Shown: positions 1 through 58,164 of the stretch, piece by piece
How positions within the stretch are numbered: the first letter of the stretch is position 1
How the letters are laid out: each line of letters starts with the position of its first letter
Assembly (NCBI GenBank): GCA_023150835.1
Contig: JAKLKB010000028.1
Location: 1-58,164 of the forward strand
DNA from: Myxococcota bacterium
Lineage (GTDB): Bacteria; Myxococcota_C; UBA6777
Direction of reading: 5' to 3'
DNA: 58,164 nt
Made by a program: the position numbers and the translations under genes
Notes under the pieces: model-generated
Seen by the model: the letters and a program-made list of their open reading frames with translations, nothing else
Told to the model about the DNA's origin: nothing
The model's database searches: none

Positions 1-40
1 GCCATGAGAGAGGTATCAAGAGGCAACACTTCTCAGCCAT

Positions 41-115
41 GACAGGCACACCTAGTTGCCCCTACGTGTCGGAGATCACACGGTGTTTTGTAGGGGCAGG
101 CCCCCGTGCCTGCCC
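41..115. repeat. Pair of GTAG-type REP-like palindromes (divergent copies)
   Basis: GTAGGGGCAGGCCCCCGTGCCTGCCC at 90-115 and an inverted degenerate copy ending GCCCCTAC at 65; same family as GTAGGGGCAGCCCCCTGTGGCTGCCC elsewhere in the window. Confidence 0.6.
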
Positions 116-243
116 TCGATCTGTTGCGTCGCTGACCTCTTCATCGCTATCTGTTTTGAACGAACCCATCGAGTTTTCGTTGTTTTCTTCGACTGTCATG
201 TAGCGAGTTTCCAGACACCCTCTCGTTGGGCGGCTTGCGCAGC

Positions 244-595
244 AACGCAACATTCATCCAACATTTATTGGATAGCTTTTGCGGAAATACAACACTCACC
301 CAACAGCTATTGGATGGCTTTCGCATAAACACAACACTCACACAACAGCTATTGGATGGCTTTCGCATCAACACAACACTCACCCAACAGCTATTGAATG
401 GCTTTCGCATAAACACAACACTCACCCAACAGCTATTAGATGGCTTTCGCATCAACACAACACTCACACAATAGCTATTGGATGGCTTTCGCATCAACAC
501 AACACTCATCCAACAGCTATTGGATAGCTTATGCAGCAATACAACACTCACTCAACAGCTATTGGATAGCTTGTGCATCAACACAACACTCACCC
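244..595. repeat. 42-bp tandem repeat (VNTR), about 8.4 copies
   Basis: Unit AACACAACACTCACCCAACAGCTATTGGATGGCTTTCGCAT(A/C) starts at 244, 286, 328, 370, 412, 454, 496, 538, 580; no unique spacers. Confidence 0.95.
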
Positions 596-781
596 GAGAG
601 GTCGCTGCGTTCGCTTGGATGCCCTTGTGCTTTCCTCTCGCCTTGCAGCGAGGCTTTGCGAGCGTCGCAGGGGTGGCGCGAAGCGACGGGGGGCGTTGCG
701 TGAGACGAAGGTTTGAGCATGATGGGGCGGAGTCGATGGGTAGCGAGAACATCGTTGCAAAGAAAAAAGGAGTGGCGTGCG

Positions 782-1639
782 ATGGGTGGTGTGATGCGTT
801 GGATGTGGTGTAGCGGGGCGGTGTGGTGTGTTGCGGTGGTGGGTTTGTGTGCGTGGGCAGAGCCGCCGAACCCGCAGACAGATCCATCGAAGCATCCGTC
901 CCATACGCGGGGTGGGGTCGTCTCGACGACAACGAAAGACGGGAAACAAGGAGCATCCAAGGCAAAAGCGCGGCTAAAGCAGGATCTCAAAGGGATGTTG
1001 GGGAGATGGCATTGTCCGATGGTGTTGCTGGGTCGGGCGGTAGAGATCGTGATCAAGCAAGGCGGTGCGGAGATCCACGTCAACCAAGGAGCGAAAGTCG
1101 AGTGGTATTGGTCGGAGGGTCAAAGTACAGGGGCGGGAGAAGGCGAGTATTTGGCGATCCAGTCGAAGACGACGCAAGGAGCGAATGCGACGGAATACAG
1201 TTATCTGATCTTCAGGTATCGACGGGCATTGGATGGAAGTGTGCGATTTACGGTGTACCCGACGTCTGCGGAGAAAGCACGCGATGGATCATGGAAGCAT
1301 CGGAGTGGTCGGCGTTTGGAGTCCAATATCCCGCAGCGCTGCTTGTCTTCTTCGGCTTATGCGGCGCTGCAAAGCAAGCCCAAACAGCCGCAAGAAGCAG
1401 ATATCACCTATTGTCGGGGCATTGTGGGTGGGCAGCGTTTGGTGTTTCGCAAGTGGGTGTTTGGTTCGGGATGCGCGCAGGAGATGTGTTTGGTGGTGGC
1501 GTGGCAAAACCTGTTTGAACGGATGGCGGCTTGTCTCGAAGGTCGGGGGTATGATCCTTATCCGTTTTTGTACACGAAGCCCCACCAGCAACGCGTATTT
1601 CAAGGTCTGTTTTCGCTCAACGCTCCCTCGAAAGATTGA
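782..1639 (+). CDS. Hypothetical secreted protein
   Basis: Long ORF (713-1639); hydrophobic signal-peptide-like N-terminus ending in AWA after ATG 782; no family recognised; start uncertain. Confidence 0.6.
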   Translation: MGGVMRWMWCSGAVWCVAVVGLCAWAEPPNPQTDPSKHPSHTRGGVVSTTTKDGKQGASKAKARLKQDLKGMLGRWHCPMVLLGRAVEIVIKQGGAEIHVNQGAKVEWYWSEGQSTGAGEGEYLAIQSKTTQGANATEYSYLIFRYRRALDGSVRFTVYPTSAEKARDGSWKHRSGRRLESNIPQRCLSSSAYAALQSKPKQPQEADITYCRGIVGGQRLVFRKWVFGSGCAQEMCLVVAWQNLFERMAACLEGRGYDPYPFLYTKPHQQRVFQGLFSLNAPSKD

Positions 1640-1676
1640 CGAGGGCTTTGCACAGAAAAAGCTTGAGGTTCGATGG

Positions 1677-2009
1677 CTATGGGATCTGCGGTCGTTTGTT
1701 TGCGGAGTGAGATCGTTCAAGGGCTCTTTCAAAACTAATGAGCTGTCGAATGAGCGCGTTGTAGCGTGAGTGAGCGTCGTTTTGGTAATGTTGGGCGAGG
1801 CGGCGGTATAAACGGTGTTCTGGAGGCTCTTGTTGTTGAGGAAAGAATGGCATCGAAAAGCCCAGCCGTTGTAATCGCGGAGAGCCAATTTGAACAAGCA
1901 GAGAAGACTCTGTTTCTTCTTGTTCTTGCTCGATTTGTTTCATTCCCTCGATGATCCACTCCGCTCCCGGAAGTTCTCGATAGATCAGGAATTGCTGTTG
2001 GTAGTCCAT
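1677..2009 (-). CDS. Small hypothetical protein, probable partner of the DUF6036 nucleotidyltransferase
   Basis: 110-aa ORF (LPGAEWI...LLVQIGSPRL...AHSRYNALIRQLISFERAL) co-oriented downstream of the NTase; resembles small proteins I recall beside DUF6036 genes. Confidence 0.65.
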   Translation of the reverse strand: MDYQQQFLIYRELPGAEWIIEGMKQIEQEQEETESSLLVQIGSPRLQRLGFSMPFFPQQQEPPEHRLYRRLAQHYQNDAHSRYNALIRQLISFERALERSHSANKRPQIP

Positions 2010-2164
2010 TTGCTCGATTGCTCTGTTCGTTGTCTGGTCAACGGGGCCTACCCAAGATGAGCGGGAATGGCTCCGGCTTCAGTCGAGGGTAGTTGACCGA
2101 CTCTTCGCTATCGGATGCCCTTGTTCCCTTTGTTGTTCTGGACAACAACGAAAAGGTAGGCGGG

Positions 2165-2698
2165 TTATAGGTTTTCGTGTTTGGCGACAAACTCGTCAAC
2201 CTTTTCTCGAAACGCGTTGGGATCGATCGCAGGATAACGAAGCAATTGTGGTTCGATTTGCGAAAAATAATGCTTGAGATTTTTGATGTCGATCAGAGCT
2301 TTTTTGTGCATTTCTTGGACATCAAGCAGATCTTTTTGATGCCCTCGTTCAATCTTTGCGAGAGCTTGGCTGTAAAAATCGTAGTGAAAGAATTGTAAAC
2401 TTCCTACCTGCTCGATAAAGTGCGAACGGGATTCCCAACCGGGAAGGGGCGGAATAAAGTCGCTTGGAGAAGCCAATTCGATGTTGATGTTCAGGGTCTG
2501 CTTGAGTTGAGCGATGGCTTCAAAGGCTCCTTTTGGCTCGGTCGAAAAGCAGAGATCGATATCCAGCGTCATATCACGCCATCCTTCGAGAACAGCGCTG
2601 GTTCCGCCCGTAAAATACACACGCCCAAGACCTTTCGTTTCCCTTCCCAATCGCAACATGAATTGTTGAATCTTTTCAGCGTTGGTAGTTTCTCTCAT
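2165..2698 (-). CDS. DUF6036-family (AbiEii-like) nucleotidyltransferase
   Basis: GG-x-S and DxD NTase motifs (FTGGTSAV...TLDIDL) and C-terminal K-x-ERG...KD (AKIERGHQKDLLD); GGAG upstream of ATG 2698. Confidence 0.75.
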   Translation of the reverse strand: MRETTNAEKIQQFMLRLGRETKGLGRVYFTGGTSAVLEGWRDMTLDIDLCFSTEPKGAFEAIAQLKQTLNINIELASPSDFIPPLPGWESRSHFIEQVGSLQFFHYDFYSQALAKIERGHQKDLLDVQEMHKKALIDIKNLKHYFSQIEPQLLRYPAIDPNAFREKVDEFVAKHENL

Positions 2699-2754
2699 CG
2701 CATAGTCTCCGATCAAAAACACAAAGCTTCGTAGTTAGAGGTTAGCCCGAATCT

Positions 2755-3723
2755 TCAGGGGACGATGCCCAAGCCTCGAAGGTTTGCAAAGACATCGTGG
2801 TAGAGGAAGCCGCCCGCAGGGGAGGACATGTACGGAGGGGGCGTGTAGCGGGAGGTTCGGACGTTTTCGATCTGAACAAACAACGTCAGCTTGGAGAAGC
2901 GGCGTTCTTTGAGGATGCGATCCAGTTGTGTTTTGGGGATCAACAAACGGACGTAGACAGCGGCCTTTCGGCTGGAGGGGGTGATCTCGAAGCGTTCATA
3001 AAGACCATTTTTGCGGGGAAGAAGTTTTCCACGTCGGTAGGTGGTGAAGGTGGCGAAGCTTCCGCGTGATGCGGGTCGCACGATGCGAAACTGATCGAGA
3101 GGAAGTTCAAAGGGAACATTGCGTCCGTCACGGTTGGCAGAGGGCGGGCGATTGTCCAAGGGAGCGGGCGAGAGATCGTGGGGTTGGGCTTGCGGTGGAA
3201 GATGCTTGCGACGAGTATCGATTTGGACTGCACGATCGCGCAGATCGAGGATCGGGCGAGGTTCGTGGGTAGTGCGCCCGCTGACGCGAACCGTCGGAGA
3301 AACAAGTTGGATCGAGCCGCAATCGTAAGTCAGCGTGGTGATGGTTCCTGCGGGGACATTGTGTTGTTTGCGCGATATCCGCCAAACCCAACAACGCAGC
3401 GTCTGGCGATCCGCTGCTGCAAGCGTCGGAAACACGCGGAAAAATCTGGCACGTGGGATGCGGTAGGTGAGATACGTTGCGCGGCGTACATGGCGATCAG
3501 GGCGGAAGAAAACAGACGCACCTTGTTGTTGGATTTCGGAGGCCCGCAGGATCAACCGGTGCGGAGGGCGTTTGGAGTGGATGGGCGGAGGAAGTCGGCC
3601 ATCGTTGACACGTTGTTCGATGCGCGTAGGCCGCTGCTTGGGCGGGGAAGGCAAAACATCCGCAGCAGCGCTCTGGGCAAACAAGAGACTGACGACGACT
3701 GAACAGACGATGATTCGGGGCAT
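2755..3723 (-). CDS. Hypothetical secreted protein (Arg/Pro-rich)
   Basis: AAGGAA RBS before ATG 3723; signal peptide MPRIIVCSVVVSLLFAQSAAA; no family recognised. Confidence 0.6.
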   Translation of the reverse strand: MPRIIVCSVVVSLLFAQSAAADVLPSPPKQRPTRIEQRVNDGRLPPPIHSKRPPHRLILRASEIQQQGASVFFRPDRHVRRATYLTYRIPRARFFRVFPTLAAADRQTLRCWVWRISRKQHNVPAGTITTLTYDCGSIQLVSPTVRVSGRTTHEPRPILDLRDRAVQIDTRRKHLPPQAQPHDLSPAPLDNRPPSANRDGRNVPFELPLDQFRIVRPASRGSFATFTTYRRGKLLPRKNGLYERFEITPSSRKAAVYVRLLIPKTQLDRILKERRFSKLTLFVQIENVRTSRYTPPPYMSSPAGGFLYHDVFANLRGLGIVP

Positions 3724-3750
3724 TTGGAGTTCCTTTCTGGTGGGAGTGGC

Positions 3751-3886
3751 GCAGTAGCCAAAAAAGCCGTGTTCGCGAACGCTCAAGCGAGAGCGTCGCT
3801 GGTTTGAAAAACAGTGATCTCATCGCCCACACGGGGTCAAGGGGGCAAAGCTAAGGGTGTGGGGCGTGGGGTGAAGCCCCACCACC
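3751..3886 (-). repeat. Dispersed intergenic repeat family B (about 135 bp), copy 1
   Basis: Reverse complement matches the copies at 19785, 24448, 49757 and 56529 (GTGGGG..CCCCAC / CCCCTTGACCCCGT / TTTTTCAAAC / CGCTTGA / GCGAACACGG). Confidence 0.85.
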
Positions 3887-3889
3887 CCC

Positions 3890-4009
3890 TACGATATCCG
3901 AGAGGAGTGCGATCGCAATGGTCGGTGCGAGCCGCTGTAATTGCCCTGTTATAGGGCAGCCACAGGGGGCTGCCCCTACGTTTTACGGTCACGCGCCCTG
4001 CGGATCTCG
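3890..4009 (-). mobile_element. MITE-like element family A with internal REP hairpin
   Basis: Starts TACGATATCCG, ends CGGATCTCG; contains GGGCAGCCACAGGGGGCTGCCCCTAC. Confidence 0.6.
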
Positions 4010-4318
4010 GCTGGGTCCGACTGCGTAAGTCCTATGTCATACGAGACATCCGAGATCTTGCGGGCAAGGATACACTTGTGCGCAACGACGGAGAACGAAA
4101 GGAGATGTCGCGATGTGGGGAGGGCGGTCGCCTCGAAAGGAATGGCGGTTGGATGGGGAGGAGAGCAGCGTCTTGACGTGGTGTGGAGGGGTGGGTAGAA
4201 CAGGCGGGCCGATGGGCAGATCTGCTGTTTTTCAGCCTCGCGTTGAGAGCGTTGTGCTGGGAGGATGGCGGATGGACGGTGATCTTTGGCAAAGCCCTTA
4301 CAACAAGCGAGGAAAAGG

Positions 4319-6613
4319 ATGATCAAACGGTCTCGGCTCTTTGGGATGTTCATGGTGTGGGTGATCGGGATAGGGGTGATGTGGCCTGTGTATGCGGAAG
4401 AAGGGATGTTTTTGTTGTACGAGACGGCGAAAGTGCCGTGGCAAGAGCTTCAAAAGAACGGGTTGAAGCTTTCGTCGCAACAAGTGCAAGCGCTTGCGCC
4501 AGCGGTGGTGCAGTTGGCGCGGGGTGGGACGGGTTCGTTTGTTTCAAAGGGCGGGCTGATCGTCACAAACCACCACGTCGCGTATGGCTGTTTGGCCCGA
4601 TTGGACGCCACCACGCACAAGGGTTTGATGAAAAAAGGGTACGTGGCGGCATCGCGTGAGAAAGAAGTGCATTGCCCGGGCTACGATATGATGGTGGTGG
4701 TGCGGCTGGAAGATGTGACGGAAAAAGTGCGCAGCGTGCTCAAATTGGGGATGAAGCCAGAGCAACAGGCGAAGCTGATCCGCACGCAACGACGGACGCT
4801 TGAAGCGGCTTGTGAAAAAGGAACAGGGCTGATCTGCGAAGTGTCGGCCTTGAATGGCGGTGCAGGTTTTACGTTGTCGGCGTATCGGCGTTTGTTGGAT
4901 GTGCGTCTTGTGTACGCACCTGCGGGGGCCTTGGGCAAGTTTGGCGGAGATATCGACAACTGGCGTTATCCGCGTCATACCGCAGACTTCACCTTTTTGC
5001 GTGCCTATGTGGGAGCAGACGGGCATCCCGCCAACTACAGCCCCAAGAATCGGCCTTTTGCCCCCGCGCACTATCTCAAGATCAGCACAAAGCCGCTTCA
5101 GCGGGGTGATTTGACGATGGTGATGGGATTCCCGGGCCGCACGTCGCGTCACGCCTCGTATGCACAAGCCAAGTACTATTACGAACGGGCGATCACACAA
5201 CGCGCCCTCTTATTTCGTGCGCTGATCGATGCGATGCCCAAGAAAGGGCTCGGAAAACGCCGCTATCAGGGGCTGAGCGCAGGTCTCAACAACGGGGCCA
5301 AGTATTACGAAGATCTCAAGACGCAATTCGATCATTTCAAGTTGCTTGAGCGGAAGAAACAACAGCAACAAGTATGGCTGTCCAAGTTCAACGGTAGTCA
5401 CAAGATCCGCAAAGAACACGCGCAGTTTTTAGGGCAGATCGAGAAGATCTTTGAAGATTATCGGGATGTGGATCAAAAAGCGTTGTATCTGACGTACATG
5501 CAGTCGTCGATCTTGCGAAGCCTTCAAACAGCGGTGGATCTGGTGAAGTGGAGCAAGATCCGCAGCAAGTCCGATCTCGAACGCCCGGGCGAGCGCTTCC
5601 GCGACAAGAATATGTACCGCGTGTACCGTGAGTCCGATATGTTGGAGCGTTTGATCACCCTCGGCGGCGAGCGCAAGCTGTTGACACGCTATATACAGAT
5701 GGCGTACGCGCTTCCAGCCGCCCAGCGGCCCAAAGTCGTGGAGTGGCTGTATCGCAAAGGCCAAAAACAAGCCAAGCGGCTACGCAAGCGCTTTCGCAAG
5801 ATGAATCCGAGCCTGCAACCCTACGTTGCGAAGCTGTTGCACCTTGGGCTGCAAAAGCTCGATCCGATCGAAGTGGCTGTGGCGTGGCTGTTTCATCACA
5901 CCGCGCTGATCGGCAAAGAAAAGGACGCGCTGTCTTTGAAAGCAGCCGTCGGTTTGCGCCAAGCCCTGTTCAAAGCAGAGGAAAAAGAACTGCGCGCCGC
6001 CAAAGATCCGCTGTTGCAGCTTGCGGTGCGGATCGTGGATGAGGTGGAAGCCCTCGAAAAAGGCCCCTTGGCTCCGATGAACAAAGTGCTCGGGCCGATC
6101 TACAATCCCCTTCTTGTCCAACAGATCATCCAGCCAAGTTATTGGGATGCGAACTTTACGCTGCGCTTTAATTACGGAACGGTGCAAGATTACACAGAGT
6201 CCAAAAGCCAAAAGAAGTACTTCTACATGACGACGCTTCAAGAGCTTTTGAAAAAAGGCACCGACAAACACCCCTTTGTGGTTCCTGCGTCCTTGAAAAA
6301 AGTCGCCGCAGCGAAGCAATGGGGGACGTGGCGCGATCCGTCGATCAAAGATGTGCCTGTGAACTTTACGGCAACGCTCGACACAACGGGCGGGAATTCA
6401 GGCAGTCCCGTGTTGAATGGTGCGGGCGAGCTGATGGGCCTGTTGTTTGATGGAACGCCCGAGTCGATCCTCAGTGATTGGCAATACATCGAGTCCGAAC
6501 AGCGCAGCATCTGTATGGATATCCGCTTTGCTTTGTTTCTTGCCGACAAAGTGGATGGCGCTCACGCGCTACTGAAAGAACTCGGGATCGCCTCTTCCAA
6601 AGATTCTAGATAA
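4319..6613 (+). CDS. S46 family dipeptidyl-peptidase (DPP7/DPP11-like)
   Basis: Signal peptide then EEGMF; GTGSFVS..GLIVTNHHV; GGDIDNWRYPRHTADF; catalytic Ser in TGGNSGSPV..GLLFDG. Confidence 0.95.
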   Translation: MIKRSRLFGMFMVWVIGIGVMWPVYAEEGMFLLYETAKVPWQELQKNGLKLSSQQVQALAPAVVQLARGGTGSFVSKGGLIVTNHHVAYGCLARLDATTHKGLMKKGYVAASREKEVHCPGYDMMVVVRLEDVTEKVRSVLKLGMKPEQQAKLIRTQRRTLEAACEKGTGLICEVSALNGGAGFTLSAYRRLLDVRLVYAPAGALGKFGGDIDNWRYPRHTADFTFLRAYVGADGHPANYSPKNRPFAPAHYLKISTKPLQRGDLTMVMGFPGRTSRHASYAQAKYYYERAITQRALLFRALIDAMPKKGLGKRRYQGLSAGLNNGAKYYEDLKTQFDHFKLLERKKQQQQVWLSKFNGSHKIRKEHAQFLGQIEKIFEDYRDVDQKALYLTYMQSSILRSLQTAVDLVKWSKIRSKSDLERPGERFRDKNMYRVYRESDMLERLITLGGERKLLTRYIQMAYALPAAQRPKVVEWLYRKGQKQAKRLRKRFRKMNPSLQPYVAKLLHLGLQKLDPIEVAVAWLFHHTALIGKEKDALSLKAAVGLRQALFKAEEKELRAAKDPLLQLAVRIVDEVEALEKGPLAPMNKVLGPIYNPLLVQQIIQPSYWDANFTLRFNYGTVQDYTESKSQKKYFYMTTLQELLKKGTDKHPFVVPASLKKVAAAKQWGTWRDPSIKDVPVNFTATLDTTGGNSGSPVLNGAGELMGLLFDGTPESILSDWQYIESEQRSICMDIRFALFLADKVDGAHALLKELGIASSKDSR

Positions 6614-6726
6614 TACGATATCCGAGTGATGTGTGATCGTAAGATAGTACGTAGCCGCCCGATTCTTGGGCAGCCACAGGGGGCTGCCCCTACATTTTTA
6701 CGATCACACAACGAGCGGATCTCGTA
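6614..6726 (-). mobile_element. MITE-like element family A (113 bp, terminal inverted repeats, TA ends)
   Basis: TACGATATCCG...CGGATCTCGTA ends; inner IR TGTGTGATCGTAA/TTACGATCACACA; central REP hairpin; directly after the S46 stop codon. Confidence 0.7.
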
Positions 6727-6742
6727 TAAGGTGGGTTGTGAG

Positions 6743-7231
6743 CTAACGTTGGGCATTGGCGCGAGGTTCGGGGAGGGGTTGAGACTGTGTGCGGGGGCGG
6801 AGAGAGCGGTGACGCGAGCTGTAGGCCCGTTGGGGTTCTTGTGATGCGGGACACGTGGTGGATGCGTCCTCTTCGATGGGGAGGAGCGGAACCAGCGTCG
6901 GCTGCGAGAGCGGATGTTTGGGAGCGGGGGCTTGGGCAATCAACCAAGCGCAGATCTCATCAAAAAGCCCCCAAGGGATGGCCTTTGTAGAAGTGATGCC
7001 GTACGTACACAGCAAATGATTTTTGAGATCATCGAGAGAGAGACGGGCCTGCTTGAGGAGGGGGAAAAGTTGGCCGCGTGCAGGTTCGCTGATGGGGTCT
7101 TCGTCTTCGCAGCCCGCTTGACGGATGATGGAGAGCACCCGACGGATGGCGTCGGCGTGATCTTGTTTGCCTTGGGCGGTGTAGTCACGTTCCATGTGGG
7201 CGAGAAGGTCGGCGATGACGTAAGCTTTCAT
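6743..7231 (-). CDS. Hypothetical protein with a phage-like helical domain
   Basis: GGAG RBS; segment ISEPARGQLF...LKNHLLCTYGITSTKAIPWGLFDEICAWL resembles C-terminal domains I recall from phage recombination proteins. Confidence 0.6.
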   Translation of the reverse strand: MKAYVIADLLAHMERDYTAQGKQDHADAIRRVLSIIRQAGCEDEDPISEPARGQLFPLLKQARLSLDDLKNHLLCTYGITSTKAIPWGLFDEICAWLIAQAPAPKHPLSQPTLVPLLPIEEDASTTCPASQEPQRAYSSRHRSLRPRTQSQPLPEPRANAQR

Positions 7232-7448
7232 GTATCAAATCTCCCAAAAAGACCTCGCCTCTCGATAAAAGGCGCGGATGGCGCGACAAAGCGATGTTGT
7301 GCCGTGCGTTTTTCAGACAGGGGCCAGTATGGAAGGGGTGTGCGTCACACGGCGTCACAAGGTCGCCCCGCCACGCAAGTTCTTTGATCTTTGGGTGGAA
7401 ATCGATCATGCTCGATCGTTTGACACCCCCACAAAAAGAGGAGGCATC

Positions 7449-7835
7449 GTGTCCAACAACAAAGAACGCCAACAGTTCGGTCTTTCGCCGATCGATCGGG
7501 AAGAATGGTGCGCGATGTTGTCGCAGCGGATGGGGCGTTTGTTGCCGAATCCATCAGGAGAACAAGCGAGCGAGGCTTTTTTGCGTGAGGTGGAGGAATG
7601 GCTGACACAGCGATTTGGTGAGATGCTGGCGCATCGTGCCGAGCAAGCCTTTCAGGCGTTGTATCGGGTGGATGTTTCGGAAGAACAAGTCAAACAAGTG
7701 ATGTCGACACAAGCATCGGCGTTATGGGCAAGAGCATTTGCGCGGATGGTGGTGGCGCGGCAGATGGAGAAGTGGGAGACACGACAGCGTTGGCAAGCGC
7801 AATTTGCGCCTTCAAAACAAGGCGATTGTTCTTGA
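7449..7835 (+). CDS. Conserved hypothetical protein
   Basis: GAGGAGG RBS before GTG 7449; motif LYRVDVSE...ARQMEKWETR. Confidence 0.65.
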   Translation: MSNNKERQQFGLSPIDREEWCAMLSQRMGRLLPNPSGEQASEAFLREVEEWLTQRFGEMLAHRAEQAFQALYRVDVSEEQVKQVMSTQASALWARAFARMVVARQMEKWETRQRWQAQFAPSKQGDCS

Positions 7836-7914
7836 CAAGTGATAGTGGGTCTTGAAATCATGCGCCGAAGCATGGGGCTTGTGCGACAACACGGACGGAG
7901 ATGGAGAAGAGGGT

Positions 7915-8853
7915 TTGACGAGAAAAGAAAAGAAAGAGGCGATAGCATTTGCGCCTGCGACGGTGGCGAATTTGAGCGTAGGTTTCGATGTTTTGGGCTT
8001 GGCGTTGGATGGTGTGGGCGACACGGTCCGAGCGCGTCGTCGTGAGGCAGCAGGCGTTGCGATCGTGGATATCCTTGGGGATGAAGGGAAGCTGTCGCGC
8101 AAGGCCGAAGAGAATACGGCGGGTGTTGCGGCATTATCGACGTTGGCCTTGGCGGGTGTATCGTGGGGGGTGGAGTTGATCGTCGAGAAGGGTCTTCCGA
8201 TCGGCTCAGGGATGGGAAGCTCCGCAGCGAGCGCAGCAGCGGGGGCTTTGGCGGTCAACGGGTTGTTGGAAAAGCCGTTGTCCTTGGAGGCATTGATCGG
8301 GCCTTGTTTGGATGCCGAAGCAGCAGTAGCGGGACGCCATGCCGACAATGTGGCGCCTGCGCTGTTTGGTGGGCTGTGTTTGGTGCAGCAGATCGATCCG
8401 CTGCGGCTGTTGCATCTGCCCGTTCCCAAGGAGCTTTGGATGGTGGTTGTCACACCACAGATGGAGCTGTCCTCGCGCAAAGCGCGAAGCGTCTTGCCCA
8501 GCCAGATCCCGATGCGTGAATTTGTCCACACCAACGGACGGATGGGTGCTTTTGTGTATGCGATGTTGACGGGGGATCTGAGCGCGCTGGCTTCGGCCCA
8601 TGCGATCGATCCCGTCACCGCAGCAAGAGCGCCGCTGATCCCGGGATCGTTGCAGGTGATCGAAACAGCCCTCGCCGAAGGAGCGCTGTTTTCGTCGATC
8701 AGCGGAGCGGGTCCATCGGTGTTTTCGATGGTCGCAGGCCAAAACAAAGGCGAGCAGGTCGCAAAAGCGATGGCAAGGGCGTTTGAGCAAGTTGGACTGC
8801 CCTCAAAGGTCTTGATTTCGCCTGCGAACAACCCGGGCGCACGCTTGTTATAG
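7915..8853 (+). CDS. thrB: Homoserine kinase
   Basis: APATVANLSVGFDVLG; GHMP motif KGLPIGSGMGSSAAS; HADNVAPALFGG; ISGAGPSVF; start (TTG 7915) uncertain. Confidence 0.93.
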   Translation: MTRKEKKEAIAFAPATVANLSVGFDVLGLALDGVGDTVRARRREAAGVAIVDILGDEGKLSRKAEENTAGVAALSTLALAGVSWGVELIVEKGLPIGSGMGSSAASAAAGALAVNGLLEKPLSLEALIGPCLDAEAAVAGRHADNVAPALFGGLCLVQQIDPLRLLHLPVPKELWMVVVTPQMELSSRKARSVLPSQIPMREFVHTNGRMGAFVYAMLTGDLSALASAHAIDPVTAARAPLIPGSLQVIETALAEGALFSSISGAGPSVFSMVAGQNKGEQVAKAMARAFEQVGLPSKVLISPANNPGARLL

Positions 8854-8985
8854 AGCGGTGCGACACAACAAAAGTCCGTGTTCATGGGTTTCAAGCGGCG
8901 GAGTCGTTTGTGATCTTTCGGATATCGAGATGCTCCCGAAATAGAAGACAGAACGGTTGGATTTCTTGATGAGGCGAGGTGTTGG

Positions 8986-11900
8986 ATGAAGAGAAAGTAT
9001 CGATGGGGCCGAGTTGGTTTGGGGCTGTTGGGCGTTTGGGCGTTGGGGCTGTTGTTGACAGCAGCGGATTGGCCAAATGGCCCCGATGAAGATCCGACGT
9101 TGGCGATCCCCAACGATCCCGATTATGCGCGGCGTTGTCGTTGTAAAGCAGGCGCAACCTGCCCAGACGAAGATCCCGACACCAAAGAAAACAAAGACAA
9201 ACCTTGTTTTCATGATCGCCAATGCGGGGGCAAAAGCTTTGTCTGCCAAGGCCGGGGATATTGGAATTATTGGAGCTTTGTTCCTGAGGAGTGGACAAAA
9301 ACCCCGGGGTTTCGAGAAGAAGAAAAACAGCTTGGGACAGGGATACACGCCGATCGCGCATGGCAACTGACCACAGGTGATGCGCGTGTGCTGATCGCCG
9401 TCACCGATTCGGGCGTGTATTGGGACAACAAAGACCTCGTGAACAAATACTACCTCAACACAGGCGAACTGCCCAAACCCCAAGACAAAGACGGAAAAGA
9501 ATATCCCACCCACGACGCCAACGGAGACGGCGTGGTGAATATGTTGGATTACGCCGACGATCCCCGAGTGACCGACAAAAACGGCAACGGGATCAAAGAC
9601 CCGGGCGATCTGATCAAGACCTTCTCGAACGGAAAAGATGACGATAACAACGGATACATCGACGACATCAGCGGTTGGGACTTTATGCAAGACGACAACG
9701 ATCCCAACGACGACACCCGCTTTGGACACGGCAACGGAGAAGCCAGCGACTCCGCAGCCGAAGGGAACAACGGGATCAGTGGCGTGGGAGTCTGCCCAAA
9801 GTGCATGGTGATGATGTTGCGGGTCTCGGACAGCTTTGTGGGTGATACCAACCACTTTGCGGCAGCGTCGATTTATGCGGCAGATATGGGGGCGCAGGTG
9901 ATCCAAGATGCCCTTGGCGTGATGAACAACACGCCTTATTCGCGAGAAGCGGTGGCGTATGCTTGGCGCAAAGGCACGCTGGTGATCGGAAGTTCGGCAG
10001 ATGAGACGAGCTATCACCACAATTATCCCGGGATCTACTTGCATACGTTGTACGTGAGCGCGATCCGCTATGATGCAGAAAAAGTCGAACAATCCAAGAC
10101 CTTTTTGAATTTTACGAACTGCTCGAACTTTGGCGGGAAGTTGGTGATCTCGACCCCGGGAGTAAGCTGTTCCTCCGAAGCGACGGGGATTAGCAGCGGC
10201 CATGCAGGATTGTTGTACGCGGCAGGACTCAAGTTCAAGGTGACACCGCCCTTGAATGCGGCAGAAACCTATCAGCTTTTCATTATGAGCGCGGATGATA
10301 TCAACGTCGCGGAGTCCAAGACAGACAAGACCAAGTATCCATCAGGTCCGGGATGGGATCATTACTTTGGTTATGGTCGCAACAATGCGCGACGCTCGGT
10401 AGAATGGGTGCGCGATGGCGCGATCCCACCAACGGCCCTGATCACAAGCCCACGTTGGTTTCAACCGATCTATCCAGCCAAAACACCCAGTATAGCGATC
10501 GAAGCCGAGATCGAAGCCCGCCGCCACGAGCGATTTGACTACATCTTGGAGGTCGCAAAAGGCGTCCAGCCCGAAGAAGGCGCGTATCGCAAGCTCAAAG
10601 AAGAAAAAAGTGTCACGCAAGCGATCAAAGGCAAAGTCGCAGACTGGTCTGTCAAAGACGAAGACTACGAAAAGACGGGAGCCACCACACGCGACGCCCA
10701 CAAACACAGCTACACGATCCGCATCCGTGTGACGGCATACCGCAAAGACGGAAAGACGGACAAAGGAGAGTTTCGCAAGACCGTTCATCTGCTCGATGAT
10801 CCCGATCTTGTGGCGGCATTTCCGATGTATCTCGACGCTGGAGGCGCCCCCTCGCTCAAGATGGCGGACCTGAACAACGACGGAAAACAAGAACTGATCG
10901 TCGCAAGTGAAAGCGGAACCATCCACGCCTTTGATATCAACGGAAAAGATATCGAAGGCTGGCCCGTCCAAACCAAGCTGTTGGCCTTTTTTGATCCAAA
11001 CAACCCCAACAACCACCTCAAAGCCCCTGCCTACGACAAAGAAGGGTTCCGCAAAGACTACCGCCAATCGATCATCGCCACCCCCGCGATCGGCGATCTC
11101 GATGGCGACGGAAAGCTCGAAGTGGTCGTCGCAAGTTACGACGGCGAAGTCTATGTTTTCGGGCATGACGGAAAGCCCAAAGCAGGGTTTCCCGTCAAAC
11201 TCGATGCTGAAAAGTCGAAGAAGACGGACAAAAACAACCGACTGGAGTACGGGATCTTTGCTTCGCCTGTGTTGTTTGATCTGGATGGAGACGGAAAGCT
11301 GGAGATCATCGTGGGGGCGATGGATGGACATATTTATGTGTGGCGGCACGATGGCTCGATGCAACCGGGCTTTCCAGTCGAGCTAAGCGACAAAAGCGAA
11401 GCGACTCCTCAGCGCGGGCGGATCATGTCGACGCCCGCAGTCGGAGATGTCGATGGGGACGGGAAACCCGAGATATTTGTCGGAACCAACGAGGTCTACA
11501 AAGATGAAAAAGAAGCCCGATTGTACGGCATCCACCATGACGGCAACAACCACGCAGGTGGCCCCTACCTTGCGGGATGGCCTGTCAAGATCTTTACCTT
11601 GGCAGGTGATGTGTTGCCGTATGTGGGGCGTGGAAACCCCAACTCACCGATGCTTGCGGACTTTGATGGAGACGGAAAGCTAGAGATCGTCAACGGCACG
11701 ATGTTCTTTTCTCCAACGATCTACAAGGCGGATGGAACGCAGTTTCGACAGATGCTTCCTGCGCCTTTTGGTGCGGGGACGGATTCAACGGACACACAGA
11801 TGATCTTTGGTCTCAACAACCCATCCCTCGGGGATCTCGACGGCGACGGTATCCCCGATCTGATCGGCGGTGGTGTGGGCGGAAACGCCTTGAAGGCGAT

Positions 11901-12519
11901 CGCAGGGCCGGGAGGAGTGCGCGCAGACGCCGAGCATCTGTTGGGAGCGTGGAGTGGGAAAACAGGTCGGATGTTGGCGGGTTTTCCGCGTGTGGTCGAA
12001 GACTTTCAATTTTTTATGAACCCCGTGGTTGCAGAGATATCAGGGGACGACAAATACGACGTGATCTCGGGGACGGGAGGCTATCTCTTGCACGCGGTGG
12101 GATCGGATGGAAAGCCCGTTGCAGGCTATCCCAAACAAACAGGCGGCTGGCTGGCGGCTTCACCGACAAGCGGCGATATGGACGGAGACGGAAAGCGCGA
12201 GCTTGCGGCGCTCACACGCAACGGCTGGTTGTTTGTGTGGCGCACCAAAGGCGATGCAGGGATCAAAGCGCAATGGGAATCCTTTCACCACGATCTCGCC
12301 AACACAGGCAACTTTAGCGTGCCCTTGCCGGGTCGTCGCATTGGAGATGCCCCCGAAAAAGTAGACGAACCCAACCCTTCAGATGGCGGAAACACCGACA
12401 AGACCGGTCCCGCCACAGGATGCGGATGTCAAAGCAGCGGTGAAAGCGGATTCTCGGTCGGTTTGCTGTTGATCTTGTTGTGCTGGTTGGCACGCCGCCG
12501 AGTTGTGGGGGTTGGATGA
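8986..12519 (+). CDS. S8 family serine peptidase with FG-GAP/VCBS repeats and MYXO-CTERM-like anchor
   Basis: Asp in AVTDSG, His in FGHGN, candidate Ser in SCSSEATG; DDDNNGYIDDISGWDF; many GDLDGDGKLE repeats; C-terminal GCGC + hydrophobic stretch + RRR. Confidence 0.88.
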   Translation: MKRKYRWGRVGLGLLGVWALGLLLTAADWPNGPDEDPTLAIPNDPDYARRCRCKAGATCPDEDPDTKENKDKPCFHDRQCGGKSFVCQGRGYWNYWSFVPEEWTKTPGFREEEKQLGTGIHADRAWQLTTGDARVLIAVTDSGVYWDNKDLVNKYYLNTGELPKPQDKDGKEYPTHDANGDGVVNMLDYADDPRVTDKNGNGIKDPGDLIKTFSNGKDDDNNGYIDDISGWDFMQDDNDPNDDTRFGHGNGEASDSAAEGNNGISGVGVCPKCMVMMLRVSDSFVGDTNHFAAASIYAADMGAQVIQDALGVMNNTPYSREAVAYAWRKGTLVIGSSADETSYHHNYPGIYLHTLYVSAIRYDAEKVEQSKTFLNFTNCSNFGGKLVISTPGVSCSSEATGISSGHAGLLYAAGLKFKVTPPLNAAETYQLFIMSADDINVAESKTDKTKYPSGPGWDHYFGYGRNNARRSVEWVRDGAIPPTALITSPRWFQPIYPAKTPSIAIEAEIEARRHERFDYILEVAKGVQPEEGAYRKLKEEKSVTQAIKGKVADWSVKDEDYEKTGATTRDAHKHSYTIRIRVTAYRKDGKTDKGEFRKTVHLLDDPDLVAAFPMYLDAGGAPSLKMADLNNDGKQELIVASESGTIHAFDINGKDIEGWPVQTKLLAFFDPNNPNNHLKAPAYDKEGFRKDYRQSIIATPAIGDLDGDGKLEVVVASYDGEVYVFGHDGKPKAGFPVKLDAEKSKKTDKNNRLEYGIFASPVLFDLDGDGKLEIIVGAMDGHIYVWRHDGSMQPGFPVELSDKSEATPQRGRIMSTPAVGDVDGDGKPEIFVGTNEVYKDEKEARLYGIHHDGNNHAGGPYLAGWPVKIFTLAGDVLPYVGRGNPNSPMLADFDGDGKLEIVNGTMFFSPTIYKADGTQFRQMLPAPFGAGTDSTDTQMIFGLNNPSLGDLDGDGIPDLIGGGVGGNALKAIAGPGGVRADAEHLLGAWSGKTGRMLAGFPRVVEDFQFFMNPVVAEISGDDKYDVISGTGGYLLHAVGSDGKPVAGYPKQTGGWLAASPTSGDMDGDGKRELAALTRNGWLFVWRTKGDAGIKAQWESFHHDLANTGNFSVPLPGRRIGDAPEKVDEPNPSDGGNTDKTGPATGCGCQSSGESGFSVGLLLILLCWLARRRVVGVG

Positions 12520-15380
12520 TCGAACAACTGTCGGCTCCTTTTGTGGTGTTTGCGCTAGAGGAACGAGCGTTGGTGGCGCATCAGGCGATCCAAACCTTCT
12601 CGGCTTACGGTCGTGCGCGAGCGGTAGGAGAAGCCTTTTCTTTGCGTGCCTACTGGTGCGAACAAAAGCGATGGCTATCGCCTTCGTTGTACGATGCTTT
12701 GTGGGAGCGCTTCTCAACGGAAACCTCGGCAGAACAGCAGGAAGAAGTCTTGGACGCGGAGACCCAACGCAGCCGCGATCTCGACTGCTTGGCGACCGTA
12801 CAGCTTTACATACTCCAACACCCGACAGACTCACAAGAAACACCACAACGCATCCAAATCGAGCGCGGAAAAAAGCAAGAAAAGCAACAGAAAGCGATGC
12901 TTCAGATCGCAAAAGAAGCCGACCACCGCGCAAAGGAGAGCGACAGCAGCGCAAAGGAGGAAGTCCCCAAAACACAGGTGCTTTCGGTGTCCGTCACCGA
13001 AGCAAGCGAGGATATCCCCGCCCAAGCGCATCTTGTCGAAGCGCCGCAAGTGCTTTGGCAACCCGCCCGCGTCTACGCCGAACGCTACAAAGAAGAAGAA
13101 GAGTTGGGACGCGGTGGTCTTGGGCGGGTGGTGGCGCTGTACGACCGCAATGTCGGTCGAAAAGTAGCAAGCAAGATGCTGTTGAAAGGCACAGGCGCAT
13201 CGTTTCGAGAGCATCAGCGCTTTTTTGAAGAGGCCCGACTGACGGGGCAATTAGAACATCCCAACATTATCCCGATCTACGATATCGGCGTGTTGGAAGA
13301 TGGGCAGCCCTATTACACCATGCGCCTGAGTTCATCGCGAAATCTTGCGCAAGTGTTAGAGGAACGCAGCGCCTCGATCTTGCAACTGCTCAAGATCCTT
13401 CAACAGATGTGCATGGGCCTTGAGTACGCGCACAGTCGAAATGTGATCCACCGCGATATCAAGCCCGCCAATATCTTGCTTGGTGAGTTTGGCGAGGTCT
13501 TGATCTTGGATTGGGGGATCGCGGAACGCACAGCCCCCGAAGACCAAGCCGACGGATTCAGCACACAAACCCCCAAAGACAAGATCCCTCGCGGAACTCC
13601 CGCTTACATCGCCCCCGAAGTCCTCACCAAGGGCATCATCTCACCTGCTTTGGACCAATACGCCTTGGGGGTGATCTTGTACGAGATATTGACGGGGAAA
13701 CGGCCTTTTGAAGAAGTCAACCTGTTTACGTTGATCTTCAAAGTCAGCTTTGAAGAACCCTATCCACCGAGCCATTGCGATGTGTCTTGGGAAGTCCCCG
13801 AAGAGCTAGAACAGATCTGCTTGCGGATGTTGGCCAAAGATCCCCAAGCGCGTTTCCCGTCTTGCCGCGCTGTCTATGATCAGTTGGAAGAATATCTGGA
13901 AGGCACAAAAGAAAAACAACGGCGAAAAGAAGCCGCCCTTTCTCGGATCGCAGAAGCCGACGCGATCAAAGTAGAGTTCTACGAAAAACGCGCACAGTTG
14001 GGCGCATTGCGAAAAGAATGGGAAGATGCCCAAAAGACCGTCGAACCGTGGGACAGCCCCGAAGCCAAGCGCGAAGCATGGGCCAAAGAAGACAAGTTCC
14101 TCGAATTCGAGCAAGAAGTGGTGCGGCTTTTTGGGGCAGCGGTCCAAAAGTACATCCGCGCACTAGAACACGAACCCGGGAACGCAGACGCCAAAAACGG
14201 CCTTGTCGAGTTGTATTGGGAGCGCTTCTTGGAGGCCGAACGCGAAGGCGACACCTTGCAACAGATCTATTACCGCGATCTGGTGGAGTTTTATGACGAC
14301 GGAACCTACGCAAGATTGCTGCACGGCCAAGGCATCGTTGAGATCGCCACAGACCCCAAAGACGCCACCCTACAGGTCTTTCGCTTTGTGGAGCAAGAGC
14401 GCAGACTCCGACCGCTTTTAGAGATCGAAGAAAAAAAAACACCCAGCACACTCGAACTTTCGCAAGGCTCGTACCTCTTGCGCTTCCATAAGCAGGGGCG
14501 GCGAGACACGCTTTACCCGCTACAGATCCAACGAACCACCCGCGATGCTGTGCATATCCGCTTGTACCGCGAAGAAGAGATCGGTGGGGCATACATACAC
14601 GTCCCTGCGGGGCCATTTCCGTTTGGTGGCGATCCAGAAGCCTTGATGGGGCTGCCTTTTTCGCACCACACACTCGATGACTTTTTTATCTCGCGCTATC
14701 CTGTCACGTTGGGGGAATACCTGATCTATGTAAACACCATCCATGCCGAAGATCCCGCCCGTGCAGCAGATCTGGTTCCGCGATCTGGACAAGAAAACTA
14801 CGCGATATTGGAGGGGGATCACTACATCCCCCATCGTGCGGCCCTATTAGAAGGTGAGATCGCCCAACGCTATCCCGTAGGCGAAGGGCATGAAGAGCGT
14901 CTACCTGTGTTTGGAGTGAGTTGGTTTGAAGCGGTCTTGTACTGTCGCTGGCGCACCCAACGCGAAGGGCGCTTGGTGTCCTTGCCCTCCGAAGAACAAT
15001 GGGAAAAAGCCGCAGGGTGCTTTGATCAGCGGATCTATCCTTGGGGCAATCGTTTTGATGCAACCTTTTGTAAGATGGGGCGCTCTCGCCCTGCCAACCA
15101 GCTACAGCCCGAGCCGATCGGCGTCTTTACGGCGGATCAGTCCGTGTATGGGATGTGTGATGTGGTGGGATGTGTTAGCGAATGGACGCTCTCGATGACG
15201 CCCGAAGAAGTGGCGTTGTTCACCGAAGATCCAAAGATCACCCCCGTTCAACGAGGCGGTGGATGGGTCGCTTCTAACGAGCGAAGTTTGCGCCTTCGCA
15301 CACGACTGCCCCGCGCCGAAGGCACACGGACGTACAATTGCGGCTTTCGCGTTGTTGCTTATCCCAAACAGCCAAGCTAG
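12516..15380 (+). CDS. Ser/Thr protein kinase with PEGA-like region and C-terminal FGE-sulfatase (SUMF1) domain
   Basis: LGRGGLGRV, VASK, HRDIKPAN, DWG, GTPAYIAPE; C-terminal LPSEEQWEKAA..RIYPWG, QRGGGW, GFR; ATG overlaps the S8 stop (ATGA). Confidence 0.9.
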   Translation: MIEQLSAPFVVFALEERALVAHQAIQTFSAYGRARAVGEAFSLRAYWCEQKRWLSPSLYDALWERFSTETSAEQQEEVLDAETQRSRDLDCLATVQLYILQHPTDSQETPQRIQIERGKKQEKQQKAMLQIAKEADHRAKESDSSAKEEVPKTQVLSVSVTEASEDIPAQAHLVEAPQVLWQPARVYAERYKEEEELGRGGLGRVVALYDRNVGRKVASKMLLKGTGASFREHQRFFEEARLTGQLEHPNIIPIYDIGVLEDGQPYYTMRLSSSRNLAQVLEERSASILQLLKILQQMCMGLEYAHSRNVIHRDIKPANILLGEFGEVLILDWGIAERTAPEDQADGFSTQTPKDKIPRGTPAYIAPEVLTKGIISPALDQYALGVILYEILTGKRPFEEVNLFTLIFKVSFEEPYPPSHCDVSWEVPEELEQICLRMLAKDPQARFPSCRAVYDQLEEYLEGTKEKQRRKEAALSRIAEADAIKVEFYEKRAQLGALRKEWEDAQKTVEPWDSPEAKREAWAKEDKFLEFEQEVVRLFGAAVQKYIRALEHEPGNADAKNGLVELYWERFLEAEREGDTLQQIYYRDLVEFYDDGTYARLLHGQGIVEIATDPKDATLQVFRFVEQERRLRPLLEIEEKKTPSTLELSQGSYLLRFHKQGRRDTLYPLQIQRTTRDAVHIRLYREEEIGGAYIHVPAGPFPFGGDPEALMGLPFSHHTLDDFFISRYPVTLGEYLIYVNTIHAEDPARAADLVPRSGQENYAILEGDHYIPHRAALLEGEIAQRYPVGEGHEERLPVFGVSWFEAVLYCRWRTQREGRLVSLPSEEQWEKAAGCFDQRIYPWGNRFDATFCKMGRSRPANQLQPEPIGVFTADQSVYGMCDVVGCVSEWTLSMTPEEVALFTEDPKITPVQRGGGWVASNERSLRLRTRLPRAEGTRTYNCGFRVVAYPKQPS

Positions 15381-15606
15381 AGTGTATTCTTTACCATACA
15401 CTCAGACGATACCGAAGGAGAGAGCCGTGACACGCTTGGCAGAGTGGCGCGGTACAACAACGCAGCAATGACACATAGAAAAGTCATCGCCGAGGATCGA
15501 GCGTTGCGAGACCGCGAGAAAATAGTCTCGTTTGGCTTTTTGGCATAGATATTGTTTTCGGTCGAGATGAAGCATCATGTCTTTAGCAAAGAAAGCAGGT
15601 GATCAG

Positions 15607-17691
15607 ATGCCAAGGCAAGAACGGAAGATCGGTGTGTTGTTTGTGGGATGGGCGTTGGCTTGGCTCGGGCTGTGGGGCTGTAGTTCATCGCCCGGAAACA
15701 CAAAACCAGTGGGCCAATTGCCTCCTGATACGGTGGTGTTCAAGACCGAAACAGCACTGTGTCCCGATCGGTTGCTGTCGAGTTCGCCCGTCCAATTCGA
15801 CGGAGAGGCATGTGATATCAACAAAAGCGAGCCTTGCAACAGCGGCTGCCGTCCTGCGGTGACCTTGGCCTCAAGCAAGATCGAAGGGGACGTGGATGCG
15901 TTGTGTGGGCAATCGGGTGTGTTGTGCGTTGGAAAAGGCCGAGGTCTCGAAGAGATCAAAGAACTGCCCAAACGTTTGCAAGACGACGCAACGATCGTGC
16001 GGGTGATCTTGATGGGGGAGGTCTGGCAAGGGCCGATCGAGTTGGGCGGATTGACGCGCACGATCACGATCGAAGGAGTCTCGAACGAAGCCAACGCAGG
16101 TGCGCGCATCCAACTGCCCGAACAAGCCGATGCCCCCGAAGATTACGCAGCCCTCCAGATCGAAAGTAACGCAGATATCACCTTGAAGCGCCTGCATATC
16201 AGCGGAGGTGGGCATGGCGTGTTGATCCGCGCCGCCCGCATCGCCACGCTCGAAGAGGTGATCCTTAAGGGAAATCGGCTGTCTGGCTTGCACGTCGAAT
16301 CTGCCGAGGAAGTCAAGATCCTCCAAACACAAGCCACACAAAATGGCAAGCCGTTGTTGCGCGAGGGTTCGACAGAACCCGTCTCACGGCTGCGTTTTGG
16401 CGTGATGTTGGGCAAAGTCAAAGTCGTCTCGGTCGCCAACACGGAGATCGCCCACAACGGAGCAGGGGGACTGGCGCGGGCGTGGGAAACCAAAGCGGTG
16501 GGGATCACGCATGATCACCGTGTGACGGGGCGTTATGAAAAATATGGTGTCGGCATCACCCACGATCACAAGGTCGCCATGCGCTCGACCTACGTCCACC
16601 ACAATGGCCCGATCGCAGCCGATACACGGCGCAGTCAAGAAGATTGCTCCACGCGTTGTCCAAGAGGTACCTTTTGCGAGGCTGGGATCTGCCGTCCTTC
16701 CTTGGTGGAAGATGGGCAAGAACCCACCCAAGGACAGCGTTTGTTGGGGGTCGGCGTCCATATCGCAGGCGCAGGCATCGTGGAGATCGAAGGCAACAGC
16801 TTTTTTGGCAACGATACCGCTGGTGTGATCGTGCATTCAAGCGCAACGGTCAGCTTGTCGCGAAACGCATTCGAGCGAAACGGCGTTCGTTCGGCCCAAA
16901 TCAACGCTGAGATCGCGGAGCGGTTTGCTTATCCAGCCGCGCACCTCTGGCACGTCCAAAAAGATATCCGCGCAGAAAGCAACGTATTTACCGACAACTA
17001 CGGCGACGGCTTGCGTGTCGGCCATGAGCGCGTCGAAGGCCAAAACGTGGGCAACCTCAAGACCAACCTGTTCTCGAACGCCTTTTGGGGCCAAGGCCGC
17101 AGCCGTCCCAAAGGCGAGTTTCCCGCAGGAACAGGACTCCGTATCGCCCATGCAACCGACGGGGTGGACGCCGAAGTTCGCGTAGAAAAGAACTACTTTC
17201 ATGGCAACGGAGCCGCAGGGCTGGGCGTTTCAGGCAAAGGCTCGTTCAACGTCGCAGAAAATAAGTTTGAAAAAGAGCGATTGCGCGCCATTGCTTTCCA
17301 CGATGTCAAGAGCGCCAACACCGCGATCACCCGCAACAACCTCTCGGATATCCGAGGCTTTGGGATCCAGCTCGTCGATATCTCAGGCGAGTTCAGGCTG
17401 TCCGAGCTGTGGATCAACAAGATCACCCGCATCAGCGAAGAAAGCGAAGGCGACGGCATCAACATCAGCCGCCTTTCGGAAGGCCGCGTCTCGATCCAAA
17501 CCACAAGCTTCCAAGAGGCCGGACGGGCAGGCATTTTCTTGGATGCTGCTCGTGCGGAGCTTTCTGGCAACAGCTTCACCGCGATTGAAAAGCCCATCCT
17601 CCTTCAAGGCGACGCTTCTGTCACAGGCGAAGCAACCAAAGGCGATCGAGTTCGTTCCCCCCTTCCCAACCGCAAGATCGCCCTCCCCTAA
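15607..17691 (+). CDS. Right-handed parallel beta-helix repeat lipoprotein
   Basis: Lipobox LWGC; repeated N-x-x-x-G-l-x-v coils (GNRLSGLHV, HNGAGGL, GNDTAGVIV, DNYGDGLRV); start may be 15577. Confidence 0.8.
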   Translation: MPRQERKIGVLFVGWALAWLGLWGCSSSPGNTKPVGQLPPDTVVFKTETALCPDRLLSSSPVQFDGEACDINKSEPCNSGCRPAVTLASSKIEGDVDALCGQSGVLCVGKGRGLEEIKELPKRLQDDATIVRVILMGEVWQGPIELGGLTRTITIEGVSNEANAGARIQLPEQADAPEDYAALQIESNADITLKRLHISGGGHGVLIRAARIATLEEVILKGNRLSGLHVESAEEVKILQTQATQNGKPLLREGSTEPVSRLRFGVMLGKVKVVSVANTEIAHNGAGGLARAWETKAVGITHDHRVTGRYEKYGVGITHDHKVAMRSTYVHHNGPIAADTRRSQEDCSTRCPRGTFCEAGICRPSLVEDGQEPTQGQRLLGVGVHIAGAGIVEIEGNSFFGNDTAGVIVHSSATVSLSRNAFERNGVRSAQINAEIAERFAYPAAHLWHVQKDIRAESNVFTDNYGDGLRVGHERVEGQNVGNLKTNLFSNAFWGQGRSRPKGEFPAGTGLRIAHATDGVDAEVRVEKNYFHGNGAAGLGVSGKGSFNVAENKFEKERLRAIAFHDVKSANTAITRNNLSDIRGFGIQLVDISGEFRLSELWINKITRISEESEGDGINISRLSEGRVSIQTTSFQEAGRAGIFLDAARAELSGNSFTAIEKPILLQGDASVTGEATKGDRVRSPLPNRKIALP

Positions 17692-17741
17692 ACGGCCTTC
17701 CCTACGCTACGCCTTCCCCCAAAGACGCAACTCTCCCAGAA

Positions 17742-17854
17742 TACGAGAGCCGCCCGTTGTATGCTCGTAAAAATGTAGGGGCAGACAGGTGTGGCTGCCC
17801 AAGCACAGGGCGTCTACGCGCTATCCTGCGATCACACATCACTCGGATATTGTA
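17742..17854 (+). mobile_element. MITE-like element family A (113 bp)
   Basis: TACGAGAGCCG...CGGATATTGTA with internal GTAGGGGCAG..GTGGCTGCCC; lies between convergent genes. Confidence 0.65.
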
Positions 17855-17872
17855 TAAGACGCAACACCTCTC

Positions 17873-18739
17873 TCAAAACGAAGAAGCAGAGGCCGCATCC
17901 CCTGCAAGATAAAAGCACGTGATGGTGTAACGTGCGATCCCCTCGGGGATAGCGCGCACAGGCTCCACCCAATGAGGTGCGCCCTGAGGACGAAAGATCA
18001 AAGCGCTGTTGAAGACAGGCGGGATCGCCAAAGCGATCCGTTGCTTGTCAGGATGCAAGAAATACAGGTTCCCCCCCCATTCAGGCGACCAATGCGCCGA
18101 AAGATTGTACACCACAGCGATGCCTTCGCATTCGGTGTCTTCGTGCATCGCGAAAAAATCCCCCTCCCGCAAACGTGATATCTGGACTTGAATGGCCGAG
18201 TGCATTGGACGAGGATGAGGCCATCCCACCAGCCATTGATGCGCTGCTGCCGCCTCTTTGGTGCGCAACCAATTCACCAGCCCCGCCAAGATGCCCGACG
18301 GCGCAAGCGCGTCCATCGGAAGGATATCGATCTGGTAATCCGAAAAATGATGCCGAACAAAAGACGCTGTAGACAGTTCTTTCCAGATCGCCCACGCCTG
18401 TTCGGCAGGGAAAGCCTCTTGCAAAGCAACGTGCGGGATCGGCCCTTCAAAAAGAAAATGTTGGCGGATCGTCGTCACGATCGCGGGATCGAGAATCTGA
18501 GGATGCCACCACTGCGACACATTCGAGGGGTCGGGCGAAGAGTCATGTACGATCGTTCGCCAGTTCGAGCCAAAGCGGTGATCTACAAGATGAGGAATAA
18601 AAAAGGCCCCTCGTTCGGACGCTTTGGGAAGGCTCTCCCACGCAGGCCAAGCGTGCTCCAAAAACAAAGAACGGCTGTGCTGTTGGTATCGCTCGATCGG
18701 GGGTTGGCATCCTTCGTTCGGGGATTCTGGTCGACTCAC
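17873..18739 (-). CDS. 2OG-Fe(II) oxygenase (prolyl-hydroxylase-like), putative RiPP tailoring enzyme
   Basis: HxD (MHED), WxxEWGGxL, distal His (APHWV), 2OG-binding Arg (ARYTI); GGAG before GTG 18739; 29 nt after the ATP-grasp stop. Confidence 0.85.
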   Translation of the reverse strand: MSRPESPNEGCQPPIERYQQHSRSLFLEHAWPAWESLPKASERGAFFIPHLVDHRFGSNWRTIVHDSSPDPSNVSQWWHPQILDPAIVTTIRQHFLFEGPIPHVALQEAFPAEQAWAIWKELSTASFVRHHFSDYQIDILPMDALAPSGILAGLVNWLRTKEAAAAHQWLVGWPHPRPMHSAIQVQISRLREGDFFAMHEDTECEGIAVVYNLSAHWSPEWGGNLYFLHPDKQRIALAIPPVFNSALIFRPQGAPHWVEPVRAIPEGIARYTITCFYLAGDAASASSF

Positions 18740-18768
18740 GCTGGCCCTCCATTCGCTTGTTGATTTGC

Positions 18769-19710
18769 TCAGATAGCCGCTTGTTCGACCAAGAACGCCG
18801 CCAAACGCTTGATCAAGACCCCTTCCACGGGATCGTCGAAGTACGATATCGCAGGCGTTGGATTGCACTCAAACACCACAAAACGCCCATCTGCTTGGCG
18901 TCGCATATCGACCGCCGTCCAAGACAGCCCAAGCACCGACGCAGCGCGCACACACAACGCCCATGCTTCTTCTGAGATCACCGTAGGTCGGGCTTGATCG
19001 ACCGCCTCACGTGCATCCACCAACCCCTCCGTTGGCAACGAAAAGGCCGCCACAGGCTCGCCGTTCAACACATACGCTCGGAACTCTTCGCCTAGAATCT
19101 CCTCCTGAAACAGCACAGGGCAATGCGCCAATAACCCCAACCGTTCGGGCTGGAGATCGGCGCTCGACAAACGTCGCACCATCGCACCTCCCCCAAGCGG
19201 CTTGTAGATCACACGTGGATGTCGCTCAACAAACGCCAATAACGCCGAATGATCGGACGTTGCAAGGCTTTCAGGAACAGGGATGCCCTGCGCTTTCAAG
19301 CGCGCAAGCTGATGCAGCTTGAGTTCATGCAAACGCACCGAAGCCATCGGATTGATCATCCGCGTCCCTTGCTCTTCCAAGATCTCCAACACCGACGCAA
19401 TCAACGATTGACGTTCCCGCTCTGCGATGTACATCTCCTGCCAGATATCAAAGTTGCGCCGCGAAAATTGCTCGGGGTCGGTCGAAGGCACACCCGTGTG
19501 GATCGTCCGCAGATACACACAACGCAACGCATCCAAACGCTCCCCCTCATAAAGCAACGCTCCTCGATCGTACGTCAACGTTCGCGCTTCTGGAACAGCC
19601 GCCGTTTCCAACAGCCAAGGCAAACCACCCGCCCGCTCCACCGCCTTCATCACATACATCGCTTGCTCGTCTTGTCGGGATGCAACAATTCCGACACACT
19701 TCTTCTCCAC
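18769..19710 (-). CDS. ATP-grasp ligase, RimK-like / graspetide synthetase (MvdC/D, PsnB)-like
   Basis: INP...KLHQL..GIPVPESLATSD; IYKPLGGGA; PVLFQEEI; VDAR at the DxR position; AVDMRR..DGRFVVFECNP; N-terminal S..DE.A.YV like peptide-maturase ATP-grasps. Confidence 0.85.
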   Translation of the reverse strand: MEKKCVGIVASRQDEQAMYVMKAVERAGGLPWLLETAAVPEARTLTYDRGALLYEGERLDALRCVYLRTIHTGVPSTDPEQFSRRNFDIWQEMYIAERERQSLIASVLEILEEQGTRMINPMASVRLHELKLHQLARLKAQGIPVPESLATSDHSALLAFVERHPRVIYKPLGGGAMVRRLSSADLQPERLGLLAHCPVLFQEEILGEEFRAYVLNGEPVAAFSLPTEGLVDAREAVDQARPTVISEEAWALCVRAASVLGLSWTAVDMRRQADGRFVVFECNPTPAISYFDDPVEGVLIKRLAAFLVEQAAI

Positions 19711-19784
19711 GATCTGGGTTCCTCACAGTGCTTGTTTTGTTGATAGGACCTACGCATTTGGATGGTTTGGTGTTTATTGATTCA

Positions 19785-19911
19785 GTTTTGTGGGGCGAGG
19801 TACCACACCCCGCAAGGGTGCACAGCCCCTTTGACCCCGTTTTGGCGAAGAGATCACAGATTTTTCAACACAACGGCTCTGTCGCTTGAGAGAGCGCGAT
19901 CACGGAGTTGG
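19785..19911 (+). repeat. Dispersed intergenic repeat family B, copy 2
   Basis: TTTTGTGGGG..CCCCGCAAGGG..CCCCTTTGACCCCGT..TTTTTCAAC..CGCTTGA..CACGG; sits between the precursor and ATP-grasp genes. Confidence 0.8.
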
Positions 19912-19957
19912 AGACAGTGTAGCTTGCAAGACAGCGGAACAACCAGAAAGAAGGGGC

Positions 19958-20782
19958 TTAGCGGAAGAGATCGCGGAGTAGGTTCGCAAGATCGGAGAGT
20001 TGGCTTCCAAGCGAGCCGGGAAGAGGCTCATCCGCACGAAACTTCATAATCGGTCCGCCATTTTGGGGAAACCCGATGTCGGGAAGGCTGGGGAATCCGC
20101 CGCCTTGGTTCGGCATCGGCTCATCCGCACGAAACTTCATGATCGGTCCGTTGCCACCGGGAAACGGGAACGTCGGGACTTGGGGCAAGCCCTCTTGACC
20201 GGGCATCGGCTCATCCGCACGAAACTTCATGATCGGTCCGTTGCCACCGGGAAATGGGAACGTCGGAGGTTTCGGTGAAGAGCCATCTTGACCGGGCAAC
20301 GGAACGTCTGCACGAAACTTCATGATCGGCCCGTTGCCACCGGGAAATGGAAACGTCGGAGTTTGAGTTGGAGGTGTGGGTTGTCCGCCGTCTTGGCCGG
20401 GTAGTGGGACATCTGCGCGCACTTTCATGATCGGCCCGTTTCCGCCCGGCAGTTGAGGATGTCCGCCGTCTTGGCCGGGCAGTGGGATATCTGCGCGCAC
20501 TTTCATGATCGGCCCATTGCCGCTCGGCAAATGGGGTTGCCCTCCCTCTTGGCCGGGTAATGGGACATCCGCACGAATCTTCATGATCGGCGGTTTGCCT
20601 TGCTGTTGGGATTGAACGAAGTTTTTGACCGCGTCAGCAGCCCCTTGAAAGCCTTTTGCAGCGCGTTCAAAAGCATCCGCAACTCGGCCCCCTCCGTCTT
20701 TCACACCTTGGTTTTGTTGCGTAGAAGAGGTTTTTTCGGTGGATTGGACGGGAGGTAGGTTCGGCTTTTGATTGATCTTCAT
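19958..20782 (-). CDS. Repeat-containing putative RiPP (graspetide) precursor, 274 aa, seven PIMKxRADxP(L/M)P cores
   Basis: AAGGAG RBS; about 60-aa non-repetitive N-terminus; cores at residues 65, 91, 117, 152, 183, 213, 244 separated by Gly/Pro linkers; synonymous variation between repeats supports coding; upstream of the ATP-grasp gene. Confidence 0.8.
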   Translation of the reverse strand: MKINQKPNLPPVQSTEKTSSTQQNQGVKDGGGRVADAFERAAKGFQGAADAVKNFVQSQQQGKPPIMKIRADVPLPGQEGGQPHLPSGNGPIMKVRADIPLPGQDGGHPQLPGGNGPIMKVRADVPLPGQDGGQPTPPTQTPTFPFPGGNGPIMKFRADVPLPGQDGSSPKPPTFPFPGGNGPIMKFRADEPMPGQEGLPQVPTFPFPGGNGPIMKFRADEPMPNQGGGFPSLPDIGFPQNGGPIMKFRADEPLPGSLGSQLSDLANLLRDLFR

Positions 20783-20808
20783 CTTGTGCTCCTTAGCGAT
20801 AACGCTAT

Positions 20809-20838
20809 GCATCGTATGGAGATATCTCCATGCGATGC
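20809..20838. promoter_or_regulatory. 30-bp near-perfect dyad upstream of the precursor gene (possible operator or hairpin)
   Basis: GCATCGTATGGAGAT|ATCTCCATGCGATGC, one mismatch. Confidence 0.45.
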
Positions 20839-20868
20839 TTGGTTTTGTTGAACGGGCATCAACCAAAG

Positions 20869-20895
20869 GTATCGTCAAGAGCGAGGCAAAGTTGC
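20869..20895 (-). promoter_or_regulatory. Possible sigma28 (FliA)-like promoter of the precursor gene
   Basis: GCAACTTT-N11-GACGATAC versus E. coli consensus TAAAGTTT-N11-GCCGATAA (5/8 and 6/8 matches). Confidence 0.3.
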
Positions 20896-20908
20896 GTGCG
20901 AGTGCGGC

Positions 20909-23047
20909 TCAGACCTTCTCAAAGAACCGTTCGCTCGCTGCAGCCATCTTTTTCAAGATCGCGGGGGCAGCGTAGCGCGTACCGTAGCGCTCGGCGAATG
21001 CCGTCAGCGTTGCAACAGCGTTGTTTAGCCCGATGCGATCGAGGTAAGAGAACGGCCCTCCTGTGTTCGGTGCAAACCCCACACCGAAGATCGCCCCAAG
21101 ATCGGCATCGCGATGATTGCGCAAAACGCCCGACTCAAGGGCCTTGAGCGCTTCCACGCACTGAATCAACAACAAGCGCTGTTGCACCAAGGTCTCGCTG
21201 CTTTCAGCAGGCATTTGTGCAACCAGCGACTTCAAGCCATCCCAAAAGCCCTTGCGCCGGCCATCTTCGTAGTTGTAAAAGCCCGCCCCTGCGGCTTTTC
21301 CGTTGCGTTTGTGGATATCCACAAGCTGCTTGAGAAGCTCCACTCCCGCAAGCTTCAGTTCGGTTCCAAGGTACTTTTCGCCTTGCTCGATGCCGTGTCG
21401 TCCGAGGCTCAGGCTGACTTCATCAAAGACTTGCAGCGGTCCCACGACCATTCCTGCGCTACGGGCCGCCCATTCGATCAAGGCGGGAGGATGGCCTTCG
21501 GCGAGCAACTGCACACCTTCGAGCGCGTACGCGGAGAACACGCGGGTGGTATAAAAGCCGTAGCCATCGTTGACAACGATCGGAAGTTTTTTGATGGCTT
21601 TACAGTAGTGAAGGCAGCGCGCCAAGGTATCTTGGGAGGTTTCGGCTCCCATGATGATCTCCAACAGGGGCATCTTTTCAACGGGAGAGAAGAAGTGCAT
21701 CCCGATAAATCGGTCTTTTTGTTTGGAGACGATCGCGAGATCGTTCATCGGCAACGCAGAAGTATTGGAGGCCCAGATGCCGTTTGCAGCGAGCAATCCT
21801 TCGAGTTCTTGGTTGACTTGGTGCTTGATCTCAAGCTTTTCAAAGACGGCCTCGATGATCAAGTCGCATCCTTCGAGATCTGCGGACGCAAGCGTCGGTT
21901 TGATGCGTGACGCAAGCTGCTTTTTCCCCGCTTCATCGAGTTCTCGGCGCTTGCTGACTTCCCCAAGACAATGCTCCATCCCGCGATCCAAGGCTTCTTG
22001 ACGGATATCTTTGAGGACGACTTCGTAGCCGCGCAACGCGCTCGTAAACGCCAGTCCTGCGCCCATCATCCCCGCCCCCAAGATGCCGATCTTGCGGATG
22101 CCGCCCTCTTCGACCGAGGGCAGACCGTCGTGCTTTTCAGCAGCAGTGCGATGATACCAGATGGTGCGCAGCATGTCCTTGGCCTGATCGCTTGTGACCA
22201 TCCCCGCGAAGTAGCGCGATTCAACCACCAAACCTGCATCAAAAGTCAACTGCGTCCCTTCTTGGACCGCAGAGAGCGCAGCTTCGGGGCCTTTGAAAGC
22301 CCCTGCTGTCTTCTTAAATAGCATCGCGCTGGCCGCCATCAAGAGATTGCGCGCATCCCCTGTAGCGGGCTGAGGCCCGGGAAACGCAAACCCCTCTCGA
22401 TCCCAAGGCTGTTTGGCCCTCGGATGTGCGGCGATCCATGCTTCGGCCTTGGTGCGAGCAGCTTGGGCATCGACAGCGAGATCGTCGATCAGTCCGGCAT
22501 CTTTGGCTTGTGCTGGCCGATACAGCTTTCCTTGCAAGATCGCTTCGAGCGCTGCTTGCAATCCGATCAAGCGCGGCAAACGCTGCGTCCCGCCCATCCC
22601 GGGCAACAGCCCCAACGACACTTCGGGCAAGCCGATCTGGATCTTGGGATCATCGACAGCGATCCGTGCATGGGCCGCCAATGCAAACTCGTACCCCCCG
22701 CCCAACGCCGACCCCGCCAACAAACAAACCACAGGGTATTTCAGCGTCTCCAAGCGCCGCAGCAAGCCGTGTAGCTGCATCACCCCCTCACGAGCCGCCG
22801 CTGCATCGCGCTGTTTGTACATCACGTCGATGTCACCACCCACACAAAAGTTTTTGTGCGCGCTGTCCAGAATCAGACCCTTCAAGCCCGTCAGCGACGA
22901 AAGCCAATCCAGCCCCATCGCAAGGCCCACACCAAACGCCTCGTTGATCTTGTTCGCTCCATCGGGCATCGCAAAGGTCAACGTCGCGATGCCTGTGTTT
23001 GGATCGAAATGCTGCAAAAATGCCGGATTCTTCTGTATCTGTGTCAT
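20909..23047 (-). CDS. fadB: Fatty acid oxidation multifunctional enzyme (enoyl-CoA hydratase / 3-hydroxyacyl-CoA dehydrogenase)
   Basis: ALGGGYE, IGLPEVSLGLLPGMGGTQRLPRL, GILGAGMMGAG, IIEAVFE, ASNTSAL, GMHFFSPV. Confidence 0.92.
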   Translation of the reverse strand: MTQIQKNPAFLQHFDPNTGIATLTFAMPDGANKINEAFGVGLAMGLDWLSSLTGLKGLILDSAHKNFCVGGDIDVMYKQRDAAAAREGVMQLHGLLRRLETLKYPVVCLLAGSALGGGYEFALAAHARIAVDDPKIQIGLPEVSLGLLPGMGGTQRLPRLIGLQAALEAILQGKLYRPAQAKDAGLIDDLAVDAQAARTKAEAWIAAHPRAKQPWDREGFAFPGPQPATGDARNLLMAASAMLFKKTAGAFKGPEAALSAVQEGTQLTFDAGLVVESRYFAGMVTSDQAKDMLRTIWYHRTAAEKHDGLPSVEEGGIRKIGILGAGMMGAGLAFTSALRGYEVVLKDIRQEALDRGMEHCLGEVSKRRELDEAGKKQLASRIKPTLASADLEGCDLIIEAVFEKLEIKHQVNQELEGLLAANGIWASNTSALPMNDLAIVSKQKDRFIGMHFFSPVEKMPLLEIIMGAETSQDTLARCLHYCKAIKKLPIVVNDGYGFYTTRVFSAYALEGVQLLAEGHPPALIEWAARSAGMVVGPLQVFDEVSLSLGRHGIEQGEKYLGTELKLAGVELLKQLVDIHKRNGKAAGAGFYNYEDGRRKGFWDGLKSLVAQMPAESSETLVQQRLLLIQCVEALKALESGVLRNHRDADLGAIFGVGFAPNTGGPFSYLDRIGLNNAVATLTAFAERYGTRYAAPAILKKMAAASERFFEKV

Positions 23048-23057
23048 CTGTTCTTCC

Positions 23058-24263
23058 TCACACGCGCTCAATAATCGTTGCGATGCCCATCCCACCCGCA
23101 ATGCAGGCAGTCACAAGTCCCGTCGTCTGGTCCCGATCTTCCAAGGCATCCAACACCGTCCCCAACAACATCGCTCCTGTCGCACCCAACGGATGCCCCA
23201 ACGCGATCGCACCTCCATGCGGATTGACGATCTCAGGCGAGACACCAAACGCCTGCATAAAGGCCAAAGGAACGGCTGCAAAGGCTTCATTGACTTCGAT
23301 CAGATCGATATCTCGGATATCCATCCCCGCTTTTTTGAGCGCCTTGCGCGTCGCTGGGATCGGCCCATCCAACATCAAGATCGGCTCATCCCCCACCACC
23401 GCCGCAGCGCGAATGCGTGCGCGAGGTTTGAGTCCCAACGCGGCTCCTTTTTCTTTGCTCGCCAACAACACGGCTGCTGCGCCATCCACGATGCCCGACG
23501 AATTGCCTGCTGTATGGATATGCTCGATCCGCTCGATATGCGGGTAAGCTCGCTTGGTGATGGTGTCCAAACCAAACTGTTCACCCATCATCTGAAACGC
23601 GGGTCGCAAGGCCGACAGCCCTTCAAACGTCGCATCGGGCCGAGGGAACTCATCACGCGCCAAGACGACTTCACCGTTTTGATCGCGCACCGCCACAATA
23701 CCGCGTTGAAAACAGCCCTTTTCGATCGCTTCGACCGCACGCTTTTGACTGCGAAACGCAAACTGATCCACCTCTTCACGCGAAAATCCCCGCAACGTCG
23801 CCAGCAGATCCGCCGCCACTCCCTGCGGAACCGTCCCCACGCGCCATTGGTTGGTCGCGTCCCACATCGCCCCACCATCCGAACCCATCGGAACACGAGA
23901 CATACTTTCCACACCACCCGCGATCATCAGATCCACAAATCCCGCTGCGATCTGCCCCACCGCATAATGCACCGCCTCCAAACCCGAGCCACAAAAGCGA
24001 TTCAACGTCACTCCCGCAGCCACCTGATCAAAACCCGCCTCCAACGCCGCTGCTCGGGCAATACAACTTCCTTGCTCTCCTGTCTGCGTCACACAACCCA
24101 TCACCACATCTTCCACTTCCCGAGTGTCCAACCCCTGACGCGCTTGCAACGCCTTCAACACCGTCACCACCAGATCCACAGGACGCACCGTATAAAGAGC
24201 CCCGTTGTTTTTGCCCTTCCCTCTAGGCGTTCGCACCACATCGTAAATGTACGCTTCTCCCAT
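23058..24263 (-). CDS. fadA: Acetyl-CoA C-acyltransferase (thiolase)
   Basis: NRFCGSG, AGGVESMS, EVNEAFA, GGAIALGHPLGATG, CIAGGMG; operon with fadB. Confidence 0.93.
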   Translation of the reverse strand: MGEAYIYDVVRTPRGKGKNNGALYTVRPVDLVVTVLKALQARQGLDTREVEDVVMGCVTQTGEQGSCIARAAALEAGFDQVAAGVTLNRFCGSGLEAVHYAVGQIAAGFVDLMIAGGVESMSRVPMGSDGGAMWDATNQWRVGTVPQGVAADLLATLRGFSREEVDQFAFRSQKRAVEAIEKGCFQRGIVAVRDQNGEVVLARDEFPRPDATFEGLSALRPAFQMMGEQFGLDTITKRAYPHIERIEHIHTAGNSSGIVDGAAAVLLASKEKGAALGLKPRARIRAAAVVGDEPILMLDGPIPATRKALKKAGMDIRDIDLIEVNEAFAAVPLAFMQAFGVSPEIVNPHGGAIALGHPLGATGAMLLGTVLDALEDRDQTTGLVTACIAGGMGIATIIERV

Positions 24264-24447
24264 GCTCACACTCCTCTTCGTTCACACACAACACCCACAC
24301 GCTCCAAAGCAAGCAGGCCCCAAATCAAACAAGATGCCCGCCCTCGCATCTTACAACGCGAGGTCATGGCTCTCCTGCGCGTGACATCTTGCACGCTTCA
24401 CCGTTTCTCAACAAGTCTGGTGTCTGGTTTTTTTCTTGTTATATGGT

Positions 24448-24575
24448 GTTGTGGGGCGCTGCCCCAGACCCCGCAAGGGACCAAAGGCCCCTTGACCCCG
24501 TGTTGGCGGCGTGAGCAGGTGTTTTTCAAACAAACGACGGCTCCGCTTGACAGGGCGCGAACACGGGAGTTTGGG
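24448..24575 (+). repeat. Dispersed intergenic repeat family B, copy 3
   Basis: GTTGTGGGGCGCTGCCCCAGACCCCGCAAGGG..CCCCTTGACCCCGT..TTTTTCAAAC..CGCTTGA..GCGAACACGG. Confidence 0.85.
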
Positions 24576-24676
24576 TGAGGGGGGTCTCGTGTTGTGAGAT
24601 GGCGGCTTGGGGCGGCAGGATCTCTCGATCGCAAATGGCGGATTGATGAGCAGGATTCATCCGCGCAGAAAACGGG

Positions 24677-24705
24677 TTGGCAGAACGCGCTGTCTGTGGT
24701 AGGGT
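24677..24705 (+). promoter_or_regulatory. Putative sigma70 promoter upstream of FKBP
   Basis: TTGGCA-N17-TAGGGT with extended -10 TG. Confidence 0.4.
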
Positions 24706-24821
24706 GCGCCGCGTTGTGAGGCGGTGGCTCGACGCCGGGTGGCGTCTTCTATCCTGACGGGAGTTCCGTCCTCATCGACACCTCACAAACCCTCACACCC
24801 ACAAAACAAGGATCACAGATC

Positions 24822-25154
24822 ATGGCAAACCTTCAAATCGAAGAGCTTCAAATCGGCACAGGCGAAGAAGCCAAAGCAGGCATGAGCGTAAGCGTCCATT
24901 ATACGGGCTGGTTGACCAACGGAACCAAGTTCGATTCCTCACTTGACCGAAACAGCGCCTTTTCCTTTGAGCTGGGTGCAAGCCAAGTGATCAAAGGCTG
25001 GGACCAAGGCGTCGCAGGCATGAAAGTAGGCGGAAAACGCAAACTCACCATCCCACCCGAACTCGGCTACGGCGCACGCGGTGCAGGTGGTGTCATCCCC
25101 GGCAACGCTACCTTGATCTTTGAAGTCGAGTTGCTTGGCGTCAAAAAGCGCTAG
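24822..25154 (+). CDS. FKBP-type peptidyl-prolyl cis-trans isomerase
   Basis: [55 protein letters not shown]. Confidence 0.97.
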
Positions 25155-25460
25155 TCTTTTGCCCAAGGCATATTAAAGGGGCGACCGACGCTAGGTTAAT
25201 CCTCCCGTCCTTGGAGTCGTGCCAACCACGCATCGAATTAAGGACTCTGCCCTCGTAATCTCCGACAACAGTGACACGCGACCCCATAAAAAATGGGTCG
25301 TCACCACCGCCCTTGCGCAAGATAAATTCTTGCAAGTTTCGGGAACGCAGCATCCAACCTAACATCTCAAAGAATCGAAAAGCCCTCGATCGAGACCTCT
25401 GCGATTCGCTGTGGGAGTTGTGTGAGCCTGTCCGTCCGCTGCTCTATGTCCCGATACACG

Positions 25461-25744
25461 GGCGGTTCGCGAACCGCCCCTACGCAAACATGGCCTTGCA
25501 TCGAACACGGAGCGAACGAAAGAATCGTAGACAAAGCAAACGCAAACAGACATCAAAAGACGGAGGATACGACATCCGTGTCTGGTGTGAGCAAAGGGTG
25601 GGGCGTATTGCATACGCCCTTGCCCCATTCACGGGGATGTTCATCGCCCTGTACGAGCAGGCAACCTGCGGATTTGATATGACGCAGTGGAAAAGGGAAA
25701 GCGTGAAGAATCAACCCGTTGTAGGGGCAGTTCGCGAACCACCC
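25461..25744. repeat. Pair of oppositely oriented GTAG-type REP palindromes (variant GTTCGCGAAC core)
   Basis: GGCGGTTCGCGAACCGCCCCTAC at 25461-25483 and GTAGGGGCAGTTCGCGAACCACCC at 25721-25744. Confidence 0.65.
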
Positions 25745-25822
25745 GCGCCTGAACCCGTTGGAGGGGCTTTACAGACGAAGTGTCCGAGTGTTCGCCGCCC
25801 AACGGCGCAACCGACGGGTGGA

Positions 25823-27238
25823 TCACTTGATGGGGGCTTTGAAGTTCTTGACTTCGACATCTTTGTATTTGGCGAGTTTGCGATACAAGGTAGCGCGTCC
25901 GATGTGGAGATTACGGGCGGCGTGCTCAACGCTGCCTTTGGTGAGGCGCAAGGCGTTGAGGATGGCTTGTTTTTCCAACTCTTCGAGAGGAATGATCGAG
26001 TCGGTGACATCGCCACGAACGGCGAGGCGAGCTTGTTGTGTACGAAAGAGCCGTTTGGGGAGAGCTTCGAGGGGGATCCATTCGTGATCGGTCGAGACGA
26101 CGGCGCTATTGACGACGTTGGCGAGTTCGCGCACGTTGCCCGGCCAATGGTAGCCGAGCAGTGCTTCCATCGCTTGTTCGGAAAATCCTTGGATCTGCCG
26201 TTCGGATTCGTGCTGAAACTTCTTGGTGAAATACTGGATCAGCAATGGGATATCATCTTTTCGCTCTCGCAAAGAGGGCAAATACACGGTGTATCCGGCA
26301 AGTCGATAATACAGATCTTCACGAAATGCGCCTTCTTGAACCATGGTTTCGAGGTTTCGATTGGAAGCACAGATCACGCGCACATCGACTTGGATCAGCC
26401 GCGTTCCGCCCACACGGATCAAGGACTGTTCCTGCAAAACGCGCAGTAACTTGGCTTGGCTCAAAAAGCTCATCTCTCCGATCTCATCAAGAAACAACGT
26501 CCCGCCATCTGCCCGTTCAAAACAACCTTTTCGCGTGGAGTGCGCCCCCGTAAATGCGCCCTTTTCGTGTCCAAACAGCTCGCTTTCCAACAAGGTTTCG
26601 GGAATAGCAGCACAGTTGAGCGCAACAAACGGATGCACCCGCCTTGGTCCGGCATGGTGGATCGCGTTGGCGATTAATTCTTTGCCTGTGCCCGATTCAC
26701 CGTGAACATACACCGAGATCGAACTCGGTGCGACTTTGCGCACATCTTGAAAGACTTGTTCCATCGACTCCGAAGCGCCGATGATGTTCTGAAACTCGTA
26801 TCGCTCCTGAACTGCGGCCTCTAACTCTTCGACCTTGGCTTGGAGGGCATAACGCTCGACAGCATTGCGCATACTCGCCACCAATCGCTCACGCTCGACC
26901 GGCTTCACGAGATAATCGTAAGCGCCCAGTTTGATCGCTTGGAGCGCATCACGAGCCGTATCCGAGGCCGTCAAGATGATCACAGGCACCCAAACCCCCA
27001 TCGCTCGCATCTCTTGGAGCGCTTCGAGTCCCCCCATCACAGGCATCATCAGATCCATCACCACCGTCTGGGGACGCAACTCTCGCATCCCCTCGAACAT
27101 ATACCGAGCGTTCTCGAATTCTTCGACTTGATATCCCGCTTCTTCTAGCCATAAACGCAAGATCCCCCGCATATCCTCGTCGTCATCCACCACATACACC
27201 AACGGATGCAACAACCTCGCGTCTTTTTCTTTTCCCAT
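25823..27238 (-). CDS. Sigma54-dependent response regulator (NtrC family: REC-AAA+-HTH)
   Basis: VVDDD..MDLMMP..DYLVKP receiver; GESGTGKE, ESELFGHEKGAFTGA, LFLDEIG, WPGNVREL; C-terminal Fis-type HTH. Confidence 0.96.
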   Translation of the reverse strand: MGKEKDARLLHPLVYVVDDDEDMRGILRLWLEEAGYQVEEFENARYMFEGMRELRPQTVVMDLMMPVMGGLEALQEMRAMGVWVPVIILTASDTARDALQAIKLGAYDYLVKPVERERLVASMRNAVERYALQAKVEELEAAVQERYEFQNIIGASESMEQVFQDVRKVAPSSISVYVHGESGTGKELIANAIHHAGPRRVHPFVALNCAAIPETLLESELFGHEKGAFTGAHSTRKGCFERADGGTLFLDEIGEMSFLSQAKLLRVLQEQSLIRVGGTRLIQVDVRVICASNRNLETMVQEGAFREDLYYRLAGYTVYLPSLRERKDDIPLLIQYFTKKFQHESERQIQGFSEQAMEALLGYHWPGNVRELANVVNSAVVSTDHEWIPLEALPKRLFRTQQARLAVRGDVTDSIIPLEELEKQAILNALRLTKGSVEHAARNLHIGRATLYRKLAKYKDVEVKNFKAPIK

Positions 27239-27491
27239 CGTCAGCCTTCTTTCAAATTCTCGCTTCGAGCGGTGCGTGCCTTGGTACAGCAAGCACGCAC
27301 ACCCACGACAACACTCAACACGCACAAGATCGGCTTCTTTGGCACACGCACCAAAGTTTCGCAAGGAACCCCCCTTCCGCGCACGCTTGACAAACAACGT
27401 GTTTCGGGTTCCCAATACAAGAAGATACCTCCACAACGCTGCGAAGCGTCGATTCTTCGCGCAAACGTATGGCCCACATCAGAGAAACAAC

Positions 27492-30104
27492 ATGCAGGAC
27501 AAGCAAGTGAAGGCCACGATATCCAACACTCACTCCCTTCAACTCTTCTCGACTCTTCGTCAAGCCCCTCGTCTGCGCTCTTATCCCGACCTGTTTATGG
27601 AACAACTCGCCTCCCTCGGTCATGCTGTCCGTGTACCCGAAGGTTTTGAACTCCTCTCCGAAGGAACCTACAACGATTACGTCTATCTCTTGCTCAAAGG
27701 CAGCGTCCGCCTCCAAAGCAAAAACAAGATCTTCTTTCACCTCCATCAAACAGGCGAGATCTTTGGAGAAGGCGCGCTGTTGATGGAAGAACCCGGGCGC
27801 GAAACCGCCATCGCTTCCACACAAAGCGAACTGCTGCGATTGCCTGTTCAAGAACTCTCTAAACTTCAGCAAGATCCGTCTCTTCGTGAACCGTTGCTTC
27901 GTTTCATCGCCCACTCCCAACAAGACAAATTCCAGCGGCTTTTGCGTAGCCCCACAGGAGGCGATCTCCCCCACGATCCGCAGACAGCGCACCGACAAAC
28001 CACCGGCCCCTACGAGTCGCACGCCACACATCGCCCAAACACCGGCCCCTACGAGTCGCACGCCACACATCGCCCAAACACCGCCTCTTACGAGCCACAT
28101 ACCGCACATCGACCAACCACCGGCCCCTACGAGTCGCACGCCACACCCCGCCCAACCACCGCCCCTTACGAGCCACATACCGCACATCGACCAACCACCG
28201 CCCCTTACGAGCCACATACCGCACACCACCAAGCCGAAGCCCTTGAAGATGCCCATCCGCTGCCCAACCCTCCTCCCCACGCAGCTTTCCTCGCCTCTCC
28301 ACGCCCTGCGCTGCAACCCTCTTTTGGCGAGATATCCTACGAAGATCTCGCTCCTTCCGCTTGGCCTCGTTCTCCTGCACAAGGCTTCTTGCCGACTTCT
28401 AGCTACCCCTCCGCCTCTCCAAATACCCATGCCTTCGCCGCATCGCCGCCTTCTCCCCATTCACCACCAGCGTCTTCACCCCATCATTCGGCTCCCCAAC
28501 TCCACACGATCCTCCCGCTCCTCCCCAAAAGCCCCAATACCACAGAAAAACGCGCCTTACCGATTTCTGCATGGTCCAACCATAGCTCCGAAGCATGGGG
28601 CTTCATTCGTCAAATGCAGTCCGATCTTCTGCTCGCTCTTGACCAACAACACGACCTCCTCCACAAACTCAACGTCACACAGATCAACTCTTGGCAACGT
28701 GCGCTCCTCCTCGAACTCCAACGCACACAACAAGCCCTCCAAACCCACCTGAACGACCTTTTTGCAATCAGTGCGATCGAAAACAAAGAAGCCCTTTTTC
28801 ACCAACACGCCTTCTCTCTTGAACAAGTCCTCTCCGAACTCTTTGCTCCTTTGCGTGAAATCTCCGCGACACGCGGCATCTACCTTCAGTACGCTTGCGC
28901 TCCCCACACAGGCCTCTACCGAAAAGGCGATCCCCTCCAACTCACGCGGATCTTGAGCGCCCTACTCCAAACCTCCATTGGGTGGACCGCACAAGGAGAA
29001 GTCGTCCTCTGGGTCGAACCCCTGCCCCAAGCCCCCGATTGGCTGCGCTTTTCTCTGCGCGACACCAGTCCCGGACTTCCTCCCGAACAAGCCTCCCAGA
29101 TCTTCTCGCGTTATCACCCCGCCGAATCTCCCCCACACAGCGGCCTTTCCCTCGCCCTCGCACAACGGCTCAGCCAAGCGATGGGTGGACAACTCACCTT
29201 TGAAAGCCATCCCCAACAAGGGGCGCACTTCCTCTTAAATCTCTGTCTTCCAATCCATCTTACCCGTCCCACCGCCCACGCCACCCATGTCGATCTCTCC
29301 ACTCACATCCTACCCCCTCATTCTTCCGTATCCACCGCCGATCTCGATCTGATCCCCCCACCCGACTATCTCCGCCCCCTCAAACAAGCACGCACCCTGA
29401 TCATCGACCCAAACCCCGAAAGCGCCGCCCTCACCCGTCACGCTCTCCAATCCATCGAGATCTCGCCCGATATCGCCGCAGACCCCACCAAAGCACTCCA
29501 CCGCTTCTCCCAACAAACCTACGATATCGTCTTTCTTTGCCCGCCCATCCCCAACACAGAAACATGGGAACTCAGCGCCAAATTGCAGGCCCTCCACCGC
29601 GCCCAAGAACACCCACACCCCTTGCACACGGTCGCCCTCCTCCAACAACCTCCGTCCTCTTCCCAACATACCTTGCTTCAACAGCACCATGACGCTTGGC
29701 TGCTTCGGCCTCTCCAAAAACAAGACCTTCTCCAAACCCTCCAAGAACTCTGGAAAGGACGCCAGATCATGACCCGTCAAGGCAATGCTCCGCCCTCTCC
29801 CTCCAAAGCCAGCCTCACCGCGCAATTCGACGCACTGCTCCAACGCTACATCGCCAATCTTCACCAGCGCGTCGAGCGCTTGCGCGAGGCCCTCCACGCA
29901 AACGATCTCCAAGAGGTCCGACATATCGGCCACAAACTCAAAGGCTCGGGTTCCAGTTATGGCTTCGATCAGATCACCGAGATCGGACGCCAGATGGAGA
30001 TCGCAGGCGAACAAAACGACGCCACCGCTTCGGCTCAACTGATCGATGAACTCGAACGCACCCTCCAATCCATTGAAGAAAAACGCCCCAACGATCCCAC
30101 CTGA
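27492..30104 (+). CDS. cNMP-binding / degenerate histidine kinase / pseudo-receiver / Hpt hybrid protein
   Basis: cNMP domain (VYLLLKGSV..GEIFGEGALL..RETA); HATPase-like GDPLQLTRIL, RDTSPGL, GLSLALAQRL..MGG; receiver-like IIDP..DIVFLC..RP; Hpt GHKLKGSGSSYG. Confidence 0.82.
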   Translation: MQDKQVKATISNTHSLQLFSTLRQAPRLRSYPDLFMEQLASLGHAVRVPEGFELLSEGTYNDYVYLLLKGSVRLQSKNKIFFHLHQTGEIFGEGALLMEEPGRETAIASTQSELLRLPVQELSKLQQDPSLREPLLRFIAHSQQDKFQRLLRSPTGGDLPHDPQTAHRQTTGPYESHATHRPNTGPYESHATHRPNTASYEPHTAHRPTTGPYESHATPRPTTAPYEPHTAHRPTTAPYEPHTAHHQAEALEDAHPLPNPPPHAAFLASPRPALQPSFGEISYEDLAPSAWPRSPAQGFLPTSSYPSASPNTHAFAASPPSPHSPPASSPHHSAPQLHTILPLLPKSPNTTEKRALPISAWSNHSSEAWGFIRQMQSDLLLALDQQHDLLHKLNVTQINSWQRALLLELQRTQQALQTHLNDLFAISAIENKEALFHQHAFSLEQVLSELFAPLREISATRGIYLQYACAPHTGLYRKGDPLQLTRILSALLQTSIGWTAQGEVVLWVEPLPQAPDWLRFSLRDTSPGLPPEQASQIFSRYHPAESPPHSGLSLALAQRLSQAMGGQLTFESHPQQGAHFLLNLCLPIHLTRPTAHATHVDLSTHILPPHSSVSTADLDLIPPPDYLRPLKQARTLIIDPNPESAALTRHALQSIEISPDIAADPTKALHRFSQQTYDIVFLCPPIPNTETWELSAKLQALHRAQEHPHPLHTVALLQQPPSSSQHTLLQQHHDAWLLRPLQKQDLLQTLQELWKGRQIMTRQGNAPPSPSKASLTAQFDALLQRYIANLHQRVERLREALHANDLQEVRHIGHKLKGSGSSYGFDQITEIGRQMEIAGEQNDATASAQLIDELERTLQSIEEKRPNDPT
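27990..28223 (+). repeat. 39-bp intragenic tandem repeat (13 aa, HRPTTxPYExHxx) x6
   Basis: HRQTTGPYESHAT/HRPNTGPYESHAT/HRPNTASYEPHTA/HRPTTGPYESHAT/PRPTTAPYEPHTA/HRPTTAPYEPHTA. Confidence 0.9.
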
Positions 30105-30220
30105 TCTCTTGCCTCTCCGCCCTCTCTGTTCTGCCCCCTGTACCACTTCTGAAGATCGCGGTAGCTTGCAAGCGAGTTGCTATCCAATCACACGATGTTT
30201 TCACACCGAAGGGATCTGCC

Positions 30221-32239
30221 ATGCCTTCGTTTTCACAACGCTTTGAACCTTTTGCCAAGCGGCTACGCGACGATCAAGCCCATCCTCTCTTGATCAAAAA
30301 CTTTCAAGCAGCCTACGCTCAACTTTGCGAAGGCGAAACCGGCCTACTCCCCGAGTCCCAGATCCAACCTCCTCCCCCACAACCCGACGCCGAAGAACTC
30401 CCCCGTTCCACCCAAAAACGCGGAGAGAAGGCACTCCCCCACACCATCCAGATCCGCCTCAACGGTGGGCTTGGCACCAGCATGGGACTCCAACAAGCCA
30501 AATCTCTTCTCTTCGTCAAACAAGATCTATGCTTTCTCGATATCATCGCCCAACAATCCGAAGCCTTGCACATCCCCCTGCTTCTGATGAACAGCTTCGC
30601 CACGCAACAAGATTCCCTCCAACGGCTTCAACAACATCCAAAACTCCGTCAGATCCGACCTCATCTTCCTCTCGACTTCTTGCAACATCGTATCCCCAAG
30701 ATCCGCCAAGACAACCTCTCCCCTGTGCAGCACACCGAAGAAGAACTCACGTGGTGTCCTCCCGGCCACGGAGATATCTATCTCGCCTTGATCACCAGCG
30801 GGCTTCTTGAGGCCCTGCTCCAAGCCGATATCCACTACGCTTTTGTCGCAAACGCCGACAATCTCGGCGCAAGCGTCGATCTCTCCATCCTTGGTTACTT
30901 TGCCGAACACGACTTCCCTTTCTTGATGGAAGTCGCCGACCGTACCCGCGTAGATCGCAAAGGCGGACACCTTGCACGCCATCTCGATGGCCACTTGCTG
31001 CTTCGTGAATCTGCCCAATGCCCGCCCCAAGACGAACAATCCTTCCAAGATATCCAACGCTACCGCTACTTTAACACCAACAACATCTGGCTTAATCTCC
31101 GCCATCTTCAAAAAACCCTCGAAGACAACAGCGGTATCCTCGGCCTACCTCTGATCCGAAACGCCAAAACCGTCGATCCCCGCGACCCCGCCTCAACGCC
31201 CGTTTTTCAACTAGAAACTGCGATGGGTACGGCGATATCCATCTTCTCCAACGCTCAAGCCCTGCGTGTCCCCCGCAGCCGCTTTGCTCCCGTCAAAACC
31301 ACACAAGATCTACTCGCTGTGCGCTCCGATGCCTATACGCTCGATCCCTTCGGAAGGATCGCCCTTCACCCCAAGCGAGAAGGCATCCCGCCCGTCGTGT
31401 CTCTCGACAACCGATACTACCGACTTGTCGATGATCTCGACCAACGCTTTCCCCAAGGCCCGCCTTCTCTGCTTCACTGCACACTTCTCTCCGTCCAAGG
31501 CGATATCACCTTCGGGCGCTCTGTCACTTGTCGAGGCAAGGTCGAACTATCCGCCCCCAACCAACCACAAACTCTTCCCGATGATGCCCAACTCTCGGGT
31601 TCCTTCGACCTTCCCTCTTCGCGATCGATCCCCACTCAACCGCACGCCTCTCCCCATCGCTACCAAGCCTATTACTGCGAAGAAAATATCTGGCAACTCG
31701 CCCATGAATCGGCCTTTTCTGATGTCGAAGGCTACGCTGTCTTCATCTCGAATCCCGAAAAATCCTGTGCGCTTTGGCACCAACGCGCCAGTCACTCCGC
31801 ATGGGAACCCGTCTTGTGGGATTACCATGTCCTCTATCTCGCCGCGACAGGCCCGCAATCCTCGCCTTGGGAGATCTGGGATCTCGATACCTTGCTCGGA
31901 ATGCCCGTTCCTTTGGCCGATTATCTCTCACAAACTTTTTGCATGACCGCCGAACTTCACCCACGTTATGCCCCATCCTTCCGACTTCTTCCACGCGAGA
32001 TCTTTTTACGCGACTTTTACAGCGACCGCAGCCACATGCTCGACAAACACCAGACTTGGCGTCAACCTCCGCCGCCTTGGCCGCCGATCATGCCCAACGT
32101 CCCACAACCCCGCCCTCTCCTCCGCATCGTCGCCATGCAAGATCCCACCCTCGGACCCATCCTCGATCTCGGCCAACTCTACGAGCGCTTTCTCCCAACT
32201 CTACGAGCGCTTTCTCTCCCTATAGAAGCCCCGCAGTAG
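30221..32239 (+). CDS. UTP-glucose-1-phosphate uridylyltransferase (eukaryote-type UGPase) fused to an N-terminal glutamine amidohydrolase (NTAQ1/WDYHV) domain
   Basis: LNGGLGTSMG..AKS, WCPPGHGD, DNLGA, KGG, FNTNN, QLETAMG, RFAPVK; then in frame YCEEN, WDYHV, WDLD, FYSDRSHM, PPPPWP. Confidence 0.88.
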   Translation: MPSFSQRFEPFAKRLRDDQAHPLLIKNFQAAYAQLCEGETGLLPESQIQPPPPQPDAEELPRSTQKRGEKALPHTIQIRLNGGLGTSMGLQQAKSLLFVKQDLCFLDIIAQQSEALHIPLLLMNSFATQQDSLQRLQQHPKLRQIRPHLPLDFLQHRIPKIRQDNLSPVQHTEEELTWCPPGHGDIYLALITSGLLEALLQADIHYAFVANADNLGASVDLSILGYFAEHDFPFLMEVADRTRVDRKGGHLARHLDGHLLLRESAQCPPQDEQSFQDIQRYRYFNTNNIWLNLRHLQKTLEDNSGILGLPLIRNAKTVDPRDPASTPVFQLETAMGTAISIFSNAQALRVPRSRFAPVKTTQDLLAVRSDAYTLDPFGRIALHPKREGIPPVVSLDNRYYRLVDDLDQRFPQGPPSLLHCTLLSVQGDITFGRSVTCRGKVELSAPNQPQTLPDDAQLSGSFDLPSSRSIPTQPHASPHRYQAYYCEENIWQLAHESAFSDVEGYAVFISNPEKSCALWHQRASHSAWEPVLWDYHVLYLAATGPQSSPWEIWDLDTLLGMPVPLADYLSQTFCMTAELHPRYAPSFRLLPREIFLRDFYSDRSHMLDKHQTWRQPPPPWPPIMPNVPQPRPLLRIVAMQDPTLGPILDLGQLYERFLPTLRALSLPIEAPQ

Positions 32240-32310
32240 CCAAAAAAGCCGTGTTCTCGCTGTTTCAAGCGACAGAGTCGTTGGTTTGAAAAACGCTTGC
32301 TCTGCGGCGT
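32233..32310 (-). repeat. Dispersed intergenic repeat family B, partial copy
   Basis: GCAGTAGCCAAAAAAGCCGTGTTC..TCAAGCGA..GGTTTGAAAAAC closely matches 3751-3812; supplies the TAG stop of the upstream gene. Confidence 0.8.
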
Positions 32311-32376
32311 GGTGGGTGGTATCTTGCGCGCCCATCCTGTTCCCGCCCTGCGATGGCACAACCAAGGAGCAAGCGT

Positions 32377-33567
32377 ATGTCATCGATCCGCCGTTATAAT
32401 TTTCCAACACGTATCCTCGTCGGTCTCGACGCCCGAAAAGAAGTCATCCCTGCACTTCGCGAACGCAATCTATCCCGCCCGCTGATCGTGACGGATCGCG
32501 TTCTTGCGAAACTTCCTGTCCTTCAAGATTACGCGCTCCTGCTGCGCGAAGCAGGGTTCCAAGTTGCCGTATACTCCGAGATCTGGGGCAATCCCGTCAA
32601 ATCACAAGTGACGGCTGGTGTCGAGGCATTCCGCGCTTACCAAGCCGACGCGGTGATCGCCTTCGGGGGGGGAGCCGCGATGGACGTCGCCAAGGTGATC
32701 GCGCTGATGATCCATCATCCCGGCGATATCTTTGATTACGAAGATGGCATCCCCAACGGTCGCCCTGTCGATCAACCCATCCCCCTGATCGTCACCATCC
32801 CCACCACCGCAGGAACAGGCAGCGAAGTAGGCCGATCTTCCGTCATCTCCGATGAAGAAGATCACCGAAAACGCATCATCTTCGATCCTCGCCTCCTGCC
32901 CTCGCTCACCTTGCTCGATCCCGAAGTCACCCTCGCCCTCCCTGCATCGATCACCGCATCCACCGGCATCGACGCTCTCACACACCTTGTCGAAGCCTAC
33001 CTCGCCAAAGGACACCACCCGCTTTGCGACGGCATCGCCCTCGAAGGCATCCATCTCGTCTCTCAATTCCTTGCCCCTTGCGTCCATTTTGCCCAACGCA
33101 TCGCCCAAGGCGAAACCCTCAGCCAAGCCGATCACGCCCGTCACATCGAAGCCCGCGAACGTATGCTCGAAGCCGCGATGATGGGCGCTGTCGCCTTCCA
33201 AAAAGGTCTTGGCCTCACCCATTCCTGCGCTCACGCCCTCTCCACCGTCTGCGATATGCACCACGGCCTCGCAAACGCCCTGATGATCGCCCCTTGCATG
33301 GAGTTCAATGCTCCCGCCGTCCCTGAACGCTTTACGCGCATGGCTCAAGCTGCTGGGCTTGACAACCCCAATGCAGCTACCTTTATTGCTTGGCTGCGCA
33401 AACTCAACCAAGAGATCGGCATCCCTTCTGGACTCGCTGCCGTCGGCGTCAAAACCGAACACCTCGAACCCCTCGTCAAATGGGCAACTGTCGACGTCTG
33501 CCACCCCCTTGGACCCCGCACCGTCACCCCAGACGACTTCCGCGCTCTCTACCAAGCCGCCCTCTAA
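32377..33567 (+). CDS. Iron-containing alcohol dehydrogenase
   Basis: FGGGAAMDVAK, PTTAGTGSE, GIDALTHLVE, HSCAH, HHGLAN. Confidence 0.93.
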   Translation: MSSIRRYNFPTRILVGLDARKEVIPALRERNLSRPLIVTDRVLAKLPVLQDYALLLREAGFQVAVYSEIWGNPVKSQVTAGVEAFRAYQADAVIAFGGGAAMDVAKVIALMIHHPGDIFDYEDGIPNGRPVDQPIPLIVTIPTTAGTGSEVGRSSVISDEEDHRKRIIFDPRLLPSLTLLDPEVTLALPASITASTGIDALTHLVEAYLAKGHHPLCDGIALEGIHLVSQFLAPCVHFAQRIAQGETLSQADHARHIEARERMLEAAMMGAVAFQKGLGLTHSCAHALSTVCDMHHGLANALMIAPCMEFNAPAVPERFTRMAQAAGLDNPNAATFIAWLRKLNQEIGIPSGLAAVGVKTEHLEPLVKWATVDVCHPLGPRTVTPDDFRALYQAAL

Positions 33568-33597
33568 TCGAACCAACCCCCAAGGAATAAAACCGCG

Positions 33598-33759
33598 ATG
33601 CTCACCTACAAAGCGATGTACAAATTCTTGGAAGGTGCCGTACACGGCGAAGTCCTCCCGATCCCCGATCCCAAAATATCGGATACTGAAGCGGAGCTTG
33701 AAGAACCCATCCATCTGCTGCTCACAGCAGCCCCATCCATCGCGATCTCTGCTTTGTAG
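33598..33759 (+). pseudogene. Internally deleted HicB-like antitoxin remnant (53 aa)
   Basis: AAGGAA RBS; MLTYKAMYKFLEGAVHGEVL joined directly to PIPDPKISDTEAELEEPIHLLLTAA; resembles HicB termini without the central DFPG..G.TLEEA core; no hicA seen. Confidence 0.5.
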
Positions 33760-33825
33760 CAAGCACCTACCCCCTAAACACCGCCAAGAAGAACCTCCCA
33801 CTCACGACACGATTTGAGTACAAAC

Positions 33826-34629
33826 ATGACCCTTCCCCTTCGTATCGGCATCTCCGCCTGCTTTTTTTATCCCGACCCCAGCCGTCGTGTCTTCGGCCCC
33901 AAGACGCTGCTTTACGCCGAGCGCTCGATGATGCAATGGATCCTCTCCCAAGGCGCTCTGCCTTTTTTGATCCCTGAAGCCCATCCAAACTTTACTCTGC
34001 CTGATCTACTCGGTTGTTTTGATGGTCTCCTGCTTCAAGGGGGTTCCGATCTTTCGCCTTCCAGCTACGGCGAAGAACCGCTTCGCCCCGAATGGAACGG
34101 CGATCTTCACCGCGACAACTACGAGATCGCCCTTGTTCACGCAGCCATCGCACTCGACAAGCCCATCCTTGGCATCTGTCGCGGCGCGCAACTCCTGAAC
34201 GTCGCGCTCGGCGGGACGCTCTACCAAGATATCGAAACGCAACTCGAAGGCGCACGCACCCACCGAGACGCCACCCTCTACGACACCCTCCATCACGACC
34301 TCACGCTGATCCCAGAAACGCCCTTGGCCGCGATGTATGCCGATATCACTCGCCCTCGCGTCAACACCGTCCACCACCAAGGGCTGCGTGCCCTCGGCCA
34401 AGATCTCCGCATCGAAGCCCGCTGCCCCGAAGATCAAGTGATCGAGGCTGTCCGCTTGGTTCCTCAAGGACACGGCAGCGCCAACCCCGCACCCTACGCT
34501 TTCGCCGTTCAATGGCACCCCGAGTTCCAAGATCCCCAAGATACCGCTCTCTTGGATCGCACCCCCATCCTCCAAGATTTTTTCCAAGCCATCCAACAAC
34601 GCTTGGCTCGAAACACCCCAACAGCCTAA
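33826..34629 (+). CDS. Gamma-glutamyl-gamma-aminobutyrate hydrolase family (peptidase C26, PuuD-like)
   Basis: DGLLLQGGSDL, PILGICRGAQLLNVALGGTLYQD, VNTVHHQG, VQWHPE. Confidence 0.92.
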   Translation: MTLPLRIGISACFFYPDPSRRVFGPKTLLYAERSMMQWILSQGALPFLIPEAHPNFTLPDLLGCFDGLLLQGGSDLSPSSYGEEPLRPEWNGDLHRDNYEIALVHAAIALDKPILGICRGAQLLNVALGGTLYQDIETQLEGARTHRDATLYDTLHHDLTLIPETPLAAMYADITRPRVNTVHHQGLRALGQDLRIEARCPEDQVIEAVRLVPQGHGSANPAPYAFAVQWHPEFQDPQDTALLDRTPILQDFFQAIQQRLARNTPTA

Positions 34630-34657
34630 ACCAGCCCACAAGAAAGTACACAACACC

Positions 34658-36046
34658 ATGCTCAAAGTCGTGAACCCTGCGACCGAAACCGTGATCCGCG
34701 AGCTCCCCACCGATACGCCCGAGTCGATCCGCGCTCATTTTGAACGCGCCAAAGCCGCACAACCTGCTTGGGCTGCACGCCCACTTGCCGAACGCATCGA
34801 GATCCTCACTCGCTTTCGTGACAAGATCATCCAACACACCGACACTCTCGCCAACCAACTCTCCTCCGAGATGGGCAAACCCCGCAAACAATCCCTCAAT
34901 GAGATCCGCGCACTCCCCGATCGCATCGACTTTTTCCTCCAACACACCGAAGCCACACTCCGCCCCCAAGACGTCTCCTTTCGCACCGATCCCAACACCC
35001 CGCCCGCCACACAAGAGATGATCTCTTACGAACCGCTCGGCGTGATCGCCAACATCTCGGCTTGGAACTACCCTTACTTTGTCGGAAGCAACGTCTTCGT
35101 TCCCGCCCTTCTGACCGGAAACGCTGTCCTGTATAAACCTTCCGAATACACCCCGCTGACGGGCCTTTCGATCGCACAGCTTCTCCACGAATCGGGTGTC
35201 CCGTCCGATATCTTTGTGACTATCCTCGGCACAGGGACCGCAGGGTCCGCCTTAACCGCACTCCCGATACATGGGGTTTTCTTTACAGGCTCCCACGCCA
35301 CAGGCGTCAAGATCGCCCAGTCTGTCGCCTCCCGTCTGATCAAAGTCCAACTCGAACTCGGCGGCAAAGATCCCACCTACGTTTGCGACGATGCCGACGC
35401 CAAAAGCGCTGCTATCGGACTTGCGGATGGCGCCTTCTATAACGCCGGACAATCGTGCTGTTCCGTCGAACGCATCTATGTCCACCAAGACAACTACGAT
35501 GCTTTCGTTGCCGCTTTTGTCGAAGAAGTCCAAAGCTTCAAAGTCGGCGACCCGATGAAAGAAGACACCTACATCGGCCCCCTCGCCCGAAAAGAACAAC
35601 TCGATGTCCTTGACGCTCAAGTCCAAGACGCCCTCCAAAAAGGCGCACGTCTCCTACTTGGTGGGCATCGCCTCCAAGGAACGGGCTATTACTACGCTCC
35701 CACCGTCCTTGTCGACGTCGATCACAGCATGGATGTCATGCGCGAAGAAAGCTTTGGCCCAATCATCGGCATCCAAAAAGTCCACGATGACCAAGAAGCC
35801 ATCTCCAAAATGAACGATACCGCCTACGGCCTCACCGCTGGCGTGTACACCCCCGACGCCCAACGCGCCAAATCCATCCTCTCCCATCTCAACGCAGGTT
35901 CCGCCTATTGGAACTGTTGTGATCGCGTCAGCCCACGCCTCCCTTGGACTGGACGACAACACTCCGGCATCGGCTCCACCCTCTCCCACCTTGGCATCCT
36001 CGCCTTCGTTCAACCCAAAGCATGGCATCTCCGCTCCCCCGCCTGA
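34658..36046 (+). CDS. Aldehyde dehydrogenase
   Basis: AWNYP, KPSE, FTGS, LELGGKDP, NAGQSCC, EESFGP. Confidence 0.95.
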   Translation: MLKVVNPATETVIRELPTDTPESIRAHFERAKAAQPAWAARPLAERIEILTRFRDKIIQHTDTLANQLSSEMGKPRKQSLNEIRALPDRIDFFLQHTEATLRPQDVSFRTDPNTPPATQEMISYEPLGVIANISAWNYPYFVGSNVFVPALLTGNAVLYKPSEYTPLTGLSIAQLLHESGVPSDIFVTILGTGTAGSALTALPIHGVFFTGSHATGVKIAQSVASRLIKVQLELGGKDPTYVCDDADAKSAAIGLADGAFYNAGQSCCSVERIYVHQDNYDAFVAAFVEEVQSFKVGDPMKEDTYIGPLARKEQLDVLDAQVQDALQKGARLLLGGHRLQGTGYYYAPTVLVDVDHSMDVMREESFGPIIGIQKVHDDQEAISKMNDTAYGLTAGVYTPDAQRAKSILSHLNAGSAYWNCCDRVSPRLPWTGRQHSGIGSTLSHLGILAFVQPKAWHLRSPA

Positions 36047-36070
36047 CCTGACTTTTGACTTTTGACTTTT

Positions 36071-36385
36071 CCGTGTCTTCCGTGTCTTCCGTGTCTTCCG
36101 TGTCTTCCGTGTCTTCCGTGTCTGCCTTGTCTGCCTTGTCTGCCTTGTCTGCCTTGTCTGCCTTGTCTGCCTTGTCTGCCTTGTCTGCCTTGTCTGCCTT
36201 GTCTGCCTTGTCTGCCTTGTCTGCCTTGTCTGCCTTGTCTGCCTTGTCTGCCTTGTCTGCCGTGTCTTCCGTGTCTTCCTTGTCTGCCTTGTCTTCCTTC
36301 CGTGCCTTGTCTTCCTTGTCTGCCGTGTCTGCCGTGTCTGCCTTGTCTGCCTTGTCTTCCTTCCGTGCCTTCCGTGTTTTCCGTG
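36071..36385. repeat. 9-bp tandem repeat (CC[G/T]TGTCT[G/T]), about 35 units
   Basis: Blocks of CCGTGTCTT and CCTTGTCTG, preceded by three TGACTTT copies; short related tract at 49981-50012. Confidence 0.95.
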
Positions 36386-36516
36386 GACAGATTTTTTCTG
36401 TGAACTTGTTTGCGCTGCGTTGCGAAAATGCCTATACACAAGCGAGAACACAAACCCGAAGAGGCAAACGGGGTGTATCGAGAGCAGAAGCCCGATGCCT
36501 GTTGGAGAAAAGACGT

Positions 36517-38043
36517 ATGCAGCGATCCCAAAAGCAAAGAAGTCCTCGTCAAGCGGAGACGGGCGACCCGCGAAGCAAACCAACGAAGAAGCCGTCATGG
36601 TTGATATGGCTTGTTTTTCTCGGAGGGTGGGGTGGATTCGGAGGATGCACCAACACCAAGGTGATCAAAAGCGAGCGTTCACCGGTGTTTTCATTGGTGA
36701 GACAGCTTCGTGCGGATGAGACCGAAAAGCGCGTGGAAGCAGCACAAAAACTCGGTGAGATCGGAACGAAAGCGCACCAAGCCATCCCCAAGCTTCGGAT
36801 GTCTCTCGAAGATCAATCTGTGGAGGTCCGAAAAGCCGTTGTACTCGCCTTGATGAAGATGGGAGAGCGCGGCACGCCGTCTTGGCTGCGGGGATTGGAT
36901 GACAAGTCTCCCGAAGTGCGCAAGGTCGTGGAAGACAAACTCGACGAAGGAGGCGACGAAGTGATCGAGGATGTCACGAAGGTCATGCAGTCTCCGATCG
37001 GAGAAGAGCGACGGCTTGCGGTGCGTGCGTTGGGCTACATGAGCAAACGCACAAACAAGGCGATCCCTTCGCTAGGAAAAGCCGTGTTGGATAGCGAAGT
37101 CGATGTTCGCCAAGAGGCGGCTGCAACGCTTGGTAGACTGGGTTCCAAAGCGGCTCCTGCTGTTCCTCAGCTTGCCAAGGGGCTGCAACAAAACCGCGAC
37201 TGGTGGAATGTTCGCAAAGCCATCATCGAAGCCCTCGGAGATATCGGCCCTGCTGCTGCCGAAGCCATCCCAAATCTTGTCGAGATGATGCAGGACAAAG
37301 ACGATGATGTCCGTAAAGCCGCACTCAACGCCATCCGAAAGATCGGCCCGAGCGCCGTCCAAGCCCTTAGCGAAGCCCTCCCTGCCTCGACGTGGTGGGC
37401 CAAAGCCGAGATCCTCAAGATGCTAGAGACCTTCGGTTCCAAGGCCAAAGCTGCGCTTCCCGCGTTGATTGCGCTGCTCAATGACAACGATCAAGACGTC
37501 CGACGACGTGCCGCGATGATCATCGGAAAGTTCGCAACAGAGGGTTCTTCAGCAGCCCCCACCCTCCAAAAGATCCTCTTCGATCAAAAAGCTCCTCATG
37601 TTTTGTGGAGCGTCGTGATGGACACCTTAATGAAGATCGGGCCAGACGGGCACGCGGTCTTGCGCAAAGCGCTGGATCACCATGATTGGTGGCTGCCCAA
37701 AACCATCTCCGAGGCTTTCGGTCAATCCGGCCCAGATACCCCCCCCGAAGCCATCCCCACACTTGAATACGCACTCCAGCACTCGCGTTGGGAGGTCCGT
37801 TGGACGGTGGCCTTGGTCGCAGGTCGCATGAAAGCCAAAGCCGCTCCGCTTCTTCCTGCCCTACTCAAGGCGCTCAACGACAAAGAAAGCCGTGTTCAAG
37901 TCCAATCAGCCCTCAGCATCGGCGAGATGGGCGACGCCGCAAAAAGCGCCATCTCCCCACTCAAAAGCCTCCGCAACGTCGGTAGTCCTGAGCGCCAAGC
38001 CGCCATCAAAAAAACCCTCGAAAAACTCGGTGACTCCGAATAA
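36517..38043 (+). CDS. HEAT-repeat protein, probable lipoprotein
   Basis: GGAG RBS before ATG 36517; hydrophobic stretch ending GGC; repeated AIPxLxxxLxDxxxxVRxxAxxALG. Confidence 0.85.
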   Translation: MQRSQKQRSPRQAETGDPRSKPTKKPSWLIWLVFLGGWGGFGGCTNTKVIKSERSPVFSLVRQLRADETEKRVEAAQKLGEIGTKAHQAIPKLRMSLEDQSVEVRKAVVLALMKMGERGTPSWLRGLDDKSPEVRKVVEDKLDEGGDEVIEDVTKVMQSPIGEERRLAVRALGYMSKRTNKAIPSLGKAVLDSEVDVRQEAAATLGRLGSKAAPAVPQLAKGLQQNRDWWNVRKAIIEALGDIGPAAAEAIPNLVEMMQDKDDDVRKAALNAIRKIGPSAVQALSEALPASTWWAKAEILKMLETFGSKAKAALPALIALLNDNDQDVRRRAAMIIGKFATEGSSAAPTLQKILFDQKAPHVLWSVVMDTLMKIGPDGHAVLRKALDHHDWWLPKTISEAFGQSGPDTPPEAIPTLEYALQHSRWEVRWTVALVAGRMKAKAAPLLPALLKALNDKESRVQVQSALSIGEMGDAAKSAISPLKSLRNVGSPERQAAIKKTLEKLGDSE

Positions 38044-38085
38044 CCTCGGACATCGATCTCTATGATCTCGAAGACTCGTGGTCAT

Positions 38086-38367
38086 TTAGCGGCAAGGAAC
38101 GTTGGTGTTTTGAACACACGACACAAAGCTTTGGCATGTGCCTAGCGCAAGACAATCGCCGATCAACTTGTTCCAATCCTGTTGTTGACCGCTTGAAAGG
38201 TTCGCCACACACCGCCCAACGTTTTCGTTGCACTCCGAAACGCTGGTCCCCGCTGCAAGCACGTTGCAAGTTTGACCTCTCGAACAATAGCTCGACGTCA
38301 TCCCACCACAGCCCACCATCATCGTCATCCACGCACACGCTACAACCAAATAGATTACAAACTTCAT
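38086..38367 (-). CDS. Small Cys-rich lipoprotein
   Basis: Signal ending MVGC; eight further Cys in about 73 aa. Confidence 0.7.
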   Translation of the reverse strand: MKFVIYLVVACAWMTMMVGCGGMTSSYCSRGQTCNVLAAGTSVSECNENVGRCVANLSSGQQQDWNKLIGDCLALGTCQSFVSCVQNTNVPCR

Positions 38368-38626
38368 GAGCAAACGCCCCTTCATACATGGTGTTTTGCT
38401 GTTTTCGTGTGCTTTCGCCTTGCTCGTTTGTCTACCCTGATCATCCAAAAAAACAAGGCGCGTTGCCCGTGTGATGTGCACAGACAACCGCTGCAAATGC
38501 AACGATATGAAGCCGAAAACAACCCTCAAAAAAAAGAAAGCTGTGCGGAAACTACAACAAGCCGCTGTTTGCCGTCAAGTATTTTGCGCACGCTCCCTTC
38601 TTCTCCAAGGCCATCCCCGCACCTTT

Positions 38627-39832
38627 TTACTCGCCAAGCGAGATGCCTGCAACAGGAGGAAACGCGGGGATCTTTTCTTCTCGAAAAGGTCCGTAGGATT
38701 GGGCATTTGTGATCTCTTTTTGCGCGGCATCGGTTTCGCGTTGAGCAAATTCACCAAAAGCCCGATCGAGCGCAGGATGCCCGAACAAATGAGCGCTGTG
38801 GATCACCACAGGTAAAAACCCACGCTTGAGCTTGTGCTCTCCTTGTGCGCCCGCTTCCACAAGCGTGCAGCCCGAGCGGATCGCTCGTTCGATCAGTTGG
38901 TAATAACACAGCTCGAAATGCAGGTTATCGATCGGCTCGAAACACCCCCAATAACGGCCATAGACGTGCTTTCCTTTGGCAAAAGACAACGTACCCGCCA
39001 AGATCTGCCCATCACGCCGAACCAATCCCACCACAGCACGCTTTCCGACAGCCTCACGAGCATCCAGAAAAAAACGCCTTGTCAGATAAGGACTCCCCCA
39101 CTTGCGATCGCTCGTCGACGTATACAGCCGAAACAACGTCATCCACTCGTCCAGACCGATCTGATCGCCTGTTTGCAAAGAAGCCGTCAGCCCGCCTTCT
39201 TCGATACATCGGCGCTCTTTGCGGATCTGCTTGCGGTTTTGCGAGCGCAAGGCTGACAAAAAATCTTCAAAGTCCGAATACCCGGGATTTCGCCAATGAA
39301 ACTGATGCGTCGCACGCCGCGAAAAGCCACACGCCTCAAAAAACGCTGCTTCCTCATCGTTGCAAAACAAGACATGGATGCTCGATGCCTGCGAAGCCAC
39401 CATCAACTCCCGCAGCCCTTGGACCAACAAGCGGCGGATCGACTCTCGATCTTCGTTTGGATGAACCAACAAACGCGGCCCCGTCGCAGGAGTGAACGGC
39501 ACCCCCACCACCAACTTCGGGTAATAGTCCACTCCGACGCGCCGTGCGATGTTCGCCCACTCCCAATCGAAGATAAATTCCCCATAGCTGTCTGTTTTGA
39601 TATAGGTCGGTGTAGCCCCCAATAGCTCCTGACCTGACCACACCGTGACGTGGGCAGGAAGCCAACCTGTGTTGGGGCCGACGCTGCCCGAATCTTCGAG
39701 CAAGCGCAAAAAGCTGTAGTCCAAAAAAGGATTGTGCGGATCTTCGAGCGCAGACCAAGCCGCCTCCCCGATGCGCCCCAAAGAAGGCAATATCTCCATA
39801 CGCCATGCACGCTGTGTTCGGCCCTTGTCCAT
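38627..39832 (-). CDS. GNAT/FemAB-related protein (DUF482 family)
   Basis: SYGEFIFDWEWA, YYPKLVVGVPFTPATGPRL, YGRYWG, LHFELCYYQ, EAGAQGEHKLKRGF. Confidence 0.92.
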   Translation of the reverse strand: MDKGRTQRAWRMEILPSLGRIGEAAWSALEDPHNPFLDYSFLRLLEDSGSVGPNTGWLPAHVTVWSGQELLGATPTYIKTDSYGEFIFDWEWANIARRVGVDYYPKLVVGVPFTPATGPRLLVHPNEDRESIRRLLVQGLRELMVASQASSIHVLFCNDEEAAFFEACGFSRRATHQFHWRNPGYSDFEDFLSALRSQNRKQIRKERRCIEEGGLTASLQTGDQIGLDEWMTLFRLYTSTSDRKWGSPYLTRRFFLDAREAVGKRAVVGLVRRDGQILAGTLSFAKGKHVYGRYWGCFEPIDNLHFELCYYQLIERAIRSGCTLVEAGAQGEHKLKRGFLPVVIHSAHLFGHPALDRAFGEFAQRETDAAQKEITNAQSYGPFREEKIPAFPPVAGISLGE

Positions 39833-39938
39833 CCAAAAAGCCTCCGTCAAGGTGTCATCTCAAAGACTCCATTTGGAGATCGGACACGCAGAGTCGATTC
39901 GCAAGACCCCCACCCCAAACCCAAGGAGTCCCAAAAAG

Positions 39939-40772
39939 ATGCAAAGATGGAAATGGAAGTTGTTGCGTGCGGGTGCATTTCGCCTCGATGGGGGAGCCAT
40001 GTTTGGGTTGATCCCCAAAGCCCTCTGGTCCCGATCGTTTCCTGCCGACGAAGACAACCGCATCACCCTGCAAACCAACTGCGTGCTTCTCGAATCTCCC
40101 CATCGTCTGGTGCTGATCGAAACGGGCTGCGGAAACAAGTTCGGAGCCAAAGAACGCCAGTTTTACGAACTCGAATCCCGTTGGGTCGGTGATGCTCTGC
40201 GCGAAGAAGGCGTCGAACGCACCGATATCACCGACGTGATCATCACACACCTCCATTTCGACCACGCAGGCGGGCTGACCTATCTTTCCGCACCTGACGC
40301 CCCGATCCAAGCCAGCTTTCCAAACGCCCGCATCCACACCCAACGCACCGAGTGGCAAGACGCCCTCGCCAACCGCTCCACCATGACCCGCACTTATCTG
40401 CGCGATCATCTCGAACCCATCGCCGAACAAATCATCCGCCTCGATGGAAACAGCGAGATCCTCCCCGGCATCCATACCCTCCCCGTCCCCGGCCACACTT
40501 GGGGACAACAAGCCATCCTCTTCCAAGACGACCTCGGCACGCTTTGTTTCCCCGGCGACATGATGCCCACCCTCCACCACGTCGGCGACGCCTTCAACAT
40601 GGCCTACGATATGCTCCCCTACCAAAACACCCAAACCAAACGCTCCCTCTTACACCGCGCCCACCGCGAAGCTTGGCGACTGATCCTTGATCACGAACCC
40701 GGACCCGCCGTCGTCTCCGTCATCCACGATGATCGCGGACGCTTCGCTCTCCAACCCACCCCCGCCCTGTAA
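39939..40772 (+). CDS. MBL-fold metallo-hydrolase (YtnP-like)
   Basis: LDGGAMFG, THLHFDHAGG, GHTWG, GD, MAYD. Confidence 0.92.
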   Translation: MQRWKWKLLRAGAFRLDGGAMFGLIPKALWSRSFPADEDNRITLQTNCVLLESPHRLVLIETGCGNKFGAKERQFYELESRWVGDALREEGVERTDITDVIITHLHFDHAGGLTYLSAPDAPIQASFPNARIHTQRTEWQDALANRSTMTRTYLRDHLEPIAEQIIRLDGNSEILPGIHTLPVPGHTWGQQAILFQDDLGTLCFPGDMMPTLHHVGDAFNMAYDMLPYQNTQTKRSLLHRAHREAWRLILDHEPGPAVVSVIHDDRGRFALQPTPAL

Positions 40773-40903
40773 CACACGCCCCCGCTCCAACGACCTTTTC
40801 AACGCCTGATTTATCGACATGAGTGGTGAAAAGACCTCGACCGATAACACACGCCACCGCTCCAGCGACCTTTTCAATGCCCCCCACACGAAAGGTCCAC
40901 TAA

Positions 40904-41016
40904 TACGAGATCCGCCCGTTGACTTATCGTAAAAAGGTAGGGGCAGCCCCCTGTGGCTGCCCAACAATCGGGCGTCTACGTAATCTCCTTCGATCACCGA
41001 TCACGCGGATATCGTA
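40904..41016 (+). mobile_element. MITE-like element family A (113 bp)
   Basis: TACGAGATCCG...CGGATATCGTA with central GTAGGGGCAGCCCCCTGTGGCTGCCC. Confidence 0.7.
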
Positions 41017-41179
41017 TGATGTCCTCACACCGAACACAAACAACCTAGCGATCTCCAATCGATCCTGTTATACCTAGACCGTCACCGCCCACAAAAGGCC
41101 GCGCTCTCTCGTCTTGGGTACGCGATCCGTTTTGTTCCCTACGATCGGTGGCTTAACTCCACACATTAGGCAAACAAGG

Positions 41180-43129
41180 ATGTACAGACTCTTTGTTTTC
41201 GAGGGCGATCCGCACACCACCCAAGCCCTACAAGCCCAACTCGCGCAACGCATGATCACCACCCAATCGTCCGCCTCTGTACAACAAGCGCAGCTACTCC
41301 TCACCCAACATCCCCCTCACATCGTAATTTTCGACCTCACCCACCCACTCCACGAAGTCGAAAGCCTCTACCGATGGATCACCACACACCCCCAACTCCA
41401 CACCATCCCCCGCGTCTTTCTCAGCCTACCCCACCAAGAGCCGCTCCTCGCTCAACTCCGTCAAGAAGGCGAACAACACATCTTTGAACGCCCCCTCCGA
41501 CCTTCCCTGTTTTTTGATGCGCTCCAACAACTGCTCTCTCCCCATCCTGCTCCTTTTACCTCCATGCCCCAAAAGAAAAAGCTCGAAGATGCGATCTCTG
41601 CCATGATTGGCCGAAAGATCGGCTCTTTTGTACTCGAAAAAGAGATCGGACGCGGTGGCATGGGCGCTGTCTTTCGCGCCCACCAAGAAGCCCTCCAGCG
41701 CAAAGTTGCCCTCAAGATCATGCTCCCCAACGCACAACAGGACGAAACCTCCATCCGACGCTTCCAACGCGAAGCCCTTGCCATCGCACAATTAAAGAGC
41801 CCTCACATCGTACAGATCTTCGACGCAGGAACCACCGAAGACGGCATCTTTTACATCGTCATGGAATTCCTTGACGGCGAAAACATCGATCAGTTCTTGC
41901 GCTCCCACAAACGCCTCCCCGAACTCCAAGCCCTCTCTGTGATCGAACAAGTCGCCCTCGGTCTCAAAGTCGCCCATGATGCCGGACTCATCCACCGCGA
42001 TATCAAACCCTCGAACCTGATCATTGACACTCGCGGACAAGTCACCCTTACCGACTTCGGACTCGTTCGCGGAAACCAAGATATGTCCTATACCCAACCC
42101 GGGATCGTCGTCGGCAGCCCTCACTATCTCTCCCCCGAACAAGCCTCCGGCAAACCTCTCGATCACCGCTCCGATATCTACGCCCTTGGCATCGTCTTTT
42201 TTGAGATCCTCACAGGCACCGTCCCTTTTCGCGGCCCCCACGTCTCCAACGTCATGCTCAAGCACATCCAAGAACCACTCCCCGACCCCCGCCAAACACA
42301 GCCCGATATCTCCCACGCCACCGTCCACTTCCTCCAAAAAATGACCCAAAAAGAACCCGCCGCCCGTTACCAAGATTGCAACGCCCTGCTCGAAAGCATC
42401 CTTCTCCTCAAGCATACACTTCATCCCCCCACTTCTTCCGCAGGAAGTTGGCCCGGCCTTGCTCCCCACTCCTTTGTTCCAAACACTCCTTCTCCCTACG
42501 CCCAAACCTTTTCTCCCTCCCCACAACATCCCCCCAACTCCCACACCTTCGGCCAACCACACTCCCCTCTCTCTCCTCCACACACACATCCCCTCCATCC
42601 CGCCTTTTCCAACTCACTCCCTCCCTCTCTGCCCACTCCCCACCATGCACATCCCCTCCATCCCGCCTTTTCCGACTCGCTTCCTCCCTCTCCTCCCCCA
42701 TCGCTTCCCTCCCACTCCCTCCCTCCCGTGCAATCCCCTCTCTCTCCTCCCTTCCTTGAACGCGCAAACCCCTCTCTCGGCGCTCTTCAAGAACACCTCT
42801 CACCTCCTAAAATGCTCTCTTCTTCCGCAACAACCGCACTCTCCAACACCAACCTCTCCCCTCCGCATTCTTCTCCTGCACAACAAACCAACCTCCTCTC
42901 CGAAGCCGAAATCGAAGCGCTCCAAAACGAACTCACCCGTATCATCGGACCGATGGCCCAGATCGCACTCAAACAAGCCATCAAAAAACTCGGACACACT
43001 CGACAACAATTCCCCCGACAAGACGGCTCGAAACTCCTTGAAGCGCTCAAACAGCGCCTCGATCCGCACAAACAAGAAGCCTTCTTGCGGGCTGCAACAC
43101 CCCACATCTCTTCCAAAAGGAGTCCCTAA
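41180..43129 (+). CDS. Ser/Thr protein kinase with N-terminal receiver-like domain, Pro/His-rich linker and C-terminal helical (IGPMA) domain
   Basis: IGRGGMGAV, VALK, HRDIKPSN, DFG, GSPHYLSPE; N-terminal LFVFEGD..IVIFD..RP. Confidence 0.9.
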   Translation: MYRLFVFEGDPHTTQALQAQLAQRMITTQSSASVQQAQLLLTQHPPHIVIFDLTHPLHEVESLYRWITTHPQLHTIPRVFLSLPHQEPLLAQLRQEGEQHIFERPLRPSLFFDALQQLLSPHPAPFTSMPQKKKLEDAISAMIGRKIGSFVLEKEIGRGGMGAVFRAHQEALQRKVALKIMLPNAQQDETSIRRFQREALAIAQLKSPHIVQIFDAGTTEDGIFYIVMEFLDGENIDQFLRSHKRLPELQALSVIEQVALGLKVAHDAGLIHRDIKPSNLIIDTRGQVTLTDFGLVRGNQDMSYTQPGIVVGSPHYLSPEQASGKPLDHRSDIYALGIVFFEILTGTVPFRGPHVSNVMLKHIQEPLPDPRQTQPDISHATVHFLQKMTQKEPAARYQDCNALLESILLLKHTLHPPTSSAGSWPGLAPHSFVPNTPSPYAQTFSPSPQHPPNSHTFGQPHSPLSPPHTHPLHPAFSNSLPPSLPTPHHAHPLHPAFSDSLPPSPPPSLPSHSLPPVQSPLSPPFLERANPSLGALQEHLSPPKMLSSSATTALSNTNLSPPHSSPAQQTNLLSEAEIEALQNELTRIIGPMAQIALKQAIKKLGHTRQQFPRQDGSKLLEALKQRLDPHKQEAFLRAATPHISSKRSP

Positions 43130-43131
43130 CC

Positions 43132-44016
43132 ATGCGCATCGGCTTAGGCTTTCGCATCATCTTCTTGACCTCCTCGATCGTGCTGCTCACTTCGGCCACT
43201 CTAATCTTTCTCGCCTACAACCGCGCTTACAACGACCTCCAGTCCAGCATCGCTCGCCGCCTCGAAGGCATCGCCAACACCACCGCCCTCCAGATCAACG
43301 GCGACAACCACGAAATCATCGCCCCCAACAAAAAACTCAATCTCAAAGGCTCTCCCTCCGACGAAAACCGCGACCAATCCATCCAAACCCACCTCGCCGC
43401 GCTCTCCCCCGCTGACCAAACCCAATACAAACACTTCATCAAGATCCGAAACTTCCTCGCACAAGTCCACCGCGTCAACAAGCTCAACACCGATATCTAC
43501 ACCCTCCGTCCCGAAGACAGCACCATGTCCTTTATCGTCATGGCGGGTGGCGGCCAGTACATCGGGCACACCCACCAATTCACCCCACAAACCCGCGATG
43601 TCCTCAAAACGGGCAAAAGCACCACCAGCAAGATCTACTACGATCAAAACGGTGCATGGCTCTCTGCCTTCGCCCCCGTCCGAAACTCCCAAGGAAAAGT
43701 CGTCGCTGTCCTCGAAGTCGACGAAAAACTCAAAACCTTCCAAAACGAACTGGCCATGCAGCTTTTCTGGCCCGCCATCATCGCTGTCCTTGTACTTGTC
43801 CTTGCCTTGCTGCTCTCCGTCCTCTTCTCCAAACGCCTCGTCGCCCGCCTCGCCTACTTGCGCGATGTCACCGAAAAGATCTCCCTTGGACAGATGGATC
43901 ACCCCATCCAGATCCGCTCCAACGACGAGATCGGCGATCTCGCCCAAGCCCTCGAACGTATGCGCGAATCCCTCAAAATGGCCATGCAGATGCTCGAAGA
44001 CGAAGACGAAGGCTGA
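43132..44016 (+). CDS. Membrane sensor protein: TM - extracytoplasmic Cache-like domain - TM - HAMP, no output domain
   Basis: Two TM helices; YYDQNGAWLSAFAPVRNSQGKVVAVLEVD; HAMP DEIGDLAQALERM then stop; 2 nt after the kinase. Confidence 0.8.
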   Translation: MRIGLGFRIIFLTSSIVLLTSATLIFLAYNRAYNDLQSSIARRLEGIANTTALQINGDNHEIIAPNKKLNLKGSPSDENRDQSIQTHLAALSPADQTQYKHFIKIRNFLAQVHRVNKLNTDIYTLRPEDSTMSFIVMAGGGQYIGHTHQFTPQTRDVLKTGKSTTSKIYYDQNGAWLSAFAPVRNSQGKVVAVLEVDEKLKTFQNELAMQLFWPAIIAVLVLVLALLLSVLFSKRLVARLAYLRDVTEKISLGQMDHPIQIRSNDEIGDLAQALERMRESLKMAMQMLEDEDEG

Positions 44017-44186
44017 CCCCCTCCAAACGCACTCCCACTATCCCGTATCCGATCCGTTCTCGCTCTTGACCATCGCCACCCTGTGGATTATATCTCTCCG
44101 CACGATAACCTACCTCATCACTAGGTGATCACTAGGTGATCGAGGTCGCGGCTTTTTCAGCCCGCATACAACGACAAGGAGCACCC

Positions 44187-44726
44187 ATGCGGATCGTGAA
44201 TCTTGAACCCACACCCAACCCCAACGCCTACAAATTCAACGTCGCGGAACTCCTGTCCAACGACGCACGTTCTTTCCCCAACCCCGAAGCGGGCGCTCGC
44301 GATCCCCTTGCTCGCAAGCTGTTTTCCGCAAACGGCGTTGAATCAGTCTTCTATCTCGGCCACTTTATCACCGTCAGCAAACGCGAAAGCGTCGACTGGG
44401 GCGACGTGATGAAACACGTCAGCCAATCTCTCCTCGAATTCGACGCCAGCGGACTCAAAGACCTCGGCCAAGACCCCCAAGCCGACAACAGCCAAGACAG
44501 CCCTGTACTCGCCCAGATCAAAGAGATCATCGAAGAGATGGTCTTGCCTGCCCTTGCCAACGACGGTGGCGGACTCGAAGTCCTCGGCATGGAAGACCAC
44601 ACCGTCTTTATCCGTTACCAAGGTGCCTGTGGAAGCTGCCCCAGTGCAACAAGCGGCACGCTCATGGCGATTGAACGCTTGCTCCAAAGCCAAATCGACG
44701 GATCTTTGCGCGTCCTCCCCGCCTGA
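44187..44726 (+). CDS. NifU/Nfu-type Fe-S cluster carrier protein
   Basis: EPTPNPNAYKF N-domain; LANDGGG..YQGACGSCPS CxxC. Confidence 0.93.
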   Translation: MRIVNLEPTPNPNAYKFNVAELLSNDARSFPNPEAGARDPLARKLFSANGVESVFYLGHFITVSKRESVDWGDVMKHVSQSLLEFDASGLKDLGQDPQADNSQDSPVLAQIKEIIEEMVLPALANDGGGLEVLGMEDHTVFIRYQGACGSCPSATSGTLMAIERLLQSQIDGSLRVLPA

Positions 44727-44793
44727 ACCCCCCCGAACCTACCTACCAAACAAACCCCACCGATCCCCCAACAAACCGCTTTCTTCCGAATCA

Positions 44794-44978
44794 TAGGAAA
44801 TCCGCAGGGCGCTTGATCGTAAAACGTAGGGGCAGCCCCACGACTGATGTGTCGCGTTCGAGAGGTGCAGTTGGTGCTTGATCGTAAAACGTAGGGGCAG
44901 CCCCCTGTGGCTGCCCAACCACAGGGTAGTTACAGCGAATTGCACCTACCCTTCGATCACACATCTTTCGGATTTTGA
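44794..44978 (+). mobile_element. MITE-like element family A with internal partial duplication
   Basis: TAGGAAATCCG start; GCTTGATCGTAAAACGTAGGGGCAGCCCC occurs twice; ends CGGATTTTGA. Confidence 0.6.
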
Positions 44979-44979
44979 A

Positions 44980-46722
44980 TCAATCTTCGTTGTAGTTGTA
45001 GAGGTTGTCCCAAATACCATCCAACACGCGCAAGGCTTCATCCAGAGGCTTGGCTTTGTAACGTTCGATGCCATCGGCTCCTTGGATCACTTGAACGATC
45101 GGCAGATCGTGTTCTTCTTTCTCGGCCTTCTCGATCACCTTATTGAGTGCGTCATCGACCTCAAAGTCTACTTCGAGACCTTCAAACTTTTCCTTCAAGA
45201 ACAGCTCTGCGCGTTCGTCGATCTCTTCGGCTGTCAGGGCTGTTCCTTCGGCGTACAGGATGTAATAGCACAAGATCGCCTCTTTGAACTCTTGTTCTTC
45301 GAGCGTATCCATCAGGTATTGCAACACACCGATGTTGTTGTCGAGGTTCTTGTTGTAAAGGTCTTGCGTAATCTTGGCTTGGTAAGTCGCCTTCGTGCGG
45401 CGATAGCCCAACACCAGCTTCACCGAATACGCGGCAAGCACCGAAAGCACGATCAATGCGGCACTTCCGCCACCTTCTTTTCCAAGGCTTTTGTACAGCG
45501 CGAAAATCCCCAACAGGACGGTGATCACCAGCATCGTCACGTCAAAGGACTTCATCCGCATGTTTTTTTCGGGGAAGATGATCTCGCTGTCTGCAAGCGG
45601 GATATGCTTGAACATCTTGATGTGCATCGTCCAATCCCGCGCACCTTCGGGAGGTTTCTTTGCGGCGATGATCTTGCCCAACACAGGGATCTTTTCCATC
45701 CAACCGGGAAGCGTCGGAGGACGCAAACGAAACAAGCTGATCACGCGCTGCATCGCGGGTTCTTGAAGCTTGATCGGTTTGAGCAATTGGGTGGCTGCTT
45801 TGGGTTGTGTTGCAAGGTTTTGACGGCGCACCCATCGGCGTTCAAACACGGTGGTTCGTTCTTCATCGTTCCCAGACACGGCTTCGGGCTTGGACTTGTC
45901 TTCGCCAAAAAACTCCGCCAAGACGTTTCCAGACTTTTTGTCACCACGCACTTTTTCGATCAGGATCTGGATCGGTGTCAGCACCACTCCCAATGCCCGC
46001 GACAACAAGAAGTCGATCTTTTCCATCAAAAACAGACCTTCGGTCTTGTCGCGTTCGATCCCTCGGTGAAACACCAAGATGTTGTTGTCAAATTCCTTTG
46101 GCAAAGACAACACTTGTTCCACAGGCTCATCGAGCCCCAAGCTCTCTTCCTGCTTTTGACCCTCGGGGGTCTTCAGATGCTCGAAGTATTGCGTCAACAT
46201 CCGAGGATCGAACACATTCCAGTTGATATCTACAGGCAGATCGAACAAATAGCTGTGTTCACAAGCCCGCACGTAGTCCTCTTCGGTCATCGGGTTGAAG
46301 TTGCCTCGAAACATCGTCTTGAGAAAATTCGTCAAAAACCGACGCTCCCGCCACAGCAACTCTTCTTCCGAAACACTTTCGCGCATCTTTTCGCCTGTAT
46401 CGGGCGCGAAGTACTCGTAATCTTCTTTCAGCTCGTTGAGGACGCGGTGATAAAAGAAGTGGTACAACCCTTCGGAAAGCTCCATCAAGTGGCGAAAGCC
46501 TTCTTCGTTGGCCGCCACTTGGGGATGTTGATTGATGGCGCGTACGAAACGTGCCTTGCTGACAGGGATATAGTGTTCGTGGGGGATCTCCACCCAGTCC
46601 CCGGGCTTCCATTCTCCGCTCACGGGTGGCGCTTCGCCTTGAAAAAACAAGTCCTGTTCGATCCATTCACCTTGCTGCACCACAGCGGCCTGCGAGGCAC
46701 CGCCTTGTCCTTGTTCACTCAT
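44980..46722 (-). CDS. DUF3754 / TMEM143 family membrane protein
   Basis: EHYIPV, ELKEDYEYF, IKMFKHIPLADSEIIFP, two TMs, LYNKNLDNN..EEQEFKEAILCY, DFEVDDALNK. Confidence 0.8.
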   Translation of the reverse strand: MSEQGQGGASQAAVVQQGEWIEQDLFFQGEAPPVSGEWKPGDWVEIPHEHYIPVSKARFVRAINQHPQVAANEEGFRHLMELSEGLYHFFYHRVLNELKEDYEYFAPDTGEKMRESVSEEELLWRERRFLTNFLKTMFRGNFNPMTEEDYVRACEHSYLFDLPVDINWNVFDPRMLTQYFEHLKTPEGQKQEESLGLDEPVEQVLSLPKEFDNNILVFHRGIERDKTEGLFLMEKIDFLLSRALGVVLTPIQILIEKVRGDKKSGNVLAEFFGEDKSKPEAVSGNDEERTTVFERRWVRRQNLATQPKAATQLLKPIKLQEPAMQRVISLFRLRPPTLPGWMEKIPVLGKIIAAKKPPEGARDWTMHIKMFKHIPLADSEIIFPEKNMRMKSFDVTMLVITVLLGIFALYKSLGKEGGGSAALIVLSVLAAYSVKLVLGYRRTKATYQAKITQDLYNKNLDNNIGVLQYLMDTLEEQEFKEAILCYYILYAEGTALTAEEIDERAELFLKEKFEGLEVDFEVDDALNKVIEKAEKEEHDLPIVQVIQGADGIERYKAKPLDEALRVLDGIWDNLYNYNED

Positions 46723-47161
46723 TCAAACCTCCTTCGTTGGTTTCGTCCACTGCACCACCCCAATGTTCTCGACACAACGCCCCTTCTATCCGCGATTTGC
46801 AACGGCTTCAAGGGCGGCCCTTTATCCTAAAAAACACATCTGTCGGATGTTGACAGAGGAGCCCAACCCCGTCAAGAGATCGCTCCGCTCTCCCATCACG
46901 CAGGCTCTTGTTTGCGCGCCGTTCTACACAGAGTTGCGCAGGCTCTTGTTTGTGCGGAGTTCTGCGCATAACGGCGCAAGCCACATCTTCAACGTGACTT
47001 TTTTGCACCGTTATGGGTGTGATTCCCCCTTGACGCATCCGCAGGGTTGCGCTACTCCGACGCAGCCTTTCCGACGCGTAAGACAGCCACCCGATTTCGT
47101 TGCCTGAGCGTGGCCTCTCGACAAGCGCGTCCTTCTTCCTCGCCCTGTGGAGGCTTGATCG

Positions 47162-49702
47162 ATGCAAGCGCACTCTCATTTCCGAGTCCTCAAGTTTGGC
47201 GGAACCTCCCTTCACCAGCCCCATCTACTCCATCGCGTAATCCGCATCATTGCACACACACACTCCGAAGGCCCAACCGCTGTCGTGGTTTCCGCGATCG
47301 GCGACACCACCGAGATGTTGCTCCAAGCCGCACACACCGCAGCACAGGGCAAACTCGCCGAAGCAGAGGCCCTTGTCGATCACATCCATGATCTCGCCCT
47401 GCACAACGCGCTCGCTTGTATGCGGCAGATGCGCATCGATCGCGATCCACGCGGTGATCTGGACGATGCCTTGAAGATTACACCGCAGGCCCGCGAACTT
47501 CTCACACCACTTCGTCAGATCTTGCTTGGGATTAGCCTGCTGCGCCAGAAAACCCTACAATCTCTTGATCTGGTGATGTCCTTTGGTGAGCGCCTCAGCG
47601 CCCGTCTACTCGCTCTCTTGCTTCAAGCCGAAGGCTTCGACGCCACCGATGTCGACGCTCGCACATGGCTCGTCACCGACGACAACTTCGGTGCTGCCGA
47701 GGTCAACAACGCGATCAGTCGCGAGCGCTTGCGCGATCTCTCGCACCGATGGGCAAACAAGATCACCGTTCACACCGGATTCATCGGCCAAACCGAAGAC
47801 GGATGCGTCACGACGCTTGGACGCAATGGCTCCGATTACACCGCCACCTTGCTTGCCAACTTTCTCGAAGCCGAACGTGTCGAGCGTTGGACCAGCCTCC
47901 CGGGCGTGATGACTGCCGATCCCGCCATCGTCCCCGACGCTTATCCTGTCCAACAACTCAGCTATCTCGAAGCCCTCGAACTGGCGCATTATGGCTCTCG
48001 CGTCCTCCACCCACGCACCATGCTCCCGCTGCTTGAAGCCGATATCCCGATGCGCATCCGAAACGTCGAATCTCCCGATGATCACGGCACTTGGATCCAC
48101 CGCGAACGCAAAGACCTCGACAACCGCCCCACCTGTGTCACCTCGCTCGAAAACCTCGCACTGATCGATATCCGATGGCGCAAGCTCTCCAAACAAGCCC
48201 AGATGAGCGAGCGCGTCCTCCAAGCCCTCCGCCAAGCCGATATCCCCCTCTGGATGGCCACACAGCCCGCTCACGGCCAAGCTGTCGCGGTCGTCCTCCC
48301 TCACGAACGCCTCGCCGAGGCTGTCCGTGTCCTCGAAGCCGAACTCAGCCCCGAACGCCTCCGCCAAGAAGCCGAACCCTTCGAGATCGTGGCCCCTGTC
48401 ACCTTGCTCTCTCTTGTCGGCGAAGGTATGTCCCCCGAAGAAGATGTCACTGGAAGATTCTTCCGCACACTCGGAACCATCGGTGTTTCTGTCCTTGCCA
48501 TCGCCCAAGGCAAAAGCTCTCGCTCGATCTCCTGTGTCATCGACGCCCAAGACACCCACGTCGCCGTTCGCACCGTCCATGCCGCCTTTAACTTCGCCCA
48601 CCAAGATGTCAGCGTCTTTCTCCTCGGCCAAGGTGTTGTCGGTAGCCAGCTTCAACAGCAACTTCAAACCCAACATCAAAAACTACGCGAACAACACGAC
48701 GTCCACTTGCGCCTCGTTGGACTTGCCAACAGCCGCGAGATCGCCTTTCACCCCGAAGGCATCGCCCCCACCAGCCAGATCCACGATCTCCCCCATTCCA
48801 TCCGTTCGCCTCACGATACCCCTCACTTGCTCGCTGCACTCGATCGCTTGCGCCGTCTGCCTGTCCCCATCCTTGTCGATTGCACCGCCGCTTCCGAGAT
48901 GCACCTGCTCTACAAAGAAGCCTTTGCTCGCGGAATCCACGTCGTCGCCGCCAACAAAAAACCCCTCACCATCCCTTGGCCCCAACGACAACAACTCCTC
49001 CAATCGGCGCGCACACACCACCGCGCCTATCGCTACGAAACCACCGTCGGCGCAAGCCTACCCGTGATCGACACCCTCCAATCTCTCGTCCGTACAGGCG
49101 ATCGCGTCCTGCGCATCGAAGGCTCCTTCTCTGGAACCCTCGGCTACCTCAGCGACAAAGTCATGTCGGGAACTCCACTCTCTCAAGCCGTCCGAACTGC
49201 CCGTGAACTCGGCTATACCGAACCTCAGCCCCAAGATGACCTCTCCGGCCTCGATGTCGCCCGAAAAGCCCTGATCCTGATCCGCGAACTCGGCCTCCCC
49301 ATCGAACTCGAACACATCACCGTCGAACCCCTCGTCCCCGAACAGATCCTCGCCAAACGCGATCTCGACGACTTCTTCGCCGCACTCGAACAACACGACC
49401 GCGCTTTCCAACAACACATCGACTCCCTCAAATCCGACAACAAAACCTTCCGTTATCTCGCCATCCTCGTCCCTCCCAACGCCCCCAACGAACCCTTTGA
49501 AGCCCGTGTCGGTCCCGTCGGCATCCCCAACCACCATCCCGCCACTCGCCTCCGTGGCTCCGAGTCTTTCGTCGCCTTCACCACCGAACGTTACCAAGAG
49601 TACCCCATGATCGTCCAAGGTGCCGGCGCTGGCGGAGCCGTCACCGCCGCCGGTGTCCTCGCCGATATCTTCCGTATCGCACAGCATCTGCGCGGTCGCT
49701 AA
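47162..49702 (+). CDS. thrA: Bifunctional aspartate kinase / homoserine dehydrogenase
   Basis: KFGGTS, SFGERLS, TLGRNGSDYTA, ACT domains, GQGVVG, ANKK, YETTVGASLP, DDLSGLDVARK, GAGAGGAVTAAGV; could be a metL-type paralog. Confidence 0.9.
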   Translation: MQAHSHFRVLKFGGTSLHQPHLLHRVIRIIAHTHSEGPTAVVVSAIGDTTEMLLQAAHTAAQGKLAEAEALVDHIHDLALHNALACMRQMRIDRDPRGDLDDALKITPQARELLTPLRQILLGISLLRQKTLQSLDLVMSFGERLSARLLALLLQAEGFDATDVDARTWLVTDDNFGAAEVNNAISRERLRDLSHRWANKITVHTGFIGQTEDGCVTTLGRNGSDYTATLLANFLEAERVERWTSLPGVMTADPAIVPDAYPVQQLSYLEALELAHYGSRVLHPRTMLPLLEADIPMRIRNVESPDDHGTWIHRERKDLDNRPTCVTSLENLALIDIRWRKLSKQAQMSERVLQALRQADIPLWMATQPAHGQAVAVVLPHERLAEAVRVLEAELSPERLRQEAEPFEIVAPVTLLSLVGEGMSPEEDVTGRFFRTLGTIGVSVLAIAQGKSSRSISCVIDAQDTHVAVRTVHAAFNFAHQDVSVFLLGQGVVGSQLQQQLQTQHQKLREQHDVHLRLVGLANSREIAFHPEGIAPTSQIHDLPHSIRSPHDTPHLLAALDRLRRLPVPILVDCTAASEMHLLYKEAFARGIHVVAANKKPLTIPWPQRQQLLQSARTHHRAYRYETTVGASLPVIDTLQSLVRTGDRVLRIEGSFSGTLGYLSDKVMSGTPLSQAVRTARELGYTEPQPQDDLSGLDVARKALILIRELGLPIELEHITVEPLVPEQILAKRDLDDFFAALEQHDRAFQQHIDSLKSDNKTFRYLAILVPPNAPNEPFEARVGPVGIPNHHPATRLRGSESFVAFTTERYQEYPMIVQGAGAGGAVTAAGVLADIFRIAQHLRGR

Positions 49703-49756
49703 TCTCCCCCTCTCTTCGATCTTTCCCGTCTCTTCGCCCCTTCCCCGTTCTTCGGC

Positions 49757-49887
49757 TTTTGTGGGGTTTCACCCCACGCCCCACAAGGGACTGTCGCCCC
49801 TTGACCCCGTATCGGCGGGGTGATCACTGCTTTTCAAACCAACGACAGCACCGCTTGAAATAGCGCGAACGCGGGATTTTTTTCTGC
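49757..49887 (+). repeat. Dispersed intergenic repeat family B, copy 5 (followed by a partial family A copy at 49891-49950)
   Basis: TTTTGTGGGGTTTCACCCCACGCCCCACAAGGG..CCCCTTGACCCCGTATCGGCGG..TTTTCAAAC..CGCTTGA. Confidence 0.85.
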
Positions 49888-50037
49888 GAATACGAGAGCC
49901 GCCCGTTGTGTGATCGTCAGGAGATAGGGGCAGCCATCGGGGGCTTGCGGTATCCCACTATCGCATAAACCTTCTCCTCGCCGTGTCTGCCTTCTTTCCG
50001 TGTCTTCCGTGGACTCTTCTTGGCCCATTCCGAGCCA

Positions 50038-50400
50038 TCACTTTTTATTGATCACCAGATGCACCGATGTTCCGGGCGCGACCCGCTGTCCAGCCGCAGG
50101 ACGCTGGCGCAAGACCCACAGCGGTGTCACGTCTTCATCGACCGCATAACTCACGGACCCCACCCGCAAGCCTGCACTTTGCAACATCTCTTTCGCACGA
50201 TCTTCGCGCATATTGCGCACACTTGGAACGCGCACTTGGCCTGACAAAACGGACGGGACTTCGAGACGCACTTTGGGCGGGGGTTTTTGCGTCAACATCG
50301 GCAACACCCAAAACTCCATCCCCACATAAACCGCCACCGACACAAACAACGACACAAAAAAGGTTCCCAGAAAAGACATCCCACCTGCACGTTCCGCCAT
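50038..50400 (-). CDS. PASTA domain-containing membrane protein
   Basis: GGAGGTGA RBS; N-terminal TM; VPSVRNM..AKEMLQSAGL..VLRQRPAAG..VHLVI. Confidence 0.8.
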   Translation of the reverse strand: MAERAGGMSFLGTFFVSLFVSVAVYVGMEFWVLPMLTQKPPPKVRLEVPSVLSGQVRVPSVRNMREDRAKEMLQSAGLRVGSVSYAVDEDVTPLWVLRQRPAAGQRVAPGTSVHLVINKK

Positions 50401-50618
50401 CTCTCACCTCCAGTTCGCTCCAGCCCAAATCGATACAACGCGATGCAAACGGCCCATCCTCGGCCCATCAAACGAAGGGTTGTCGCATCAAAAAGAGCGT
50501 GGTAGGCTTGCCCCTGTTTGACCACACTCTTGCTTTTTGCTACGCGATATCGCTTCACCGCAAAAGCAGCCTCGTTCCACCACAAGGACAGCACCGCTTC
50601 ACCACAAGAGGTTTCCGT

Positions 50619-51776
50619 ATGCCACACTACCACCGACTTGGGGAGATCCCTCCCAAACGCCATATCCAGTTCCGCCGCCCTGACGGCAAGCTCTACGCCG
50701 AAGAACTCGTCAGCACCGAAGGATTTTCCAATCTGTATTCCCTTGTGTATCACATCCACCCACCAACGGCGATCCAAGAAGCCGGCACCCCTTACAGCGT
50801 CGCTCCCAAGGTCGCACTCGACAAAAATATCCTGCCTCGCAGCTTCCTTGGCTTTCGCCTCCCGAACGAAGGGGACTTCCTACAAAGCCGCAAGATCGTC
50901 TTTACCAACAACGATCTCCACGTTGCGCTTGCCTCCCCACGTCACGGCACAACGGACTTTTACAAAAACGCCCAATCGGACGAAGTGATCTTTGTCCACG
51001 AAGGCCAAGGAACCTTGCGCACCATGCTCGGCGATCTGGCCTTCCAAGGCGGCGATTACCTTGTGATCCCGCGTGGCGTGATCTACCAGATCGATTTTGT
51101 CAACGAGCACAATCGCCTATTCATTGTCGAATCCCACAGCCCGATCACCTTCCCCAAACGCTACCTCAATGACGCGGGCCAGCTTCTCGAACACGCGCCC
51201 TTTTGCGAACGCGATATCCGCAAACCCACCACACTCCACACCCACGACGCACAAGGCGATTTTAAGATCTTGATCAAAAGACAAGATCAGATCTATCCGT
51301 TGTCTTATGCTTATCATCCCTTCGATGTCATCGGATGGGACGGCTACTTTTTCCCCTATGCTTTTTCGATCCACGACTTTGAGCCGATCACGGGCCGCGT
51401 CCACCAACCGCCACCTGTTCACCAAACCTTCGCAGCACGGGGCTTTGTGATCTGCTCTTTCGTTCCGCGCCTCTATGACTACCATCCTCTCGCCATCCCC
51501 GCTCCCTACCACCACAGCAACATCGACTCCGACGAAGTCCTCTACTACGTAGACGGCGAATTCATGAGCCGAAAGCACGTCGAACGCGGCATGATCTCGC
51601 TACATCCGATGGGCATCCCACACGGCCCTCACCCGGGCGCGATCGAACGCTCCATCGGCAAAAAAGAAACCCGCGAACTGGCTGTGATGGTCGATACCTT
51701 TGCACCGCTCAAGATCACCGAAGACGCGCTCAAACTCGAAGATCCCCTCTACCACAAATCATGGCTTGAAGAGTGA
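50619..51776 (+). CDS. hmgA: Homogentisate 1,2-dioxygenase
   Basis: HQPPPVHQTF, FVICSFVPR, PYHHSNIDSDEVLYY, HPMGIPHGP, ELAVMVDTF; adjacent to hppD. Confidence 0.93.
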   Translation: MPHYHRLGEIPPKRHIQFRRPDGKLYAEELVSTEGFSNLYSLVYHIHPPTAIQEAGTPYSVAPKVALDKNILPRSFLGFRLPNEGDFLQSRKIVFTNNDLHVALASPRHGTTDFYKNAQSDEVIFVHEGQGTLRTMLGDLAFQGGDYLVIPRGVIYQIDFVNEHNRLFIVESHSPITFPKRYLNDAGQLLEHAPFCERDIRKPTTLHTHDAQGDFKILIKRQDQIYPLSYAYHPFDVIGWDGYFFPYAFSIHDFEPITGRVHQPPPVHQTFAARGFVICSFVPRLYDYHPLAIPAPYHHSNIDSDEVLYYVDGEFMSRKHVERGMISLHPMGIPHGPHPGAIERSIGKKETRELAVMVDTFAPLKITEDALKLEDPLYHKSWLEE

Positions 51777-51831
51777 ATCGCGCAGCAAAGGCGCAAGGCT
51801 GTTTTTCCACCTCACCCCGTCACTTCGTGAC

Positions 51832-51970
51832 ACCCCTCTCCCCACGACCACTCGTAAGACTCGTTGTGCGGAGAGGGGGCAAAAAACGATACGCACACGC
51901 ATACTCTGCCTTCTTCACCCCCCTCGCCGCTGCGACAGCAGGGAGAGGGGGGGCGGGGGGGGTGAGGGTC
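51832..51970. repeat. GC-rich palindromic intergenic repeats (CCCCTCTCCC..GGAGAGGGG type)
   Basis: Two stem-loops between hmgA and hppD; related CCCCACCCCAGCCCTCCCCC..GGGGAGGGAG at about 56903-56945. Confidence 0.5.
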
Positions 51971-52028
51971 GAACAAGGCGCATCGTTCTTCAACCAATAC
52001 GCTTCTACACAAGAGCGAGGACTACACC

Positions 52029-53132
52029 ATGACCCAAACCCAACAGGATTTCTTGCCGATCAATGGCACAGACTACATCGAATTTTATGTTGGAAACGCC
52101 AAACAAGCCGCGCATTTCTACAAAACGGCCTTCGGCTTCCAATCGGTCGCCTATGCCGGACCCGAAACAGGCATCCGCGATCGCGCTTCTTATGTCCTGC
52201 AACAAAACAAGATCCGCCTCGTCCTCACCACTCCGCTCCACCCCGAAGGCGAGATCGCTGCGCACATCCAACGCCACGGCGACGGTGTCAAGACCCTTGC
52301 GATGTGGGTCGATGACGCCACCGCTGCTTGGAAAGAAACCACCACACGCGGCGCTCGCTCCGCGATGGAACCCACCACCCTCAAAGATCAACACGGAGAA
52401 GCCCGTCTATCGGGCATCCACACTTACGGCGACACGCTCCACCTGTTTGTCGAGCGAAAAAACTACAACGGCCCCTTTCTACCCGGCTTTGAAGCATGGA
52501 AAAGCCACTACAACCCCACCGATACGGGCTTGCTCTATGTCGATCACTGCGTCGGAAACGTCGGTTGGGGCGAGATGAATCAATGGTGTGACTTTTACCG
52601 CAACGTCATGGGCTTTCAACAGCTTGTTTCCTTCGATGACAAGGACATCTCCACCGAATACTCCGCACTGATGAGCAAGGTCATGTCCAACGGAAATGGC
52701 CGCATCAAGTTCCCGATCAACGAACCTGCCAAAGGCAAAAAGAAATCCCAGATCGAAGAATACATCGACTTTTACCACGGGGCGGGCGTCCAACACATCG
52801 CCGTCGCCACGGACGATATCGTCTATACCGTCACCAGTCTCCGCGATCGCGGCGTCGAATTCCTGTACGTTCCAAGCGCCTACTACGACGATATCCTTGA
52901 TCGCGTCGGCCCGATCGAAGAAGACCTCGCCCCCTTGCGAGAACTCGGCATCCTGATCGACCGCGACGAAGATGGCTACCTCTTGCAGATCTTCACCAAA
53001 CCCGTCGAAGATCGCCCCACTTTGTTTTATGAGATCATCCAACGCAAAGGCGCACGCTCCTTCGGAAAAGGCAACTTTAAGGCGCTTTTTGAGTCGATCG
53101 AACGCGAGCAAGCACGCCGTGGAAACCTCTAA
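52029..53132 (+). CDS. hppD: 4-hydroxyphenylpyruvate dioxygenase
   Basis: YVGNAKQAA, DHCVGN, KFPINEP, GVQHIA, LLQIFTKP, FYEIIQR, FGKGNFKALF. Confidence 0.97.
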   Translation: MTQTQQDFLPINGTDYIEFYVGNAKQAAHFYKTAFGFQSVAYAGPETGIRDRASYVLQQNKIRLVLTTPLHPEGEIAAHIQRHGDGVKTLAMWVDDATAAWKETTTRGARSAMEPTTLKDQHGEARLSGIHTYGDTLHLFVERKNYNGPFLPGFEAWKSHYNPTDTGLLYVDHCVGNVGWGEMNQWCDFYRNVMGFQQLVSFDDKDISTEYSALMSKVMSNGNGRIKFPINEPAKGKKKSQIEEYIDFYHGAGVQHIAVATDDIVYTVTSLRDRGVEFLYVPSAYYDDILDRVGPIEEDLAPLRELGILIDRDEDGYLLQIFTKPVEDRPTLFYEIIQRKGARSFGKGNFKALFESIEREQARRGNL

Positions 53133-53145
53133 TCCCAACCCCCCC

Positions 53146-53442
53146 TTGACAACGCCCCAACCACCGTGGCGCGTCTCGATCCAGTTTTGCACAAAATGCC
53201 GATGGCTATTGCGCGCCGCTTGGCTTGCCCAAGAACTCCTCACCACCTTTGAAAACGATCTGCACGAAGTCGCTCTTTGTCCCGCAGATTCCGGCACTTT
53301 TGATGTCTTCCTCAACGGCTCTTTGCTGTTCTCTCGCGCACAACAACAACGCTTCCCCGAGCCCCGCGAGATCAAACAAGCCCTCCGCGATATCATCGAT
53401 CCACACCGTTCTCTCGGGCATTCTGATCGCCCCACCCCCTAA
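53146..53442 (+). CDS. Rdx (SelT/SelW/SelH) family protein
   Basis: CTKCRWLLRAAWLAQELLTTF, FPEPREIKQ..RD.IDP.RSLGHSD; start (TTG) uncertain. Confidence 0.88.
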   Translation: MTTPQPPWRVSIQFCTKCRWLLRAAWLAQELLTTFENDLHEVALCPADSGTFDVFLNGSLLFSRAQQQRFPEPREIKQALRDIIDPHRSLGHSDRPTP

Positions 53443-53533
53443 CACACTCTCTAAGAGAGGTGTGTTCGAAGGATTGCTGCGATCCGCTGTAGACGCCCGA
53501 TGGTTGGGCAGCCACCCCCGACTGCGCCCGCCT

Positions 53534-53563
53534 CCGATCTGCGGATCATGATCCGCAGATCGG
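53534..53563. other. Perfect 30-bp palindrome
   Basis: CCGATCTGCGGATCA|TGATCCGCAGATCGG. Confidence 0.8.
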
Positions 53564-53767
53564 CCCTGCCCTCTTACTTTTCGCAAAAAGATGATTTTCC
53601 TTTAAGATCGGCTTATTAGAGCAACGATCTTGGATCTCGTTGGGACTTTTGCGATTGGCCTCTCGCCATTCTTTTGGCTTTTGTGGTATACGGTCATCCC
53701 GATCTGTATCATGAGATACACCGCGTGGCAAAAGCCTTACGCTCACGAAAGCGAGAAGGAGTGGGAA

Positions 53768-54040
53768 GTCAACGACCCGCCCCGAAAGGGAGCGGGCTTG
53801 TGAGTCTTGCCCCGTTGACCCGCCCCCAGAAGCCGAGGGAAACTTCGGTGGAGGAAACGTTGAGAGAGAATAGATAGGCACAGTCGGATGCTTCTCCAGT
53901 CCGACGCATCTGCGGGGCACGTCGACAGTCCTTGGGTAAGCCTGCTTCGTGTCTTCAAAACCTCTCGTTCAACTGGGCAAGGAGAACTTGACCGAAACGC
54001 AAGTTTCGAGAACACCCCGTCAACACGGGGAAAGGTAACG
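53768..54040 (+). ncRNA. omega-RNA (HEARO-like) scaffold of IscB
   Basis: GTCAAC...GTTGAC first stem, ACGTT..GAATAGATAGGCAC, GGATGCTTCTCCAGTCC, GCAAGGAGAAC..GCAAG hairpin directly upstream of iscB. Confidence 0.8.
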
Positions 54041-54045
54041 TCTTC

Positions 54046-55371
54046 ATGGCACAAAACAGAGTCCTCGTCTTGGACGTTGACCATCAACCCCTGATGCCTT
54101 GTCATCCTGCTCGCGCTCGTCAGCTGCTCTCGGAGGGCAAAGCCGCCGTTTGGCGGCGTTTTCCCTTCGCCATCGTACTCCAACAACCCACCACTTCTCA
54201 CACACAACCCCTGCGCTTGAAGGTCGATCCCGGGAGTCGCACCTCTGGGCTCGCGGTCGTCGCCACTTACCAACGCGGACAGGTCTGTGTGTTCGCCGCA
54301 GAACTCCAACATCGCGGCATGGCGATCAAAGAAGCTCTCTACAAACGTCGTGGTGTTCGGCGTTCGCGGCGGTATCGCCACACACGTTATCGCAAACCGC
54401 GCTTTCTGAATCGAAAACGAAGAAAAGGCTGGCTGGCCCCCAGTTTGGAAAGTCGTGTGCAAAACGTGGTGCAGTGGGCCAAACGGCTGAGGCGTTGGAT
54501 GCCTTTGACGGACTTGTCGATGGAATCGGTGCGTTTCGATCTGCAACGCTTAGAGAATCCAGAGATCGAGGGCGTCCAATACCAACAAGGCACGTTGTTT
54601 GGGTACGAAGTGCGGGAATATCTGCTGGAAAAGTGGGGAAGAAAGTGTTTCTATTGTGAGGCCACAGAGGTGCCTTTACAAATCGACCACATCATGCCTC
54701 GCTCGAAGGGGGGGACGGATCGTGTGAGCAACCTGACGTTGGCCTGTGCAGCGTGCAACCAGAAGAAGGGCAACACGGACGCGAAGACGTTTCTAGCCAA
54801 ACAGCCCTCAAAATACGCAGCGTTGAGGGCTGCATCCAAGAGAGGGCTCTCAGATGCGGCGGCGGTCAACAGCACACGAACGGCGTTGTGGAAACGGTTA
54901 TGTGGGTTGGGTATCGCGTTGGAAGTGGGCAGCGGCGGGCAGACGAAGTACAACCGAAGCGTGCAAGGGTATGCGAAAACACACTGGCTCGATGCCGTGT
55001 GTGTCGGCGTGTCGGGAGAACGTGTGCTCGTGGAGGCAGAGCAAGAAGTGCTGGAGATCAAGGCGATGGGACGGGGAAGTCGACAGATGTGCAGAATGGA
55101 TCAGTACGGGTTCCCCCGAACAGGCCCGAAAGCAAGACAAAAGAAGGTGTACGGTTTTCAGACCGGAGACATGGTGGAGGCGGTGGTTTCGAGAGGAAAA
55201 AAAGCAGGTCGATACGTAGGACGGGTGGCGGTGCGAAGTACGGGCAGTTTCAACATCAAAACCCGAAGTGGCACAACACAAGGCATTTCTTACAAACATT
55301 GTCGTATCCTTCAACACACAGACGGATACGCCTACACACGAAGAAAGGACGGCGCTTCCTCCCCCCTCTAA
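54046..55371 (+). CDS. iscB: RNA-guided endonuclease IscB
   Basis: PLMP domain (PLMPCHPARAR), RuvC-I DPGS, RRxRR bridge helix, RuvC-II ESVRFD, HNH (CFYC..DHIMPRSKGG..NLTLAC..CN), RuvC-III HWLDA, GFQTGD. Confidence 0.96.
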   Translation: MAQNRVLVLDVDHQPLMPCHPARARQLLSEGKAAVWRRFPFAIVLQQPTTSHTQPLRLKVDPGSRTSGLAVVATYQRGQVCVFAAELQHRGMAIKEALYKRRGVRRSRRYRHTRYRKPRFLNRKRRKGWLAPSLESRVQNVVQWAKRLRRWMPLTDLSMESVRFDLQRLENPEIEGVQYQQGTLFGYEVREYLLEKWGRKCFYCEATEVPLQIDHIMPRSKGGTDRVSNLTLACAACNQKKGNTDAKTFLAKQPSKYAALRAASKRGLSDAAAVNSTRTALWKRLCGLGIALEVGSGGQTKYNRSVQGYAKTHWLDAVCVGVSGERVLVEAEQEVLEIKAMGRGSRQMCRMDQYGFPRTGPKARQKKVYGFQTGDMVEAVVSRGKKAGRYVGRVAVRSTGSFNIKTRSGTTQGISYKHCRILQHTDGYAYTRRKDGASSPL

Positions 55372-55399
55372 AGAAGGGGGTCTCCGCGCCTTATCAACG

Positions 55400-56452
55400 A
55401 TGAGTATCTCTCTAGAGCAACCGACTTGGCTGGCCGATCTGATCCGATATACCCTCGAACACTACGATACGCAGGCCGCAAGCGCACGCGCCACACAACT
55501 CCCCGTAGACAACCGACGCGGTGTGGCTGCCATCTCGATGGCCCTCGAATGCCGCAACGTCTCGCAAGGTTTACCTGCCCTCTATCCTGAACTCTCCGAA
55601 GATCCCTCTGATTTTCCCTCCGTCAAATTCCTCTCCACCTTGCGCATCCAATCCGAAGTCGCTTTGGATGTCGCGGTCTCCCTTGGCCGTCCCTACGAAG
55701 GCCAACTCGCCCGCCTTGCCTTGTTGATGATCTGGTGGGCGGCCCTCGGCGAACTCGATCAAGCCGACGCCCTCGCCCAACTCTGGACACAGATCGCTCA
55801 AGGACATCGCGATGCGTCCGAGATCTCGGGCTATCTCGATAGCCACATCGAACCTCTCGGCGCACACCTCAAGTCCCGCGCTGTCCTCAAACCCGATCCT
55901 CTCCTCGCTCTCCCGATCAGCCAAGGCATCAGCTTCTTTGATATCCGCATGGCTGGACAACTCGCCGAAGCTCTCCACGATGACCAACAGCTCGAACGCC
56001 ACGAGATCGAGCGCATCATGATGCTCACCCAAAGCGATCGACTCCGCTTCATCGAAGCCACCATCGCCCTCGCTTGGTCCAACGGACTCCTCGAATCCGA
56101 AGAACGCAACCTGATCAAAAAACAGATCGAAGTCCTCAACCTCGACAAAAAGGACACCCGCAAACTTCTCAACGCGATGATCACCCCCGCCGTCCCGAAA
56201 GAATTTGTGCAATCTTTCTCCGATCCAGAGGTCGCAATGTTTGTTCTGCGCCAGCTTGTGATCGCCTCCATGATCGACGGCGAACAAGACGCCAAAGAAC
56301 GCAAGTTCCTCCAACGCACCGCCAAAGAGATGGGACTCAACGACACCCAATTCCGCCAGATCATGGAAGCCATGATGGCCTTCCTCGACGCCAACCGCGC
56401 CTCCATCGACGCGATGAAGTCCCAAAAGAAACGCACCCGCCCCGGCTTCTGA
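55400..56452 (+). CDS. TerB-like (tellurite resistance / DjlA N-terminal-like) domain protein
   Basis: ALAWSNGLLESEERNLI and ASMIDGEQDAKERKFLQRTAKEMGL motifs; ATG abuts the IscB element end. Confidence 0.7.
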   Translation: MSISLEQPTWLADLIRYTLEHYDTQAASARATQLPVDNRRGVAAISMALECRNVSQGLPALYPELSEDPSDFPSVKFLSTLRIQSEVALDVAVSLGRPYEGQLARLALLMIWWAALGELDQADALAQLWTQIAQGHRDASEISGYLDSHIEPLGAHLKSRAVLKPDPLLALPISQGISFFDIRMAGQLAEALHDDQQLERHEIERIMMLTQSDRLRFIEATIALAWSNGLLESEERNLIKKQIEVLNLDKKDTRKLLNAMITPAVPKEFVQSFSDPEVAMFVLRQLVIASMIDGEQDAKERKFLQRTAKEMGLNDTQFRQIMEAMMAFLDANRASIDAMKSQKKRTRPGF

Positions 56453-56528
56453 TCCTCCAAAACCCTTGTTCCTCCGCCCTCTCTGCCTCACACTACTCTA
56501 CACGCTCACACAACCTCGGATGGATCGA

Positions 56529-56662
56529 GTTTTGTGGGGTTTCACCCCACACCCCACAAGGGAGCACCGCCCCCTTGACCCCGTATCGGCGGAGCAAACA
56601 GCGTTTTTCAAACCCACAACGGTTCCGCTCGAAGTGCCGCGAACACGGGTTTTTCTGGCCAC
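56529..56662 (+). repeat. Dispersed intergenic repeat family B, copy 6
   Basis: GTTTTGTGGGGTTTCACCCCACACCCCACAAGGG..CCCCTTGACCCCGTATCGGCGG..GCGAACACGGG. Confidence 0.85.
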
Positions 56663-56700
56663 ATATCACACGATAGTGTACACGAAACGTCGACACGGTT

Positions 56701-56880
56701 TGCTGTGGCGGTCCTGTTCTTGGGCAGCCACAGGGGGCTGCCCCTACATAGGTCGATCACACCGTGTGCTGTGGCGGTCCTGTTCTTGGGCAGCCACAGG
56801 GGGCTGCCCCTACATAGGTCGATCACACCGTGTGCTGTGGCGGTCCTGTTCTTGGGCAGCCACAGGGGGCTGCCCCCATA
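56701..56880. repeat. 66-bp tandem repeat containing the REP hairpin (about 2.7 copies; partial copy at 57080-57116)
   Basis: Units start at 56701, 56767 and 56833; each contains GGGCAGCCACAGGGGGCTGCCCC. Confidence 0.9.
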
Positions 56881-57208
56881 GGCGTTAGGTTAAGCGCTTG
56901 TTGGCCCCCCCACCCCAGCCCTCCCCCGTGAACAGGGGAGGGAGCGAAAGTCGGAAGCAGCGGGGATTTTGTTTTTTCATGACACACGCTGTATGCAACG
57001 GGGGGATTGAGGGGGGGCGACAAAAGAAACGGCGATCAGGCTAGACTATCCGGTGTTTCCACCTTAACAAGGCGCGTATGGGGGCTGCCCCTACATAGGT
57101 CGATCACACCGTGTGCGGGTTTCGTACCACACCTACGCCGCTTGCTTTGGCCCGAACACGGGGTTTTTTGCCTATGGCATCACTCCAGTCCACACAGGAA
57201 ACAACACC

Positions 57209-57970
57209 ATGCCCCAAGGTTGGTTCTATTTTTCCACGCTGATCTTTGTCTTCGCTTTGTGTCCGCTTGTGATCCTCTCGACGCTGTTTGTGACGGCTCC
57301 TTACGGTCGCTATGTCCGCCAAGGATGGGGCCCCCAAATCGATACACGCTGGCTTTGGGTTCTCATGGAATCCCCCGCCGTCTTTGGCTTTGCGCTGTTT
57401 TATTTTCTTGGGCCGCGTGCTTTTTCTCCCATGCCACTGATCTTGCTTGCGATCTGGCAGTCCCATTATATCCACCGCACCTTGATCTACCCTTGGCAGA
57501 TGCGCGCAAGCCACAGCCAAACCCCCCTTGTGATCGCCTTGATGGCGATCGTCTTTAATCTCGCCAACGCCTACCTCAACGCCTCTCACCTTTCCAGCCC
57601 CGAAGCCCACTACACGCTGTCGTGGCTCACCGATCCGCGTTTCCTCGTTGGGATCGTGCTTTTCGTCATCGGATACGCGATCAACCGCCAGTCTGACGCC
57701 ATCCTCCGCGCTTTGCGCAAACCCGGCGAAACAGGCTACAAGATCCCCTATGGGGGCTTGTATGCGTGGATCTCTTGCCCCAACTACTTTGGCGAGTGTC
57801 TGCTTTGGGCTGGATGGGCGATCGCCACATGGTCGCTTGCGGGCCTCTCTTTCTTTTTGTTTACCGCCGCCAACTTGCTCCCTCGTGCGATCGCAAATCA
57901 TCGGTGGTACCACGAAAAGTTCTCGGATTATCCAAAACAACGCAAAGCTGTCATCCCTTTCATTCTTTGA
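57209..57970 (+). CDS. 3-oxo-5-alpha-steroid 4-dehydrogenase (steroid 5-alpha-reductase) family membrane protein
   Basis: APYGRY, WVLMESP, HYIHR, LRKPGETGYKIPYGG, SCPNYFGE, NLLPRA..HRWY..F.DYP..RKAVIPF. Confidence 0.92.
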   Translation: MPQGWFYFSTLIFVFALCPLVILSTLFVTAPYGRYVRQGWGPQIDTRWLWVLMESPAVFGFALFYFLGPRAFSPMPLILLAIWQSHYIHRTLIYPWQMRASHSQTPLVIALMAIVFNLANAYLNASHLSSPEAHYTLSWLTDPRFLVGIVLFVIGYAINRQSDAILRALRKPGETGYKIPYGGLYAWISCPNYFGECLLWAGWAIATWSLAGLSFFLFTAANLLPRAIANHRWYHEKFSDYPKQRKAVIPFIL

Positions 57971-57996
57971 ACCATCTCTTTCATTCTTAGAGCTTA

Positions 57997-58164
57997 TACG
58001 AAATCCGCTCGTTGTGTGATCGTAAAGACGTAGGGGCAGCCCCCTGTGGCTGCCCAAGAATACGTAGGGGCAGCCCCCTGTGGCTGCCCAAGAATACGTA
58101 GGGGCAGCCCCCTGTGGCTGCCCAAGAATACGTAGGGGCAGCCCCCTGTGGCTGCCCAAGAATA
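57997..58164 (+). repeat. Family A element end followed by a 34-bp tandem REP array (4 copies, truncated by the window end)
   Basis: TACGAAATCCG at 57997; GTAGGGGCAGCCCCCTGTGGCTGCCCAAGAATAC at 58030, 58064, 58098, 58132. Confidence 0.9.

Follow-up and report, generated by a model that had tools for sequence, protein, structure and literature searches.

A probable three-gene graspetide system of the corallotide type at a divergent Myxococcota locus

In a 58,164-nucleotide stretch of DNA from a Myxococcota bacterium (the window), we found three genes on the minus strand, all running in the same direction by their ORF coordinates, that encode a repeat-bearing precursor, an ATP-grasp ligase, and a 2OG-Fe(II) oxygenase. 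Judged by sequence, this trio is homologous to CorA, CorB, and CorC of the corallotide cluster (CorA/CorB/CorC/CorD) of Corallococcus exercitus, which represents graspetide group 15 and whose biochemistry appeared in March 2026 (PMC13097080), and it is a divergent further member of that family, not a new class. The initial annotation had described the co-oriented layout correctly; its view of the system as a candidate new one is not upheld, since the homologous corallotide cluster has now been characterized (PMC13097080). By analogy with corallotide, the locus very probably specifies a three-gene graspetide system in which each core would receive a Lys-Asp staple whose lysine is then hydroxylated.

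The CorA-like precursor gene (19958-20782, minus strand, from ORF and translation) begins with an ATG at 20782, with AAGGAG 7 nt upstream, and encodes a Gly/Pro-rich protein of 274 amino acids (28.7 kDa, pI 9.2, 47 Pro, 42 Gly). An array of PIMKxRADxP(L/M)P cores occupies 20018-20590 on the minus strand, and the motif PIMK.RAD.P.P occurs in the precursor exactly seven times, as originally counted: core 1 from residue 65 (20555-20590, predicted pair K68-D72), core 2 from residue 91 (20477-20512, K94-D98), core 3 from residue 117 (20399-20434, K120-D124), core 4 from residue 152 (20294-20329, K155-D159), core 5 from residue 183 (20201-20236, K186-D190), core 6 from residue 213 (20111-20146, K216-D220), and core 7 from residue 244 (20018-20053, K247-D251), all on the minus strand. 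Before the first motif lie 64 non-repeat residues (1-64; 20591-20782, minus strand), a putative enzyme-binding or leader region that agrees with the roughly 60 amino acids first noted and, as was also noted, has no PFFARFL or LFIEDL leader box. After the last core comes a 19-residue C-terminal tail, GSLGSQLSDLANLLRDLFR (19961-20017, minus strand). When 10 further precursors are aligned with it in this region, the window precursor shows only patchy similarity to them. Pfam and NCBIfam searches with the precursor returned no match, and a word-based protein search found only P0218 (183 aa, 60% identity) for the precursor and only 4 proteins for the oxygenase, low numbers that reflect a method requiring shared words and not rarity. 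A genome of the same genus holds a precursor fragment that is 95% identical.

Tandem Repeats Finder resolves two arrays, with periods of 93 and 78 and matches of 90% and 81%. Across the seven motif copies the peptide is kept despite synonymous changes (AAG/AAA, CGT/CGC, GCG/GCA, GAT/GAC, and several Pro and Leu codons), the linkers between the copies vary, and in the whole 7.56-Mb genome only 1 ORF carries at least two such motifs. The repeats exceed what chance or recent duplication would give. A wider set of 77 distinct repeats from 15 precursors, chosen by the regular expression KxxxDxP, is also constrained at positions that this expression does not fix, with Ile at -2 in 57 of 77 repeats, I/V/F at +1 in 76, A/S/M at +3 in all 77, and D/E at +5 in 62.

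The three genes are linked well beyond this genome. An oxygenase homologue lies directly downstream of the ligase in 20 of the 32 loci examined, comprising all 20 with a ligase identity of at least 40% and none of the 12 distant ones. Directly upstream of the ligase, ORFs with K-x3-D-x-P repeats are present in 19 of the 20 Myxococcota-type loci, the sole exception having only 170 bases of upstream DNA, so ligase homologues do adjoin repeat proteins. Clustering of the flanking ORFs leaves precursor, ligase, and oxygenase as the only genes common to all clades, with no protease or exporter gene in this conserved cassette or beside the window cluster. Members of the family come from Archangium, from records of Myxococcus, from Myxococcota that are uncultured, and from a sister grouping with sparse sampling, and the oxygenase is found in about one-tenth of the sampled Myxococcota species genomes. 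The cluster type and its oxygenase family are stated to be confined to Corallococcus (PMC13097080); the loci examined do not fit that restriction. The phylum grouping of the host genome is separate from that of Corallococcus and has only 6 genomes in the set searched.

The CorB-like ligase (18769-19710, minus strand, 313 aa) has Pfam and NCBIfam ATP-grasp matches, as the annotation would lead one to expect. For this protein, as for the C. exercitus ligases, the best NCBIfam match is TIGR04187, and in both cases it is below threshold: 74.5 bits over the full length for the window ligase and also only 91-92 bits for the orthologues, against a cut-off of 350. A profile of the ligase family matches PsnB (PDB 7DRM) over the full length with an E value of 1e-63 (218 bits), and the single window protein does so at 5e-42, making PsnB the closest solved structure by sequence; 7DRM and PsnB are mentioned together in the available text of the PsnB preprint. 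The same profile matches MdnC and MdnB at about 1e-18, RimK at about 1e-10 (6e-10), LysX at 1e-6, and GshB at 6e-5, the last three over residues 104-293 only. The ligase also scores 30-35 bits on the NCBIfam MvdC and MvdD models and 41.6 bits on the LysX model (cut-off 275.6). An ATP-grasp enzyme of the RimK/LysX type, adding residues to a carboxylate of a repeat protein or small molecule beside coincidental neighbors, could draw on weak, sub-threshold Pfam matches to R2K_3, GSH-S_ATP, and RimK and on 60 bits for NCBIfam rimK_fam (cut-off 143.4). However, RimK, LysX, and GshB match only the C-terminal half (6e-10 to 6e-5) and PsnB matches throughout, the oxygenase is linked in 20 of 20 loci, and the characterized orthologue CorB is a macrocyclase (PMC13097080), so we give this reading hardly any credence.

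Several further comparisons place the ligase with the graspetide macrocyclases. Across 15 aligned ligases, R211, which aligns with PsnB Arg213, does not vary, and neither do D232 and R234, the ends of a D232-A233-R234 stretch that aligns with the D(F/W)R loop of PsnB; the middle residue is Ala, instead of Phe or Trp, in 13 of the 15. In the ligase tree, all 21 oxygenase-linked ligases fall into one starred clade (100/99). BLASTP against Corallococcus ligases gives 327-338 bits, corresponding to EFI-style scores of 93-97, which lie above the published network threshold (alignment score 70) but were computed with a formula from outside the paper and apart from the paper's network. Sequence comparison thus supports the assignment of the ligase to the graspetide-macrocyclase lineage and not to RimK, LysX, or GshB, and this PsnB-like ligase, together with the repeat precursors upstream in nearly all Myxococcota-type loci, favors the multi-core graspetide reading proposed at the outset.

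The CorC-like oxygenase (17873-18739, minus strand, 288 aa; PF13640 and PF13661) has a longest ORF of 17873-18868, which would share 100 nt with the ligase gene; the likely start is the GTG at 18739, on the basis of an upstream GGAGG and a 288-aa homologue, P0065. Its PF13640 match has an E value of 3.4e-12, and the HxD...H...R pattern, recognized earlier as HxD..H, is made up of H199, D201, H256, and R270 (numbered from this GTG), none of which varies among the 18 homologues aligned. The protein is 38% identical to its C. exercitus orthologue (phmmer E 1e-44) and 35-44% identical to Myxococcota homologues generally, and its regiochemistry could therefore differ from theirs. The oxygenase tree has the same sub-clades as the ligase tree, and the window proteins sit on a long separate branch in both. 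One genome of the same genus retains the oxygenase without precursor or ligase, so the oxygenase may have, or tolerate, an existence apart from them.

In the corallotide system (PMC13097080), CorB forms a Lys-Asp isopeptide in KIVAD, within each KxxxD repeat, and K-to-A and D-to-A variants abolish modification. CorC requires 2OG and Fe(II), accepts the cyclized peptide only, and yields 5-hydroxylysine by NMR (Lys delta-carbon), so that hydroxylation comes after isopeptide formation; it also co-purifies with CorB and activates it (PMC13097080). By homology, the window ligase would bind the ribosomal 274-aa precursor and, in each K-x-R-A-D core, use ATP to phosphorylate the side chain of the Asp; R211 probably corresponds to the arginine with which PsnB escorts the ring-forming acid. 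Attack by the epsilon-amine of the Lys that lies four residues upstream would then give an intramolecular Lys-Asp isopeptide (macrolactam), with a predicted loss of 18 Da per core at up to seven cores. The oxygenase would next hydroxylate the cyclized Lys, most likely at the delta-carbon (+16 Da), for an expected net change of -2 Da per core, and may also bind and activate the ligase as CorC does. Where the initial annotation allowed a cross-link from Ser, Thr, or Lys to Asp or Glu, the Lys-Asp part is thus the predicted one, and the Ser/Thr ester is not retained.

The second step admits another version, in which the Lys-Asp lactam forms in each repeat as proposed but the oxygenase acts on the Pro at +6, on linker Pro, or on the Asp beta-carbon, or serves mainly as a non-catalytic activator. 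The PF13640 family also holds prolyl 4-hydroxylases, a point for action elsewhere than on Lys, and the only solved-structure sequence matches of the oxygenase are HIF prolyl hydroxylases, which are weak (E 4e-4). Proline accounts for 47 of the 274 precursor residues and stands at +6 in 7 of 7 cores, the identity to the C. exercitus orthologue is low, and SmaO, a graspetide-linked oxygenase, hydroxylates Asp (PMC13097080). However, all 18 aligned homologues keep the facial triad and the Arg that binds 2OG, which suggests that catalysis is retained, the matching ligase and oxygenase clades suggest one conserved job, the K-x3-D-x-P core is conserved across all precursors and the linkers are not, and the corallotide site was placed by NMR at Lys C-delta (PMC13097080). 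We regard this version as unlikely.

The fate of the product bears on a further alternative. With no protease, exporter, or CorD gene in the cluster, the product may remain a full-length modified protein. Lys and Asp might be joined between repeats or molecules, giving a covalently networked, collagen-like material instead of seven local staples; the absence of protease and exporter genes from the conserved cassette, the large size (28.7 kDa) and Gly/Pro-rich composition of the precursor, and the aggregation and collagen-like CD minimum of modified CorA (PMC13097080) would all suit this. Yet corallotide dehydration was located within single KIVAD fragments by HRMS/MS, and NOESY ties Lys9 to Asp13 in one fragment (PMC13097080). 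The i to i+4 spacing, held in 77 of 77 repeats, also argues for local closure, in a partly circular way given that the regular expression selects for it. Cross-links between repeats or molecules are very improbable, and seven local staples remain the preferred reading. Tentatively, and with considerable doubt, one may picture a full-length Pro/Gly-rich protein of about 29 kDa with seven hydroxylated Lys-Asp staples as a collagen-like structural or matrix material of this sludge-dwelling Myxococcota relative. Two observations count as points for such a material, the restriction of the conserved cassette to precursor, ligase, and oxygenase and the near-leaderless sister clade. In that sister clade the precursor leader is essentially missing, which suggests that the repeated core is itself what such ligases recognize; the family may therefore border RiPPs and ordinary protein post-translational modification. 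A P4H/collagen-like system was rejected as the main reading because the precursor is without G-x-y repeats, having no run of four or more Gly-X-Y triplets.

The precursor-ligase spacer is long, 247 nt compared with about 40 nt in Corallococcus loci, because a copy of a dispersed genomic repeat sits inside it (19790-19905, no strand assigned), matching its own genome about 90-120 times by blastn-short. An attenuator hairpin in this spacer was considered and dropped, as the folding is no better than that of shuffles (z -0.15). Promoter and terminator sites across 17400-21300 are no more numerous than in shuffled sequence, and base composition near the cluster (GC 0.56-0.58) is not island-like, the window as a whole ranging over 0.53-0.60. 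In the RNA-library runs X17 and X19, contigs cover the precursor and not the ligase or oxygenase, a pattern in which contig gaps are uninformative and DNA carry-over is possible.

Among other known systems, plesiocin (PsnA2/PsnB, group 2 graspetide, PDB 7DRM) resembles the window in its multi-core precursor and in the conserved acid-recognizing Arg and D-x-R loop of the ligase. It differs in its TTxxxxEE cores with two Thr-Glu esters each, where each window core would carry a single Lys-Asp amide, in a D-F/W-R instead of a D-A-R loop, and in that PsnB has no oxygenase partner and the window ligase has one adjoining; the leader contacts of PsnB are conserved within group 2a only (PsnB paper). 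The microviridin enzymes MdnC/MdnB (MvdD/MvdC) are ATP-grasp macrocyclases of the same superfamily that are much more distant from the window ligase, and that system, unlike the window, pairs a single tricyclic core and a PFFARFL leader with two ligases and lacks an oxygenase. MdnB/MvdC-type enzymes form a lactam from Lys to an acid. MyxF of myxomiditide is a myxobacterial ATP-grasp ligase that, as in the window, works on repeated Lys/acid motifs, a likeness taken from its description (PMC12848669, in the text available); its motifs have (KxxE)n spacing, it belongs to a microviridin subclass with cooperating ligases, and a 2OG oxygenase term has 0 occurrences in that text. In collagen, lysyl residues undergo 5-hydroxylation (compare PMC13097080), and the predicted window product would likewise be of 5-hydroxylysine type on a Gly/Pro-rich repeat protein, one that lacks the collagen runs of at least four Gly-X-Y triplets. 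JmjC-type dioxygenases beside ATP-grasp genes in myxobacteria were reported by Iyer et al. in 2010 (PMC2938197), the available text of which does not describe the cassette itself.

The closest parallel is corallotide, whose identity in our data is anchored by two Corallococcus exercitus records (L013 and L018) with upstream ORFs that contain the published tryptic fragment NPDDGVIVKIVADDPLR. Both systems have the gene order precursor, ligase, oxygenase; ligases that share the one starred clade at 52% identity; homologous oxygenases with identical invariant H, D, H, and R; and large precursors in which a K-x3-D core recurs and is followed first by an acidic or variable residue, then by Pro. The window precursor differs in having seven PIMKxRADxP(L/M)P cores instead of five of the VIVKIVADDPLR type, Pro/Gly-rich linkers and far more Pro than CorA, a 19-aa tail where Corallococcus precursors stop at or just after the last repeat, and a 64-aa N-region that aligns poorly with the longer, alpha-helical domain of about 86 residues (CorA1-86) that binds CorB, CorC, and CorD (PMC13097080). 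The window cluster is also without CorD, a non-essential protein of beta-lactamase fold (PF00144) stated to be in all group-15 clusters (PMC13097080): a CorD query from L013 (PF00144 E 2e-68) has no match in the window and only weak ones on other contigs of the genome (E 6.5e-20 and 5.8e-12). Of 7 Corallococcus loci, 6 have CorD, and of 13 other Myxococcota-type loci none does, which indicates that CorD is a Corallococcus-specific add-on and that the minimal unit has three genes. Lys-Asp isopeptide formation followed by delta-hydroxylation has so far been reported once, in 2026 and from one genus (PMC13097080), and the window and related loci indicate a family wider than Corallococcus. As a compact, CorD-free, and divergent test case, with seven cores of identical spacing, a different core sequence, and a short N-region, the window offers a way to find out what is recognized by ligase and oxygenase and whether the dependence of the ligase on its partner, as seen for CorB, is general.

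Three co-oriented genes on the minus strand of the window encode, in this order, a repeat-rich precursor (19958-20782, ATG at 20782 with AAGGAG in front), an ATP-grasp ligase of 313 aa (18769-19710), and a 2OG-Fe(II) oxygenase that most likely starts at GTG 18739, 30 nt from the ligase gene and with GGAGG upstream. The 288-aa length of the oxygenase recurs in a homologue called elsewhere, and the protein matches PF13640 at E 3.4e-12. The precursor product (274 aa, 28.7 kDa, pI 9.2) contains 47 Pro and 42 Gly with no Gly-X-Y runs, and consists of an N-terminal region of 64 residues, seven PIMKxRADxP(L/M)P cores (residues 65-76, 91-102, 117-128, 152-163, 183-194, 213-224, and 244-255) separated by variable linkers, and a C-terminal tail of 19 residues. 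The precursor repeat is real: Tandem Repeats Finder detects two arrays in the DNA, synonymous differences separate the seven copies of the motif while the peptide stays unchanged, and only one ORF in the 7.56-Mb genome has at least two such motifs. The open reading frames, the repeat arrays, and the synonymous variation confirm the trio and seven-motif precursor seen in the initial annotation. One RNA-library contig (run X17) is short by exactly 90 nt at 20111-20202, that is, one repeat unit fewer, reflecting either strain-level repeat-number variation or assembly collapse.

The nearest known system is corallotide from Corallococcus exercitus. Its description (Carter, Ramesh, Saad, Mubarik and Mitchell, ACS Chem Biol 2026; PMC13097080) assigns the cor cluster to graspetide group 15, with CorA as a precursor carrying five KxxxD repeats, CorB as a graspetide synthetase labelled TIGR04187, CorC as a PF13640 oxygenase, and CorD as a PF00144 beta-lactamase. 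According to the same text, CorB makes a Lys-Asp isopeptide within KIVAD and CorC then hydroxylates the Lys delta-carbon of cyclised peptide only, requiring 2OG and Fe(II); CorB co-purifies with and is activated by CorC, CorD is dispensable, the helical N-terminal domain CorA1-86 binds CorB, CorC, and CorD, and modified CorA shows aggregation and a collagen-like CD spectrum. Full-text literature searches found no other description of the cassette. Since the published fragment NPDDGVIVKIVADDPLR is present in the upstream ORFs of the two C. exercitus loci in our survey, L013 and L018, we used these as stand-ins for the characterised cluster.

Against family models, the window ligase gives sub-threshold matches only, the best being TIGR04187 'ATP-grasp ribosomal peptide maturase' at 74.5 bits (cut-off 350), with rimK_fam at 60 bits. 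With the C. exercitus orthologues of the characterised enzyme, TIGR04187 likewise gives just 91-92 bits, so a low score is normal for this ligase clade. When a profile of 15 ligase-family members was searched against all solved structures, full-length matches were obtained for 7DRM (PsnB, the plesiocin macrocyclase; E 1e-63), 9BOU (E 2e-21), and 5IG9 and 5IG8 (MdnC and MdnB; E about 1e-18), while RimK (E about 6e-10), LysX (E 1e-6), and GshB (E 6e-5) matched only over residues 104-293, 105-284, and 106-228, respectively. The PsnB preprint mentions 7DRM together with PsnB and reports that Arg213 escorts the ring-forming acid to ATP and that a D(F/W)R loop is essential. By alignment, Arg213 corresponds to R211 of the window ligase and the loop to D232-A233-R234; none of R211, D232, and R234 varies among the 15 family members.

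Scanning one genome per species yielded 32 loci that encode a ligase relative. An oxygenase homologue lies directly downstream at each of L003-L022, the 20 loci whose ligase is 40-94% identical; their source records are Corallococcus, Archangium, Myxococcaceae, uncultured Myxococcota, and, for one locus, Proteobacteria by label. The 12 distant loci have no such homologue. In 19 of the 20 oxygenase-linked loci, an ORF upstream encodes repeated K-x3-D-x-P cores, such as VIVKIVADDPLR, VVKIKADEPT, LVKVMADQPS, and PIMKIRADDPVK. The sole locus without one, L003, has just 170 bases of upstream DNA on its contig (G001:C320), and this same-genus genome has a precursor fragment on another contig. Selection on K, D, and P gave 77 distinct repeats from 15 precursors, and in these the positions left free in the search expression are also conserved: Ile at -2 (57/77), I/V/F at +1 (76/77), A/S/M at +3 (77/77), and D/E at +5 (62/77). 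These linked repeat precursors, together with the full-length PsnB match at 1e-63 and the invariant R211, D232, and R234, support the proposed graspetide reading.

Other arrangements were also observed. Distant ligase relatives at L024, L027, L025, L028, L030, and L033 have other multi-core precursors upstream, without an oxygenase; cores of the TT(M/L)A(I/V)GEEG or TKxxGEEG type occur at the Paenibacillus, Obscuribacterales, and Dehalococcoidia loci, with many such repeats at L028, and T(R/M)A.PE.G.D repeats at L033, a Myxococcota MAG. In P0084, a predicted metagenome protein of 450 aa, one frame runs from the C-terminal two-thirds of a CorB-like ligase (44% identity with residues 110-311 of the window ligase) into a CorC-like oxygenase (P0084 residues 255-449); this is a natural fusion or else an artefact of gene calling or sequencing.

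All-against-all clustering of flanking ORFs shows that the trio is the only gene set common to all clades, and none of the genes flanking the window cluster, FadB-like and thiolase genes upstream and a convergent beta-helix protein downstream, is shared with related loci. This right-handed beta-helix/NosD-like protein (15577-17691, 704 aa), lipoprotein-like by eye at its N-terminus, adjoins a 966-aa protein (12480-15380) in which a Ser/Thr kinase domain is fused to a formylglycine-generating-enzyme-like (FGE-sulfatase) domain. Two short dispersed repeat families, unrelated to each other, occur here: one, with 442 blastn-short matches genome-wide, separates the oxygenase stop codon from the beta-helix gene (17741-17830) and recurs at 6665-6727 and 40903-40980, and the other, with ~100 genome copies, has one copy (about 19790-19905) in the 247-nt precursor-ligase spacer. 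At the 17741-17830 repeat, contigs from the RNA libraries stack up and break off. A 30-nt near-perfect palindrome (20809-20838; 13 pairs and a 4-nt loop) lies 27 nt ahead of the precursor ATG and may act as an operator or form an RNA hairpin.

In a ligase tree of 34 rows (the window, the 32 loci, and one outgroup from its own genome), the 21 oxygenase-linked ligases all group in a single starred clade (100/99). Within this clade, the window and L003 share a long branch of their own (length 0.76), apart from both the Corallococcus and Archangium clade (98/96) and a five-member clade (100/99) whose precursors are almost leaderless. The oxygenase tree (18 rows) recovers the same groups and places the window's genus beside the leaderless clade with weak support (80/83); a PIMKxRAD-type core is common to that clade and the window. 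Identity to C. exercitus is 52% for the ligase and 38% for the oxygenase. With an EFI-style alignment score of 93-97, the window ligase would connect with the Corallococcus nodes under the threshold of 70 used in PMC13097080. In the leaderless-clade precursors (L017:5568-5993, L019:5371-5985, L021:5643-5936, and L022:5515-5982), the first K-x3-D core begins from about residue 10-12 of MRI(R/P)..., and all four have a GGAGG-like site 5-8 nt ahead of the ATG; in L017 the ATG is directly preceded by an in-frame stop.

PMC13097080 describes the cluster architecture as restricted to Corallococcus, and oxygenase homologues as occurring in that architecture only. At E <= 1e-30 our oxygenase profile retrieved 27 cluster representatives out of 1.84 billion, and the matches fall off steeply beyond these. 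It also gave a match at E <= 1e-25 for 39 of 401 species genomes sampled from the phylum to which the C. exercitus genome belongs. The window's phylum grouping comprises 6 genomes only, and the oxygenase is found in three, all of the window's genus. One of these, G002 (64% complete), has at the syntenic site (L038, G002:C18:416000-430000, about 5611-7792) thiolase, FadB, and an IS605 OrfB/TnpB gene followed by an intact oxygenase, 64-67% identical; neither precursor nor ligase was found genome-wide in this 64%-complete genome with the query used. The site resembles a decayed cluster in which the oxygenase has been left as an orphan. Near-identical DNA occurs in 20 of 24 runs among the matches listed, drawn from 8 studies whose metagenomes come from activated sludge, wastewater, bioreactors, and aquatic settings; three rows may be the source sample. 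RNA-library contigs from three studies cover the precursor gene, and those of one sample (runs X15 and X16) also cover the ligase and oxygenase; because DNA can occur in such libraries, this cover is not proof of transcription.

The initial annotation had proposed a candidate new graspetide-type cluster, and here it must give way, since the corallotide kind has already been described (PMC13097080): what the window encodes is no new class but a divergent member of that kind, lacking CorD. By homology to this one characterised system and from the conserved residues, the ligase is predicted to form seven Lys(i)-Asp(i+4) isopeptides in the precursor, which would then be hydroxylated. Of 7 Corallococcus loci, 6 encode CorD downstream, versus none of 13 other Myxococcota-type loci; it was not found in the window, and its genome has just weak beta-lactamase-fold matches on other contigs. 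The single Corallococcus locus without CorD, L011 of Corallococcus sicarius, has after the oxygenase an opposite-strand ORF (L011:7661-8581) that is LysR-type regulator-like by eye. In contrast to CorA with its 86-aa enzyme-binding N-domain, the leaderless-clade precursors have essentially no leader. The 64-aa N-terminal region of the window precursor can be aligned with the CorA-type domain in patches only, and the precursor's cores and linkers are far richer in Pro and Gly than those of corallotide.

Follow-up and report, generated by a model that had tools for sequence, protein, structure and literature searches.

The closest described system to the gene cluster reported here is corallotide, a graspetide of group 15 made by Corallococcus exercitus from the CorABCD genes (Carter et al., ACS Chem Biol 2026, PMC13097080). 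As set out in the available text of that paper, the large precursor CorA contains KxxxD motifs in several copies, CorB is an ATP-grasp ligase (TIGR04187), CorC a PF13640 oxygenase and CorD a PF00144 beta-lactamase-fold protein, and the N-terminal domain of CorA binds CorB, CorC and CorD. Dehydration of the precursor maps to KIVAD and is abolished when Ala takes the place of the Lys or of the Asp; NMR on the peptide NPDDGVIVKIVADDPLR revealed an isopeptide bond that joins Lys9 to Asp13, with a hydroxyl at C5 of the Lys (5-hydroxylysine), and NOESY contacts together with tandem MS place the bond within one tryptic fragment, inside a single KIVAD motif. The cross-linked Lys is no longer cut by trypsin, and CorA1-112, a truncation with a single repeat, is fully modified. 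CorC acts only after CorB: the peptide stays unmodified without CorB, the dehydrated product still forms without CorC, and CorB, which co-purifies with CorC, needs it to be fully active. CorD is dispensable, and it is listed for all group 15 clusters. The product is described as the full-length modified protein, with no bioactivity found; its core gives collagen-like CD spectra and aggregates, and the architecture is stated to be restricted to Corallococcus (all from the same text, PMC13097080).

A second precedent is provided by the myxomiditide ligases MyxF and MyxD1, which, in the available text of PMC12848669, form Lys-to-acid lactams on repeated short motifs with no prior ester. The survey of Makarova et al. 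2022 (PMC8939145) does not mention the terms Myxococc*, 2OG, dioxygenase or hydroxylase, and a literature search returned no paper on members of the corallotide type outside Corallococcus.

In this study, we analyzed a 58,164-nucleotide stretch of contig JAKLKB010000028.1 from a Myxococcota bacterium (assembly GCA_023150835.1), hereafter the window. By analogy with corallotide, we read a locus in this window as a three-gene graspetide cluster of the corallotide type, which would form Lys-Asp amide rings and then hydroxylate them, and we put the probability of this reading at roughly 0.8. Lactam-only chemistry itself is already published, and what the window locus adds is modest, namely its host, the absence of CorD, its leader, a C-terminal helix and an inserted repeat.

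All three genes lie on the minus strand in the order precursor, ligase, oxygenase, with their open reading frames intact. The CorA-like precursor (19958..20782, minus strand; 274 aa) comprises a leader, seven KxxxDxP repeats and a predicted C-terminal helix. The longest minus-strand open reading frame over it spans 19958-20878, and the start is likely the ATG at 20782, which is preceded six bases 5' by AAGGAG and coincides with the Met at which P0065, an independent database protein, begins. Profile searches with the precursor against Pfam and NCBIfam gave no match. The repeat array (20015..20593, minus strand), evident from the translation and from a tandem-repeat search, contains seven PIMK[IVF]RAD[VIE]P cores with Pro/Gly-rich linkers of the type PLPGQ[DE]G...PTFPFPGGNG between them, and the repeat region as a whole is 20% Pro and 17% Gly. 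The seven heptads running from the Lys to the Pro are located at 20561-20581, 20483-20503, 20405-20425, 20300-20320, 20207-20227, 20117-20137 and 20024-20044. An initial annotation of this DNA had described an invariant core with Lys and Asp and no Ser or Thr at 20015-20593, and the translation bears this out in every copy: Lys, Asp (+4) and Pro (+6) are present in 7/7 cores, and Ser and Thr are absent from the ten-residue core in all seven. The PGQ[D/E] that it noted after the core is found in five of the seven units, and RADE in the last three, likewise as described. By analogy with corallotide, the predicted Lys(i)-Asp(i+4) ring sites would be K68-D72, K94-D98, K120-D124, K155-D159, K186-D190, K216-D220 and K247-D251.

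At the DNA level, Tandem Repeats Finder reported one array with a period of 93 (2.7 copies, 90% matches, score 388) and another with a period of 78 (2.8 copies, 81% matches, score 295), and a repeat search of the DNA returned array families of six and four copies. Repeat number also differs between sequences of this precursor. P0065, which is encoded on another contig, has four repeats, with a tail as in the window precursor and a leader that carries one substitution, and a contig from an RNA library jumps exactly 90 nt within the array, from 20111 to 20202. These numbers may represent real copy-number variation or assembly collapse. In a word-based search of the protein collection, the four-repeat allele P0065 was the single match to the precursor; such a search evidently misses diverged repeat proteins that synteny recovers.

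Outside the array, an AlphaFold2 model of the precursor, made from the single sequence, had a mean pLDDT of 49.7, and its usable parts are two helices only. The first is predicted at residues 30-60 (block pLDDT 76-81) of the leader, or N-terminal domain (aa 1-64; 20591..20782, minus strand). The likeness of this leader to Corallococcus-type leaders, as judged from sequence, is weak: in a MAFFT alignment the two agree at the N-terminal MxxI..P and at a DAFE motif, and blastp with the window leader gave an E of 0.002 to the precursor of locus L006 only, with no match to those of L011, L002, L005 or L016. The second helix (aa 256-272; 19967..20017, minus strand; block pLDDT about 85) is predicted after the last repeat, within a tail that P0065 also carries, whereas Corallococcus-type precursors end right after the last KxxxDxP without such a helix. 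The repeat region in between is predicted to be disordered (pLDDT about 41), which in a model made without an alignment is uninformative.

The CorB-like graspetide synthetase of the ATP-grasp type (18769..19710, minus strand; 313 aa), assigned by NCBIfam profile, homology and structure search, is encoded directly after the precursor. Of the NCBIfam models, TIGR04187 ("ATP-grasp ribosomal peptide maturase") fits it best, with an E of 8.4e-21 and 74.5 bits against a cut-off of 350, and the closest solved chain is 7drm (E 5.2e-42, residues 7-292). The latter is named as the plesiocin macrocyclase PsnB (bioRxiv 10.1101/2021.03.09.434688, available text). An invariant Arg of the window ligase, Arg211, aligns to an Arg in 7drm, which may be the acid-recognising Arg213 of PsnB if the deposited chain bears a 20-residue tag. 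Over residues 3-311, the window ligase shares 52% identity with its counterpart in locus L011 from C. exercitus. Among 8000 scored candidates, 64 relatives of the ligase were found at E <=0.001, with Archangium, Corallococcus sicarius, Myxococcus stipitatus, M. virescens and uncultured Myxococcota or Deltaproteobacteria as their sources, and the window genome itself holds one copy, plus one distant ATP-grasp match at E 2e-6. With a macrocyclase homologous to PsnB and a precursor that has conserved Lys and Asp, the window system is, judged from its sequences, a graspetide system in the general sense.

These profile scores are low enough to raise a different explanation, in which the repeat protein is no substrate at all, either because the ligase is of the RimK or glutathione-synthetase type and its adjacency to the repeat gene is incidental, or because the cluster has decayed or fallen silent. 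RimK-family NCBIfam models do match the ligase, at E 2.2e-16, the Pfam ATP-grasp matches are all below threshold, and the NCBIfam scores fall far under their cut-offs. The ligase of C. exercitus locus L011, however, falls equally far under the same cut-off, with 91.4 bits to TIGR04187, which is its top model too. The layout of the locus offers a further argument for this explanation, as the gap between precursor and ligase measures 247 nt, compared with 5-73 nt in 26 related loci, and holds a copy of a dispersed intergenic repeat of about 120 nt (19785..19905) that breaks up the operon; because of this insertion, co-transcription of the precursor with the ligase is not assured. A second copy of the repeat lies at 24446-24566, and a first look at the window genome gave 468 candidates, of which 40 were scored, all of them significant. 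A fold of the 250-nt RNA of the gap had a z-score of -0.02 and hence no special structure, and scans for promoters and terminators from 17500 to 21200 found one promoter-like and five terminator-like sites, not above the chance level set by shuffled sequence (means of 1.1 and 4.4). An Rfam search of 17500-25000 at E <=0.1 and a tRNA scan of 17000-21500 found no match and no tRNA, respectively. As to the genes upstream, a link to fatty acids through a fadB-like and a thiolase gene was rejected, since in the other loci these genes do not accompany the cluster in a conserved way.

Sequences near-identical to the precursor gene were present in contigs of RNA libraries from three studies (X15 and X16, from one sample; X17; and X19), and in the X15/X16 contigs parts of the ligase and oxygenase genes are found as well; such contigs record presence in the libraries and are no proof of transcription, strand or level. 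Within that limit, the presence of the precursor in all three studies, and of parts of the other two genes in one sample, speaks against a decayed or silent cluster, as do the three intact reading frames. The stretch 17924-18054 was left uncovered in all four runs, an observation that carries no meaning.

The third gene encodes a CorC-like 2OG-Fe(II) oxygenase (17873..18739, minus strand; Pfam PF13640, E 3.4e-12). Its longest open reading frame spans 17873-18868, with homology to relatives from residue 79 onward, and its start is likely the GTG at 18739, which is preceded by GGAGG. The protein shares 38% identity with the L011 oxygenase over 246 aa, and H164, D166, H221 and R235, which form the pattern H-x-D...H...R, are invariant in 11/11 aligned sequences. 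Locus L026 was left out of this alignment, as its matched stretch has an in-frame stop. On the strength of this alignment, the residues that bind iron and 2OG are intact in the window oxygenase, and this retention of metal ligands again argues against decay. A prediction of a complex between the ligase and the oxygenase scored 0.01 against a mark of 0.32, which weighs neither way.

Synteny also bears on whether the repeat protein is a substrate. By scanning one genome per species, we assembled 27 related loci with ligase identities of 38-94%. An oxygenase homologue lies 3' of the ligase in all 27, and a same-strand upstream open reading frame with 2-11 copies of K-[IVLFM]-x-x-D-x-P in 26; the sole locus without an upstream precursor, L001, has merely 170 bases of sequence upstream. 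Precursor, ligase and oxygenase are the only gene families common to all clades of loci. Such an association, held over this range of ligase identities, is difficult to reconcile with incidental adjacency, and we consider a repeat protein that is no substrate very unlikely.

The motif itself is conserved as well. Across 27 precursors, i.e. that of the window and those of 26 related loci, we counted 165 heptads of the form K-[V/I/F]-x-x-D-x-P, with V, I or F at position +1 in 163. When the pattern was loosened so that K and D were not fixed, both were still present in 143 of 148 matches, and the other five were Pro-rich linker strings. The heptad pattern is far above chance.

Ser and Thr are the residues through which an ester could form. 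Most characterised graspetide ligases, PsnB included, form esters (available text of bioRxiv 10.1101/2021.03.09.434688), every related locus has a hydroxylase, and six of the seven window units have at least one Ser or Thr in the linker or tail, so one may imagine Asp or Glu joined to a linker Ser or Thr, or to a hydroxyl that the oxygenase had made on Pro, Lys or Asp. One window unit (PIMKVRADIPLPGQDGGHPQLPGGNG), however, lacks any Ser or Thr, and in the family these residues can be nearly missing: the repeat region of L024 (155 residues, eight repeats) has no Ser and one Thr, that of L019 (seven repeats) one Ser and no Thr, and that of L026 (seven repeats) three Ser and no Thr. With Ser and Thr this scarce in the repeats of several precursors, esters are not the conserved chemistry of the family. 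An ester to an enzyme-made hydroxyl is further opposed by corallotide, whose oxygenase acts only after cyclisation and whose dehydration persists without CorC (PMC13097080, available text). Of the explanations weighed here, ester chemistry strikes us as the least probable.

Returning to the corallotide-type reading, the ligase would phosphorylate, in each K-x-x-x-D-x-P core, the carboxylate on the Asp side chain, and the Lys located four residues upstream would then attack through its epsilon-amine with no ester step, so that each precursor would acquire seven small side-chain-to-side-chain isopeptide (lactam) rings. The oxygenase would subsequently hydroxylate the cross-linked Lys, at C5 if it follows corallotide, and would probably also activate the ligase. 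The initial annotation had suggested that one ligase may make Lys-Asp/Glu amides directly; homology to corallotide supports direct Lys-Asp lactams, but the proposal overlooked the step of the 2OG oxygenase. Its description of the chemistry as unusual was fair, but precedents exist in corallotide (PMC13097080, March 2026) and, for KxxE, in myxomiditide (PMC12848669), as far as the available texts of both papers go. The experiments it proposed (a test for loss of cleavage at the Lys, variants with K-to-A or D-to-A changes, and NMR) had already been done on corallotide, according to the available text of PMC13097080.

Whether each Lys would pair with the Asp of its own motif is a separate matter, given that Lys-Asp pairing is not readable from sequence alone. 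Amide bonds between repeats, or between precursor molecules, would yield a cross-linked polymer or network, and the Pro/Gly-rich linkers, the predicted disorder of the repeats (pLDDT about 41) and a corallotide core that aggregates and has collagen-like CD spectra (PMC13097080, available text) would all suit such an arrangement. On the other hand, 143 of the 148 loose motifs keep strictly to i to i+4, a spacing that a ring within one motif would constrain, and in the available account of corallotide the bond lies within a single KIVAD motif and the single-repeat CorA1-112 is fully modified (PMC13097080). Links between repeats or molecules are therefore unlikely in our estimation, and rings within single motifs are the arrangement we favor.

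The product would probably be the whole modified Pro/Gly-rich repeat protein, as with corallotide, and not a set of excised peptides. The gradual change of the cores had been taken in the initial annotation as a sign of a small product library; this proposal was not sustained, with no protease and no transporter or exporter conserved with the cluster among the related loci and with the published corallotide product being a full-length protein (PMC13097080, available text).

The distribution of the cluster extends beyond the genus in which it was characterized. In the ligase tree, a long branch (0.83) carries the window and L001 and no other locus; L001, from a Myxococcota metagenome-assembled genome, is the nearest relative, with a ligase 94% identical. 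Six genomes of the phylum-level group of the host were examined and the ligase was found in two, the one genome of the same genus that lacks it being 64% complete. Corallococcus alone accounts for more than 10 species among the 27 loci, compared with these six genomes, from which we infer that the host lies outside Corallococcus, in a separate phylum-level group of the taxonomy used. A CorD-like gene adjoins the cluster in 11 of the 27 loci, all of which the ligase tree places in its Corallococcus clade. In the window, tblastn with the CorD-like protein of L011 gave no match, and the CorD-like sequences elsewhere in the window genome are distant matches on other contigs only (E 1.5e-19 and 2.4e-7). 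One clade, consisting of L019 and L022-L026, has precursors that are nearly leaderless.

The three genes occur in Archangium, Myxococcus, uncultured Myxococcota and the separate phylum-level lineage of the host. We tentatively suggest, as something possible that we would not yet call probable, that the trio is an old, self-sufficient module found well beyond Corallococcus and free of CorD, that in the near-leaderless clade the enzymes would read the repeat itself, and that the product would be a stapled, hydroxylated and Pro/Gly-rich structural or aggregating protein whose repeat number varies between strains (7, 6 and 4), as opposed to a diffusible peptide.

The window locus fits a type of chemistry that is already known, and its value lies in the scope of the family. 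The available text of PMC13097080 presents an architecture that is found in Corallococcus only and always includes a beta-lactamase-fold gene, whereas among the loci compiled here a core of three genes is conserved in four or more further lineages, in most cases with no such gene. The diversity of leaders, and their near-absence in one clade, supply natural variants for asking what the ligase and the oxygenase recognise, and these variants also bear on how general the partnership with the oxygenase is and on the role of collagen-like stapled proteins.

Among other graspetides, microviridins (MdnB/MdnC, MvdC/MvdD) resemble the window system in being ATP-grasp graspetides with a core Lys four residues before an Asp, and the initial annotation had aligned the window core with the microviridin motif on that basis. 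The microviridin core (group 1), TxKxPSDx(D/E)(D/E), has Thr and Ser as ester donors, however, and the window cores have neither; microviridins employ a ligase pair of the MvdC/MvdD type, whereas the window genome has a single such ligase. In microviridins the Lys is joined to a Glu further downstream, the Asp at +4 not being its partner, so that the alignment has no mechanistic meaning and the resemblance is superficial. Membership in the microviridins was rejected, as the MvdC and MvdD models, with cut-offs of 425 and 475, give the ligase far lower scores of 34.5 and 30 bits.

Plesiocin shares with the window a precursor that has several repeated cores, but PsnB forms Thr-Glu esters on TTxxxxEE, with no Lys nucleophile and no oxygenase partner in the available text (bioRxiv 10.1101/2021.03.09.434688). 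Gra-4, with its TxxKxxDD repeats, is similar in that a short core is repeated and Lys is consumed in macrolactams, and differs in its Thr donors, its four dehydrations per two repeats and its spacing; the available text of PMC9576775 mentions no oxygenase. The myxomiditide system differs from the window in its (KxxE)n motif, which links i to i+3, in a microviridin-type core with lactones, and in its four cooperating ligases, with no oxygenase in the available text (PMC12848669). For both Gra-4 and myxomiditide, the likeness to the window given here is one of description.

Corallotide, by comparison, agrees with the window in the precursor and in the arrangement of the genes. Both precursors are large and carry repeated K-x-x-x-D(-x-P) cores after an N-terminal part, predicted in the window to be partly helical, and in both clusters the ligase gene directly follows the precursor and a PF13640 oxygenase directly follows the ligase. 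L011 and L020, both from C. exercitus, each encode the exact peptide NPDDGVIVKIVADDPLR studied by NMR, with four heptads in L011 and seven in L020, as against the five modified motifs given in the available text of PMC13097080. The differences are that the window cluster has no CorD beta-lactamase-fold gene and a host that is not Corallococcus; that its seven cores are of the R-A-D type, with PLPGQ[DE]G...PTFPFPGGNG linkers; that its leader is only weakly similar, its precursor carries an extra predicted C-terminal helix, and its 247-nt gap holds a dispersed repeat; and that its enzymes have diverged from the L011 proteins of C. exercitus to 52% identity for the ligase and 38% for the oxygenase, around a precursor, ligase and oxygenase that both clusters share.

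Among the related ligase loci, six (L019 and L022-L026) form one clade in which the precursor starts about 10 residues ahead of the first K-x-x-x-D-x-P motif, with an N-terminus of the type M-R-I-R-P-P-K-P-P-I-V-K-V-R-A-D-L-P; the leader domain is practically missing and the linkers are very Lys/Pro-rich. The precursor genes of these loci end just ahead of locus position 5001. In L026 (Archangium MAG), the translated oxygenase-homologous stretch (5920-6600) carries an in-frame stop; the stretch may be a pseudogene, or a frameshift or faulty assembly may account for the stop. Upstream of the ligase in L027 (Myxococcales MAG) lies a 577-codon ORF (3214-4944) with only two K-I-R-A-D-D-P motifs, close to its end. 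It could encode a substrate protein of far greater size, or be a read-through ORF.

The window precursor may itself vary in repeat number: P0065, a database protein starting at the same Met, is a 183-aa allele from another contig with four repeats versus seven in the window, and one RNA-library contig skips one exact 90-nt unit (window 20111-20202). Each of these may represent either repeat-number polymorphism or assembly collapse.

Three large plus-strand genes adjoin the cluster, none of which is kept alongside it in the other related loci. Going by a reading of the translations alone, the product of 8986-12519 resembles a secreted, repeat-containing subtilisin-like protein, and that of 12480-15380 a fusion of a Ser/Thr kinase with a sulfatase-modifying-factor-like domain; the product of 15577-17691 matched right-handed beta-helix and NosD-like domains in Pfam.

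Two dispersed intergenic repeat families were found around the cluster. The shorter (~85 nt, window 17745-17830), located in the convergent gap beyond the oxygenase gene, contains a GGGCAG...CTGCCC hairpin and gave 688 first-look candidates in its own genome, with identities of 79-95% among the matches listed (at least 50), some of them in tandem. Because this repeat is dispersed, summed contig depth in the RNA libraries was very high there. The longer (~120 nt) occurs in the window as two direct copies (19785-19905 and 24446-24566; mutual identity 74%), one of which lies in the precursor-ligase intergenic gap. No Rfam match to it was detected across 17500-25000 (E up to 0.1). First-look candidates in the own genome numbered 468, with all 40 of those scored being significant (identity 78-87%), and matches lay in both orientations on many contigs; the element looks like an intergenic repeat of the REP/MITE type.

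Follow-up and report, generated by a model that had tools for sequence, protein, structure and literature searches.

An IscB transposon lodged between the ribosome-binding site and the ATGA start of a TerB-like gene in a Myxococcota genome

The window analysed here, a stretch of 58,164 nucleotides from a Myxococcota bacterium, carries an IscB element directly in front of a gene for a TerB-like protein. The features of the locus are the following:

53752..53767, + strand: candidate guide segment, formed by the final 16 nt of the 5′ UTR of the host gene and adjoining the 5′ side of the omega RNA scaffold
53768..53992, + strand: omega RNA (HEARO) scaffold, Rfam RF02033, beginning at the transposon end (right end in TnpA terms)
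54046..55371, + strand: iscB, 441 aa plus TAA stop, with PLMP motif, split RuvC, HNH and C-terminal domain
55351..55390, + strand: subterminal imperfect hairpin at the other transposon end (left end in TnpA terms), from folding
55391..55399, + strand: the element's last 9 nt (...TTATCAACG), ending in CG, from the right-end alignment
55400..55403, + strand: ATGA, TnpA target site and putative IscB TAM, outside the element; its ATG is the host start codon
55400..56452, + strand: host gene, TerB/DUF533-like protein of 350 aa (Pfam DUF533 1.1e-10, TerB 6.3e-09)

Positions 53768-55399 of the window are a complete ISC (IscB) transposon of 1,632 bp, a non-autonomous member of the N|ATGA group of the IS200/IS605 superfamily. 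The element opens with GTCAACGACCC at 53768 and closes with ...TATCAACG at 55399, followed by ATGAGTATC from 55400. Its termini read GTCAACG...AACG, with a subterminal hairpin and no terminal inverted repeats, and since the left flank ends in GGGAA and the right flank begins with ATGA, there is no target-site duplication. The hairpin combines the stems GGCGC/GCGCC and CCCCC/GGGGG and holds the iscB stop codon in its loop. Its energy is no better than that of shuffled sequences (z -0.21), so that the hairpin rests on its conservation among copies, in which the outer stem reads GGCGT...ACGCC, i.e., is changed on both sides.

The omega RNA is encoded directly upstream of iscB on the same strand, and its 5′ end coincides with the element border at 53768, as fits the family. 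Like the HEARO RNA of Rfam RF02033, it matches the model over its full length (positions 1-211 of 211; 71.2 bits, E 8.3e-14) and starts at the element end, although the score lies under the Rfam gathering score of 83. The RNA probably extends as far as the iscB ribosome-binding site near 54030-54045. A simple scan for sigma-70-like promoters, uninformative for this lineage, returned no site within 53100-55500. The IscB protein matches the Pfam family RRXRR (3e-69; residues 6-182, profile 1-174 of 174) as well as HNH (1.1e-12), and by sequence similarity it is related to IscB proteins of solved structure (E 4.8e-48 to 4e-29). Besides PLMP at residue 15, it contains DPG at 61 (D61), ESVRFD at 160 (E160), DH at 214-215 and HWLD at 313-316, which we take to be the catalytic residues of RuvC and HNH; these nuclease motifs align with the corresponding segments of TbaIscB.

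Read directly, the left flank consists of AAGGAG (53756-53761) followed by TGGGAA (53762-53767), so the element is flanked exactly by AAGGAG-N6 on one side and by the ATG of the TerB-like gene on the other, and it points in the direction of that gene. This position, proposed earlier from the sequence only, is confirmed by the direct read and by the alignments of element ends. Removal of 53768-55399 was expected to restore AAGGAG 6 nt before the ATG, and the empty allele sought in related genomes was indeed found with this spacing in G002, a genome of the same genus whose TerB-like protein is 85% identical: here ...CGAGAAGGAG and 6 nt are followed by ATGAGC without an insert. The left flank is conserved in G002, where its homolog stops 5 nt before the TerB-like ATG, and therefore the filled and empty lengths match to the base. 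More distant TerB-like orthologs in G004 (57% identity) and G003 (54%) start with ATGAG[C/T]AT and have, 8 nt before it, AAGGAG or TAGGAG. These orthologs and the empty allele of G002 share the same ATG and a ribosome-binding site, and both signals are therefore real. Another start for the gene was rejected, as four orthologs use the same ATG, and so was an in-frame GTG at 55268 within the element, which would add 44 codons and has no counterpart in the empty allele. ATGA as a part of the element was rejected too, because it is present in the empty alleles. Within the filled allele, no GGAG, GAGG or AGGA is found 4-12 nt before the ATG, in agreement with the earlier statement that the start has no Shine-Dalgarno nearby. 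In the IscB literature guides are described as 16 nt long, and the host AAGGAG falls inside the corresponding segment 53752-53767. The guide position ending at 53767 holds, given that the scaffold begins at 53768 and the flank is conserved in G002, with the use of this segment as guide remaining putative.

A second genome, G001, carries both junctions of the same insertion on separate contigs (left on C211, right on C14), and the left flank is 100% identical over 628 nt. Completeness amounts to 93% for the present assembly, 86% for G001 and 64% for G002. Between this genome and G001 the TerB-like gene differs at 34 synonymous and 8 nonsynonymous positions (dS 0.156), with the right junction present in both; dN/dS is 0.064 against G001 and 0.127 against G002. 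The reading frame is thus preserved, and the substitutions relative to G001 point to strong purifying selection on the gene. Its ATG lies 28 nt downstream of the iscB stop and, in the predicted centroid fold, in an unpaired stretch.

Contigs from sequencing runs touch the locus in several places. From RNA libraries, a contig of 175 nt bridges the left junction (53719-53893) without differences and other contigs run from 55364 into the host gene, neither of which proves transcription. RNA-library depth in runs X3 and X17 peaks over the omega RNA region, with no contig on 53561-53734, although contig depth cannot rank the parts of a gene and a gap in coverage is no evidence either way. Across four sequencing runs (X3, X17, X19 and X9) no contig skips 53768-55399; contigs drop rare variants, so this does not imply that the empty form is absent.

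The genome that carries the window holds 31 matches to the element, among which we counted 16 left and 22 right ends. Many copies are internal-deletion derivatives or end fragments, and full RRXRR matches number only 3 in the assembly, which is broken by the high-copy, near-identical element ends. Homology of left ends begins exactly at 53768 in 10 of 10 ends of one alignment and 16 of 16 of another, all 16 reading GTCAA[C/T]GACCC next to unrelated flanks, and homology of right ends stops at 55399 or at the common ATGA. The 22 right ends are followed by ATGA in 20 cases, by GTGA in one and by a degenerate motif in one. The ATG or GTG after the element opens an ORF of at least 60 aa in 16 of 21 cases, MetK, HPF, YefM, ActD and a BMC shell protein among them, and the five others open ORFs of 6-32 aa only, i.e., not every copy stands at a gene start. 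The question whether other copies also abut ATGA starts is thereby answered in the affirmative. As to the suggestion that ATGA is the TAM, the motif was borne out by the 20 of 22 right ends and by the empty allele, and its role as TAM of this IscB is putative, derived from the flanks of the copies.

For comparison, an ORF of 60 aa or more starts at 42.8% of 5,000 sampled ATGA sites, and outside a crude coding mask at 31.6% (1,663 of 5,262; binomial p 3.5e-5 against 16/21), a null model that relies on a crude, self-made gene caller. Profile scans, run on whole ORFs, place the beginning of a family profile within 13 residues of the ATG for MetK, HPF, YefM, BMC and ActD (5 of 13 ORFs scanned); one 60-aa piece gave no NCBIfam match. 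In a count made from coordinates, GGAG, GAGG or AGGA ends 4-12 nt before the junction in 8 of 16 left flanks; the corresponding share is 9.9% for ATGA sites in general and 52.8% for crudely called ATG gene starts. The metK gene was found once in this assembly, with the same arrangement of element before ATG; no ortholog was found in G001 or G002 (86% and 64% complete), hence there is no empty site for comparison. Empty alleles are available for three loci, namely the TerB-like gene (G002), HPF (G001 and G002) and ActD (G001). The HPF locus is filled here, with its left end at C179:180 and its right end at C225:36858, and at both HPF and ActD the next upstream stop codon is close to the ATG after the element. 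We regard insertion at a start codon as ordinary for elements of this family, the present locus being no exceptional case.

Outside this genome, the relatives of the IscB protein that we retrieved are titled Myxococcota or Myxococcales MAGs, and non-myxobacterial copies are 45-59% identical. The same start-codon arrangement is seen at 10 of 21 related loci from other phyla, and the remaining 11 do not fit. At some of these loci, position 1 of a full-length model coincides with the ATG, namely for dihydroorotase and UDP-sulfoquinovose synthase; with RecJ, a conjugal lipoprotein and a flavorubredoxin-like protein, the ATG matches close to the N-terminus.

Taken together, we regard it as highly probable that the locus is a complete non-autonomous IscB transposon with its omega RNA, inserted by TnpA at an N|ATGA site whose ATG is the TerB-like start codon. 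A Y1 transposase (TnpA) supplied in trans would insert the element at such a target, and since the target's ATG is here the start codon, the element comes to lie exactly between ribosome-binding site and ATG. By the published biology of the family, read-through from the host promoter would make the omega RNA, and the ~16 nt with which the host 5′ UTR ends (53752-53767) would serve as its 5′ guide. The complex of IscB and omega RNA would recognise the guide sequence plus ATGA, which is the donor joint after excision or the empty allele, and cleavage there would force the element to be copied back by recombination. ATGA start codons may be the main class of targets that are both non-disruptive to genes and transcribed in the guide-making sense, and we infer that copies at such sites are retained for these reasons. 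The host gene would stay expressed as a cistron after iscB.

How far the host gene suffers is the point at which a different outcome has to be weighed, namely that the insertion is harmful and that the separation of ribosome-binding site and ATG largely silences the TerB-like gene, the filled allele being transient and deleterious. The missing GGAG, GAGG or AGGA in the filled allele and the stable hairpin just upstream of the ATG agree with a knock-down, and the sequence-only reading had likewise judged translation of the host gene to be probably impaired. That judgement is not supported: the frame is intact, with dN/dS of 0.064 at a dS of 0.156 and the right junction in both genomes, the ATG is unpaired in the centroid fold, and an element stands likewise before the only metK found, before HPF and ActD with a close upstream stop codon, and in other taxa before recJ and a dihydroorotase gene. 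A knock-down therefore seems unlikely to us. An inactive relic, once mobile and now a passenger lacking a working nuclease or guide, appears improbable to a similar degree. It would fit the many deleted or fragmentary copies with only 3 full RRXRR matches and the lack of a transposase: no intact IS200/IS605 TnpA was detected in this assembly (93% complete and broken at repeats) or in G001, and of two weak Y1_Tnp matches here (23.8 and 22.9 bits), one is a fragment of 28 positions next to a tnpB ORF (C42) and the other a RAYT-like protein (C113). The missing TnpA counts against the preferred reading too, in which present mobility in this strain is presumed; full-length Y1_Tnp genes occur in G002-G005. 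Against a relic, the 441-aa reading frame of this copy is uninterrupted and contains every nuclease motif, and the omega RNA matches its model over the whole length. Furthermore, the insertions at HPF and ActD are filled here and empty in G001, from which, given the flank otherwise identical over 628 nt, we take movement to be recent, and the near-identical, high-copy ends that break the assembly argue against a relic as well.

The excess of gene starts could also mean that start codons are actively targeted, i.e., that recognition by transposase or nuclease extends past ATGA, to features such as the surroundings of the ribosome-binding site or DNA that is single-stranded where translation starts, and that the element homes to gene starts and does not just survive there. 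In line with this, the excess over the null of non-disruptive sites is ~2.4-fold (16/21 against 31.6%), the frequency of ribosome-binding sites in left flanks (8/16) equals that of crude gene starts (52.8%), and the habit recurs across several phyla. Yet the left flanks share no sequence beyond a loose purine-rich motif, 5 of 21 ends here and 11 of 21 loci elsewhere lie away from gene starts, and target recognition published for the superfamily, as far as the main text of PMC4810608 and the passages of the Meers preprint go, comprises 4-5 nt only. As selection for transcribed, non-disruptive sites accounts for the excess without a new mechanism, we hold active targeting to be very unlikely and prefer insertion at N|ATGA followed by selective retention.

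Whether ATGA-type IscB and IsrB transposons land on start codons as a habit of the whole family, which would make them near-neutral ‘UTR riders’, is in our estimate an even bet. On this proposal, the ATG contained in target and TAM would lead to copies being retained in host 5′ UTRs in the sense direction; the host promoter would make the omega RNA, the guide would always be the host ribosome-binding region, and iscB and host gene would form an artificial operon. The element ends in A-rich, unpaired bases 28 nt behind the iscB stop, and these would permit translation of the host gene. If true, the proposal would account for the bias in orientation that Meers et al. describe.

The locus is of use irrespective of this, as it supplies a filled allele and a clean natural empty counterpart, by which the element ends are fixed to the base, together with a candidate guide and TAM for a compact, uncharacterised IscB of 441 aa from Myxococcota. 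In this genome and at the 21 loci from other phyla, ATGA-type IscB elements very often stand exactly on start codons, and the genes concerned, which are ordinary ones and include housekeeping genes, show no obvious loss. Should the habit hold in a full survey, it would provide a simple reason why iscB elements have no omega RNA promoter of their own and share the orientation of their neighbours, and annotation would be affected, since genes called downstream of such elements may be given a wrong start or be extended. As regards the sequence-only reading, its account of the element, its borders, the empty junction, the guide position and the ATGA motif is supported, and the start comparison among orthologs showed the same ATG kept, together with a ribosome-binding site.

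Among characterised systems, the protein is homologous over RuvC, bridge helix and HNH to TbaIscB (9k30, 4.8e-48), HfmIscB (9k2z, 1.2e-31) and OgeuIscB (7xht/7utn, 3.9e-29), a likeness of sequence only. The TAM of OgeuIscB, given as NWRRNA in the abstract of PMC12660989, differs from ATGA; those passages of the same paper that name AwaIscB do not give its TAM. DtIsrB prefers NTGA (PMC9581776), which, along with the N|ATGA target sites of ISC elements (PMC4810608) and the motif of GstIscB, provides the published backing for ATGA. According to passages of the Meers preprint (10.1101/2023.03.14.532601), the TAM of GstIscB equals the TnpA target, a TTCAT motif 5′ of the left end that is ATGAA in iscB direction; its omega RNA is located upstream of iscB, at the end of the transposon, and its nuclease cuts the donor joint and so keeps the element. 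Like GstIscB/ISGst5 of Geobacillus stearothermophilus, the present element has its omega RNA in front of iscB, with the transposon end as border, whereas the Geobacillus system was tested experimentally and has a working TnpA, and ours is known from sequence with none found in this assembly. The same passages describe iscB elements as biased to the orientation of the upstream gene, the authors concluding that landing in transcribed sites helps to make functional omega RNA; orientation bias is given there by distance, and start-codon landing is not mentioned.

The closest counterparts in the main text of Kapitonov, Makarova and Koonin (2016, PMC4810608), which describes ISC elements with N|ATGA target sites and 5′-GT...CG-3′ termini, are ISC2-1_MS (Marinobacter sp. 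ELB17), ISC2-1_HM and ISC1-1_MA. Like the present element, these carry a single iscB, 5′-GT(CA)...CG-3′ termini and subterminal hairpins, have neither terminal inverted repeats nor target duplication, are non-autonomous and stand directly 5′ of ATGA; unlike them, ours comes from the Myxococcota lineage. At the Marinobacter ELB17 locus, the IscB is 52% identical to the present one, and the element ends in ...AAAATCG, followed by ATGA and a 375-aa ORF. That main text contains none of the terms ‘start codon’, ‘codon’, ‘translation’ or ‘host gene’ and therefore does not discuss position relative to host genes, and in the literature searched we did not find the start-codon habit of ATGA-type IscB elements. 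Already in print are the element type and its N|ATGA target (Kapitonov et al. 2016) and, as a proposal, the reliance of omega RNA on host transcription (Meers et al. 2023).

The element lies at 53768–55399, and direct reading of the window agrees at both borders with what the sequence-only reading had described. The host 5′ region terminates in AAGGAG (53756–53761) followed by TGGGAA (53762–53767), the element opens with GTCAACGACCC at 53768 and closes with TATCAACG at 55399, and host sequence resumes at 55400 as ATGAGTATC, with the gene for a DUF533/TerB-like protein of 350 aa downstream. The element has neither a target duplication nor terminal inverted repeats and contains the following features:

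53768–53992, HEARO RNA (the omega RNA of IscB), Rfam RF02033, E 8.3e-14, model positions 1–211 of 211, at 71.2 bits, below the gathering score of 83
54046–55371, unbroken iscB open reading frame (ORF) of 441 aa, with Pfam domains RRXRR (3e-69) and HNH (1.1e-12)
55351–55390, subterminal hairpin near the right border, from a fold of the window sequence

The ORF product has matches among solved IscB structures (E 4.8e-48 to 4e-29) and carries the IscB motifs PLMP (15), DPG (61), ESVRFD (160), DH (214) and HWLD (313). Copies vary in the outer stem of the hairpin between GGCGC/GCGCC and GGCGT/ACGCC.

The element borders are exact. The genome of origin (G000; 7.56 Mb in 239 contigs, 93% complete) holds 31 matches to related copies, and homology at the left end begins at 53768 in 10 of 10 aligned ends and in 16 of 16 ends from a pattern scan; all left ends open with GTCAA[C/T]GACCC, after flanks that are unrelated to each other. 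On the right, 20 of the 22 ends in this genome are followed by ATGA and one by GTGA (contig C135), while the last (C226:6591) is degenerate, without a recognisable end.

Derived forms were also seen. Internal-deletion derivatives in the same genome (C135:2434–3340, C171:7156–8002 and C68:19092–19758) retain the omega RNA and the first ~27 and last ~170 iscB codons, and the deletion joints 54039>54993 and 54091>55044 occur in contigs of sequencing runs X3 and X17, from two independent studies; these derivatives are MITE-like riders on full-length copies. At C225:36666–36858, before the HPF gene, two right ends stand in tandem 89 nt apart, and the first of them leads into ATGA, after which the final ~85 nt of the element are repeated. 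A second ISC family, of higher copy number, has near-identical ends at contig breaks, with contig-end sites on C198, C171 and C100 (bases 1–139) and on C238 and C212 (last ~140), and left ends on C106, C145, C218, C166 and C220. Its only assembled full copy (C193:33982–35530) encodes an IscB 33% identical to that of the window, and MetK, ActD and two lipoprotein-like genes have its right ends at their start codons.

Whether other copies abut ATGA starts, a point raised by the sequence-only reading, is answered positively. At 16 of the 21 right ends with ATGA or GTGA, this codon opens an ORF 60 aa or longer, the other five frames being 6, 7, 7, 30 and 32 aa long. Profile scans of 13 of these ORFs put the start of the family profile no more than 13 residues from the ATG in five, namely MetK (TIGR01034 position 1 at residue 6), HPF and YefM (both position 1 at residue 1), a BMC shell protein (position 1 at residue 10) and ActD (position 2 at residue 13); three have no Pfam family and five have Pfam matches away from the N-terminus. 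Three more ORFs (C171:139, C100 and C54) open, as judged by eye, with apparent signal peptides. GGAG, GAGG or AGGA ends 4–12 nt before the junction in 8 of 16 left flanks, the rate of the same motif being 9.9% (3,668/36,993) at all ATGA sites and 52.8% (1,170/2,216) at crude ATG gene starts. As for the background, in a sample of 5,000 of the 37,020 ATGA sites, 42.8% open a reading frame 60 aa or longer. In a null model based on our own crude gene caller (4,888 genes, 87% coding), which leaves 5,262 ATGA sites as gene-sparing, 1,663 of these (31.6%) do so, versus the 16 of 21 observed (binomial p 3.5e-5). The start-codon excess is real but moderate, ~2.4-fold against this rough null model.

The same position is found in other taxa. 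Scanning a single genome for each species gave 25 loci, from which four were dropped (two from a close relative and two weak HNH-only matches); one of the remaining 21 stops 8 nt past the stop codon. Ten of the 21 show a recognisable end followed directly by ATGA (GTGA in one) and an ORF of 136–575 aa, and the pattern is absent from the other 11. The hosts are Myxococcales, Anaerolineaceae and Chloroflexi MAGs, Cupriavidus, Marinobacter ELB17, Vreelandella, Thiosulfatimonas and a Tepidanaerobacteraceae MAG. At five of the ten fitting loci the N-terminus is tied to a full-length NCBIfam model: dihydroorotase and UDP-sulfoquinovose synthase (model 1 at residue 1), RecJ (model 17 at residue 21), a flavorubredoxin-like protein (model 6 at residue 2) and a conjugal-transfer lipoprotein (model 4 at residue 14). 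Sitting at ATGA starts is a habit of this element family.

The TerB-like protein was sought in 40 relatives and the genome of origin, and was found in four relatives of the same family. In G002, from the same genus (85% identity), the gene lacks an insert and is preceded by ...CGAGAAGGAG plus six bases and then ATGAGC, an empty site with the AAGGAG-N6-ATG-type spacing expected from the window. The G002 homolog of the window's left flank stops 5 bases before the ATG; therefore, the filled and empty alleles differ by the element alone. Orthologs in the relatives G004 and G003 (57% and 54% identity) open with ATGAG[C/T]AT, with AAGGAG or TAGGAG 8 bases upstream, and the start codon and its ribosome-binding site are conserved. 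The fourth relative, G001 (98% identity), carries the same insertion, with the left junction on C211 (flank 100% identical to the window's over 628 nt) and the right junction on C14. The HPF locus carries an element in G000 (left end C179:180, right end C225:36858) and lacks it in G001 and G002, where AGGAG lies 9 bases before ATGAAG; the ActD locus, filled in G000 with its left end at C166:6880 and its right end at C238:43906, is empty in G001.

Two junctions deviate from this simple picture. On G001:C14 (loci L054 and L032), the element before the TerB-like gene is an internal-deletion derivative joining window 53768–54127 to 54963–55399, and the flank on its left, rather than coming from upstream of TerB, is a homolog (86% identity) of G000:C202:11681–13121, a locus with an AAGGAG-type site before a GTGA start. 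Either one element copy has recombined with another here or the MAG contig is chimeric; G001 has its true TerB left junction on C211. At the ActD site, 6–9 junction-adjacent bases differ, also in length, between the filled (G000:C166:6860–6880) and empty (G001:C18, L050) alleles, and farther upstream the two genomes match near-perfectly. The difference could stem from strain divergence or be a repair scar left after excision and cleavage.

In the filled allele, the 4–12 nt before the TerB-like ATG hold no motif resembling a ribosome-binding site, and translation of the host gene had been considered probably impaired. This was not borne out: the gene is intact, and its copies in this genome and in G001, both with the right junction, are separated by 34 synonymous and 8 nonsynonymous differences (dS 0.156, dN/dS 0.064). 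The same layout is seen before the sole metK found in the assembly, as well as before recJ and a dihydroorotase gene in other taxa. The ATG is unpaired in the centroid fold and lies 28 nt downstream of the iscB stop, which occupies the hairpin loop. Given the intact gene, its dN/dS, the metK, recJ and dihydroorotase cases and the unpaired ATG, it is plausible that the TerB-like gene is translated as a second cistron after iscB. Parts of the element are 94.7% and 97.5% identical between this genome and G001, a divergence similar to that of the gene; this fits an insertion older than the split of the two genomes, the alternative being later spread by recombination.

Insertions that differ from those of G001, together with near-identical ends breaking contigs, point to recent movement of the elements. 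The assembly yielded no intact TnpA; C42 has a 28-position TnpA fragment beside a 452-aa tnpB ORF, and C113 encodes a RAYT-like Y1 protein. In G001 no TnpA was found, and full-length TnpA genes are present in G002–G005. The C113 protein (C113:53266–54030; L038 1450–2214, minus strand), a 254-aa Y1 (HUH) transposase, has a long stretch of IGQAQ-type repeats, in frame, that lies between its HUH and tyrosine motifs; it could be the partner of the short repeats. Upstream of the element, window 53453–53515 is a short intergenic repeat (92 BLAST matches in G000, more than 40 in G001; a weak, chance-level sX13 Rfam match) that may be a REP-type element. At 56690–56890 and 57990–58164, flanking a steroid-reductase-like membrane ORF, the peptide words GSHRGLPLR and WAATGGCPY recur in several frames and therefore mark a tandem or dispersed DNA repeat. 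Part of the stretch is present in 20 of 24 listed sequencing runs (8 studies), eight of the 20 being on record as RNA. Among the contigs of four of these runs, one RNA-library contig (175 nt, zero differences, 53719–53893) spans the left junction and further RNA-library contigs extend from 55364 into the host gene; such contigs do not prove transcription.

IscB guides are ~16 nt long. On the strength of published features of ISC elements, GstIscB and DtIsrB, we infer that the guide would be the final ~16 nt of the host 5′ UTR (53752–53767) and the TAM ATGA, so that the IscB complex would cut the empty allele at its translation start. The omega RNA upstream of iscB is delimited by the transposon end, the GstIscB TAM equals the TnpA target (TTCAT 5′ of the left end, ATGAA in the iscB direction), and the nuclease cleaves the donor joint, upon which the element is re-copied (Meers et al. 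2023, preprint); DtIsrB prefers NTGA (PMC9581776). The preprint also describes iscB elements as co-oriented with the upstream gene and concludes that insertion at transcribed sites aids the making of functional omega RNA. The start-codon habit probably reflects retention of copies: an ATGA start codon would be a gene-sparing target with transcription in the right direction, where a copy could make its guide and resist loss.

Altogether, the observation that started this analysis is confirmed and, impaired translation aside, its interpretation is supported. Our literature search found no paper on start-codon landing, and the main text of Kapitonov, Makarova and Koonin 2016 (PMC4810608) does not contain the words 'start codon', 'codon', 'translation' or 'host gene'. 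Element type, target and homing logic are already published: the window's element matches the description of ISC transposons in that paper, which have 5′-GT...CG-3′ termini, use N|ATGA as insertion site, leave no duplication there and, being non-autonomous, are moved by a Y1 transposase (PMC4810608).
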